A stretch of 64,000 bases of DNA from contig NC_090383.1 of the NCBI RefSeq assembly GCF_036365525.1, positions 120,282,531 to 120,346,530 on the forward strand, in the 5' to 3' direction. Source of the DNA: Heterodontus francisci. Lineage: Eukaryota. Of the stretch, positions 1 to 64,000 are shown piece by piece. Below the pieces are notes generated by a model. It was not told the origin of the DNA, did no database searches, and saw only the letters and a list, made by a program, of their open reading frames with translations. The stretch's first letter is position 1. Each line of letters opens with the position of its first letter. The position numbers were made by a program, and so were the translations under genes.

Positions 1-310
1 TTCTGTATCTCTTTACTTTGTGTTTGGCTGATTGCTATCCTGCGATTCACACTTCATCCAGACACAACTTTTGTTTCTTCACTTGTCCCATTACCAGTCC
101 ATTTGGCTTTGTACCATGAAACCTTTTGTCATTTAATCTCTCCTGCCCTCCGTCCAATCTCAGACCTTCCCTTTTGTTCTTCTTCCCTCCTTGTCCTTTC
201 ACTTGCTTATAACTTATTACATTTCTAACTTTTCTCAGTCATGATCAAAGGTCACAGACCTGAAACATTAATTCTTCTTTTTCTCTCCACAGATGCTGCC
301 TGACCTGTTT
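1..310. mobile_element. Penelope-like element terminal fragment (decayed)
   Basis: Contains 'tttttctctccacagatgctgcctgacctg' and a pyrimidine-rich tract; inverse-homologous to 47655-47900, which adjoins a GIY-YIG-like remnant. Confidence 0.5.
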
Positions 311-939
311 TTGTTCTGTTGTCTTTAACAGCTCCTGACCATAAGAAACATTCCATGGTGTTTTATGGAGGTGTGAGGAAAGCAGATGTCAAACCAAACA
401 AGGAGCGATTGGAAATGAAGAAAAGAGCTACTTCTCATTCTCTCAATTCAGTAAGGTTCACTTTGGGACTGTGTGGGTGCTCTAAGAGCTCAGCATCGCT
501 AAATCTATCTGCATATTTTATCCTACATGATTTGTTTTCTTCTGCTCAATCTTAATGTTCTGTACCTCACTGTGGGAGATGATCCCACAGGCAATGCCAG
601 CCTTCAATAGCTCACCCGAATGACTGTTCTTTATCAGTGAGCCTGGACAATGTGTTTTGGATAGCTTCTTGAACCTAGAGTGACACAGCTGAATTTATTT
701 ATCGTCACACCCCAGAGTTCAGGAGTGGGATAACAGGGCTGTGTGACTCTGTCATATCTGACGGTGTAAATGCCCAGTGAATGATGAAAAGGCCCAAACT
801 ATCTCAATTATTACAATGAAATATCTGACAGCAAAACACCCACCTCACAACAACCATCAAAATCGGTAAGTTAAACTCAAAACCTAATTATCATAAATCG
901 AACCCAGGTTGGGTGACCCCTCTCTGGGCATTTACTTAC

Positions 940-991
940 CCACTGCCACACAAAGGGTCAGAGTCAGGACTGAAAGGGTCAAGCCAAACAT
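940..991 (-). CDS. Signal-peptide (leader) exon of a paralogous IgSF gene running off the left edge: MFGLTLSVLTLTLCVAV(G)
   Basis: ATG at 991-989, 17 mostly hydrophobic codons plus 1 nt, then GTAAGT donor (939-934), phase 1. Inverted paralog of 30590-30641 with 4 synonymous codon differences and 1 non-synonymous. Confidence 0.8.
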
Positions 992-1029
992 TTCAAACAA
1001 ACTTATTTTGAAAATATTAAATTCCTGTT

Positions 1030-1210
1030 TTTTCACACACTGTATAATCTGTACTGTCAATGTTTCAGAGGTGGGTCAATGTCACAACTTCCGTATGTTC
1101 TTGTGAATATAAACCACACAAAGAGGAAGGAGTAAGATCCAATGGCTGTCCTGTTGTTAAAAACCTCGTTGAAAATGTATTCACACATCACAGACAAGCA
1201 GCCAAGACTT
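1030..1210 (-). promoter_or_regulatory. Putative promoter with ETS and RUNX motifs
   Basis: On the + strand: ACTTCCG (ETS, 1087-1093), AACCACA (RUNX, 1112-1118), GAGGAAG (ETS/PU-box-like, 1123-1129). All are conserved in the paralogous promoter at 30370-30560. Confidence 0.6.
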
Positions 1211-2054
1211 TCTTCCCAGTCTCTCTCCATCTCTCTGGAAGGAAGTGACCTGCTGGAGTGGAGATTCACAGGCTCTGACAGCCATTCAGCAGCTTATTCT
1301 AAAATCCATTCTTCCCGTGTGAGGTAGATACCAGGGACGAGAAAGTTACCCACACACTGCCCATTTATCATTGTTAACCAACCTACTAAGGTCCTGACTA
1401 GGTGGACAGGAAGTGCATGCATTTCCTTCTGGAAGTCTGCTGTACTGGTTAATGTGGATAGTCTGACATCAGGAACACACATTGATGCATTTATAGCATA
1501 GAATTATTTATTTAAATCGAAAGTTTGATGCTTCGCAATGGTAGAAAGGATGGAGGAGTCCAATTCCACCAGATCTAGAGAGACGTTGCAGGATTTCTCC
1601 AATCTGCACTGTGGAACGTGTGGCAAGCTCCATGGAAATTGTAGCAGGGTGCTCCCATGGAACACTGCTACCAGCTGTTGGCTCCTGTTTATAGGCTCAT
1701 TCAGGCTGCTCTGTAGACTCAGGGTGAAAACCTCTGTACTGAATTCAACAAGCTGACAAAACCGGGGCTTCTAAGAGGCCACTTGCAGTTCTCTTGCTGA
1801 TGTGCTGTTGGCTCAGGGGAGGGAGGAATGGTAGGATAGGCAAGAAAAATACAGTCCTTCTTCAGAATGTCTGCCAATCTGAGCCATTGTCTTCAACCAA
1901 TACCTCAAACATGGGAATGGTGTATAACAGCCTGCTTCCAATGTCTGATAAAGCCACTGGGGCAGTGAATTAAGGGTTACATGGTGGTGGTGGGCAGGGG
2001 GAGTATAGTTGCATGAGTGTGCTCCAGTTGCCATCAGTCTAACCCTGTGAGCCA

Positions 2055-2870
2055 TTAGAGACCTATTGCATCATGAGCAGTAAGATGATCCACATCCTCC
2101 TCCTCACTATTGTCCTCATCAGAGGAAGAGCCCTGAGTGTCTTCTACCTCCTGAGCCTCCAGCTGATGTTGTGATGTTGTGACATAATAATTCTTGACAC
2201 CTTGGCTTGTGAATACTGTTGAACTCCTAGACCTGTCAATGCACCTGAACTTACACGTGAGCATTCCAATGGCTTGTTCGATTATGCATCCCGTGCTGAT
2301 GTGACTGCGGTGATATCCCACCTGCTGTTGAGTGGTGGAGTTCCTGAGAGGTGTAATGAGCCAAGGTTTAAACAGCCATCATTTGTGGCTGGCTCCAGGT
2401 TGAAATATATTGGGGCTATTCGACAGCCAGAGTATGAAAGCATCGTGGCAGCTCTCTGGGAATCATATGCAGGCCGGCATGAATCTATTCCTGTTGTTAC
2501 AGAAAAGCTGCACATTTATGGAGTGAATCTTTTTGTGTTGTTAAATGCTACTGGTTAGTCAGAGGTGCTCTGATTACCACAAACATGCTGGCTTTGATCC
2601 CCTGAGCCTCTCTGATATCAGCCAGAGATTTGAACCCCAAAGCTCGCTCAATCTGACTGCTGCCATTACATGCAATGTTCATATATTTGTTTGCCCTGGA
2701 CAATAAGCCATTTATCACCTGCCTGATGCCAACTGAAACACCATTGATATGTCTCCTATTACTGTGTGAAAAGATTCAGAAGCAAAGAATTTGCAGGTGG
2801 TGCAGATATTTACTGCTCCTGGCACAACATGGCCATCAGGTCCAACAGGCGGAATGTCTTCCTCGAGGAG
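2055..2870 (-). mobile_element. PIF/Harbinger transposase (HARBI1-like DDE nuclease) fossil
   Basis: Minus-strand translation gives HSINVQL..., FPESCHDAFIL..., WLITPLRN..., HISTGCIIEQAIGMLTCKFRCIDRS, matching HARBI1-family motifs; interrupted by stops and frameshifts. Confidence 0.75.
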
Positions 2871-3734
2871 AACATAAGAATATAAGAATGGAAGAAATAG
2901 GAACATTCGGCCCCTCAAGCCTGCTCCACCATTCAGTAAGATCATGGCTGATCTGATTGTGGTCTTAACTCCACATTCCTGCCTGTCCTCCATAATCCTT
3001 GACTCCCTTGCAGATCAAAAATCTGTCTAACTCAACCTTGAATACATTCAATGACTCAGCCTCCACTGCTCTCTGGGGAAGAGAATTCCGAAGATTAACA
3101 ACCCTCAGAGAACAAATGCCTCCTCATCTGTCTTATTCTGAAAATGTGTCTCCCTCATTAGAGATTCCCCCACAAGGGGAAACATCTTCTCAGTATCCAC
3201 CCTGTCAAGCCCTCCAGAATCTTATAGGTTTCAATAAGATCATCTTTCATTCTTCTGAACTCCAATGAGTATAGGCCCAACCTGCTCAACCTTTCCTCAG
3301 AAGACAACCCCTTCATCCCACAAATCAGTTTAGTGAACCTTCTCTGAACTGCTTCCAATGCAAGTATATCCCTCCTTAACTAAGGAGACCAAAACTGTAC
3401 ACAGTACTCTAGGTGTGGTCTCACCAATGCCCTGTACAGTTGCAGCAAGACCTCCCTACTATTATATTCCATCTCCCTTGCAATAAAGGCCAACATTCCA
3501 TTTGCCTTCCTAATTAGTTACTGTACCTGCATATTGATGTTTTGTGATTCATGTAGAAGAACACCCAGATCCCTCAGTACCACAGCATTCTGCAGACTCT
3601 CACCTTTTCAATAATATTCTACTTTTCTATTCTTCTTGCCAAAGTGGACAACCTCACATTTTCTCACATTATACACCATCTGCCAAATTTTTGTCCACTC
3701 ACTTAACCTATCTATATCGCGTTGCAGACATTTT

Positions 3735-5013
3735 GGCTGGGATTTCCTCGGGTCCAGCCAAGGTGAGATTGGAAGCGGGGGCCTGGAGTAGTGTGTCAGT
3801 TATTGGGGGAGCAGCGGGGTGGAGGGCCTGTCGTCTCCCCATTGCCCAGCGATCTTCCCGGGGTGGGATAGGCTAATGACGGGAACAAATGTACCCTCGG
3901 GAATCCCCTCCCTCGGACTGAACGACCACCCTCCCACCCCCCCTTGTCTCACATCCCTCTGTTCCGGGGTTCCAGCGCTGGGCCAGGGTCCGAGGCATCT
4001 GCTATACTGACAGTGGCTATCGCTACTGGTGGCATTGTCAATACTGCTGAGCTTCCGGCCCTCTGATTGGCCGGCAACTGTTGGAGGTGGGATCCTTGTC
4101 CCTTTAAAGCCTTTAAAAGTTTGGAGATCCCACCTCCTCAAACTTTGGGCTGGGTTTTCTTCTCCCGCTGTAAAACCCCGCCATGCTGCTGTGCTCTTCC
4201 TGACAGTGGCCCATGATAACGACCTGGTCGGACCATCCCCCCAATCACATGGAAGGGGTGGGCTCTCCGACACTGGTAATGGCGTTAGCTGCACAAGCGC
4301 TGGCATCATTTTTAAAGGGCAGCCAGCCCTGCCGTCTCACTGACATTTTGAAAGTATTACTCCTCCCACTGTACTGCATTCTAACCTTTCGCCCCTTTCC
4401 CACCACCTAGTAAGAAGTAAATTCAATATTTTCCATCTCCCCAACAAAACACTTAACTTCAACACTTGACCTTCCACCCCCTGCAAACTGAACAAAGTGC
4501 AGAGGCCACCCACTCCTCCTTCCCCTACACTAGTGAAGTAAATTTCACCCCATCTCCCCCCGCCCACCCTGACTGCACTGAAAATCAAACTCCCCCCTTC
4601 CCCACCACGGTGGCACCTGCTTTCCCTTGATGGGAAAGTGAAGGCGCGTGAGTGCCAGCCGCCGGTCAGAAGATCACGGCCCACAAGTCAGATTGGAGTG
4701 GATTGTATTTAAATTTATGCATTGTGTTAATTTAAATATTCAAAGCTGAGTCCTATCGCCCAGCGGCAGTGGGGGTTGGGCGTCCGCCACAGAGCCTCAC
4801 CGCCGCTGGGAAGATCGGGCCCAGCACTCCCAACGTTGGACTCCATGGCGGACCACTGCCAGAATGATCTTCTGGAGCCCCCATAGCCACGGAGCCCGGC
4901 TGGAATCAAAAGGCTGGGAGATCGCTCCGGGGGGCATGAAAAGACAGAAGTGGGGTACCCCCCGCCTTTTTGGCCTGGCACCAGCAGCCCCACCTCCAGC
5001 ACACAATCCAGCC
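3735..5013. mobile_element. Non-autonomous PIF/Harbinger-type element (GC-rich)
   Basis: Ends GGCTGGGATT...AATCCAGCC (inverted), flanked by TTT/TTT; removing it restores the CR1 sequence. Confidence 0.65.
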
Positions 5014-5735
5014 TTTGTGTCCTCCTCACAACTTCCTTTCCTACCTATCTTTATATTGTCTGCAATTTTGGCTACAATACACTCGGTCTTTTCATCTAAG
5101 TCATTAATATAGATTGTAAATATTTGAGGTCCCAGCAATGATCCCTGTGGCACTCCACCAGTTATAGTTTGCGAATCTGAAAGAGACCCATTTATCCTGA
5201 CTGTTTCCTGTTAGTTAGCCAGTCCTCTATCCATGCTAATATATTACCCCCCGCACCATGAGCTCATATCTTGTGTAAGAACCTTTTATGTGGACACCTT
5301 ATCGAATGACTTTTGGAAATCCAAATTCACTACAAGTACTGGTTCCCTTTCATCCACTCTGCTTGTTACATTCTCAAAGAACTCTAATAAATTTGTCAGA
5401 AAGGATTTTTCTTTCATAAAACCATGCTGACTCTGCCTGATTGCATTCTGATTTTCTAAATGTCCTGCTACTATTTCCTTAATAATCTTTCCTTAATAAT
5501 ACTACATAATAATAATGCACTCAGTTTTTCAATGACAGACGTTAGGCTAACTTGCCTATATTTTCCTGCTTTCTGTAACTCCTCACCCCTATGCACTTTC
5601 TTGAATACAGGTGTTCCTTACAATCTAGGAAATTTTAGAAGCTTACAACCAATACATTTTCTATCTCTGCAACTTTTTTTTTATTCATTCATGGGATGTG
5701 GGTGTCGTTGGCAAGGCCAGCATTTATTGCCCTTC

Positions 5736-6640
5736 ATAAGGTCCCACATAAGGGATTAGTGTGCAAAATTAAAGCACATGGGATTGGTGGTAAGGTACTG
5801 ACATGGATAGAGAACTGGTTGGCAGACAGGAAACAAAGAGTAGGAATAAACGGGTCTTTTTCCGAGTGGTAGGCGGTGTCTAGTGGCGTACCACAGGGAT
5901 CAGTGCTAGGACCCCAGCTATTCACAATATATATTAATGATATAGATGAGGGAATTAAGTGTAATATATCCAAGTTTGCAGATGACACAAAGCTGGGTGG
6001 GAGCAGTGAGGAGGATGCAGAGAAGCTCCAGTGTGATTTGGACAGGTTGAGTGAGTGGGCAAATGCATGGCAGATGCAGTATAATGTGGATAACTGTGAG
6101 GTTATCCACTGCGGAGGCAAAAACAGGAAGGCAGATTATTATCTGAATGGCGATAGATTGGGAAAGGGGGAGGTTCAGCGAGACCTGGGTGTCCTTGTGC
6201 ACCAGTCGCTGAAAGTAAGCATGCAGGTGCAACAGGCAGTTAAGAAGGCAAATGGTATGTTGGCCTTCATAGCCAGAGGATTCGAGTACAGGAGCAGGGA
6301 TGTCTTGTTGCAATTATACAAGGCCTTGGTGAGACCACACCTTGAGTATTGTGTGCAGTTTTGATCTCCTTATTTGAGGAATGATGTTCTTGCTGTGGAG
6401 GGAGTGCAGCGAAGGTTCACCAGACTGATTCCTGGGATGGCAGGACTGATTTATGAAGAGAGATTGGGTCGATTCGGCTTGTATTCACTAGAGTTTAGAA
6501 CAATGAGAAAAGATCTCACAGAAACCTACAAAATTCTAACAGGACTGGACAGACTAGATGCAGGAAGGATGTTCCCGATGGTGGAGGAGTCCAGGACCAG
6601 GGGTCACAGTCTAAGGATAAGGGGTAAGTCATTTAGGACT
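5736..6640 (+). mobile_element. CR1-clade LINE ORF2 (RT) fragment
   Basis: SGVPQGSVLGPQLFTIYIND, SKFADDTKL and [12 protein letters not shown] motifs, with a stop. Confidence 0.85.
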
Positions 6641-7840
6641 GTTCCCCTTGTCCTTCTAGGTGGTAGAGGTTGCAGGTTTGGAAGGTGTTGTTGAAGGAGG
6701 CTTGGTGCATTGCCACAGTGCATCTTGTAAATGGTACACACTGCTGCCACTCTGCGTCAGTGGTGGAGGGAGTGAATGTTGAAGGTGTCGGTGAGCTGCC
6801 TTCCTGAACCACTGCAGTCCTTGGGGTGTAGGTACGCCAACAATGCTGTTAGGAAGGGAGTTCCGGAATGTTGATGGGGTACCAATCAAGCAGGTTGCTT
6901 TGACCTGGATGGTGTCGAGCTTCTGGAGTGTTGTTGGAGCTGCACCCATCCAGGCAAGTGGAGAGTATTCCATCACACTCCTGACCTGTGCCTTGTAGAT
7001 GGTGGACAGGCTTTGTGGAGTCAGGAGGTGAGTTACTCGCTGCAGGATTCCATAGAACCATAGAAAGATTATGACACAGACGAAGGCCATTTCAGCCTGT
7101 CGTGTCCATGCCAGCTGAAAAAACAAACTAGCCACCCAATCTAATCCCACTTTCCAGCACCTGGTCCATAGCCTTGCAGGTTACAGCACTTCCGGAGCAT
7201 GCCCAGGTACCTTTTAAATGAGTTGAGGGTTTCTGCCTCCACCACCACACCTAGCAGTGAATTCCAGACACCCACCACCCTCTGGGTGAAAAAGCTTTTC
7301 CTCATGTCCCATCTAATCCTCTACCAATCACCTTAAGTCTGTGCCACCTGGTAATTGACCTCTTTGCTAGGGGAAACAGGTCCTTCCTGTCTACTCTATC
7401 TAGGCCCCTCATAATTTTGTACACCTCAATAAAGTCATCCCACAGCCTCCTCTGTTCTAAGGAAAACAACCCTAGCCTATCCAATCTTTCCTCATAGCTC
7501 CAACTTTCAAACCCTGGCAACATTCTTGTAAATCTACTCTGTACTCTCTCCAGAGCAATTCCTAGCAGATTCCTGGCCTCTGACATGCTCTAGTAACCAT
7601 AGTATTTATATGGTTAATCCAGTTCAGTTTCTGGTCAATGGCAACCTCCAGGATGTTGGTAGTGGGGGATTCAGCGATGGTAATGCCATTGAATGTCAAG
7701 GGGAGATGTTTAGATTCTGTCTTGGTGGAGATAGTTATTGCCTGGCACTTGTGTGGCGCAAATGTTACTTGCCACTTATCAGCCCAAGCCTGGATATTGT
7801 CCAGGCCTTGCTGCATTTCTACATGGACTGCTTCAGTATC
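6641..7840 (-). mobile_element. Fragment of the 31677-34960 LINE family, interrupted by a CR1 3' end (~7052-7560)
   Basis: ILQRVTHLLTPQSLSTIYKAQVRSVMEYSPLAW and QAWADKWQVTFAPHKCQ match ORF 34080-34649. Confidence 0.8.
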
Positions 7841-10800
7841 TGATAAGTCTTTTAAGATTCTAGGATGCTGGCCATTGGGTCCAGGAGACTTGTCAACCTT
7901 TAGTCCCATTAGTTGTCCTTGTACTTTTTCTCTAGTGATTGTTTTAAGTTCGTCCCTCCCTTTTGCCTCTTGATTTTCTGCTATTTTTGGAATGTTTTTG
8001 CATCTTCTACTGTGAAGACAGATACAAAATACTTGTTCAAAATCTCTGCCATTTTCTTGTTTCCCATTATTAATTCCCCAGTCTCATCCTCTAAGTGACC
8101 AATACACTTCCTTTTTGTATATTTGTAGAAGCTTTTACCATCTGTTTTTATACTTCTTGCTAGTTTACTCTCAGACTCTAATTTCTCCAACTTTGTTTAA
8201 TCATCCTTTGCTGGTTTCTAAAACTTTCCGAATCTTCAGGCCTATCACTAATCTTTGCAGCATTGTACACCTTTACTTTCAATTTGATACCATACTTAAC
8301 TTCTTTATCAGCCACAGATGATGCATCCTTCTCATAGAATCTTTCTCAATGGAATGTATCTTTGTTGAGAGTTATGAAATATCTCCTTAAACGTCTACCA
8401 CTGCTTTTCTACCGTCTTACAGTTCAACTTATTTTCGCAGTCCACTTTCGCCAAGTCCATCTTTCTATCTGTGTAATTGCCTTCATTTCAGTTCAAGACA
8501 CTAGTTGAAGACCCAAACTTCTCACCCTCAAGCTGAATGTGAAATTTTATCATGTTATGATCACTCTTGCCTACAGGATCGTTTGCTATGAAGTAATTTA
8601 TTAATCTTGTCTCAGTAGACATTACCAGGTTTTAAATAGCCTGCTCCCGGGTTGGTTCCAGAAGGTATTGTTCTACGAAACTGTCCCTAATATACTCTAT
8701 GAACTCATCCTCCAGGCTACCTTTGCCAATTTAGTTAGACCAACTATATCAAGCTTAAAATCACCCACAATTATTGCAATAACTTTCCTACAAGCCCCAA
8801 TTTTTTCCTCGATTTATACTCTGGCCTACAGTGTAGCTCCTGTTAGACGGCCTATAAACTACTCCCATCAGTGACCTCTTTCCTTTGTTATTTCTTTTAT
8901 CCACCCAAACTGACTCTACATTTTGATCTTCTGAGCCAAGATCATTTCTTATTGCACTGATCTCATCAATTATTAACAGAGTTCCCCCACATGCTTTTCC
9001 TTTTTTCCTATCCTTCTGAAATGTCAAATATCCTTGTATATTTAGCTCCTAGCATCGGTCACCTTGCAACCATGACTCTGTAAAGGCTATCATACGATAC
9101 ATATTTATTTCTATTTGCACTAACTTGTCTTGTTATGAACGCTAAGTGCATTCAGATAAAAGTTGCAGAATTCAGGACCTCTGACAACACTGTTCTTCCA
9201 AGAAGTTTAAGAAACTGAGTCTGTACACCCTGCAGCATTGGCTATGGCCTTCCACAAGCACAATCCCTATGTTGTTGCCAACCTGGATCTCCCCCCTCAG
9301 CTCACCCTTAGCTGTTGGTGCTCCTTTTCCTCCTCTTCTTCGTCTCCCCCCCTTCATCAATCCAATCCGGTGCAGGTATCGCAGCACACACGATCAACAT
9401 CTCCTTTTCCAAGAGTAGAGTACAAAGGTCACAATCTCAAACAAACGGATATCACAAAAATGGAGCTGACAATGAACTGAGGGTACAGATCTGAATGCAG
9501 CAATTACATTCACATCGAGCCTCCTTAATTTTAAGCACCTTGATAAAGTTGCGACCAATGCAGTGTCCATTTCCCCGGTAACCATACCGACCCATGGGAA
9601 ACCCATGAATCAGCAGTTGAATTCAATTCAGGTTCTTAATTGCACCACAGGACCCTGATTAATATGTTCATGTGCCTCCCACATCTCCATAAGATTTGCC
9701 AGTGCCAAGAATCAGTGCTGTTATATTGTGGTAATCGGGAACACGTGTTGCTCGATTACAACAATTGAACTCCTCGCCTGACCCTCTCTTGTTCACCATG
9801 AAGTTAAAATTGAGGTCACAACTACTGGGCCTTTCTGGTTTAAGTCCAAGGATCCTGTCAGAAAATAATGAGAGAATATTTCAAATGTCTTTAAGGAGGT
9901 TTGGTAAATTTGGCATCCACCATTGGGCTCTGAAGGGAAATATAGACTGTTTCTGACCCTATGATTGAACTTTTGGCCAAAAACTAACACAAACTACATT
10001 TCCACTGCATCATACAACAGAGTACAACACAGCAGGCTAACAGCAGAGAAACCCACAGAGAAGGGAGACTACGAGTTGAATACTCCTCTCATTGGTGAAT
10101 TAGACCTCAGGGGAAATGTCGTCTGCCAGTGTTAATCCACTGTTAATTGCCATTCTTGTTCCCTCTCAACAGCTGAGTATCAGAGGATCTCATTTCTACA
10201 AAGGAAAACTCCCTACAAACACTATATCAACTTCTTCAATCAAAATCATTCATGACTCCAAATGACTCTGTCAACTCCCATTGCCTGACACAAGGGCTGG
10301 TCTTCATGGACACATCATTTAAAGGGACAATGGTCCTTCACATCTCAGCATGTACTTGGAAATTGACCACATTACTCATATTCCCCTAACATTGTCTTCT
10401 CTGACTCCAAGGTAAAGATGCCCTACAACTAGTAAAGAAATACAGCCGAGTTCTTCCACTCCTTCATTCTACTTCCTGAAGCAATTACACTTTTTCCATT
10501 TTAATATTATGGAGAACACAACACAGTAGAATAATCCCTGAGACTAGGCTGTATTGATTCTTGGTTTTATTGTTGCTTTCCATCAGATTTATCCTGAACT
10601 TTAACTGGGACTTGAGAATTCCTGTAGTCTGTTCTATGACACTATGTGTAGTGACATGGGCTGTTATGCATATGTATCTATTGCCCACCCAAACCCCAGC
10701 CTGCAGCAGCCTTACTGGAGTCCATAAGGCACAAATGCAAGGGACCGCTTTCTGAGGCACTAAGGATCTTACAGCCTTGGTGCAAACAAAGGAGTTGAAT

Positions 10801-11262
10801 TCCAGGGCTGAGGTGAGAGTCACTGCCCTTGGCACCAAGGCAGCATTTGACTGAGTGTGGCATCAAGGTTTGCCAGCAAAATTGATGTCAGTGGGAATTG
10901 GGGGAAAACACTCCACTGGTTGGAGTCACACCTAGCGCAAAGGAAGATGGTTCTAGTTGTTGGGGGCCAATCATCATAACATCAGAACATCAATTCAGGA
11001 GTTCCTCAGGGTAGTGTCCTAGGTCCAACCATCATCAAGTGCTATATCAGTGACCTTCCTTCAATCATAAGGTCAGATTAGGGATGTTCATTGATTACAC
11101 AGTCTTCAGTACCATTTGAGACTCCTCAGATACTGAAGCAGTCCGTGCTCACATGCAGCAAGAACCTGGGCATTATCCAGGCTTGGGCTAAAAAGTGGGA
11201 AGTAACATTCGCGTCACACAAGTGCCAGGCAATGACCATCTGCAACAAGAAAGAATCTAACC

Positions 11263-13095
11263 TTCATGTTGGCCTTCATAACGAGAGGATTTGAGTACAG
11301 GAGCAGGGATGTCTTGCTGCAATTATACAGGGCCTTGGTGAGGCCTTCTTCTTCTTCTTTGGGCCTCCTTATCTCGAGAGACAATGGATACGCGCCGGCG
11401 CATGCCTGGGCAAATTTATGGAGGTTGAGAGTTGCCCAGTCGTCAAAACCCCCCTCTCAGCCTTTCTGGTGGGGTCCAAAGGAGTGCAGGACACGACGTT
11501 TGGCACCAGTATGGCTGCAGGAACTGCCGGAAACATGCCAAAGGTGACACATGACCGCCTACGAGGTTCCGCTCCGGATTTTCTGTTAGGGTTTACTCCC
11601 TTAGCCTTGGTCTCTCCCGAGACGCCCACAAGGCAGTGGGGTTGTTGGGGCCCCTACACAGGTGTAGGATGGTGCCGGTTGGAGGAGGGGATGCAAGGGG
11701 GAGGGGTAGAGGGAGGAGGGGGGGGTGCAGGGGAAGGGGGTGCGGGGTGAAGATGGTGCGAGGGGGGGGCGGGCTGGGACGGGGTTGTGAGGGGGTGAGC
11801 TGAGAGGGTGGAGCAGGGAAGGGGACGGGGGTGGGGGGGGTGGAAGGGGGGTAAAGGGGGGGGAGGGGGGGTGGAATCTGGTGCAGGTAATAAGCCATTT
11901 CCTCAGTGCCCACCATCGACGTCCGGAAAGCTCAACCACGTCCTTCGGGAGGTGAAGCATCATTTGGCAGACTTAGAGGTGATTACATTTGCTAAGGGTT
12001 TTTTTTTCTGCAGTGGTTTAAATAAAGGCATGCAGCATTGCCGACAGTGCGCTGCAGATGCTCTCCGAGCCATCTCCCGCGGGCGCTTTGAAGTTGCGGC
12101 CGGGGGGGCCGTTCGTGGATGTTTTGGGTGTTCGGGGCACCTTTTCACAGGACTTCTCTCGGGTCCCGCAGCTCCTTCTTCACCTCAATGGACTTACCGC
12201 ATGCCGTGGCTGCAGACACTCTGGACTGTGAAGACAGCAGGATCGGAGATTAAAGTATCGGCAGCTGTTCTCGTCAGTTTCATCCGGATCAATTTCATTG
12301 AGAAAACAAAGAGCAGGTGTGGCTGGGGGAGGGCAGTGGGCCCAGGTAACATACACTAAACTAACTGTTAACTTTTAGATAGGGCTAAAATGAACTGATT
12401 TAAAGAGCCAGGGGAATTTAAACAGTTTAAGAGGGCAGATTGGGGGAGAAAACGTTAGGGATGGGAGCAGATGGCCATGGATAGAGTTGAACAGCAAGGG
12501 AGCTTCCTAGGGAGCTTCCAGCCCAGGAGCCATCTTGGAACCAAGTGAGGCCACACCTGGAATATTGTGTGCAATTTGAGGAAGGATGTTCTTGCTATAG
12601 AGGGAGTGCAGCGAAGGTTTACCAGACTGATGGTGGGACTGACGTATGAGGAGAGATTGAGTCGGTTAGGATTATATTCGCTGGAGTTCAGAAGAGTGAG
12701 GGGGGATCTCATAGAAACCTATAAAATTCTAACAGGACTTTACAGGGTAGATGCAGGAAGGATGTTCCCGATGGTGGAGGAGTCCAGAACCAGGGGTCAT
12801 AGTCTAAGGATACGGAGTAAACCTTTCAGGACTGAGATGAGGAGAAATTTCTTCACCCAGAGAGTGGTGAGCCTGTGGAATTCACTATCACAGAAAGCAG
12901 TTGAGGCCAAAACATTGTATGTTCTCAAGAAGGAGTTAGATATAGCTCTCGGGTCTAAAGGGATCAAAGAGTATGGGGCGAAAGAGGGAACAGGCTACTG
13001 AGTTGGATGATCAGCCATGATCATAATGAATGGCGGAGCAGGTTCGAAGGGCTGAATGGCCTACTCCTGCTCCTATTTTCTATGTTTCTATAATT
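11263..13095 (+). mobile_element. 5'-truncated CR1 LINE (11263-11345 plus 12545-13095)
   Basis: [27 protein letters not shown]|HLEYCV... continues across the insert; flanked by 7-bp TSD TCTAACC (11256-11262, 13096-13102). Confidence 0.8.
11346..12544 (-). mobile_element. Non-autonomous, internally deleted RTE derivative
   Basis: 8-bp TSD GTGAGGCC (11338-11345, 12545-12552). 11346-11395 matches the RTE 3' tail (~51220-51262) and is joined to sequence nearly identical to the RTE 5' UTR (54747-55095). Confidence 0.85.
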
Positions 13096-15072
13096 TCTAA
13101 CCAAGTCCCCTTGACGTTGAACAGTATTACCATTGCTGAATCCCCCACAATCAACATCTTGGAAGTTATCATTGACCAGAAACTTAAGTGGACCAGCCAT
13201 ATAAATACTGTGGCTATTAGAGCTGGTCAGAGGCTGGGAATTCTGCAGCGAGTAACTCACCTCCTGACTCCCCAAAGTCTCTCCACCATCTACAAGGCAC
13301 AAGTCAGGAGGTGATGGAATACTCTCCACTTGCCTGGATGAATGCGGTGCCAACAGCACACAAGAAGCTTGACACCATCCAGACATAGCAGTCTGCTTGA
13401 TTGGCACCATTTCCACCACCTTAATCACTCACTCCCTCCACCACTAGCACACTATATCGCTGTTCCTTCACTGCTGATGGGTCAAGCACCTGGAACTCTC
13501 TTCCTAACAGCACTGTGGGTGTACCTACACCAGATGGACTGCAGCGGTTCAAAAGGGCCGCTCACCACCATCTTTTGAAGGGCAATTAGAGATGGACAAT
13601 AAATGCTGGCCTAGCCAGGGACGCCCACATCCCAAGAATCAATAACAAAGACGGCCAAAGACGGCTTTCTTAGCGTGTAGACTCTGGTGAGTGTAGGGAA
13701 GGGTCATTCTGACTGTGAATACCTCCATTCTAACCTTGTTTCCATATCCTCCTCAATAGCGTAATTGGATTCTCATTGGGAATTCCCATTGGGAAGCTCA
13801 TGGCACCATTACAAAGTAGATGAGTTAAGCTAATCGCAAAATTCCTGACTGAAGCATTGAAATACTAAAGACACCAATATTCTGGCAAAGTAACATCAAC
13901 CTTCAATAACTGTACATTAACTGGCCTCCTCAATACACTATTCACTCAGGGATACCTTCCTGCATCTCCTACTATCACTTACATAGTGGTGGTAAGTACT
14001 TGGGACAGAGGTTTGGGGAAAATGGATCAAAGGGTTTAGTCATTTGTATGAGACAGATCAGGCTCCTGACAGACCAGAAAGGGACTGATGGTTTTTGGGA
14101 AGATAATTCAGGTGCAGTTTTGTAGCAACAGGTTTGTGGCAGTAATCCCCAAAACTTGATTTACTCAGTTTAACACCCCAACGCTTTCAATCACCATTTC
14201 GCACCACAACTCCCCCTATCATTGTCTCCAGATGTTACCCACAGCAAATAATAGGCTGATTGGTTTATAGATACCTGACTTATCCCTTTCTCTCCTTTTG
14301 AACTGATCTGCTACGTTGGATCTTTCCAGTTCTCTGGCAATATCTAAGAAAGTTTGATAGACTGTGATTAGAGCCTTCACTATTTCCGCTGGCTTCCCTC
14401 AGAATACAGCCATTAGGCCAAATCCTTCTACCCCTTGTGCACCTCCTTATTTATATACTGTTACTGCTTTATCTATAGTCACCTTAACTATTTGCTTCTT
14501 TTGTATCTGTTCATTCGCTCTATCACACTCTTCTATATAAAAAAACAAGGATTAGGAATGCTGATGAAGTTTATATGGTTATCAAACCACAGGAACGTGT
14601 ACAATTATCATATTTGGTGCTGTTTGATTTTGGTACTCAGTATGACATTCTCAGAATGCTGAGCTCAACTCCTAGGGTAGGACAGTGGTGAATCTGCCCC
14701 TACAGTAGGACACAGCCTTCTTCCTCTTCTCTCCGCTCTCCAATCTATCTACATTGTGTTATTGTATATGTATTGCACAGTGACTCATTGGTTTTCTAAC
14801 TTTCTTAAGCATAGTGTAGTGTGATCTGGTAAAGATACGCAGCCACATTCATCCGAGGAGGCCCAGACGTCTCTACTCCACTTCTCTGCACTGCTGCTCC
14901 TCCCATCTGGAGGCCACTTTGTCACTTTGCCACATTTTAAGCTTAAGCAGCAGATCCGTCAAAATATAAAGTCACCAAGTGGTAGCGTGGATGTAGAAGA
15001 AAGAGAATGTGAATGTTGAATATTCATATTAATTAGTAATTTCCTCCTTTGGTGGTTGAATGCTGGTTGATG

Positions 15073-15469
15073 AGGGTGGAGTAGATGGTGCAGTCACTGA
15101 ACTAGTAATCCAGCAGTCCAGGTAAATGCCAAGGGGTCATGGGTTCAATCCCACCACAGCAGCCAGTGGAATTTAAATTCAACTAATTAGTAAAATCTGA
15201 AATTGAAAGCTAGTCTCTGTAATGGTGCCATGAAACTATCATCGATTGTCGTAAAAACCCATCTGGTTCACTAATGTCCTTTAGGAAAGGAAATCTGTTC
15301 TTTCATGATCTGACTTACATGTGACTCCAGACCCGTGTGGTTTACTCTTAACTGCCCTCTGAAATGTCCTAGCAAGACACTCAGTTGTCAAGGGCAATTA
15401 GAGATGTACAACAAGTACAAGTACAACAAGTGCCAGCAATGCCCACGTCCCAGGAAAGAATAAAAAAAA
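15073..15469 (+). mobile_element. tRNA-derived SINE sharing head and tail with the 31677-34960 LINE
   Basis: B-box-like GGTTCAATCC; body 'aaaaacccatctggttcactaatgtcctttagg'; tail 'tcaagggcaattag...gaataaaaaaa'. Confidence 0.8.
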
Positions 15470-15769
15470 GGAAGAAAGCAAATGTTGTTTTCATTCAGTT
15501 ACTGGAAAATCTACATTGGAGATAGAATTTGTGGGGCCTCCACTATATGGGATATAATGGCCCAGTAATAACTGGACAATCTAACAAATGGGATATGCCA
15601 TGAGATGCTGCACTCCAGCAACTTCTGCTGGAGTGGTCCTTGCCAGAACACCCTGTCCCTCTGTCTTTTCCTACAACTTGTCCTGCAGGCTCCCACCTCC
15701 CAAGAACGAGGTAAACATTATTTCACCACATGAACATTAGAACTTAAAATTGGTGCTGGAAAGAAAAGA

Positions 15770-16515
15770 GGGCCTATCACAAGGAATTGCCGGGCCCCTC
15801 GCCGGAAAGACCTTTTTTGCATACTGGCAGATAGTGTTGGAATAAAGCACCCAGTCCCTGCTTCTCCAATATACAAAAGACCTGGTCAGACCAGTTTAGT
15901 CAGATGACTAACTGGCTATTGGCGTTTTTTGAATTTGAACTTGCCACACAGAATTTTGAACTGAGAAAGCTCTTTGCTCCCAGACTGAGAACATCTCTCT
16001 CCTGCCTGCTCTCAGCTCTTTCTCACGGAACTGAAGACCCATTGAAGACACATGAACCCTAAAAGAGAAAAGTCTCCTACAGTGAACAAGATTTAAGAAA
16101 GGTATTGGGCCCCAATGAAAAGCAAGACTACTTACAAAAGGACTACAGTGAGCTCGAAGCACAGTAACAAGAAACTCTTCTGATATTGCCTCAAACCTCA
16201 CTACTTTATTTTTCTTCTGCTTTTTTCGGTCCTGATTTGTATGTGTGTATCACGTGTGCATGCTAGCATGGGCACGTCATATATCCATAGGCGTTAACCC
16301 AATTAGAGTTTAAGTTTGAATAAATTTCACTTTTCTTCTTTAAACCTGAGAAAACCTGGTGTGCTGGTTTCTTTGCCTTATAATTGGAATCTGTGAAAGG
16401 ATTCACCAAGGGGGAGCTCAAAACACAATGTGTTTAAAAATTAAAACCCTGTTACAATAAGACCAGGTGAAGGCTGAAAGAGACCCCAAGACACCTTTCT
16501 CACCTTTTCGTAACA
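15770..16515. mobile_element. Probable truncated solo LTR
   Basis: Ends in ...CGTAACA (LTR-type CA terminus), contains AATAAA, non-coding; left boundary and TSD not found. Confidence 0.45.
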
Positions 16516-17054
16516 ACCCCCTCTTCATCCCCACAGCACTCCTCATTGTCCAGTTGCTTATCCCTTTCGCAAAACTGGGCATTGTACAGCTGACAGGAAT
16601 GATTTTACATGTCTTTGAGGTCCTGTAGAGCTGTAACCCACCCAAGTGTTTCAGGCAATGGAGTCACTATTTCAGCATCCTATTAATGTGCTTCATAGTA
16701 ACTCAGCTAGTGGCAAGGGCCAGCTATGACGGTGTTTCCTTTCAGTGGGTGTACAGAATTGCTCTGGTTTCTCATGAAGTATCCTTCATTTTCTTGGTTC
16801 CTTTTCAGTGTAGACACTGGGCTGCTGCAGAATTAAAGCAACATGGGTGCTTCCAGATAATGAGTGCAGGTTATTACTGTAGTTTGAAACTATTTACATA
16901 TTAACATAGTGGCCGCTCTGTTCATGTATGATGTGGGGTTGTTATGAGGAACCTAACGGCGGAGTGTATCTGTCTGTGGTTCTCAGGTACTCGAGAAGCT
17001 GGACAAGTGGTCAAAGTTCTGAGCTCCTTCCATTCCACTGGGAAATTGATAACA

Positions 17055-17450
17055 AAAAAGAACTTGCATTTATATAGCAACTTGAACAACCTCAGGATGT
17101 CCCAAAGTACGTCACAGAAAATTAAGTAGTTTTGAGGTGTAGTCACTGTTGTAATGTAGGGAACTGTGACAATCAGTTTCTGCTCAGCAAGCTCCCACAA
17201 ACAGCAGTGAGAGAAATGATTAAGTTATCTGTTTTCAGTCATGTTGGTTAAAGGATAAATGTTGAACAAGACACTGGAAGAACTTCCCTTCTCTTTTTAG
17301 AAAATGCCATGAGATCTTTTATATCAACTTGAAAGGGTAGATGGGTCCTCAGTTTAGTGTCTCATTAAGTATCTTCTGTAAGTCTCTAGAATGGGACATG
17401 AACCCACAACCTTCAAAGGTAAAAGTGCTACCACTGAGCCAAAGCTAGTA
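17055..17450 (-). mobile_element. Decayed DeuSINE-like tRNA SINE with L2-like tail
   Basis: Inverse-homologous to 22845-23075; tail 'aagaacttgcatttatatagca' recurs near 28935 and 50650. Confidence 0.55.
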
Positions 17451-17929
17451 AGAGGCTGTTCCCTTACAAACATAAGAACATAAAAATGTAAGAAGTAGGA
17501 GCAGGAGAGGGCAATTTATAGACTGATTACTTATTGGGGCGGTGGGATATTCCGAACTTTCCCCCCTGAAATTCAGTACTTTTGACCCTCAACCCCTTCC
17601 CACCATCCCCACCGCCAATGGGAAGAGTTTTCCCTGCTCCCCCCACCCTGTAAACTTCACTCCTCCCTCCTCCCCATCAGTGTCACGCCTCCGATCTCGC
17701 AACAGAGATCTGATGGCGCGGGAATTCTGGCCACCGGCTGGAATATCGGTATGGGACGTCCGTCGGGACAAGGTAAGAGCTTTTGCATGCATTTAAAATT
17801 GTTTTAATATTTTAAATGAAGGCTCTGCCGCTGAGAGGCGGTGGGCCACACTGAGGCTTCGCCGTCGCTGGTAATATGGGGCGGGACCTTCTTGGCGTCA
17901 AGGTCCGTGGCGGGCCGCTCTCGCAAGTA

Positions 17930-18950
17930 TTCAGCCTCTCAAGCCTGCCCTGCTATTCAATAAGATCATGGCTGATCTGTCCCAGGCCTCAACTCCTCTT
18001 TCATACCAGCTCCTCATAGCCCTCAACTCCCTGATATTTCAAAAATCTATCTACCCCCTCTTTAAATACATTCAGTGATCTAGCCTCCACAACTCTCTGG
18101 GGTGGAGAATTACAGACATTCACAACCCTCTGAGAGAAGCAATTCCTTCGCATCTCTGTTTTAAACGAGTGTCCCCTTATTCTGTAACTATGCCCCTAGT
18201 TTGAGATTCCCCCACTAGTGGACACATCTTCTCAACATCTACCCTGTCAAGCCCCCTCAGAATCTTGTACGTTTCAATAAGATCATCCCTCATTCTTCTG
18301 AACTCTAATGAATAAAGGCCTAACCTGTTTATCCGTTCTTGATAAGTCAACCCCTTCATCCCAGGAATCAGCCTAGTGAATCTCTTTTGAACTGCCTCCA
18401 ATGCCAGTATATCCTTTCTTAAATACGGGGACCAAAACTGTACACAGTATTCCAGGTGAGACATCACCAACACCCTGTACTGTTGTAACAAGACTTCCCT
18501 ATTTTTAAACTCCAACCCCCAGCAATAAAGGCCAAAATTCAATTTACCTTCTTAATTACTTGCTGCACCTGCATGCTAACATTTTGTGTTTCATGCACAA
18601 AAACACCCAGATCCCTCTGTGCTGCACTTTTTTGAAGTCTCTCTCCATTTAAATAATAGTCTGCCTTTTGACTCTTCCTACCAAAGTGCATGATCTCACA
18701 CTTTCCTACATTAAACTCCGTCTGCCAAGTTTTTGCCCACTCACTCATAGATCGCTCAAAGTTGCCACCCAAGTTAATAGGGTTGCTAAGAAGGCGTATG
18801 GTGTGTTGGCTTTCATTAACAAGGGGATTGAGTTTAAGAGCCGCGAGGTTATGCTGCAGCTCTATAAAGCCGTGGTTAGACCACACTTGGAATATTGTGT
18901 TCAGTTCTGGTCGCCTCATTATAGGAAAGATGTGGAAGCTTTAGAGGGGG
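17930..18950. mobile_element. CR1 LINE fragments (17930-18745 minus; 18750-18950 plus)
   Basis: [30 protein letters not shown] and related RT C-terminal motifs. Confidence 0.8.
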
Positions 18951-20260
18951 TTTAGTTTAGTTTTAGTTTAGAGGTATAGCACTGAAACAGGCCCTTCGGC
19001 CCACCGAGTCTGTGCCGACCATCAACCACCCATTTATACTAATCCTACACTAATCCCATATTCCTACCACATCCCCACCTGTCCCTATATTTCCCTACCA
19101 CCTACCTATACCTCTTCTTTGGCCTCCTTATCTCGAGAGACAATGGATAAGCGCCTGGAGGTGGTCAGTGGTTTGTGAAGCAGCGCCTGGAGTGGCTATA
19201 AAGGCCAATTCTAGAGTGACAGGCTCTTCCACAGGTGCTGCAGAGAAATTTGTTTGTCGGGGCTGTTCCACAGTTGGCTCTCCCCTTGCGCCTCTGTCTT
19301 TTTTCCTGACAACTACTAAGTCTCTTCGACTCGCCATACTTTAGCCCCGTCTTTATGGCTGTCCGCCAACTCTGGCGAACGCTGGCAACTGACTCCCACG
19401 ACTTGTGATCAATGTCACAGGATTTCATGTCGCGTTTGCAGACGTCTTTAAAGCGGAGACATGGACGGCCGGTGGGTCTGATACCAGTGGCGAGCTCGCT
19501 GTACAATGTGTCCTTGGGGATCCTGCCATCTTCCATGCGGCTCACATGGCCAAGCCATCTCAAGCGCCGCTGACTCAGTAGTGTGTACAAGCTGGGGGTG
19601 TTGGCCGCTTCAAGGACTTCTGTGTTGGAGATATAGTCCTGCCACCTGATGCCAAGTATTCTCCGAAGGCAGCGAAGATGGAATGAATTGAGACGTCGCT
19701 CTTGGCTGGCATACGTTGTCCAGGCCTCGCTGCCGTAGAGCAAGGTACTGAGGACACAGGCCTGATACACTCGGACTTTTGTGTTCCGTGTCAGTGCGCC
19801 ATTTTCCCACACTCTCTTGGCCAGTCTGGACATAGCAGTGGAAGCCTTACCCATGCGCTTGTTGATTTCTGCATCTAGAGACAGGTTACTGGTGATAGTT
19901 GAGCCTAGGTAGGTGAACTCTTGAACCACTTCCAGAGCGTGGTCGCCAATATTGATGGATGGAGCATTTCTGACGTCCTGCCCCATGATGTTCGTTTTCT
20001 TGAGGCTAATGGTTAGGCCAAATTCATTGCAGGCAGCCGCAAACCTGTCAATGAGACTCTATACTAGGGGCAATTTATAACGGCCAATTTACCTACCAAC
20101 CTGCAAGTCTTTTGGCTGTGGGAGGAAACCGGAGCACCCGGTGAAAACCCACGCAGACACAGGGAGAACTTGCAAACTCCACACAGGCAGTACCCAGAAT
20201 TGAACCCGGGTCGCTGGAGCTGTGAGGTTGCGGTGCTAACCACTGCGCCACTGTGCCGCC
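18951..20260 (-). mobile_element. tRNA-derived SINE (HE1/V-SINE-like), split by an RTE insertion
   Basis: Minus strand starts ggcggcacagTGGCGCAGTGGttagc (A-box) with GGTTCAATTC (B-box); (CTAAA)n tail at ~18951-18970. Confidence 0.8.
19112..20058 (-). mobile_element. 5'-truncated RTE LINE
   Basis: ORF 19165-19986 is nearly identical to the C-terminus of ORF 51272-54463; 6-bp TSD CTATAC (19106-19111, 20059-20064). Confidence 0.92.
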
Positions 20261-20954
20261 CATGTTGCCCTCTCTCGCAAGTATTTTACGGGTCCCCCCG
20301 CCATGACCATCGCGTCGAGGGGCTGGTTAGGTTCAGCCTATTAGATCAGATGACCAAAAGCTTGGTCAAAGAGGTAGGTTTTAAGGAGTGTCTTAAAGGA
20401 GGAAAGTGAAGTGGAGAGGCAAAGAGATGTAGGGAGGGAGTTCCAGAGTCTGGGGCCTAGGCAACTGAATGCACGGCCACCAATGGTGGAGCGAATAATA
20501 TTAGGGATGCTCAAGAGGTTGTGAGAATGGTGGGAAGGGGTTAGAGGCCACATGTTAGGAGGTTGGCGGGGGGAAAGTTTGGAAAGGGAATAAAGTTGTT
20601 TCTGACATTAAGTGCCACTTAAATGACCACGGGGGGCGGGGGCGGTGGGTGGTGTTGCGGAAGAGCCTCCATCACAAAATGTTTTATTCAATAAAAACTT
20701 TAAATATTAAATTTGTCCTGAAGGGCTTAAAGCACTTTAAACATGGCTCCAGTGCCTGCACGGTGGCGCCAGATGCTGTTGCCAGAGACGCATCGGAGCG
20801 GCCACTCCGCCCCCCCACCTTCGTCCCCCCCCATTTAAATGAGTCACCGCGCGTAATATTGCAAATGCTCAGCGACAGCTGCTGAATGTAGGCACATCGC
20901 TGTGTTCAAAGGGTGCAGCTGCGAAGAGCAGCGCCCAAATAAAATTCAGGCCAT

Positions 20955-22735
20955 TGTCTTCACATCTCAGCAATTATTGAAAAATTGCCCCTAACATTGT
21001 CTTCTCTGCCTCCAAGGTAAAGATGCCCTACAACTAGTAAAGAAATACAGCCGAGTTCTTCTACTCCTTCATTCAACTTCCTGAAGCAACAGACCTTTTT
21101 CTATTGTAATATTATGCAGAACACAGCAAAGTAGAATGATTCCTGAAACTAGGCTGTATTGATTCCTGCTTTTATTGTTGGTCTCAAACAGATCTATCCA
21201 GCACTTAAACTGGGACCTGAGAATTCCTATGGTCTGTTCTATGACACTTTGTATAGTAACATGGGCCATAGTGTCTGATTCCCAGCCCGCAGCAGTGCTG
21301 GAGTTATGAACCATGAATGTAAGCTTTCTGAGGCACAAATGGTCTTGGTTTGTAAACTCTGGTGAGTGTGTAAACCGTGGCTCGGAGTCAACTCCCCCTT
21401 GGCCCCTTTATTCCCTTCACTCACTTGATCCTGGCCGTCACGTGGGACTAAGTCCTCTTTATTCAGGCTCAGGCTGGGTGTTTGGGATATCGGGGTTACA
21501 GGAGAGCCACCCTCCACCTAATCCACTGGCTACGGTTAATGGCTTAGTACAAAGAGGAGGAAACTCAATCCTTTCTTTAACTATCAATTTACTTTATTCA
21601 CGTTGTTGTACAATGTAAGAATAAGGCTTATACACTCGGTTTGACAAAAGCATGCAACTCAAACTGGGTTATGCAGTTAATAACAAAGCTAACTAGAATC
21701 AATAAGCACACCCACTAGGTTCCTCTGACCTTTCCCTGACCTAGTCACAGAAAACAAAGGATAATACCCGAAAAAGGGGAGAGCTGATGCTGGACAGGCG
21801 TTCCGTTCTCTCTCTCTTTTACGTCATCGACGCTTTGCTCATGCAAGGTCTTCCACTTCCGCGATGGTTGGTCTCCGGAGTTTCTCACTGGCTCTATGCC
21901 TGAGATTCTCCATACTTATTCTCCTTCTTATCTCTTCAAAACTGTGCTGTCTCTTTCCTGTTGGTTTAGGCCTGCTCACCTCGTTCGTATCTTCTCCTTA
22001 TTGGCCCAGGCCCAAAGACTCCGGTATCACACCGTGTCCAAATAAGGCTCTATTCCTGTGAACTCTCCCTTGTCTGTCACATAAATTAATTCGTTCAAAC
22101 TGGTTTTTACCAGCACAGGCCAGTGTCTGAACTCAGGTTACTTTAGTTTACAAGCAATCCAACAGTGTCTGAGCTCAGGTTACTTTAGTTCATAAGCTAT
22201 GCAACAGTTTGGAACAGACTCTGTATTTCTTGCAGCCCCCGGCCAACAAGTGTAGGGAAGGGTCATTCTGACTGTGAATACCCCAATTCTAACCTTGTTT
22301 CCATATCCTCCTCAATAGCGTAATAGGATTCTCATTGGGAATTCCCATTGGGAAGCTCATGGCACTAATACAAAGTAGATCAGTCAAACTAATATCATAA
22401 TTTCTGACAAACATTGAAATACTAAAGACACCAATATGCTGGCAAAGTAACATCAACCTTCAATAACTGTACATTAACTGGCCTCCTCAATACACTATTC
22501 ACTCAGGGATACCTTCCTGCATCTCCTACTGTCACTTACATAGTGGTGGTAAGTACTTGGGACAAAGGTTTGGGGAAAATGGATCAGAGGGTTTAGTCAT
22601 TTGTATGAGACAGGCTCCTGACAGACCAGAAAGGGACTGATGGTTTTTGGGAAGATAATTCAGGTGCAGTTTTGTACCAGTAGATTTGAGGCAGTAACCC
22701 TCGAGAACTCAATTTACTCTGTTTAACATCCCAAA
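20955..22735 (-). mobile_element. Harbinger transposase fossil, copy B, split by a solo LTR
   Basis: IEQTIGILRSQFKCWID...IILLCCVLHN; direct duplicate of copy A. Confidence 0.65.
21369..22248 (-). mobile_element. Solo LTR (880 bp)
   Basis: TG...CA termini (TGTAAAC...CCAACA); 4-bp TSD AGTG (21365-21368, 22249-22252); the empty site 'ctctggtgagtgtagggaag' is present in copy A at ~13682-13701. Orientation inferred from minus-strand AATAAA near 21595. Confidence 0.85.
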
Positions 22736-22844
22736 ATGGATGATAATTCAGAGGAAATCACACAACAAATCATCACAAATCAGACTAAAAGCAGCAACAC
22801 ACAGAAAGAGGAAACCAACACTTCCATTTGCTCCGAATGTCAGT

Positions 22845-23075
22845 TGTTAGCACTGTTATATCTGAGTTATAAAGTCCCAGGTTCATGTCCTACTCGGAGC
22901 TTCAGCACTAAAATTAAGGGAATGCTGCAGTGTCAGCAGTACTGTCTTTCTGATGAGAAGTTAAACCAGGGCCCCATCTGCTTGTTCAGCTGGATATAAA
23001 AGATCCCATGGTGCCACTTTGAGGAAAAGCACAGGAGTTCTCCCTGGTGTCCTGGTCAATATATATCCCTCAATC
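22845..23075 (+). mobile_element. DeuSINE-like (SacSINE1/SINE3/AmnSINE-type core) SINE
   Basis: 'ctgtctttctgatgagaagttaaacc...aaagatcccatgg...ctccctggtgtcctgg' resembles the Deu-domain core as I recall it. Confidence 0.6.
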
Positions 23076-25287
23076 TTAGTTATTTATGGCACAGCAGGAG
23101 GCCATTCAGTCCAGGGAGTCCATGCTGGCTCTCCACAGAGCTATCCTGTCAGTCCCACTCCCCCGCTCGATCCTCCTAGCCCTGCAAGTCTATTTCTCTC
23201 AGGTGACCATCCAACTTCCTCGTCTCCACATCCACCACCCTTGTGGGCAGCAAGTTCCAGGTCATTACCACCCGCTGTGTAAAAAAGTTCTTCCTCACAT
23301 TCCCCCTGCATATTTTGCACAAAATGTTTAATCTGTGTCCCCTAGTCCTTTTACCATTAGTTAATGGGAGCAGTTTTTCCTGTCTAACCTATCTAAACCT
23401 GTCGTAATCTGTTACCTCTATTAATTTTCCCCTCAATCTCCTTTGTCCTAAGGAGAACAAATCCAGCTTTTCCAAATTAACCTTGTAACTAAAATCCTCC
23501 ATCCCTGGAACCATTCTAGTAAATCTCCTCTGCACGCTCTCAAGTACCCTCACGTCCTTCCTGAAGTGTGGTGACTAGAATTGAACACAATACTCCAGTT
23601 GGGGTTTAACCAGAGCTTCATAAAGATTCAACATAACTTCTCTGCTTTTGTACTCTATGTCTCTGTTTATGAAGCTCGAGATCACATATACTTTACTAAC
23701 CACACTCTCAATATGACCTGCCACCTTCAAAGATATATGCACATGCACCCCCAGGCCCCTCTGTTCCTGCACACTTTTTAGAACTGTGCCATTAAGTTTA
23801 TCTTGCCTCTCCCTATTCCTTCTGCCAAAATGCATCACTTCACATTTGTCAGTATTAAATTCCATCTGCCACCTCTCTGCCCATTCTGCTAGCCTATCTG
23901 TGTCCTGTTGCAGCCAGTTCACATCATCCTCACTGTTTGCTGCATTACCAAGTTTGATGTCATTGGTAAATTTTGAGATTCTAGTCTGTATTCCAAGATC
24001 CAAATCATTTATATATAGCAAAAAAAAACAGTGGTCCAGCACTGACCGTTGAGGAATACCACTGTTTATCATCCACCAGTCTGAAAAACAGCTATTTACG
24101 ATGACTTGCTGCTTTCTGTCCTTACACCAATTTTTAAAATTAATTGTACACTGGCCCTTCTATTCCATGAGCTTCAATTTTGTTAACCAGCCTTTTATGT
24201 GGTACCTTATCCAATGCATTCTTCAAATCCATATAAACAACATCCACCGCATTCCCTTCATCAACCTTCTCTGTTACTTCATCAAAAATTCAATTAGATT
24301 AGTCAAGCATAATCTGCCTTTTACAAATCCTGTTGGTTCTCCTTAATTAATTTGAACCTCTCCATGTGTCTGCTGATATTTTCACTGATTATTGTTTCTA
24401 AAACCTTACTCATCACTGATATTAAACTAACCGGCCTGTAGTTACTAGGACTGTCCTTACACCCTGTCTTGAATAAGGGTGTCACATTTTCCACTCTCCA
24501 ATCCTCTGGCACCTCTCCCATATCCAGGGAAGATTGGAAGATTATGAAAAGGCCTTCCACTATCTCCATCCCCACTTCCTTTAGCAACCTGGATGCAAGC
24601 CATCTGGACCAGGTGACTTATCTACCCTAAGCATAGCCAGCCTTTCCAGTACATCCCCCCCTTTCAATTTTTACCCTATTCATTGCCTCTACTCGCTCTG
24701 CTTCCACTGATATTTTGTCAGCTTCTATTTTCTTGGTGAACACTAATACAAAGTATTCATTACGTATATTAGCCTTGTCCTGCACCTCGAAGCATATATT
24801 ACCCTCTTTGTCCTTAATAGACCCTACTCCACCTCTTATTACTTGCTTACTATTTACATCGGGTTCCCTTTTATGTTGACTGCCATTCTATTTTCATGTG
24901 TTCATTTTGTCAGTCTCATTTTCCTCTTCACCTCCCCTCTCAACTTATTGTATATGGCCTGGTTCTCACTTCATGATTTCACCTGACATGCAGCAAACAC
25001 CCTCTTTTTTTTTGTTTCATCATTATCTCTATCCCTCATCATCGAAGGAGTCCTGTTATTAGTTCCCTTACCTTTCACCCCTGTTGGAATGTACCTAGCC
25101 TGTACCTGAAGCACCTCTTCCTTGAAGATAACCCATTGTTCCAATACAGTTGCTCCTGTCAGTCTTTGGTTCCATTCTATTCGGACTAAATCCCTTTTCA
25201 ATGCATTGAAATTAGTCCTCTTCCACTCTAGACATTCTACCTTATTTGGTTCCTTGATTTTCTGCATTACTAGTTTAAACTTTATGT
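23076..25287 (-). mobile_element. Decayed CR1 LINE ORF2 (continues at ~26995-27184 and 27656-27720)
   Basis: SGIPQRSVL..., NYRPVSLIS..., EYCVQF and ILGDFN remnants. Confidence 0.8.
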
Positions 25288-26992
25288 TACAAAGAACAAA
25301 GAACAGTACAGCACAGGAACAGGCCATTCGGCCCTCCAAGCCTACGCCGATCTTGATGCCTGCCTAAACTAACACCTTCTACACTTCCGGGGCCTATATT
25401 TCTCTATTCCCTTCCTCTTCATTTATTTGTCAAGATGCCTCTTAAACGTCGCTATTGTATTTGCCTCCACCACCTCCCCTGGCAGCAAGTTCCAGGCATT
25501 CACCACCCTCTGTGTAAAAAACTTGCCTCGCACATCCCCTGTAAACTTTGCCCCTCTCACCTTAAACCTATATCCCCTAGAAACTGACTCTTCCACCCTG
25601 GGAAAAAGCTTCTGACTATCCACTCTGTCCATGCCACTCATAACTTTGTAAACCTCTATCATGTCGCTCCTCCACCTCCGTCGTTCCAGTGAAAACAATC
25701 CCAGTTTTTCCAACCTCTCCTCATAGCTAATGCCCTCCAGACCAGGCAACATCCTGGTAAACATCCTCTGTACCCTCTCCAAAGCCTCCACGTCCTTCTG
25801 GTAGTGTGGCGACCAGAATTGCACACAATATTCTAAGTGTGGCCTAACTAAGGTTCTGTACAGCTGCAACATGACTTGCCAATTTTTATACTCTATGCCC
25901 CGACCGATGAAGGCAAGCATGCCGTATGCCTTCTTGGCTACCTTATCCACCTGCGTTGCCACTTTCAGTGACCTGTGGACCTGTACACCCAGATCTCTCT
26001 GCCTGTCAATACTCCTAAGGGTTCTGCCATTTACTGTATACCTCCCACCTGCATTAGACCTTCCAAAATGCATTACCTCACATTTGTCTGGATTAAACTC
26101 CATCTGCCATTTCTCCGCCCAGGTCTCCAACCGATCTATATCCTGCAGTATCCTCTGAGAATCCTCATCATTATCCGCAACTCCACCAACCTTTGTGTCG
26201 TCCGCAAACTTACTAATCAGACCAGCTACATTGTCCTCCAAATCATTTATATATACTACAAACAGCAAAGGTCCCAGCACTGATCCCTGCGGAACACCAC
26301 TAGTCACATCCCTCCATTCAGAAAAACACCCATCCACTGTTACCCTCTGTCTTCTGTGACTGAGCCAGTTCTGTATCCATCTTGCCAGCTCACCTCTGAT
26401 CCCGTGTGACTTCACCTTTTGCACCAGTCTGCCATGCGGGACCTTGTCAAAGGCTTTACTAAAGTCCATATAGACAACATCCACTGCCCTTCCTTCATCA
26501 ATCATCTTCGTCACTTCCTCAAAAAACTCAATCAAATTAGTAAGACACGACCTCCCCTTCACAAAACCATGCTGTCTCTCGCTAATAAGTCCATTTGTTT
26601 CCAAATGGGAGTAAATCCTGTCCCGAAGAATCCTCTCTAATAGTTTCCCTACCACTGACGTAAGGCTCACCGGCCTATAATTTCCTGGATTATCTTTACC
26701 ACCCTTCTTAAACAAAGGAACAACATTGGCTATTCTCCAGTCCTCTGGGACCTCACCTGTAGCCAATGAGGATGCAAAGATTTCTGTCAAGGCCCCAGCA
26801 ATTTCTTCCCTTGCCTCCCTCAGTATTCTGGGGTAGATCCCATCAGGCCCTGGGGACTTATCTACCTTAATGCTCTGCAAGACACCCAACACCTCCTCCT
26901 TTTTGGTAACGAGATGACTGAGACTATCTGCACTCCCTTCCCTCGGCTCATCATCCACCAAGTCCTTCTCCTTGGTGAATACTGATGCAATG
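25288..26992 (-). mobile_element. Young 5'-truncated CR1/HER1-like LINE with open RT domain (ORF 25423-26997)
   Basis: Uninterrupted 524-aa frame with KSPGPDGI, YMDFSKAFDKVPH, GVPQGSVLGP and KFADD; 3' UTR and short-repeat tail at ~25290. Confidence 0.92.
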
Positions 26993-27184
26993 ATCACCCT
27001 TACCCAAGTGCTCCCCTACAGACACTTGACCCACCTCATTCCCAGCACCAGATCCAGCAATGCCTCTTTTCTAGTGTGATTGAGAACATACTGATCAAGG
27101 AAGTTCTCCTGAATACATTTTAAAAATTTGTCCCCTTACCCTTTGCTCTCAAACTATCCATATTTGATATTTGGTTAATTAAAG

Positions 27185-27647
27185 TAAAGGCCTGCTACTT
27201 GACTCGAACCCGACAGCACCCGACGACATGTGTCGGGTTCGGGTTGGGACGGGCTCCTCTTCCGGGTCCGTCTTTCAGGTTTGGGTTGCCCAGGTTGGGC
27301 CCTGGTCGGGTCATGCCAACACACACACCAAGTGCTCTGCTGGTAAGTACTGAAATTAAAAAACTTTACTGAGCTGGGAGACCGGGATGAAACTGAGTCT
27401 GCGCAGTGAGCACGTGACGTCACTATGATGTCATCACGCATGCGCTGCAGCTTCCTGGAGGTTCCGAGTTGGAAGGTAAGTAAAGGGATGGTCGGGTCGG
27501 GCTCGGGTCGGGTTGAGTTGGGGTCAGTCTCGGGTCGGGTCGGGCTCGGGGCAAAATCGGAGGGACTTGGGGCGTGTTGGGCTCGTGTCCGCTGTGGTTC
27601 GGTCGAGTTCAGGTTGAGTTCTTTTTCCCGACTTGAGTAGGCCTTTA
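27185..27647. mobile_element. hAT-superfamily MITE (463 bp)
   Basis: TIR TAAAGGCCT(G/A)CT; 8-bp TSD AATTAAAG (27177-27184, 27648-27655); many subterminal CCCGA/TCGGG repeats. Confidence 0.88.
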
Positions 27648-27724
27648 AATTAAAGTCCCCTAATATCACCACTCTGGTTCTTGCACATTACTGTGATTTC
27701 CCTGCTGATTTGTTCCTCTAATTT

Positions 27725-28060
27725 ATTTTTAATTTGTTCATGGGATGTGGGCATCACTGGCCAGGCCAGCATTTATTGTCCATCCCTAATTACCCTTGAG
27801 AAGGTGGTGGTGAACTGCCTTCTTGAACCGCTGCAGTCCATGTGGGGTAGGTACACCCACAGTGCTGTTAGGAAGGGAGTTCTAGGCTTTTGACCCAGTG
27901 ACTGTGAAGGAACGGTGATGTAATTCCAAGTCAGGATGGTGTGTGACTTGGAGGGGAACTTGCAGGTGGCGGTGTTCCTATGCATCAGCTGCCCTTGTCC
28001 TTCAATGTGGTAGAGGTTACGGGTTTGGAAGGTGCTCTCTAAGGAACCTTGGCGTGTTGC
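27725..28060 (-). mobile_element. 3' end of the 31677-34960 LINE family
   Basis: Reverse-complement match to ~34630-34955. Confidence 0.8.
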
Positions 28061-28995
28061 TTATCAAATGCCATATGAAAGTCCATATAAATAATATCCA
28101 TAGATATTCCCCTGTCCATTACTTTAGTCACCTCTTCAAAAAATTCAATCAGATTCATCAGGTATGACCTACCCTTTACAAATCCATGCTGACTCTCTCT
28201 GATCAGCTGAAAATTGGTGATGGGTCAATGGGACTTTGTGTGAGTTAGGATACAGGCATCAGAATTTTGGATGAGTTCAAATTTATGGAGGGTGGAAGAT
28301 GTGAGAGCAGCCAGGAGAGCAGTTGTGTCTGTAGGTAACAAAAGCACGGGTGAGGGTTTCAGCAGCAGATGGACAGGGATAGAGACAGGCAATATTATAG
28401 AAGTGGAAGAAGGCGGCCTAAGTATGTCCAAGTTACAACCTCACAATTTCCTTTGCATTAGAATTGTGAAAATGTAGGTAAAAAGAGGAACTCTTTCAAA
28501 CCCGTTTGTTCTTGTACTTCTCTCTTATTTGTGACATCTTTTACCAGACTGACTGCAATGATATGCGTTTTTTTTTTCAAGTGTCTTCCTTAAATTTTTC
28601 TATCCACAACCCAACTGAGATCAGAAAATCCCCAGTGCTGGGTGTCAGCCCCTGCTATGTTAAAATTAAATGTACATGTCATCAAACCCACAAACAAAGC
28701 CAGTCTTTTAGCAACAGTCAATCTAAAAATTAGCTAATGTGGTATTATTTAGATTTAACTTCCTCTTTCACTGCTTCCTTAATGATTTCCAACAGGAACA
28801 GATCTGGGTCCCTCATATAGATCATTATCATCTATAATTGGGTCACAATCAAACTCTTCTGATAACATTGGTGTATGTCTCACAAAAGTTGTAAGTCTGG
28901 AAGACAGCTGCCAGTATAAGGAGCCAATAAAGAAAGACTTGCATTTCTATAGCACCTTTCACATCCACAGGACTTCCCAAAGCCTTTTACAGCCA

Positions 28996-29270
28996 GAATT
29001 CAATTAATAAATCTGGAATTAAAAGCTAGCCTAATGATGGCCATTGTCGATTGTCATAAAAACCCATCTGGTTCACTGATGTCCTTTAGGGAAGGAAATC
29101 TGCTGTCCTTACCTGATCTGGCCTACATGTGACTCCAGACCCACAGCCATGTGGTTGACTCTGAAATGTCCTCTGAAATGGTCTAGCAAGCCACTTAGTT
29201 GTATCAAATCAGGGCAATAAATGCTGACCTAATCTGTGATGCCCACATCCCATGAATGAATAAAAAAAAA
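28996..29270 (+). mobile_element. 5'-truncated SINE of the 15073-15469 family
   Basis: Same body and 'cccatgaatgaataaaaaa' tail. Confidence 0.8.
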
Positions 29271-29409
29271 GACAGGTGCAAGAATCTATCTCTTCTCTTG
29301 AGTATGGCCTGTACACAGATGCTGGGTTAATTGAACATGATTGACCAGATGCCCTGATAGTGAGTGCTCACTACCTGATGGAACTCAGACTGACTGACTG
29401 GGAAAGCTT

Positions 29410-30105
29410 TTTAAAAGGTGCGAAACTGGTAAGTGTTGACATTCAGAGAAACTTGGGGGTTCTCGTACAAGGAATGCACAAAGTTAACATGCAGGTGCAG
29501 CAGGCTATTCGGAATGCAAATAGCATGTTAGCCTTTATTGCAAGGGGATTGGAGTACAGGAATAAAGAATTCTTACAAAAATTGTACAGGGCTTTGGTGA
29601 GACTACATCTGAAATACTGTGTGCAGTTTTGGTCTCCACATTTAAGAAAGTATATACTTGTACTGGAGGCAGTGCAGGGATGAGGGGTTGTTCGATGATG
29701 AGAGGCTGAGTGAATTGGGCCTATATTCTCTGGAGTTTAGAAGAATGAGAGGCGATCTAATTGAGACATACAAGATTCTGAAAGGGCTTGATAGGGTAAA
29801 AGCTGAGAGATTGTTCCCACGGGTCAGGGAATCTAAAACACAGTCTCAGATTAAGGGGTTGATCATTCAGGACTGAGATGAGGAGAAATTACTACACTTA
29901 AAGGGTGGTGAATTGTTGGAATTCTCTGCCCCATTTAAGGCTGGGATAGACGGATTTCTGGTCTCACAGGGAATCACGGGATGTGATGAGTGGGCAGGAA
30001 AGTGGAGTTGAAGCCTAAGATCAGCCATGATCGTATCGAATAGTGGAGCAGGCTTGATGGGCCATGTGGTCTACTCCTGCTCCTATTTCTTGTGTTCTTG
30101 TGTTT
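29410..30105 (+). mobile_element. CR1 LINE 3' fragment
   Basis: MLAFIARGLEYRNKE...[12 protein letters not shown]; CR1 3' UTR and tail. Confidence 0.8.
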
Positions 30106-30369
30106 CTACGCTCAGTCTTTGGACTAAGCTGAGTGCACTGATCCCCTTCAGGAGCATGATGAGCACTATAGTTAGCTTCAGTACCTTTGGGCCAGGTGAG
30201 GAAAATCAACCAGTGCATCTGTGCCTGATCCCTTTTTGGTGCTGGAGATTGTGTGCGGATGCAAAGGTGAATTTAATGAAAGACTATCAGTGCCTATGGA
30301 TCTCGACTCAAGCAAGAGTCACTGTGTTCAAGAGAAACGGCTTTTAAAGGTGATTGGTACAAACTAGTT

Positions 30370-30589
30370 TGGTTGCTTGTTTGGTGATGTGTGAATATAT
30401 TTCAGTATTTTTTTCAAAGCACAGCCCACTTACTCTTGTTATTCCTTCCTCTTTATGTGGTTTGTATTCGAGCTGTGACAATCGTGTCGGAAGTTGAGTG
30501 AAATTCAGCCATCGCTGAAACATCAGCAGTAACTTATACAGTGTGTGAATGAACAAGAACTTAAACTTCAGAAAATAAGTTTGTTTGAA
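30370..30589 (+). promoter_or_regulatory. Putative promoter and 5' UTR of the VJ-VJ IgSF gene (ETS-RUNX-ETS module)
   Basis: CTTCCTC 30445-30451, TGTGGTT 30456-30462, CGGAAGT 30488-30494, TATA-like TTATACA ~30534; each is conserved in the inverted paralog. Confidence 0.6.
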
Positions 30590-30641
30590 ATGTTTGGCCT
30601 GACGCTCTCAACCCTGACTCTGACCCTCTGTGTGGCAGTGG
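30590..30641 (+). CDS. Exon 1 (signal peptide) of an IgSF gene: MFGLTLSTLTLTLCVAV(G)
   Basis: ATG at 30590, hydrophobic leader, phase-1 GTAAGT donor at 30642; splices in frame to 49687 giving ...CVAVGLEASTVLIQSP. Confidence 0.8.
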
Positions 30642-31676
30642 GTAAGTAAATGCCCAGAGTTTAGTCACCCAATCTGGGTTTAGTTTCTTACAATTATGTT
30701 TTTGAGTTTAATTTATTGATTATGGGTGATGAGTTTGAGGCAGGTGTTTTGTAGACAGATATTTATGTTTAAGAATTGAGATAGTTTGGGCTTTCTCATA
30801 CTTCACTGGGAATTTACACCGTCTGATATGACACTGAGCCACGCAGCCAAGTTATCTTACTCTGGGTCAGTAGAGTGACTGCTGGGGGGTGAAGATCATT
30901 CAGGTCAACTGCTTTGCTCTTCAAGGTTGAGAAGCCAGCAAGAACCACTATGCAGACTCATGAACAAAGTCACTTGGGTGAGGCAGACTGGCACTGCTTG
31001 TGAAGTCAAGGCCAATAATAAGCTAAAAGAAAAGGCTGACAAAAATGCAAGGCAAAGTGGAAATAAAGGAGATAAAAGCAACAATGGGATACAGAGAAAG
31101 TAAATAGGTGAAAAAAGGAAGACAGAAAAAACTTGTGAAGAATATCAAAGCTGTTCTCCTTGGAGCAGAGGAGTTGAGAGGGGATTTGATAGAGTTGTAC
31201 AAGATTATGACAGTTCTAGGTAAGGTAGACCAAGAGAAACTGTTCCAATTAGTTGATGATACAAGGACTAAGGGACACAGGTTTAAGGTTTTGGGCAAGA
31301 GATGCGAGTGGGATGTGAGGAACATTTTTTACACAGCGAGTGGCAATGACCTGGAACTTCCTGCCTACGAAGGTGGTGGAAGCAGAGACGATCAATGATT
31401 TCAAAAGGAAATTGGATGGGCACATGGGGGAAATAAACTTGCAGGATTAGCGGTAGAGCGGGGAATGGGACTGACTGGATTGCTCTACAGAGAGCCGGAA
31501 TGGACTCGATGGGCTGAATGGCCTCCTTCTATGCCACAAATAGCTTTATGAATCTGTGACTGTAAGGCAAATGTTTTTGTAAATATATTTAAGAGAAAAA
31601 GAGTGGCTTAGAGAGAATGTGGGCCCAATAAAGACAGATGCAGGCAAAAGACGTAATAAGGAAATGGCAGACTTGA

Positions 31677-34600
31677 GGGTCGGTGGTGGCGTAGTGGTAT
31701 TATCACTGGACTAGTAACCCAGAGACCCAGGGTATTCCTCTGGGGACATGGGTTCAAATCCCACCACAGCAGAAGGTGGAATTTGAACTTAATAAAAATC
31801 TGGAATTAAAAACTAGTCTAATAATGGCCATGAAACCATTGTTGATTGTTGTAAAAACCCATCTGGTTCACTAATGTCCTTTAGGGAAGGAAATCTGCTC
31901 TCCTTACCTGGTCTGGCCTATATGTGACTCCAGACCCACAGCAATGTGGTTAACTCTTACATGCCCTCTGAAATGGCCTAGCAAGCCACTCAGTTGTATC
32001 TAACTGCTACAAAGTCAATAAAAAGGAATGAAACCGGACGGACCACCCGGCATCAACCTAGGCACCGGAAACGACAACGGCAAACCCAGCCCTGTCGACC
32101 CTGCAAAGTTATCCTTACTAACATCTGGGGGTTTGTGCCAAAGTTGGGAGAGCTGTCCCACAGACTAGTCAAGCAACAGCCTGACATAGTCATACTCACG
32201 GAATCATAACTAACAGACAATGTCCCAGACACTGCCATCACCATCCCCGGGTATGTCCTGTCCCACCGGCAAGACAGACCCAGCAGAGGTGGTGGCACAG
32301 TGGTATACAGTAGGGAGGGAGTTGCCCTGGGAGTCCTCAACATCGACTCCGGACCTCATGAAGTCTCATGGCATCAGGTTAAAATATGGGCAAGGTAACC
32401 TGCTACTGATTACCACCTACCGCCCTCCCTCAGCTGATGACTCAGTACTCCTCCATGTTGAACACCACTTGGAGGAAGCACTGAGGGTGGCAAGGGCACA
32501 AAATGTACTCTGGGTGGGGGACTTCAATGTCCATCACCATGAGTGGCTCAGTAGCACCACTACTGACCGAGCTGGCCGAGTCCTAAAGGACATGGCTGCT
32601 AAACTGGGTCTGCGGCAGGTGGTGGGGGAACCAACACGAGGGAAGAACATACTCGACCTCGTCCTCACCAATCTGCCTGCCGCGGATGCATCTGTCCATG
32701 ACAGTATTGGTAGGAGTGACCACCGCACAGTCCTTGTGGAGACGAAGTCCCGCCTTCACATTGAGGATACCGTCCATCGTGTTGTGTGGCACTATCACCG
32801 TGCTGAATGGGATAGATTTCGAACGGATCTAGCAATGTAAAACTGGGCATCCATGAGGCGCTGTGGGCCATCAGCAGCAGCAGAATTGTACTCAACCATA
32901 ATCTGTAACCTCATGGCCCGGCATATCCCCCACTCTACCATTACCATCAAGCCAGGAGACCAACCCTGGTTCAATGAAGAGTACAGGAGGGCATGCCAGG
33001 AACAGCACCAGGCATACCACAAAATGAGGTGTCAACCTGGTGAAGCTACAACCCAGGACTACTTGCATGCCAAACTGCGTAAGCAGCATGCGATAGACAG
33101 AGCTAAGCGATCCCATAACCAACGGATCAGATCTAAGCTCTGCAGTCCTGCCACATCCAGCCGTGAATGGTGGTGGACAATTAAACAACAGATTGGAGGA
33201 GGTGGCTCCACAAATATCCCCATCCTCAATGATGGGGGAGCCCAGCACATCAGTGCGAAAGATAAGGCTGAAGCATTTGCAACAATCTTCAGCCAGAAGT
33301 GCCGAGTTGATGATCCATCTCGGCCTCCTCCTGAAGTCCCCAGCATCACAGATGCCAAACCTCAGTCAATTCGATTCACTCCACGTGATATCAAGAAACA
33401 ACTGAAGGCACTGGATACTGCAAAGGCTATGGGCCCTGACAATATTCCGGCAATAGTACTGAAGGCCTGTGCTCCAGAACTTGCCGCGCCCCTAGCCAAG
33501 CTGTTCCAGTACAGCTACAACACTGGCAACTACCCTGCAATGTGGAAAATTGCCCAGGTATGTCCTGTACACAAAAAGCAGGACAAATCCAACCCGGCCA
33601 ACTACCGCCCCATCAGCCTACTCTCAATCATCAGTAAAGTGATGGAAGGTGTCATCAACAGTGCAATCAAGCGGCACTTGCTTAGCAACAACCTGCTCAG
33701 TGATGCTCAGTTTGGGTTCCACCAGGGCCACTCAGCTCCTGACCTCATTACAGCCTTGGTTCAAACATGGACAAAAGAGCTGAACTCAAGAGGTGAGGTG
33801 AGAGTGACTGCCCTTGACATCAAGGCAGCATTTGACCGAGTATGGCATCAAGGAGCCCTAGCAAAACTGGAGTCAATGGGAATCAGGGGAAAACTCTCCG
33901 CTGGTTGGAGTCATACCTAGCGCAAAGGAAGATGGTTGTGGTTGTTGGAGGTCAATCATCTGAGCTCCAGGACATCACTGCAGCAGTTCCTCAGGGTAGT
34001 GTCCTAGGCCCAACCATCTTCAGCTGCTTCATCAATGACCTTCCTTCAATCATAAGATCAGAAGTGGGGATGTTCGCTGATGTTCAGCACCATTCGCAAC
34101 TCCTCAGATACCGAAGCAGTCCGTGTAGAAATGCAGCAAGACCTGGGCAATATCCAGGCTTGGGCTGATAAGTGGCAAGTAACATTCGCGCCACACAAGT
34201 GCCAGGCAATGACCATCTCCAACAAAAGAGAATCTAACCATCTCCCCTTGACATTCAATGGCATTACCATTGCTGAAACCCCCACTATCAACATCTTAGG
34301 GGCTACCATTGACCGAAAACTGAACTGGAGTAGCCATATAAATACCGTGGCTACAAGAGCAGGTCAGAGGTTAGGAATCCTGTGGCGAGTAACTCACCTC
34401 CTGACTCCCCAAAGCTTGTCCACCATCTACAAGGCACAAGTCAGGAGTGTGATGGAATACTCTCCACTAGCCTGGATGGGTGCAGCTCCAACAACACTCA
34501 AGAAGCTCAACACCATCCAGGACAAAGCGGCCCGCTTGATTGGCACCCCATCTACAAACATTCACTCCCTCCACCACCGACGCACAGTGGCAGCAGTGTG

Positions 34601-34960
34601 TACCATCTACAAGATGCACTGCAGCGATGCACCAAGGCTCCTTCGATAGCACCTTAAAACCCGCGACCTCTACCAATTAGAAGGACAAGGGCAGCAAATA
34701 CATGGGAACACCACCACCTGCAAGTTCCCCTCCAAGTCACACACCATCCTGACTTGGAACTATATCGCCGTTCCTTCACTGTCGCTGGGTCAAAATCCTG
34801 GAACTCCCTTCTTAACGGCACTGTGGGTGTACCTACCTCACATGGACTGCAGCGGTTCAAGAAGGCAGCTCACCACCACCTTCTCAAGGGCAATTAGGGA
34901 TGGGCAATAAATGCTGGCCTGGCCAGCGACGCCCACATCCCATGAATGAATAAAAAAAAA
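31677..34960 (+). mobile_element. Near full-length CR1/L2-group LINE with a tRNA-derived head and ORF2 only (APE plus RT, a few stops and frameshifts)
   Basis: A-box TGGCGTAGTGG 31687-31697 and B-box GGTTCAAATCC 31751-31761; APE motifs (PDIVILTES, VGDFN, SDH); RT motifs (ALDIKAAFDRVWH, VPQGSVLGP, MFAD); poly(A) ends at 34960. Confidence 0.9.
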
Positions 34961-36780
34961 GATAAACAAAAACTTTGTAGCTGTTCAGATTTGATACATG
35001 GATCAATACATGTGAAAAAATACAATGGAGTAAATGTTGACATTTAAGATAGACAATCTCCAGGACCTGATGGTTTCCATGCCAGGATATCAAAAGAAGG
35101 TGGTGCGGAAATTGCATATGTGTTTGTCATAATTTTCCAAAGCACTCTCAAATCGAAATTATGTCCTTCGGCTGAAAAATTGCAAATGTCATTCTGTATT
35201 TTAAGAAGGGAGGGAGGCAGAAACCAAGTCATTGCAGACCTGTGACCTTAATGCCACTTGCGGGAAGTTATTCGAATATATCATCAGAGACAGAGTGACT
35301 GAGCATTTGGGTAAGTATGAGCTGATCGAAGAATCAGCATGAATTTGAGAAGGGTCGTCATGTCTGGCTAAACTAGTTGAATGTGTTTGGGAGGTCACTA
35401 TCATGATGAATAGGCAGTGTCTATGGATATTGACAGTATGGATTTCCAGAAAAGCATTTGATCAGGTTCCACACAGATTATCAAAAATCAGAACATGTGG
35501 AATTAAAGGCAACATTGTGACACTATTTCTAAATTTGTGTTGACACCAAGTTGGGGGAAATAGTAATCAGGAGGACTGCAACAAATTACAAGAAGACATT
35601 AATAAACTTTCAGAATGGGCATATAATTAGCAAATGAATTTCAACATAGGTAAATGTGAGATATTACATTTTGGTAAGAAAAATAAGGCGATTACATATT
35701 ACTTAGAAAATAAGTGTCTCAATGGGGTCGAGGAGTGAAGGGGTCTGAGAGTACAAATACACAAATTATTAAAACTAGTAACACAGATTGACAAAGCTAT
35801 AAAAGCAAGCCAGGCACCATGGTTTATTTCTAGAGGGATAGAATTGAGACGTAAAGTTATACGAAACTTGTGTCGAAACTTGGTCAGACTTGGAGTACTG
35901 CTTACAGCCGTTCTGGTCGCCATGTTATAAAAAAAGATATAGAGGCACTGTAGAGAGTTCAGAAATGATTTACAAGGATGATATCAGAAATGTGGAGTTA
36001 TACCTACCAGGAGAGGATAAACAGGCTGGGTCTCTTTCCTCTTGAAAAGAGAAGGCTGAGGAGTGACCTAATATCGATCTTTAAAATTATGAAAGATTTT
36101 GATAAGCACAGAGAGATTGCTTCCACTTGTAGGAAGAGAAAACTGGAGGACATAAATCTAAGATATAGTCACCAAGAAATCCAATAGGGAATTCAGAAGA
36201 ATCTGCCTTACCCAGAGAGTGGTGAATGTTGGACTGACTACCACAGAGAGTGGTTGAACCAAATAGTATAGATGCATTTAAGGGAAAACTAGACAAGGAT
36301 ATGAGGGAGAAGGGAATACAGGGTTATGCTGACAGAGTTAAATGAGGAAAGACGGAAGGAGGTTTGAATAGAGCATAAATACCTGCATGAACTGGATGGG
36401 CCAAATGGCCTGTCTCTGTGCTGTATATCCTGTGTGGCCTGGGTTGGTAATTGGTTGGGAGATAGGAAACAGTGATAGGTACTCGTATGAGTAGGGTGTG
36501 ACAAGTGGTGACAAGGGATTGGTACTAGGGACTCGGCTTTTCAGCATATATATTTGTGATTTGGATCGAGGAATAGAGAGTTGCATATCCAAGTTTGCAG
36601 ATGGCACTGAGTTAGGATGCAGAATCGGTTGTGCAGATGGAAACAAGAAGTTACAAAGGACCATAAAAGAATTGAGTGGGCAGAACTATGGTGGGTGGAG
36701 TTTATTATAAAGGAGTGTGTGGTCATTCCTTTGAATCCAAGAAAGACAGATTGGAATATTTTCTTAATATGTTTTATTTG
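34961..36780 (+). mobile_element. Old decayed CR1 fragments; host of the 31677-34960 insertion (left part ~31560-31676)
   Basis: NKEMADL before the insertion continues as NK.FV after it; RT remnants downstream. Confidence 0.65.
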
Positions 36781-37130
36781 TATGGGGTGTTTTGTACACC
36801 ACTCAGTGAGATGCAATGAATGAGTATTTATGTATATCCATTTATATATCAATCTATATTGAAAAATTAACATGCATTTTCTGTCCATTTTACCATTATA
36901 AATTCTCATATGCACACTGCTACAGGTAGGAGGGTGTAATTACAGCGTTACAAGTTTACATGGACAGTTTCCATTAGAAATGCGGACGCAGGAATTTATA
37001 ATGAAAAAAAACAAAATAAAGAATAAAACTTTCAAATAGAGACCAAAGTTGTTCTGTGTATTCTGGTCTTATCGTCCCCTTTGCCTCTAACCCCGTTTCA
37101 CCTGAAGACTGTAGTTGATCTTAATTCCAC

Positions 37131-37653
37131 GGGCTGAATTTTGTGAAGCTGACGGGGATCCCGACAATGGCTGAAAAGGCATGTCTGGCAGGCCCTGGCA
37201 ATGTGGGTGGAGAGTGGTCATTGAGGGTGGGGTGGGGTGTTCGCAGAGGGGCAGCTTTTGCTACTAGGGGCCCTCTGTGGGCCCCAGATTGGTCACAGAG
37301 GAAGCCCCGCCCCAAGTCCATAGGGAGGCTGCCTTGTTTTAATTGGTGACTTTGCTGTGTGGCAGAGGCTCCCTACTATCCCCCCCTCCCCCGCCCCCCT
37401 TGCGGTGGTGGGAAGAGTCCCTTAATTAGCTATTAATTGGCCACTTAACGGCCTCAATTGGCCTCTGGGCTGGAAGGCCATCTTCGGCCTTTGCTGCCCC
37501 TGACTTAATTGCAATGCAATGGGAAGGCAACAGGCCCTCTGCCCCTGCCTTCCATCGCTATCCCATGGGCCCCCCCACCCCCACCCCCACCCCCACCCCC
37601 ACCCCCGGCCCCGGCCCCTAGCCAGTCTCCTGGGGTCCCCTTAAATTCTGTCC
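37131..37653. mobile_element. Harbinger-type MITE
   Basis: GGGCTGAATTT...AAATTCTGTCC imperfect TIRs; 3-bp flanks CAC/CAC; interior related to the 44114 and 46354 elements. Confidence 0.6.
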
Positions 37654-39809
37654 CACTTGTGCACGTCAAAGGAGATTGAGTTGCATATTCTTAACAAGGC
37701 TGAATCTGTACACATTGAACTCCTTCTTGGCAGAATTTTTAGTAACACTTGAATGTTAACAAATGTAAAGATTCACAATGGGAATTCTCCATTCTAAAGT
37801 GTTGCCCGTGTGATGTGGTTGCATGATCCATGACTAGGTGATGATGTGGGATGTGTCTCTCAGCCAGCAGTGAAATTTAAACAGCGAGCATCTTTATAAG
37901 AACTTAAACTGATTATACTATGCAAATATAAATTATTTGTTAAGTGCCACAGCAAACTAAAAGTCTCTTTCTTAACTGAAATCGTCTTTAGTGTTTTTAA
38001 CTTGCCCTTCAAGTCAGCAAATATATGATAGTCTCTCACAGTGCTTTGAAAAGTAAGTGCCTGGTGAAACCAGTGAACGTCAGTTCACAGCTACAGGGGC
38101 AGGAAACACTGGCAGTAACGGTAAGAAGGGAAATTTATTCACTGCTGCCCAACTGCTCCCTTAATTTATTGAGTTGTTGGCATGCCCATTCTTGATGGAT
38201 TTATTAACGTTCCTCCATTAATCCATTCATCTATTGACAGATCCACTGTTTCACTGATTTATTTTTGTGTGCCCATGGCTCTAAATTTCATTCAGTGCCC
38301 AATGTTCCATTAACTTACTGATTGTTGCTGTTCCCACTGCTCCCATTTATTCACTCACGCTCACTAACTGCTCCACTTGTTTTTTAACCAGAAGTTTGGA
38401 TTTGCTAGCTCTCCTTGCCTGTGATTAATCCAGTCAGACGATACTTGGAGAAGCTGAGCTCCACAGCTTCTCGACTTGCCTAACCTCTTTGTGCTGCCCA
38501 ATTCCAATTTTGGGCTGGAATGCTATCCAATCAAAATCAACAACAATTTGAGTTTCTGGGGCCTTTAATGTAATAAAAAGTCCCAAGGCATTTCATAGAT
38601 GCATTATTAGACAACATTTGACATAGAGCCACGTAAGGAGACATGAAGACAGCGTTAAGTTGATTTTAAGGTGTATCCCAATGAAGGTAGTGAGGCAGAG
38701 AGCTTTAGGGATGGAATTCCAGAGCTTATGGCCACCTGCTAAAATGGTGGAATGAAGGAAGTGGGGGATGCACAAGAAGTCAGTCAGAATTGGAAGAGTG
38801 CAGAGCTCTTGGGGGTTTGGAGAATGTTCTAGAGATAGGGTGGGGTGAGGTGGAGAGATATGAACACAAGGATGAGCATGTTCAACTCACTTACCTGGCT
38901 GAATTCTTTTCCCCTTGTGGTTAATGTTGAAACAAGCACTCATACTGACTCACTCAACCCATTTACAATCACCCATCCATTTGATAGCTTTCTCCTCTCT
39001 GGCAGACCCCCACCTCCTGCTATTTCCATCTCATTGACCTGTGCTGCGACTTCAGAAAAACATAAACCCCAGGACTCACTTATTCCAATAAGCGTTTAGG
39101 CAAGGGACATGGGCCTAGAGATATGGCTGCACAGCACCCGTCTCCCAGGCACTAAACGGCCTCCTAAGATTCCAATATGGCAGGTAGGAGGTTCACACTT
39201 TTATGGGCCAATAGTTCCGCCTGCCATCCTGGTAAAGACCAGACAATCAGCATGCAGTAATCATGCCTGAATCCAGCATTAGTCCCTTTGCAAATACAAA
39301 CAAGGGGCTTTAAACTTACTTCACACAACATCATCAGCACATTCAAGGGTCCTAACGCTTGTTTTAGCTGCCATCCCCGATGCCTAAAAACCTTCCAGGG
39401 TGGTTGAATGCTTCCAGATGTTCTTGGGACGTAGTGTGGGCCCTATAAAATTGGTCATTTTTGCTCCTATTTTCTATCTGAATAAGGGGTGCAACAATGA
39501 CTAATTTCAAGCCCATTATTCCTCCAAAGTCTCTCCAAAGGAAACAATTCCAAGCTGCTCAGATTCTCCTCATTGACCCTGTTCCCAGAAGATAGAAACT
39601 TTTATTTCACAACCTGCATTTCCCCAACTCATTTTGAAATAACGACATTTTCAGCGTTTACCGGACAATATAACTATGAGGAAATATATTATTAAGGGGA
39701 ATTTGAATAACAGAAGCAAAGACATCCTTGCGCTGACAGTAATAAACCACATTGTACCCAAATTCCTCTTTATTTTTGCAGCTCAGATAGTAACCAGGTC
39801 ATCTTTGGT

Positions 39810-42730
39810 TGGGAGTAGGGTGGGGGTGTAGTGGGGTGTGGGTGTGTGTTGGGGGGTGGTGGGGTGTGTGGGGGTTGTGTCGGGGGGTGTGGGTGGAGGG
39901 AGTGGGGGTGTGTGGGGTGGGGATGGGGAGTGTGTGTCGGGCAATGAGAGGTGTTGCATGGGGGGTGCAGGGAAGATGGGGGTGTGTGCGGGGATGGAGG
40001 TGTGTGGGGGGGATGTGGGTGTGTGTGGGGGGATGGGAGGATCGGGGGAGGTGTGGGGGGATGGGTGTGGGGGGGGGGGATGGGGGGGGTGTGGGGGGAT
40101 GGGAAGGTGGGAGGATGGGGGGTGTGGGGGGATCGGGGTGAGGGAGGATGGGAGGGTGGGAGGATAGGGGGGGTATGGGGGGATGGGGGTGTGGGAGGAT
40201 GGGGGGTGTGTGTAGGGGGATGGGGGGTTTGGGGGGGCGATGGGAGGGTGGGAAGATGGGGGGTGTGTGTGGGGGGATGGGAGGGTGGGAGGATGGAGGG
40301 GTGTGGGGGGATGGGGGTGTGGGAGGATGGGGGTGTGGGAGGATGGGGGTGCAGGGGGGATGGGGGGTGTGGGGGGGGATGGGGGTGTGGGGGGGGGATG
40401 GGGGTGTGGGGGGAGATGGGGGTGTGGGAGGATGGGGGGTGTGGGGGGGATGGGGGTGTGGGAGGATGGGGATTTGGGGGGGATGGGAGGGTGGGAGGAT
40501 GGGGGGGTGTGGGGGGGGATGGGGGTGTGGGAAGATGTGGGTGTGGGGGGAGATGGGGGTGTGGGAGGATGGGAGGTGTGGGGGAGATGATGGTGTGGGA
40601 GGATGGGGGGGTGTGTGGGGGAATGGGTGTGTGGGGGGGGATGGGAGGGTGGGAGGATGGGGGTGTGTGTGGGGGGATGGGGGGGTGTGGGGGGATGGGA
40701 GGGTGGGAGGATGGGTGGTTTGTGGGGGGGGATGGGAGGGTGGGAGGATGGGGGATGGTGTGTGGGGGGGGATGGGAGGGTGGGAGGATGGGGGGTCTGT
40801 GGGGGGCGATGGGAGGGTAGGAGGATTGGGGCTGCAGGGAGGATGGGGGGGTGTGGGGGGGGGGTGTGGGAGGATGGGGGGTGCAGGGAGGATGGGGGGG
40901 GTGTGGGGGGATGGGAGGGTGGGAGGATGGGGGGTGCAGGGAGGATGGGGGGTGTGGGGGATGGGGGTGTGGGAGGATGGGGGGTGCAGGGAGGATGGGG
41001 GGGGGTGTGGGGGGATGGGGGGTGCAGGGAGGATGGGGGGGTGTGGGGGGATGGGGGTGTGGGAGGATGGGGGGTGCAGGGAGGATGGGGGGGTTTTGGG
41101 GAATGGGGGTGTGGGGGGATGGGGGTGCAGGGAGGATGGGGGGGTGTGGGGGGGATGGGGGTGTGGGGGGATGGGGGGTGCAGGGAGGATGGGGGGGTGT
41201 GGGGGGATGGGGGTGTGGGAGGATGGGGGGTGCAGGGAGGATGGGGGGGTGTGGGGGGGATGGGGGTGTGGGGGGATGGGGGGTGCAGGGAGGATGGGGG
41301 GGGTGTGGGGGGGATGGGGGGGGGTGTGGGAGGATGGGAGGTTGGGAGGATGGGGGGGGAGTCTGGGGGGATGGGGGGTGCAGGGAGGATGGGGGGGTGT
41401 GGGGATGGGGGGGTGTGGGGGGGGGTGGGGGGGTGGGAGGATGGGGGTGTGTGTGTGGGGGGATGGGGGGTTTGTGAGGGGGGATGGGAGGGTGGGAGGA
41501 TGGGGGGGTTTGTGGGGGGATGGGGGTGTGGGAGGATGGGGGTGCAGGGAGGATGGGGGGTGTGGGGGGATGGGGGTGTGGGAGGATGGGGGGGGTGCAG
41601 GGAGGATGGGGAGTGGACTGGGGGGATGGGGGGTGGGAGGATGGTGGAGGGGTGTGGGAGGATGGGGGGTGCAGGGAGGATGGGGTTGGTGTGGTGGGAT
41701 GGGGGTGTGGGAGGATGGGGTGTTTGGGGGGGATGGGAGGGTGGGAGGATGGGGGGTGTGTGGGGGGATGGGAGGGTGGGAGGATGGGGGTGGTGTGGTG
41801 GGATGGGGGTGTGGGAGGATGGGGTGTTTGGGGGGGGATGGGAGGGTGGGAGGATGGGGGGTGTGTGGGGGGATGGGAGGGTGGGAGGATGGGGGTGGTG
41901 TGGTGGGATGGGGGTGTGGGAGGATGGGGGGTGTGGGGGGATGGGGGTGTGGGAGGATGTGGGGTGTGGGGGGAGATGGGGGTGTGGGAGGATGGGGGGG
42001 TGTGTGGGGGGATGGGTGTGTGGGAGGATGTGGGGTGTGGGGGGGAATGGGGGTGTGGGAGGATGTGGGGTGTGGGGAGAGATGGGGGTGTGGGAGGATG
42101 GGGGGTTTGGGGGGGATGGGTGTGTGGGAGGATGTGGGGTGTGGGGGGGAATGGGGGTGTGGGAGGATGTGGGGTGTGGGGAGAGATGGGGGTGTGGGAG
42201 GATGTGGGGTGTGGGGAGAGATGGGGGTGTGGGAGGATGGGGGGTTTGGGGGGGATGGGAGGGTGGGAGGATGGGAGGTGTGGGGGGATGGGGGTGTGGG
42301 AGGATGTGGGGTGTGGGGGGAGATGGGGGTGTGGGAGGATGGGGGGGTGTGTGGGGGATGGGTGTGTGGGAGGATGTGGGGTGTGGGGGGAGATGGGAGG
42401 GTGGGAGGATGGGGGGTGTGTGGGGATGGGGGGGTGTGGGGGGGGATGGGAGGGTGGGAGGATGTGGGGTGTGGGGGGATGGGGGGTGTGGGGGGGATGG
42501 GAGGGTGGGAGGATGGGGGGTGTGGGGGGAGATGGGGGTGTGGGAGGATGGGGGGTGTGGGGGGAGATGGGGGTGTGGGAGGATGGGGGGGTATGGGGGG
42601 AGATGGGGGTGTGGGGGGGGATGGGAGGGTGGGAGGATGGGGGGGTGTGGGGGGATGGGGGTGTGGGAGGATGGGGGGTGCAGGGAGGATGGAGGTATTG
42701 TGTGGGGGGGGGGGTTGTTGTGTGGGGGGT
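39810..42730 (+). repeat. G-rich minisatellite / low-complexity array (units such as GTGGGAGGATGGGGGT and GTGGGGGGATGGGAGG)
   Basis: About 2.9 kb with very few C on the + strand and dense G-runs. Confidence 0.95.
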
Positions 42731-43399
42731 TGCTGCGTGTGCAGGATATGGAAGCAGATTCTACCATTTTACACTACTTACTGCCATAAGTCCATCAATA
42801 ACTCTCAGCTGATCCTGTCTCCCAGGGGTTAACAGCCAGTTAATGGGCATGTTAGAAAGTCAACTACAACTCACTGCCTGAAAGGCTGACAGAGGCAGAA
42901 AGCCTCACCATAGTTAAAGTACAATGATATACACTTGAGATGCTGTGATCTAAAGACTACGAACCAAGAGCTGGAATGTGGCATTAGGTTGGATTGCTCT
43001 TTTTCAGCTAGCACACACATGATGGGCTGAATGGGCTCCTCTGTGCTGTTAGTTGTGATGATTTCTGTGGCTACATATTCCTTCCAGAATTTCAAATCCC
43101 TCTTTAAAGCAATTCCAAACATCATTTCTTTTTCATGTTTTTTTCTATTTGTGCCATTCACAGAGTTAAATATTTTAGGGAAATTAATTTCTTTCTCTCG
43201 TTTTTTCTCCCCCCCCCCCCCCCCCCCACTTAATATTTTCTCCCCAACTCTCCTCCTTTCCTGAAGGCATTTCCTCCTTGCTGGGGTAAACTTTCACAAG
43301 TGCTGCATGCCTGTTGGCTTTTGGCCAAATACGGTCACGTGTGACCCCTGACAATGATTGTTGCAAGGATTAAATCATAGGAGGAATTAATCAATGCAG

Positions 43400-43720
43400 G
43401 GAGACGATGACATGGTGGTAATGTCAAGGAACTAGTAATCCAGAGGCCCAAGCTAGTACCATGGGGACAGAGACTCAAACCTGGAATTGACAGCTAGTCT
43501 CAGTAATGTGAAACCATCGTCGGTTGTCGTAAAGCCCCATCTGGGAAGGAAATCTGCCGTCCTTACTTGGTCTGGCCTACATGTGACTCCAGACCACAGC
43601 AATAGGGTTGACTTTTAACTGCCCTCTGAAATCGCCTAGCAAGCCACTCAGTTGTCAAGGGCAATTAGAGATGGGTAACAAATGCTGGCCTTGCCAGTGG
43701 TGCCCACATCCCATAAAAAT
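43400..43720 (+). mobile_element. SINE of the 15073-15469 family
   Basis: Same head, body and tail, with junction 'cactcagttgtcaagggcaattag'. Confidence 0.75.
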
Positions 43721-44113
43721 AGCTACATATGTGTATTTCTAGTACGTATACTTCATGACGATAAGGAGTAGGAGTCTTGCTAATTTTCATCTAAAGCAGA
43801 GGGCAGCTGCAGGACCTTTACAGCCCTGACTCAGATCAGCTAATTCTGTGCTTCCCCCGGGAGTAGTCACCTGATTCACAACACCACGGTTCAGCTACTT
43901 ACTGGCCAACCATTGGAAAACACAATCCACCAAGTTTTGCTGAAACCACAGATTAGATGTTTTTCATCTGTGTACAGTTTTCTTTTACTATTTTTAGTTG
44001 AGGATTTCTCTGCTGGTGTGAAATTTATTGAGTCATTTCTTTCATGCCAGAGTTCCTTTCTTTTCTATTTACGAAATCTTGAATTTTGTACAGTAGATGC
44101 AGGGAATTTCATT

Positions 44114-44809
44114 GGCCGGAATTTTACGTTGGGCGGGAGGCCCTGCCCACCAGCCGAAAAGTTGGGAGCGAGCCCATCTACACCGGCCTGGGGAGCCATG
44201 CCGGAATTTTTCACTCCCCAGGCCCTTAATTGGTCTTGGGCAGGACTTCCACCTCCTTGAGGCAGGATGTCCTGCCTAATGGAGCTGCCGGCCAATCAGC
44301 AGGCCAGCAGCTCTTCGTCCCAGCAGCGCCACCGGGAGCCCCAGAACTCAGGTAATTTTTAGAGCCTCGCTAGGGACAATCGGCTGGGCCCCTGCGAGGC
44401 AAGGGTCATTGGTTTGGGGGTGGGGGATGGTGGTTGTGCGTTGGGGGTGATTGGGGCTTTGGGGTGGCCCTTCGTGGGGCACAGGGTGCCCGATCAGGAG
44501 GCCCCCACCCAGCCCGCAAGAAGGTCACCTGGTTTACCAGGCAGTGTTCTTGAGGCCTTTGCCATTCGGCCGGCGAGGGTAGAATACCCGCGGTGGCAGG
44601 AGGAGATCCTTAAATGCCAGCCAATTGGCCACTTAAGGGCCTTGATTGTCCTGGGGCGGGAGAGCCATCCCTCGCCACTGCCACACTGTGTAAAATTGCA
44701 GAGCGGGTGGGAGAGGTTCAGGAACAGCCCCATCTCCCCCTCAATTTTACGCCCCCCCCCCCCAACCCGCCACTAGCTCACTCGTTGCGGGGGCTGTAAA
44801 ATTCCGGCC
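44114..44809. mobile_element. PIF/Harbinger-type MITE
   Basis: Perfect 14-bp TIR GGCCGGAATTTTAC; 3-bp TSD ATT (44111-44113, 44810-44812). Confidence 0.85.
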
Positions 44810-45307
44810 ATTGACTCTCTTCTGTTCTTTCTCAATGACAGACAACCTAAAGACAGGCGTCTCATTAACATAATATAATCATGGGTTCGCCTCTCGAGAG
44901 TGCTTACTCAGACGCATCCCCTTCCCCCAACTCAATTAAACTGGAAGTAGGCATGTTCGTGAAGGGTTGCGGTTGGGGTGACCTTCCCCCACCTGTCAAG
45001 GAGGGATTAAAATTTCCCACTGTGAAATTGCTACAGAGCACCAGCTCAACATAAGGAGGAAAGCAATTTGTGCAATGAATACATTGGAAGTGTGTGTAAG
45101 AGCAAGAATGTTAATTTCATGTGTAACTTCAATCAGCTAAATATAAACTGTGAAAACCCATTTGTGTACTTGTGACTGCTTCTTAATCTAATGTGTTAAG
45201 GAAGCAATGCTCATCTTGACGTGGTTGTGCTGTTTCTCGGGACTGGAGTGAGGTTTAGCTAAGATTATAATCAGATATGAGTCAAAGACTGAGACAGCAG
45301 CAGAAAG

Positions 45308-45907
45308 ATTTTGAACCTCCTTCTGGAATGTGCCTTTGCAAAGCAGGTGTGGAAAGAGATGCAGTGGTTTTTGTCGAGGTTCATCCCAAGCAGCTCTGTA
45401 ACACAGGAGTCTGTGCTCTATGGGCTGTTCCCAGGGACGCACACCGAGACAAACATCAACTGCTGCTGGAGGACTATCAATTCGGTGAAAGCTCCCTTTG
45501 GTCTGCCCGAAACTTGCTGGTCTTCCAGCGCAAAGAGTTGTCCATGACCGAATGTTGCAGACTGGCACATTCCAAGGTCCAGGACTATGTGCTGAGGGAC
45601 GCACTAAAGCTTGGGGCAGCCGCAGCAAAGGCTCAATGGGGAAAGGCCACTGTGTAAGATCCTCCCACCAAAGTGAACTGAGGGGTTGGATCCATGGGAA
45701 ACCCCTCGGGCTGTATACACCAAATATGGATTTGCTATAAAATGTACATAGCATGTAAATGCAATGGAAGGGTTGTGATGCAACTCACTCCTGTATGGAA
45801 GAAAACTGATTTCCTTTACATTTTCTGGAATATCAACTTGGTGCTGTTTTGTAATGTAATTTTTTTTTACAGATTGTTATGAATAACGTGTATTTTTGGG
45901 GAAAAAA
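45308..45907 (+). mobile_element. Tx1/L1-clade LINE 3' end
   Basis: LLLECAFAKQVW (end of zinc knuckle)...LWSARNLLVFQ... C-terminus followed by 3' UTR and A-tail. Confidence 0.75.
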
Positions 45908-46353
45908 GCTGAAAGGTGTTGAACATAAAGACTTCTTTATTCTGTTTTAGTGTCACTTTGCTGGTATGTGTGTTCTGGAGCAGCCTCTAGGGTGCACAAT
46001 GCAATTGTAATTTCAAAACACTCCAACACTGCAGTGGTGTTCATAGATGACCCAGAAAATATAAAGGAAATGGAAGTCATATCACACTAAAGGACAGCAA
46101 CAACAGAACGATAATGTTCAACATGACCTGGGTGTCTGAAGTACCCGAGACCAGGAGGCAGGAACAGAAGCTTAGTGCTCCCCTTCCCCAGGCTTTCTGT
46201 CTCTTCCCTGACTACGTTCACCTCAATGACCCCGCTTCCCCAGAAACTCTTACCCTACACTAGGGATTGTTCCCTCACCACACTTACGCCCTGTTAGATT
46301 TGGGCCTATGGTCTCTCTTACCTTTTCAGCCATCTTAATGCTGCTGTCTCTTA

Positions 46354-47043
46354 GGCTGGAATTTTTCTTGGGCAGGTGATCCTGTACACAGGCCAAAGAG
46401 TCAGTGGCGAGCTCGCCTCTGCTGGGTCTGGAGAGCCAGACTGAGATTTTTCGCTCCCCAGGCCCTAAATTGGTCTTGGGCAGGACTTCCACCTCTCTGA
46501 GGCAGGAAGTTCTGCCTAATGGAGCTGTCAGCCAATCAGCAGGACAGCAGCTTTTAGTCCCAGCAGCACCACTGGGAGCGGTGGACTACACCCAGCCAAT
46601 GGAAGCACGAGGGACGATGGCCCCGATAATCAGTTGCAAGGGGCAAGGGGTTGGGGGGGGGGGGCAGCCCTCCATGGGGCACAGGGTGCCCAATCAGGAG
46701 GGCCCCCCCCCACCAACCTGCAAGAAGGCTGCCTGGTTTCACCCGGTGAGCTGTTTGAGGCCTCAGCCACCTGCCAGCCAAGGGTAAAAGACCCATGGCA
46801 GTGGACAGAGGCCCTTAAGTGCTAGTTATTTGGCCACTTAAGGGCTTTGATTGGCTTGGGGTGGGCGGGCTGTTTCTTGCCACCGCTGCCCTGAGTAAAA
46901 TTGCACCGGGGGCGGGAGGGAGTGCGGAACGGCCCCTCCCTCCTGCCTCCCACTCAATTTTACGTCCCCCGCCCCCAACCCGCTCAGTGGGCGGGGTGGG
47001 GGGGAATGGGGGGGGGGGGGGGGGAAAGCGTAAAATTCCGGCT
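46354..47043. mobile_element. PIF/Harbinger-type MITE, same family as 44114-44809
   Basis: GGCTGGAATTTT...AAAATTCCGGCT; TSD TTA (46351-46353, 47044-47046); interior aligns with 44114-44809. Confidence 0.8.
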
Positions 47044-47654
47044 TTAGTCTCTTTGGAGTTTGTCTGTTTCTCTTCTTTTCTGCCTCTCTCCTTCTGTCTT
47101 TCTATTTCTTTCTCTGCCCTGTTTCATTCCTTTTCAATGAGATGTAGTGAATGGTGCGGTAGAGAAGAGAGACTCTAACAGCAGCAGCTGTATTTCTGAT
47201 GGGGTTTATGGGAAATGAGACCCTCAGTTATCTCCCTTCCCAACCCCCTCCACCAATTACTCATGTTTTTCATGAACAATCTTGCTCCCATCAATACTCC
47301 TCTCTCTTATGATCTGGAATGTGCACCTGAAATAGCGGAGGATGCAGATTCAATAGCAATTATTCAAAAGCAATTAGATAAATACTTGGAAAGGAAATAT
47401 TTGCAGAGCGATGGAAAAAGAGCAGAGGAGTGGGAATAATTGGCTCGCTCTTTTAAAGAGCTAGCACAGAAAAGATGGGATGAATGGATGCTCCTATGCT
47501 CTTTGATTCCTACTGAGACACAATTATACCAAAGGTTAAACACCAGGTTTACAACTTCATACTGGCTAAATTCAAAGAGATGGGGGATGAATTGAGACAA
47601 ATGGACTGGAGGATTGATCCTCATTCAGAAACATCATAAAATTGGTCATAACTA

Positions 47655-48325
47655 AAACCAGAAAGTGCTGGAAATACTCAGAAGGTCCAGCAACCTCTGT
47701 GGAGAGAGAAACAGATTTAACGTTTTAGGTTGATGATCTTTTATCAGAACTGGAAGAAGTTAGAGATGTTATAGATTTTAAGCAAGTACAGAGGCAGGGG
47801 AGGGGAAGAAAGAACTAAAGGGAAGGTCTGTGATAGGGTGGAAGATAGGAGAGATTAAATGACGTAAGGGATGATGGTGCAAGGCAGAAGGGACAAGTGA
47901 AGAAACAAAAGTCATGGCTAGAGGAGAAGTAAAGTGGTTACAGCAGAACCATCACCAACAGCTGCAGTCCAAAAAAATGGGCAGAGGTAATGATCTGAAA
48001 TTGCTGAACTCAGTGTTGAACCTGGAAGGCTGTAAAGAGTCTAACTGAAAGATGAGGTGTTGTTCCTCAAGTTTGAATTGAGTTTCATTGGAAGACTGCA
48101 GGAGGCCGAGGGCAGAGAGGTTAGAGTGGGAGTGGGGTGGAGAATTAAAATGATAGGCGACTGGAAACTTGGGGTCACGTGTGTAGTCTGAATGGAAGCA
48201 TTCAGCAAAGTGGTCAACAATCTGTGTGTGTTCTCTCCAGTGTAGAGGAAACTGTATCGTGAACTGTGAATACATTATACCAAACTGAAAGAAGCACACG
48301 TAAATCACAGTTTCACCTGGGTGGA
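47655..48325 (-). mobile_element. Penelope-like element fragment (GIY-YIG endonuclease C-terminus plus terminal repeat)
   Basis: PVAYHFNSPPHSHSNLSALGL...KLEEQHLIFQLDSLQPSRFNTEFSNFR. Confidence 0.75.
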
Positions 48326-49686
48326 GTATTTGGAGATTGGGAAGGGGTAAATTGGTCAAATGGGTGCCAATGAGGAACAAAGGGAGGGTAAATACTCAAG
48401 GGAATATACATATAATGGAACTTTGAAAAGATACATTTCAGATAGTGAGCAATTAAAATAACTGTTCCGATGGGAGTACGTTAGCTGCCAATTTCAGGGG
48501 AGATGGATCAAGCCAATGTTACCAGCTGAAGGGAATCATTGTACATTCCTCTGCTATGAAAGCATTCTCTCTTTAAATATAACATATGTTATATTGAGAA
48601 TGACAGGGTCTCCTGCTCAGCTCACTCTCACTTACTATATCTCTCAGCCTTTAGACTGAGTATCAGACTGCACCACAGGTGGAATAGCAGCAATGGCCAG
48701 TGTTTCATGCTTCCCAATTTTCCAAGACTCTGTGTCATGGAAATGACTTTTATTTCTTTGCTCTCTCCTTTTATCTTCTGCACATATCATTCCTGCCCCA
48801 TAACCATTTCCAGATCCCCACCATAGCACTTTACACGTCATCCCATATTGTTGATTTTTCCAGGAGTGGTTTCTGGGGGTGGGGGGGAGGTGGGGTGGGG
48901 GGGGGGGGGTGCAGGTTTGCTCTCTGTGCATCCCCCAGGCCTTGTATAAATAACACAAGTCCACCTCCGGGTTCATTGAAAATATGTAGGAAAGAAGAAG
49001 AAATAAGTTCTTTTCATTACTTCTTGTCAAATGATGGTATTTTTGTCAAAGACATACTTGTGTTAAGGAAAAACATTATTTTTACATGTAAACTTCTCTG
49101 GAAATATAGGTCATATATGTGTCAGTTGTGATTACAGGAACAAGCATGCAACACAACCTGTTAAATTTTAGGTATTGTTCATGTATTCTGGGAAATTTTC
49201 TTCACGTACCACTTTACATTTTAATGTATAGTTTTTTGAAGTGGGGATGAAGTGTAGTATATTGTAATAGCTGAGCATTTTGTTATACTGCCCTCTCTGC
49301 TGCCCCCTCTGTTGGGGAGGTGTAAGTAAATTTGGTTCAATACTGGCTGCTTGCTGCGAGTCCACATATTTGTCTTACTTAATACATAACAGTACCAATA
49401 TCCAAAACTAACAGCTACCAACAGCATATCTATAGCAGGAGTTAGGAGTTCAGTTGCAATGTATGTCCTTTTGGGCTGAATTTATCCTGTGGGGTTGTTG
49501 GTTAGGACAGTGCAATGTGAAAACCAAAGCTCAGGATCTGTTTAAAACAACGAGGCTATAAATTAATGATGATAATAGCAATATCCATTCGTAAACATGC
49601 AGGTTTTTTTAAATAATAGATTCAGTTTCAAGTTCTATATTATTGTTCCTCACCTGTTCTGATCTTCAATTATTTTCTATTCACAG

Positions 49687-50037
49687 GTCTGGAGGCAAGT
49701 ACAGTTCTTATCCAATCCCCAGATGTTGTGAAGGTGTCCAAGGGTGGAACAGTGAAGTTTCGCTGTGACTTACAGAGCAGCAATGTAGATTACACTGTGG
49801 AGAAATATGATGTACACTGGTACCGCACAGCAAATAAGAAACAGATATTGAGTCTTTATGTAAATGACGAGGTTTACCGATCAAACGGAATCGCTGAGCG
49901 GTTTCAGCCTTCCAGAGATGTTGTCAATAACAGTTACATTCTGACCATCACAGACACACAGCTCAGTGACAGCACTGTCTATATCTGTGGGATTTGGGGG
50001 AAACTCTTTGGAAAAGGAACCCGGCTGAATGTAACCA
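49687..50037 (+). CDS. Germline-joined VJ-type Ig V-set domain exon (V1)
   Basis: Acceptor ttttctattcacAG (ends 49686) and donor GTAAGT at 50038, phase 1/1. Translation LIQSP...VKFRC...VHWYR...RFQPSRDVVNNSYILTITDTQLSDSTVYICGIWGKLFGKGTRLNVT has the canonical Cys, Trp, D-x-x-x-Y-x-C and FGxG. Confidence 0.92.
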
Positions 50038-51219
50038 GTAAGTACTTTCTATATTACATTGATTTTATTCCAAATAATATTACCATGCAAACATCTCATT
50101 TAAATAAATCGTTGTCACTTTTACAGTAACAACAGTGAAAATTTAACCACAGAATAGAGGGTAAAATCTGGGCCAAACTCAACTAGTTTTTAACAGAACA
50201 AATGACTCAATCTAGCCTTTACTTACAGGGTGAAACAGTATAAGCATACACCTCCTCAATCAACCACACCAGTTTCAGTGAGAGTCTCTTTATATCTGCT
50301 CATGTGCAATTCCAATTAATGCCTTCCATCTGCATATCATTAAACATAATTGATATACAATTAACACCCACCCCCGGTTCCAGAGTGTCAGCTAAGAAAA
50401 AATCTAGTCCCTCATCTCCAATGCAACATACCTCTTTGAGAGGCTAGTGCACGTTTCCTATGAACACCATGTAGAGAAAGGATTGAGGGTAACTGGGGCA
50501 CATATTGTAGTCTGGCTCGGCAGCTGCAATATCCATCATCAATAGTATCAAGATTAACGGAGCTGGCGTGTCCTGAAGCTGCCAGACTGGGCTGGTGGTA
50601 GGTGGTGAGGGAACTACTTATTTAGCCTTGTTCTCCTCAATCTACAACAACAGCTTGCATTTATATAGCACCTTTAATGTAGTAAAATGTCCCAGGGTGC
50701 TTCACAGAACTGTTTTCAAACAGCGTTTGACACCGAGCCACATAAGGAGAGATTCGGACAGGTGACACATGTTGTAACTTTGATTTATGTCAGAACCATT
50801 GAAGATGATACTGGACCGAGGGGATTCACCTATGAATTCGGAAACTTTAGAAGCTGATTGATCTAGAGTAAGAGACCCAAGAATATAACAGGCGGAACTG
50901 TGTCACAGGGCTTCTCCTGTAGCAGAGGTGGCAAAGCTAGGTCTCCACAGACTTGGGAAACTAGGTGTGCCAGAGCCAATTCCAAGAGGCTGCCAATCAC
51001 CTGAGGTACAAATTCATCACTTATTCTGCCCACTCTCCTCTTCCAAATCCATGGGAGCCACTGGCAAGGCCCAGTGGAATGTCCAAGCTAAACAGTGTGG
51101 TTAGAGATGAAATACAGAGCTTGACAGCATCAATACAGTGGCTGGAGGTCTGTGTAAAAATGTAACATCATTAAAAAAAGATTGCACAGAGAACGATGCA
51201 GAAACAACAGGACAGGAAC

Positions 51220-54200
51220 TTCTTTTGGGCCTCCTTATCTCGAGAGACAATGGATACGCGCCTGGAGGTGGTCAGTGGTTTGTGAAGCAGCGCCTGGAGT
51301 GGCTATAAAGGCCAATTCTGGAGTGACAGGCTCTTCCACAGGTGCTGCAGAGAAATTTGTTTGTTGGGGCTGTTGCACAGTTGGCTCTCCCCTTGCGCCT
51401 CTGTCTTTTTTCCTGCCAACTACTAAGTCTCTTCGACTCGCCACAATTTAGCCCTGTCTTTATGGCTGCCCGCCAGCTCTGGCGAATGCTGGCAACTGAC
51501 TCCCACGACTTGTGATCAATGTCACACGATTTCATGTCGCGTTTGCAGACGTCTTTATAACGGAGACATGGACGGCCAGTGGGTCTGATACCAGTGGCGA
51601 GCTCGCTGTACAATGTGTCTTTGGGGATCCTGCCATCTTCCATGCGGCTCACATGGCCAAGCCATCTCAAGCGCCGCTGACTCAGTAGTGTGTATAAGCT
51701 GGGGATGTTGGCCGCTTCAAGGACTTCTGTGTTGGAGATATAGTCCTGCCACCTGATGCCAAGTATTCTCCGAAGGCAGCGAAGATGGAATGAATTGAGA
51801 CGTCGCTCTTGGCTGGCATACGTTGTCCAGGCCTCGCTGCCGTAGAGCAAGGTACTGAGGACACAGGCCTGATACACTCGGACTTTTGTGTTCCGTGTCA
51901 GTGCGCCATTTTCCCACACTCTCTTGGCCAGTCTGAACATAGCAGTGGAAGCCTTACCCATGCGCTTGTTGATTTCTGCATCGAGAGACAGGTTACTGGT
52001 GATAGTTGAGCCTAGGTAGGTGAACTCTTGAACCACTTCCAGAGCGTGGTCGCCAATATTGATGGATGGAGCATTTCTGACATCCTGCCCCATGATGTTC
52101 GTTTTCTTGAGGCTGATGGTTAGGCCAAATTCATTGCAGGCAGACGCAAACCTGTCGATGAGACTCTGCAGGCATTCTTCAGTGTGAGATGTTAAAGCAG
52201 CATCGTCAGCAAAGAGGAGTTCTCTGATGAGGACTTTCCGTACTTTGGACTTCGCTCTTAGACGGGCAAGGTTGAACAACCTGCCCCCTGATCTTGTGTG
52301 GAGGAAAATTCCTTCTTCAGAGGATTTGAACGCATGTGAAAGCAGCAGGGAGAAGAAAATCCCAAAAAGTGTGGGTGCGAGAACACAGCCCTGTTTCACA
52401 CCACTCAGGATAGGAAAGGGCTCTGATGAGGAGCCACCATGTTGAATTGTGCCTTTCATATTGTCATGGAATGAGGTGATGATACTTAGTAGCTTTGGTG
52501 GACATCCGATCTTTTCTAGTAGTCTGAAGAGACCACGTCTGCTGACGAGGTCAAAGGCTTTGGTGAGATCAATGAAAGCAATGTAGAGGGGCATCTGTTG
52601 TTCACGGCATTTCTCCTGTATCTGACGAAGGGAGAACAGCATGTCAATAGTCGATCTCTCTGCACGAAAGCCACACTGTGCCTCAGGGTAGACGCGCTCG
52701 GCCAGCTTCTGGAGCCTGTTCAGAGCGACTCGAGCAAAGACTTTCCCCACTATGCTGAGCAGGGAGATTCCACGGTAGTTGTTGCAGTCACCGCGGTCAC
52801 CTTTGTTTTTATAGAGGGTGATGATGTTGGCATCGCGCATGTCCTGGGGTACTGCTCCCTCGTCCCAGCACAGGCATAGCAGTTCATGTAGTGCTGAGAG
52901 TATAGCAGGCTTGGCACTCTTGATTATTTCAGGGGTAATGCTGTCCTTCCCAGGGGCTTTTCCGCTGGCTAGGGAATCAATGGCATCACTGAGTTCCGAT
53001 TTGGTTGGCTGTATGTCCAGCTCATCCATGACTGGTAGAGGCTGGGCTGCATTGAGGGCAGTCTCAGTGACAGCATTCTCCCTGGAGTACAGTTCTAGGT
53101 AGTGCTCAACCCAGCGGTCCATCTGTTTGCGTTGGTCAGTGATTATGTCCCCCGATTTAGATTTGAGGGGGGTGATCTTCTTGATGGTTGGCCCAAGAGC
53201 TCTCTTCATGCCATCATACATTCCTCTGATGTTTCCGGTGTCTGAGGCCACCTGAATATGGCTGCATAGGTGTTGCCAGTAGTCGTTTGCGCAACGCCTA
53301 GCTGTTCTTTGTGCAGTACTTCTGGCTGCTTTAAGTGCTGCGGATGTTAAATCGCTGGGGGCTTTCTTGTAGTTCAAAAGTGCAATGCGCTTAGCGGCTA
53401 TGACAGGTTCCAGCTCTTCATTATGAGATTGAAACCAGTCTGCATTTCTCTTCGCACTTTTGCCGTAGGTGGTCAAAGCTGACTCATAGATGGCGTCTCT
53501 GATGTGGGCCCACTTGGTCTCAGCATCCCCTGTGGGAGTGTTTTGAAGGGCTGTTACAAGTGAATTTAGAAATTTTTGTAACAGCTGTGGGTGAGAAATT
53601 CTGCTCGTGTTGATGCGCGGGTGGCCCTTCTGCTTGGAATGATGCAACTTCTTTGGTCTGAGTCTAACCTTGCTGCACACCAGGGAGTGGTCGGTGTCGC
53701 AGTCCGCACTGTGGAAGCTGCGTGTGATTTGAACACTGTTTAAGGCGGCTCGCCTTGTGACAATGAGGTCTAGCTGGTGCCAACGACGTGATCTTGGGTG
53801 CCTCCATGAAACCTGGTGACAGGGTTTAGTGTGAAAGAACGAGTTGGTGATGCAGAGGTTATGATAGGTACACAACTCAAGCAGTCTCTGCCCGTTCTCA
53901 TTCATCCTTCCAACGCCATAGCGCCCAAGGCAGGAGGGCCATGAGTCATGGTCGGCCCCAACCCTGGCATTAAAGTCCCCCAGCAGGAATAGGTGTTCGG
54001 TGTTGGGGATGCTGCTAATGATGTTATGGAGTTGTTCATAGAACTGGTCTTTAGCTTCAGGTGCGGAACAGAGTGTTGGAGCATAGATGCTGAGTAGGTG
54101 TACTGGACCAGAGGTGGTGAGCAGTCGGATGGACAGTATGCGTTCCGAGCCATTTGAGGGAGGCTCTATCATGCTGAGCAAGGAGTTTCTGATGGCGAAG

Positions 54201-55096
54201 CCCACTCCATGCTGTCTTGGTTCTTCAGGATCCCTGCCCTGCCAGAAGAAGGTGTAGTCTTGCTCTGCTAGAGAGCCACTCGCGGGGAGGCGAGTCTCCT
54301 GAAGTGCTGCAATGTCCACATTGAGTCTACTGAGCTCGTTGTTAATGATGGCGGTCTTCCGAGAATCGTTGATTTGTGTAAGGTCTTCCGACAGGCCAGG
54401 ACACATAGTTCTGACGTTCCAGCTTGCAAAGCGAAGGGCTGGTACCTTCTTTCCTTTTTTCATGTTGTTTGGTGCGGTGTATCAGTCCACCTTTCGGGCA
54501 ATGACCCTGAGCTCCAAGCACCCATTGAAGCAGGCAGACTGTGGCGGGACAGAACCTTATTGACCGGGGGCTGCCCGGTTTGAGGCGGGCGGTAGCTGTC
54601 CAGTGAGGTGCAATGACCTCTCCCACCGACAAAGGCAACCCGTGGCGCCCAGTTTCTACGCCAATTTATCTGGACTTATAACCCGTAACTGCTGCCTTCC
54701 GTGTTGTTTCAGTCGCTGTGAGGCAACTATGGAGTGACCTCTCCATGGCGCATGCCTGGGCAAATTTATGGAGGTTGAGAGTTGCCCAGTCGTCAAAACC
54801 CCCCTCTCGGCCTTTCTGGTGGGGTCCAAAGGAGTGCAGGACACGACGTTTGGCACCAGTATGGCTGCAGGAACTGCCGGAAACATGCCAAAGGTGACAC
54901 ATGACCGCCTACGGGGTTCCGCTCCGGATTTTCTGTTAGGGTTTACTCCCTTAGCCTTGGTCTCTCCCGAGACGCCCACAAGGCAGTGGGGTTGTTGGGG
55001 CCCCTACACAGGTGTAGGATGGTGCCGGTGGGAGGAGGGGATGCAAGGGGGAGGGGTAGAGGGAGGGGGTGGGGGGGGTGCAGGGGAAGGGGGTGC
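51220..55096 (-). mobile_element. RTE-clade (BovB-like) LINE, near full length, antisense in the V1-V2 intron
   Basis: Single ORF 51272-54463, about 630 bp of 5' UTR, short 3' tail. Confidence 0.95.
51272..54463 (-). CDS. RTE ORF: APE endonuclease, reverse transcriptase, C-terminal zinc finger (1063 aa, uninterrupted)
   Basis: WNVRT, LGDFNARVG, TDH; FIDLTKAFD, GVKQGCVLAP, LFADD; CSTCGRACHSRIGLYSHSRRC. Confidence 0.95.
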   Translation of the reverse strand: MKKGKKVPALRFASWNVRTMCPGLSEDLTQINDSRKTAIINNELSRLNVDIAALQETRLPASGSLAEQDYTFFWQGRDPEEPRQHGVGFAIRNSLLSMIEPPSNGSERILSIRLLTTSGPVHLLSIYAPTLCSAPEAKDQFYEQLHNIISSIPNTEHLFLLGDFNARVGADHDSWPSCLGRYGVGRMNENGQRLLELCTYHNLCITNSFFHTKPCHQVSWRHPRSRRWHQLDLIVTRRAALNSVQITRSFHSADCDTDHSLVCSKVRLRPKKLHHSKQKGHPRINTSRISHPQLLQKFLNSLVTALQNTPTGDAETKWAHIRDAIYESALTTYGKSAKRNADWFQSHNEELEPVIAAKRIALLNYKKAPSDLTSAALKAARSTAQRTARRCANDYWQHLCSHIQVASDTGNIRGMYDGMKRALGPTIKKITPLKSKSGDIITDQRKQMDRWVEHYLELYSRENAVTETALNAAQPLPVMDELDIQPTKSELSDAIDSLASGKAPGKDSITPEIIKSAKPAILSALHELLCLCWDEGAVPQDMRDANIITLYKNKGDRGDCNNYRGISLLSIVGKVFARVALNRLQKLAERVYPEAQCGFRAERSTIDMLFSLRQIQEKCREQQMPLYIAFIDLTKAFDLVSRRGLFRLLEKIGCPPKLLSIITSFHDNMKGTIQHGGSSSEPFPILSGVKQGCVLAPTLFGIFFSLLLSHAFKSSEEGIFLHTRSGGRLFNLARLRAKSKVRKVLIRELLFADDAALTSHTEECLQSLIDRFASACNEFGLTISLKKTNIMGQDVRNAPSINIGDHALEVVQEFTYLGSTITSNLSLDAEINKRMGKASTAMFRLAKRVWENGALTRNTKVRVYQACVLSTLLYGSEAWTTYASQERRLNSFHLRCLRRILGIRWQDYISNTEVLEAANIPSLYTLLSQRRLRWLGHVSRMEDGRIPKDTLYSELATGIRPTGRPCLRYKDVCKRDMKSCDIDHKSWESVASIRQSWRAAIKTGLNCGESKRLSSWQEKRQRRKGRANCATAPTNKFLCSTCGRACHSRIGLYSHSRRCFTNH

Positions 55097-55689
55097 AGAG
55101 TAAACTACAACAAAATAAAATACAATTTTCCAAAATTCAGTCAGCTTAGCCAGAGTAAATTCTGTGCTCTTGTTACCCTCAATCCTTTCTCCAAGTGATG
55201 TTCATTGGAAGTGTGCACTTGCCTTTCAAAGCGATATGTAGCATTGGAGACAAGGGTCCAGATTTTTACATACCTGACCTACTGGCAGCGACTGGAGAGG
55301 ATGGGGCATTAATTTATAGCAATTAACTTTAATTATACACGGTCAGTCTCAGCTTCGAGCCGATGTTCTGTACTGAGCAACATGGAAACCACAAGTGCCC
55401 ATTTTAAACAGGAAACCAAAGGACAATGATGAGGACACGTGGGGGATTTATCAGGGGATTTAGTAACACCTATTTACATATTCCTCAGGCCTGTAATGAA
55501 GCCCCTGCAGGCTTTCAGCAAAATACTTCTCTCGCAGCAATACCTGCTCTGAGGCTCAGCTGCCCAATCCATGCTTGTGTACTGGATGTGAAGGATCACT
55601 CCGAGTGTGATGTTGGGGAGTCAACGTGCCTGTGGTTTCAGTGGAAATTAGATAGTCATAAACACAGTGCAGGTGAAAGGCAACAACAA

Positions 55690-56460
55690 TAACGTGTATT
55701 TACATAGCTCCTTTAACACCTCACGGCATTTCATAAAAATGGAGATAGAGCATAAGACACCTAGCGATCAAGAGAGCAATTAGGAGAGGTAACAGAAATA
55801 TGGGTCAAAATGATTTGAAAAGATTTTGAGGGGTTTAGTGAGTAAGAGTATAGGGCTGAGGCAGCTAGAGGCTCTGCCACCAGTGGTAGGATGGGAAGTA
55901 GGAGTAGGAGTGAATGAGAGTTAGAGAAGCAAAGACTGCTGGGGTTATAGGCTGGGAGGAGGTTGCAGAGATAGGGTGGGACAAGGCCAAGCAGAGATTT
56001 GAAGCTGAGGACAAGAGTTAGGAACTGAGAGACAGGGAGACAGTGTAGGACTCCAGTGATAGGTGAGCAGGGCCCAAGCTTGATGCTGTGAGCTAGTAAT
56101 TGGACTGAATGGATTTGAACAGGTAATTTTGAGAGAGTGAGGCATGGAGTTTTGGCGAAGAGGCAAGAGCAGGTAGACAGGACAGATGGGCCAGTGACTG
56201 GTGACAGTGCTTTTGAGTGCTTGAGAAAAACCATTAGCACAGTGAGCTGTAAAGAAAGGGTTGAAGAAGGCTCAGTTGTATGGAGAAGAAATCAATGGGA
56301 CAGAGGGTGAGCCATTTAGGAAATTGCATGGAAGGGAGAATGGGAAGAATCTGCAGTGATGGGGATCAGGGAGGAAGAATAGGGGAGGCTGGGAATGAGG
56401 GGTCAGAAGCAGAGTAAACTGAATATGTGATCTCAATCTTAGAAACAAAAAAATCCTTGA
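55690..56460 (-). mobile_element. Decayed L2-like LINE 3' region
   Basis: SPITGVLHCLPV...LSFKSLLGLVPPYLCNLL is L2-type; similar remnants at ~20335-20520, 28225-28400 and 38540-38880. Confidence 0.6.
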
Positions 56461-56601
56461 GCTTTTCATATCAGGCCGTATGATAATTTGTTTAGAATTT
56501 ACCCAAGATAACAGGAGCTGCCTGCATTTTACATCGAAACACTTGAGCTATTTAGCAACCTTCAGGCTGTTTTTTAAGTTATTGATGTTTTTTCCTTAAA
56601 G

Positions 56602-56943
56602 GTGCAGATGTCCCAGGCCTTATCCAGTCTCCGAGCCTCCGTGTCACAGAGGATCACACAGTGCGGTTACAGTGCACCATGTCGAACACCGCAGTGAGAG
56701 AAACTGATGTTCACTGGTACCGGGAGCTCCCAGGACAAGATATGGAGTGGATTTTAACACATGATATAATGAACAGCACACGACGGAGCCCAGGTTTCAC
56801 TGACCGTTTCCAGTCTTCCAGAGACACCTCCAATAACAGCTTCATTCTGACAATCACAAACGTGCAGCCCAATGACACTGCCGTCTATTACTGTAAAGTG
56901 TGGGGAGATATCAGTGGGAATGGAACCCAGCTGAATGTAACCA
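56602..56943 (+). CDS. Germline-joined VJ-type Ig V-set domain exon (V2)
   Basis: Acceptor ttttttccttaaAG (ends 56601) and donor GTAAGT at 56944, phase 1/1. Translation LIQSP...VRLQC...VHWYRELPGQDMEWIL...RFQSSRDTSNNSFILTITNVQPNDTAVYYCKVWGDISGNGTQLNVT. Confidence 0.92.
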
Positions 56944-57334
56944 GTAAGTATGTTAGCTTTAGTTTTATTCACAATAACATTACTACATACGCTCCCAGCA
57001 GAGAGGCACAACCCTTGAAGAATGGACTGAAGAATTGGGGGTTGTCAGTATAGCCTTATCTCTGATCCATATTCCATGAACTGTGGCTCCTCCCTGTGAC
57101 ACAACATTGTGGAATCCATGTTCTATACACATTCCACCTCTGAATAGCCTATAAAGTGATTTCTGCTCCCCTGATAGGCACTAGGGGCTCGAAGGAAATA
57201 CATTGCAGTGCAACTCAGCAGTCGATATTTTTTCAAGAATTTCTCACATTTTTTCTCAGCCTATTTTCTGCTTGTGACAGTCCAGTCCACAGTCACCAAT
57301 ATCCTGCCCATGTTGTCATACATGCAGCACCCGG

Positions 57335-60300
57335 ACACATCCCCACTTCACCCCCCCAACACATCCCCACTTCACCCCCCCAACACATCCCCACTTCACC
57401 CCCCAACAGATCCCCACTTCACCCCCCAGCACATCCCCACTTCAACCCCAACACATCCCCACTTCACCCCCCCAAATCATCCCCACTTCACCCCCCAACA
57501 CATCCCCACTTCACCCCCACAACTCATTCCGACTTCACCCCCCAGCACATCCCCACTTCACCCCCCCAACTCATCCCCACTTCACCCCCAACTCATCCCC
57601 ACTTCACCCCCCCAACACATCCCCACTCCACCCCCCAACTCATCCCCACTTCACCCCCCAACTCATCCCCACTTCACCCCCCCAACACATCCCCACTCCA
57701 CCCCCCAACTCATCCCCACTTCACCCCCCAACACATCCCCACTTCACCCCCCCAACTCATCCCCACTTCACCCCCCCAACTCATCCCCACTTCACCCCCC
57801 CAACACATCCCCACTTCACCCCCCAGCACATCCCCACTTCAACCCCCCAACACATCCCCACTCCACCCCCCAACACATCCCCACTTCACCCCCCCAACTC
57901 ATCCCCACTTCACCCCCCCAACTCATCCCCACTTCACCCCCCCAACACATCCCCACTTCACCCCCCAACTCATCCCCACTTCACCCCCCCAACACATCCC
58001 CACTCCACCCCCCAACACATCCCCACTTCACCCCCCCAACTCATCCCCACTTCACCCCCCCAACACATCCCCACTTCACCCCCCAGAACATCCCCACTTC
58101 ACCCCCCAACTCATCCCCACTTCACCCCCCAACACATCCCCACTTCACCCCCCCAACTCATCCCCAATTCACCCCCCCAACTCATCCCCACTTCACCCCC
58201 CCAACTCATCCCCACTTCACCCCCCCAAAACATCCCCACTCCACCCCCCAACACATCCCCACTTCACCCCCCAACACATCCCCACTCCACCCCCCAACTC
58301 ATCCCCACTTCACCCCCCAACTCATCCCCACTTCACCCCCCAACACATCCCCACCACCCCCCCAACTCATCCCCACTTCACCCCCCCAACACATCCCCAC
58401 TCCACCCCCCAACACATCCCCACTTCACCCCCCCAACACATCCCCACTCCGTCCCCCAACACATCCCCACTTCACCCCCCATCACATCCCCACTTCACCC
58501 CCCCAACTCATTCCGACTTCACCCCCCAACACATCCCCACTCCACCCCCCAACTCATCCCCACTTCACCCCCCAACTCATCCCCACTTCACCCCCCAACA
58601 CATCCCCACCACCCCCCCAACTCATCCCCACTTCACCCCCCCAACACATCCCCACTCCACCCCCCAACACATCCCCACTTCACCCCCCCAACACATCCCC
58701 ACTCCGTCCCCCAACACATCCCCACTTCACCCCCCATCACATCCCCACTTCACCCCCCCAACTCATTCCGACTTCACCCCCCAGCACATCCCCACTTCAC
58801 CACCCCAACATCCCCACTTCACACCCCCAACTCATTCCGACTTCACCCCCCAGCACATCCACACTTCACCCCCCCAACGCATCCCCACTTCACCCCCCCA
58901 ACTCATCCCCACTTCACCCCCCAACACATCCCCACTTCACCCCCCCAACTCATCCCCACTTCACCCCCCCAACACATCCCCACTCCACCCCCCAACACAT
59001 CCCCACTTCACCCCCCAACACATCCCCACTTCACCCCCCATCACATCCCCATTTCACCCCCCCAACTCATTCCGACTTCACCCCCCAGCACATTCCCACT
59101 TCACCCCCACCAACTCATCCCCACTTCACACACCCAACTCATTCCGACTTCACCCCCCAGCACATCCCCACTTCACCCCCCCAACTCATCCGCACTTCAC
59201 ATCCCCAACTCATTCCGACTTCACCCCCCAGCACATCCCCACTTCACCCCCCCAACTCATCCCCACTTCACCCCACCAACTCATTCCGACTTCACCCCCC
59301 AGCACATCCCCACTTCACCCCCCCCAACTCATCCCCACTTCACCCCCCAGCACATCCCCACTTCACCCCCCAACACATCCCCACTTCACCCCCCATCACA
59401 TCCCCACTTCAACCCCCCAACTCATTCCGACTTCACCCCCCAACACATCCCCACTTCACCCCCATCACATCCCCACTTCACCCCCCCAACTCATTCCGAC
59501 TTCACCCCCCAACACATCCCCACTTCACCCCCCAACACATCCCCACTTCACCCCCCCAACTCATCCCCACTTCACCCCCCAACACATCCCCACTTCACCC
59601 CCCAACACATCCCCACTTCACCCCCCCAACTCATCCCCACTTCACCCCCCAACACATCCCCACTTCACCCCCCCAACTCATCCCCACTTCACCCCCCAAC
59701 ACATCCCCACTTCACCCCCCAACACATCCCCACTTCACCCCCCCAACTCAACCCCACTTCCCCCCCGCCCAACTCATCCCCACTTCACCCCCCAGCACAT
59801 CCCCACTTCAACCCCCCAACTCATCCGCACTTCACCCCAAAACACATCTCCATTTCACTCCCCCCAACACATCCCCACTTCACCCCCCAACACATCTCCA
59901 TTTCACCCACCAACTCATCCCCACTTCACCCCCCCAACACATCCCCACTTCACCCCCCCAACTCATCCCCACTTCACCCCCCAACACATCCCCACTTCAC
60001 CCCCCAACACATCCCCACTTCACCCCCCCAACTCATCCCGACTTCACCCCACAACACATCCCCACTTCACCCCCCTAACACATCCCCACTTCATCCCCCA
60101 ACACATCTCCATTTCACACTGCCAACTCATCCCCACTTCACCCCCCCAACACATCTCCACTTCACCCCCCCAACTCATCCCCACTTCACCCCCCCCAACA
60201 CATCCCCACTTCACCCCCCAACACATCCCCACTTCACCCCCCCAACTCATCCCGACTTCACACCCCAACACATCCCCACTTCACCCCCCCAACTCATCCC

Positions 60301-63300
60301 CACTTCAGCCCCCAACACACCCCCACTTCACCCCCCCAACACATCCCCACTTCACCCCCAACACATCTGCATTTCACTCCCCCCAACACATGCCCACTTC
60401 ACCCCCCAACACATCCCCACTTCACCAACCCCCCCAACACATCCCCACTTCACCCCCCAACACATCTCCATTTCACCCCGCCAACTCATCCCCACTTCAC
60501 CCCCCAACACATCTCCATTTCACCCCCACAACACATCCCCACTTCACCCCCCAACACATCTCCATTTCACCCCCCCACCTCATCCCCACTTCACCCCGCA
60601 ACTCATCCCCACTTCACCCCCCAACACATCTCCATTTCAACCCCCCACCTCATCCCCACTTCACCCCCCAACACATCCCCACTTCACCCCCCAACACATC
60701 CCCACTTCACCCCCCCAACACATCCCCACTTCACCCCCCCAACTCATCCCCACTTCACCCCCCAACACATCCCCACTTCACCCCTCCCAACTCATCCCCA
60801 CTTCACCCCCCCAACTCATCCCCACATCACCCCCCAACACATCTCCATTTCACTCCCCCCAACACATCCCCACTTCACCCCCAACACATCCCCACTTCAC
60901 ACCCCGCCCAACACATCCCCACTTCACCCCCCAACACATCTCCATTTCACTCCCCCCAACTCATCCCCACTTCACCCCCCCAACACATCCCCACTTCACC
61001 CCCCCAACTCATCCCGACTTCACCCCCCAACACATCCCCACTTCACCCCCCCAACTCATCCCCACTTCACCCCCCAACACATCCCCACTTCACCCCCCAA
61101 CACATCTCCATTTCACACCGCCAACTCATCCCCACTTCACCCCCCCCAACACATCCCCACTTCACCCCCCAACACATCCCCACTTCACCCCAACACATCC
61201 CCACTTCACCCCCCAACACATCCCCACTTCACCCCCCCAACTCATCCCGACTTCACCCCCCAACACATCCCCACTTCACCCCCCCAACTCATCCCCACTT
61301 CACCCCCCAACACATCCCCACTTCACCCCCCCAACTCATCCCCACTTCACCCCCCCAACTCATCCCCACTTCACCCCCCAACACATCTCCATTTCACTCC
61401 CCCTAACACATCCCCACTTCACCCCCCAACACATCCCCACTTCACCCCCCCCCAACACATCCCCACTTCACCCCCCAACACATCTCCATTTCACTCCCCC
61501 CAACACATCCCCACTTCACCCCCCAACACATCCCCACTTCACCCCCCCCCCAACACATCTCCATTTCACTCCCCCCAACACATCCCCACCTCACCCACCA
61601 ACATATCCCCACTTCACCCCCCAACACATCCCCACTTCACCCCCCCCAACACATCCCCACTTCACCCCCAACACATCCCCACTTCACCCCCCAACACATC
61701 CCCACTTCACCCCCCCAACACATCCCCACTTCACCCCCCAACACATCTCCATTTCACTCCCCCAACACATCCCCACTTCACCCCCCAACACATCCCCACT
61801 TCACCACCCCCCCCCAACACATCCCCACTTCACCCCCCCCAACACATCTCCATTTCACTCCCCCCAACACATCCCCACCTCACCCACCAACACATCCCCA
61901 CTTCACCCCCCAACACATCCCCACTTCACCCCCCCAACACATCCCCACTTCACCCCCAACACATCCCCACTTCACCCCCCCAACTCATCCCCACTTCACC
62001 CCCCCAACACATCCCCACTTCACCCCCCAACACATCCCCACTTCACCCCCCCAACTCATCCCGACTTCACCCCCCAACACATCCCCACATCACCCCCCCA
62101 ACTCATCCCCACTTCACCCCCCAACACATCCCCACTTCATCCCCCAACACATCTCCATTTCACACCGCCAACTCATCCCCACTTCACCCCCCCAACACAT
62201 CCCCACTTCACCCCCCAACACATCCCCACTTCACCCCCCTAACACATCCCCACTTCACCCCCCAACACATCCCCACTTCACCCCCCCAACTCATCCCGAC
62301 TTCACCCCCCAACACATCCCCACTTCACCCCCCCAACTCATCCCCACTTCAGCCCCCAACACACCCCCACTTCAACCCCCCAACACATCCCCACTTCACC
62401 CCCAACACATCTCCATTTCACTCCCCCCAACACATCCCCACTTCACCCCCCAACACATCCCCACTTCACACCCCCCCCAACACATCCCCACTTCACCCCC
62501 AACACATCTCCATTTCACTCCCCCCAACACATCCCCACTTCACCCCCCCCCAACACATCCCCACTTCACCCCCAACACATCTCCATTTCACCCCGCCAAC
62601 TCATCCCCACTTTACCCCCCAGCACATCTCCATTTCACCCCCACAACACATCCCCACTTCACCCCCCCAACTCATCCCCACTTCACCCCCCAACACATCT
62701 CCATTTCACCCCCACAACACATCCCCACTTCACCCCCCAACACATCTCCATTTCACCGCCCCCAACTCATCCCCACTTCACCCCCCAACACATCTCCATT
62801 TCACCCCCCCCAACTCATCCCCACTTCACCCCCCAGCACATCTCCATTTCACCCCCCCCACCTCATCCCCACTTCACCCCCCAACACATCCCCACTTCAC
62901 CCCCCAACACATCCCCACTTCACCACCCCAACACATCCCCACTTCACCCCCCCAACTCATCCCCACTTCACCCCCCCAACTCATCCCCACTTCACCCCCC
63001 AACACATCCCCACTACACCCCCCCAACTCATCCCCACTTCACCCCCCCAACTCATCCCCACTTCACCCCCCAACACATCTCCATTTCACTCCCCCCAACA
63101 CATCCCCACTTCACCCCCCAACACATCTCCATTTCACTCCCCCCAACTCATCCCCACTTCACCCCCCAGCACATCTCCATTTCACCCCGCCAACTCACCC
63201 CACTTCACCCCCCAACACATCTCCATTTCACCCCCCCAACGCATCCCCACTTCACCCCCCCAACACATCTCCATTTCACCCCCCCCAACTCATCCCCACT

Positions 63301-64000
63301 TCACCCCCCAACACATCTCCATTTCACCCCCACAACACATCCCCACTTCACCCCCCAACACATCTCCATTTCACCCCCCCCACCTCATCCCCACTTCACC
63401 CCCCAACACATCCCCACTTCACCCCCCCCAACTCATCCCCACTTCACCCCCCAACACATCCCCACTTCACCCCCCACCACATCCCCACTTCACCCCCCCA
63501 ACTCATCCCCACTTCACCCCCCCCAACTCATCCCCACTTCACCCCCCAACACATCTCCATTTCACTCCCCCCAACACATCCCCACTTCACCCCCCAACAC
63601 ATCTCCATTTCACTCCCCCCAACTCATCCCCACTTCACCCCCCAGCACATCTCCATTTCACCCCGCCAACTCATCCCCACTTCACCCCCCAACACATCTC
63701 CATTTCACCCCCCCCAACGCATCCCCACTTCACCCCCCCAACACATCTCCATTTCACCTCCCCCCCAACTCATCCCTACTTCACCCCCGAACACATCTCC
63801 ATTTCACCCCGCCAACTCATCCCCACTTCAACCCCCCAACACATCTCCATTTCACCCCCCCCAACTCATCCCTACTTCACCCCCGAACACATCTCCATTT
63901 CACCCCCCCAACACATCCCCACTTCACCCCCCCAACTCATCCCCACTTCACCCCCCATCTCATCTCCATTTCACTCCCCCCAACACATCCCCACTTCACC
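57335..64000 (+). repeat. C-rich minisatellite, ~21-24-bp unit CCCCCCAACACATCCCCACTTCA with variants
   Basis: More than 6.6 kb of tandem units with variable C-run length; runs off the right edge. Confidence 0.97.

Follow-up and report, generated by a model that had tools for sequence, protein, structure and literature searches.

The window, that is, the whole 64,000-nt stretch of Heterodontus francisci DNA analyzed here, contains a full-length, decayed LINE with a tRNA-derived head, three SINE or SINE-like copies, and an older CR1 ORF2 that the LINE interrupts (Table 1). The preliminary description had proposed that the sequences on both sides of the element belong to a single CR1 frame, and this held, as the KEMADL and INKNFVAV sides are colinear in another CR1 copy (L167), which aligns with the two flanks in the same order and leaves ~30 nt at the site unexplained. 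No target-site duplication was found at the window element. Since the flanks correspond to the two halves of one older CR1 ORF2, head and body were inserted as a single unit.

Table 1. Coordinates of the LINE, its subregions, its flanks and the related SINEs in the window.
Feature	Position	Strand	Details
SINE, older type	15073..15469	+	Joint GTTG/TCAAGGG
SINE-like copy, 5'-truncated	28996..29270	+	Different joint; 5' part reaches 8 nt deeper into LINE-only sequence
Older CR1 ORF2 fragment, 5' of the insertion	31564..31676	+	Peptide KEMADL
Full-length, decayed elasmobranch Zenon LINE	31677..34960	+	96.8% identity to family majority; first 400 nt compared by eye with published Zenon consensuses
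tRNA-derived head with Pol III A and B boxes	31677..31771	+	Sharp family 5' end 10 nt upstream of the A box
Conserved head block, retained in SINE derivatives, non-Deu, putative function	31845..31996	+	Old/young difference 5% (first 170 nt, 17%)
Candidate readthrough, reinitiation or near-cognate start, ATG-GCC-TAG-CAA...TTG	31973..31996	+	In the frame of the long ORF
Single APE-RT ORF, broken in the window copy	31982..34897	+	975 codons and first Met at codon 285 in family majority
3' stem-loop region common to LINE and SINEs	34884..34960	+	Ends in (GAAT)2 and an A run
Same older CR1 ORF2 resumed, 3' of the insertion	34961..35400	+	Peptide INKNFVAV
SINE, older type, with internal deletions	43400..43717	+	Joint GTTG/TCAAGGG, as in the copy at 15073..15469

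The Pol III boxes with which the element had been said to begin were both located by direct reading of the sequence, namely an A box (TGGCGTAGTGG; 31687-31697) and a B box (GGTTCAAATCC; 31751-31761), and ARAGORN called a tRNA-like gene within the head at 31680-31771. Rfam returned only a weak tRNA-clan match on the head (E 0.99) and no ribozyme or IRES family in the element. Downstream of the head, we identified pieces of an endonuclease (PF14529, 9e-15) and of an RT (PF00078, 3e-16). The ORF of the window copy carries stop codons as well as four coding indels (near 32385, 33886, 34080 and 34656), and this copy is dead. All three window SINEs match the element in both head and tail, as had been described from the sequence alone.

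Other repeats are also present in the window. Two long G/C-rich tandem arrays (39822-42715 and 57335-64000; periods of about 35 and 47) share ~65% likeness in inverted orientation, the second continuing past the window end. Two 950-nt pieces at 19114-20060 and 51219-52167 are 97% identical, which points to a young second LINE family; their minus-strand translation is the C-terminus of an RT, which we take to be of the RTE type. In addition, more truncated Zenon pieces of varied ages (68-95% identical to the young family majority) lie at 5674-5735, 6645-7051, 6781-6874, 7568-7849, 10769-11265, 13096-13649, 27723-28061, 50461-50614 and 55150-55204.

A two-anchor pattern for the head-to-ORF junction gave 7,592 exact matches in the genome and none with the reversed control, and a 201-nt junction query gave 2,824 candidates, the 40 of these that were scored being all 96-100% identical. 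For the analysis of 5' ends and intactness, 39 junction matches besides the window locus were retrieved. Thirty of them start within 18 nt of one base and nine are truncated inside the head; the upstream flanks of the former 30 have no common extension, with four pairs similar via other repeats. The preliminary description had asked whether the junction recurs at unrelated loci, which is the case, and whether full-length copies might have a different 5' end with an ORF1; instead, they share a sharp 5' end at the A/B-box head. An intact-ORF copy, which it had suggested looking for, did not turn up among the 39 junction copies, whose longest open frame has 621 codons.

Because loci selected by the junction are biased toward it, a second sample was chosen by an endonuclease motif alone (30 of 58 loci, all insertion variants detected with a pattern one base longer); this sample is blind to the 5' end. 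Nineteen of these 30 copies run uninterrupted to the 5' end, four reach it with an interruption, five are cut within the head and two before it, so that the head is continuous from the endonuclease in 28. Head and body are thus one unit that recurs genome-wide. In this same sample (L250-L279), whose copies all extend at least to the endonuclease start, 23 of 30 attain the extreme 5' end; there is little truncation in the last 440 nt. The young family majority is 3,298 nt long with one 975-codon frame, and the 23 uninterrupted full-length copies (22 retrieved plus that of the window) differ from their own majority by 2.7-5.0%. Beyond this genome, contigs that bridge the junction were found in four other sequencing runs, from three or more other organisms, and two metatranscriptome runs with small shares contain the family over its entire length.

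On sequence grounds, the window element is a member of the elasmobranch Zenon LINEs, which have been reported from CarCar, ScyCan, RhiTyp, HypSab and SquAca (Stuart et al., 2026; PMC13343379); a "CR1-Zenon like LINE" also appears in the available text of a whale shark preprint (10.1101/443036). According to the main text of PMC13343379, all Zenon elements are without ORF1 and end in poly-A. The family analyzed here has a single APE-RT ORF and no ORF1, and its copies end in (GAAT)n and an A run. The absence of ORF1 noted in the preliminary description was thus borne out, although not as a peculiarity, since it applies to all Zenon elements. The nearest proteins in databases share 36-48% identity; most have 900-1050 aa and are encoded on 3-4 kb contigs, usually with a Met before the endonuclease.

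Seven published Zenon consensuses from five shark and ray species have a near-identical head and ORF start (first 400 nt, compared by eye), whereas the hagfish and coelacanth consensuses have other 5' starts, that of coelacanth being of low confidence at its 5' end (PMC13343379, consensuses as published). As the published consensuses already open with the head, neither the family nor its sequence is new, but the main text of that study passes over the head: "tRNA" and "promoter" occur 0 times each in it, and the tRNA head, the purge of T-runs, the missing AUG and the SINE derivatives are not discussed. This is therefore a known family with an undescribed architecture.

Searching with a diverged copy as query, we identified an older subfamily, 78-85% identical to the young majority, which bears the head in an older form. 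In a set of 73 copies, the age scores of head and body are correlated (Spearman 0.89, largely from two clusters), and head and LINE body evolve together. Between the old and young majorities, divergence is 17% over the first 170 nt, 5% over positions 171-320 and ~6% in the ORF; being only 6.4% apart overall, the two subfamilies are not independent tests. For distant relatives, 80 metagenome loci were screened with a head profile and with a B-box pattern, and neither revealed the head (27-47% identity, some contigs perhaps being without their 5' end). The hagfish and coelacanth consensuses and these 80 relatives, all without the head, suggest that head capture likely came first.

Several known SINE domains were considered for the head. 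A first reading as the Deu domain (SacSINE1) was rejected, since the published Deu alignment is unlike the head by eye (supplement of PMC7245038), and screening the element for a 17-nt Deu motif, with 3 mismatches allowed, gave no match. The UCON3 and Meta domains were likewise rejected, with no match by eye. Nor did we recognize a CORE-like stretch in the head. The preliminary description had suggested a resemblance to marsupial elements, which would raise horizontal transfer. This idea found no support, as WALLSI4 is a marsupial CORE-SINE (available text of PMC3403934) and no evidence of marsupial transfer was found in either direction. Its occurrence throughout sharks and rays, with more than 84% identity, is what vertical descent of the family would give. 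The lineage may have received it by an ancient transfer, given that elasmobranch Zenon clusters with crustacean elements (main text of PMC13343379).

Transcription by Pol III from a tRNA-type promoter is expected to start ~10 nt before the A box and to terminate at runs of four or more T. The 5' end of the family lies 10 nt upstream of an A box that is kept in the consensuses of all five shark and ray species, and the internal A and B boxes have tRNA-like spacing, an arrangement that corresponds to a Pol III type-2 promoter. Internal T-runs that would stop Pol III, a check raised in the preliminary description, are absent: the sense strand has no TTTT in the young majority (18 on the antisense strand), in the old majority (24 on the antisense strand) or in the window copy. 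The probability of finding none is 0.003-0.005 under base-composition nulls, 0.07 in a codon-usage shuffle and 0.19 under a dinucleotide model. The ORF contains 4 TTT runs, compared with 12.8 +/- 2.5 in shuffles that preserve codon usage, none of 5000 being as low. Of the 80 relatives, 41 have an open reading of at least 800 codons; all of these have at least 8 TTTT runs and a TTT observed/expected ratio of at least 0.65, compared with 0.17 in shark Zenon. Other LINE coding strands of the same genome (33 kb; older and more decayed) contain 4.3 TTTT per kb, and well-preserved Zenon copies 0.3 per kb. The Zenon sense strand is T-poor (20%). This depletion of T-runs resembles the outcome of selection, and the runs could have been purged for reasons other than Pol III. 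The majority ORF has no TTA (Leu) and no TCG (Ser) among its 975 codons, and 18 Phe residues where the relatives have 36-98; the purge of T-runs seems to have shifted the amino-acid composition.

The first in-frame Met of the ORF is codon 285 in the young majority and 291 in the old one, downstream of the endonuclease, which has a dN/dS of 0.16; purifying selection thus acts on the endonuclease even though no in-frame AUG precedes it. From a TAG at family position 305 onward the frame is open, with equal length in both subfamilies, and the commonest length variant among the unbiased copies is -3 nt (6/30). At this point, the family reads ATG-GCC-TAG-CAA and then TTG at position 320, where most SINE joints fall; among ~106 LINE copies per site, the ATG is conserved in 96, the TAG in 81 and the TTG in 97. 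We infer that initiation probably occurs at the end of the conserved block, by a near-cognate UUG, by reinitiation or by readthrough. In the published whale-shark and dogfish consensuses, the TTG is 1 nt out of register with the endonuclease frame (by eye). A start at the out-of-frame ATG at family position 354 followed by a frameshift was rejected, as 27 of the 34 old copies have ATA there. At the protein level, no constraint is seen in the N-terminal extension (6 nonsynonymous changes and 1 synonymous change), and the conserved block folds no better than its shuffles (z -0.5 to -1.7), so that no IRES-like structure is indicated. Non-canonical starts have been discussed for non-LTR elements (available text of PMC3894237).

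The reading that we favor, with somewhat better than an even chance of being correct, is that of a Pol III-transcribed, non-canonically translated autonomous LINE that repeatedly produces SINEs by internal deletion. A first alternative sees in the head a SINE or tRNA fragment that was captured and has become a plain 5' UTR or a Pol II promoter; the A and B boxes would then matter only for the SINE derivatives, and the T-poorness would be due to composition or to avoidance of splice and termination signals. It would suit the between-subfamily divergence of 17% in the tRNA part against 6% in the body, and it agrees with the moth relatives of Zenon, which are without a Pol III promoter (available text of PMC6740152). 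It also dispenses with an uncapped 3.3-kb RNA that has 9 upstream AUGs and would be a poor template, and the absence of TTTT alone is marginal against codon usage. However, the 5' end lies 10 nt before an A box that all five species have kept, the TTT depletion withstands the codon-usage control and is absent in the 41 relatives and in the other LINEs of the host, and a capped, scanned mRNA explains the missing in-frame AUG no better. We regard this alternative as rather unlikely, although it deserves serious weight.

The production of SINEs is recorded in their joints. The preliminary description had given the window SINEs a common joint, "cagttg/tcaaggg", which holds for the copies near 15 and 43 kb; the copy near 29 kb is 5'-truncated and has another joint. 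The window SINEs retain nothing of the partner LINE but its 5' and 3' ends. Their heads are 78-80% (15 and 43 kb) and 90% (29 kb) identical to the young majority, so that this exact young subfamily is ancestral to none of them. The element had also been described as the apparent parent of a local SINE family; the SINEs do resemble internal-deletion products of head-bearing LINEs, but their parents belong to older subfamilies.

Genome-wide, the common SINE joints have 5,319 matches (among the first 100 listed, 65, 26, 8 and 1 of four lengths), and patterns for longer retention detected 110 and 165 further SINE copies with other joints. When joints were mapped onto the LINE (32 of 40 loci passed; the patterns detect only breakpoints near their own anchors), they fell at about 321/3222, 321/3225, 323/3219-3222, 324/3206, 324/3210, 325/3194, 337/3185 and 337/3208, two types being on old heads and one on heads of middle age, while others are on young heads. 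The SINE with the youngest head (L430; 36 young and 0 old diagnostics) has its own joint. There are thus at least six distinct deletion joints on old, middle and young LINE-subfamily heads, some of which may be nested deletions of one SINE or head exchanges; the head tree (FastTree) is poorly resolved. Several joints retain LINE coding sequence on both sides, which suggests a direction from LINE to SINE; the SINEs are likely internal-deletion products of head-bearing LINEs. An origin of the joints by splicing was rejected by inspection, as no GT-AG cut yields them. At L421-L423 (G000:C1:22.61-22.64 Mb), one SINE joint recurs at ~12-kb spacing, suggesting a tandem segmental duplication.

A second alternative concerns this direction only, and holds that an independent SINE lineage is a standing source of heads, which the LINE re-acquires by recombination, the SINEs not being LINE deletions. 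In its favor, the three commonest joints, which account for 99 of the first 100 listed, differ by 2-nt steps, and the fact that one joint is found on both old and young heads indicates that head exchange between SINE and LINE happens too. Against it, LINE-only sequence is retained on either side of the breakpoint at other joints (up to position 337 and from 3185), young-specific joints are present (L430 and L434), and LINE head and body evolve jointly; we regard it as improbable. A single capture of the head by Zenon followed by repeated shedding of SINEs is the likely course; this sequence of capture and then repeated SINE birth is well supported, and we hold it with considerable confidence. 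The preliminary description had offered head capture and internal deletion as two alternatives; these are not exclusive, and both apparently took place, in sequence.

A mixed or passive mode of transcription, in which host Pol II readthrough followed by processing at the tRNA-like 5' fold (e.g., by RNase P) creates the sharp 5' end, would make use of the coincidence of this fold with the 5' end and of thousands of copies, 39% of whale-shark Zenon-like sequence being intronic. It does not predict T-run purging over 3 kb, however, and the fold is no stabler than its shuffles (z -1.6 and +0.2), so we consider it very improbable. Finally, a chance chimera at the window locus, for which no point in favor was found, is refuted by the 7,592 junction matches and by the contigs of four other runs, from other organisms, that bridge the junction, and we give it no weight.

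Under the favored reading of a Pol III-transcribed LINE, a Zenon element in the ancestor of sharks and rays would have gained the head through a switch of template to a tRNA or SINE RNA; with its U-runs purged, Pol III could then read the whole 3.3 kb from the head. The uncapped RNA would be translated from the end of the conserved block, either at a near-cognate UUG or, past AUG-GCC-UAG, through reinitiation or readthrough, and a template jump of the RT from the 3' end to the end of the head would yield 0.4-kb SINEs with both the promoter and the RT-recognition tail. In its full form, namely an autonomous coding LINE of sharks and rays with a 3.3-kb Pol III RNA, cap-independent non-AUG translation and complete tRNA-SINEs made by one deletion, the proposal seems to us evenly poised.

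LINEs are classically protein-coding and transcribed by Pol II, and SINEs non-coding and transcribed by Pol III. A natural 3.3-kb Pol III mRNA across sharks and rays, if real, would break this split, and would offer a system for studying what shapes long Pol III templates and how uncapped Pol III RNAs come to be translated. With either polymerase, a LINE has apparently given birth, on more than one occasion, to complete SINEs with head, body and tail, which bears on the origin of conserved SINE bodies. SINE pieces joined to BovB 5' ends are maybe a partial precedent. In the literature searched, with Repbase, Dfam and most subscription journals outside its scope, we came across neither an autonomous LINE described as tRNA-headed or transcribed by Pol III nor an account of the birth of a SINE by a single deletion from a LINE with a SINE promoter.

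Compared with known systems, the window element shares with published elasmobranch Zenon its first 400 nt (by eye), its length of ~3.3 kb, a single APE-RT ORF, the absence of ORF1 and the A tail; there is no difference in kind, and it is a family member. Deu-SINEs (SacSINE1, AmnSINE1 and LmeSINE1) are likewise tRNA-headed SINEs of sharks, but their Deu domain is unlike the Zenon head, as judged from the printed Deu alignment (supplement of PMC7245038). With marsupial WALLSI4/L2-2_ME, a tRNA-headed SINE is what is held in common, with no further similarity shown. In lepidopteran Zenon, short derivatives made of the 5' and 3' ends (Persaeus) arose at least four times independently (available text of PMC6740152), which parallels the repeated end-to-end derivatives of shark Zenon; Persaeus and its parent, however, have no tRNA homology and no Pol III promoter, whereas the shark Zenon derivatives are tRNA-headed SINEs. 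Finally, the central segments of SINEs can derive from LINE 5' regions, with only RTE and Vingi listed as donors in the available text of Kojima (2018; PMC5786205). In the pairs of tRNA-SINE and LINE and the bipartite SINEs treated there, the 3' tail is common to SINE and LINE, as it is here, but in bipartite SINEs the head was added after the deletion, whereas in shark Zenon the autonomous LINE itself bears the head.
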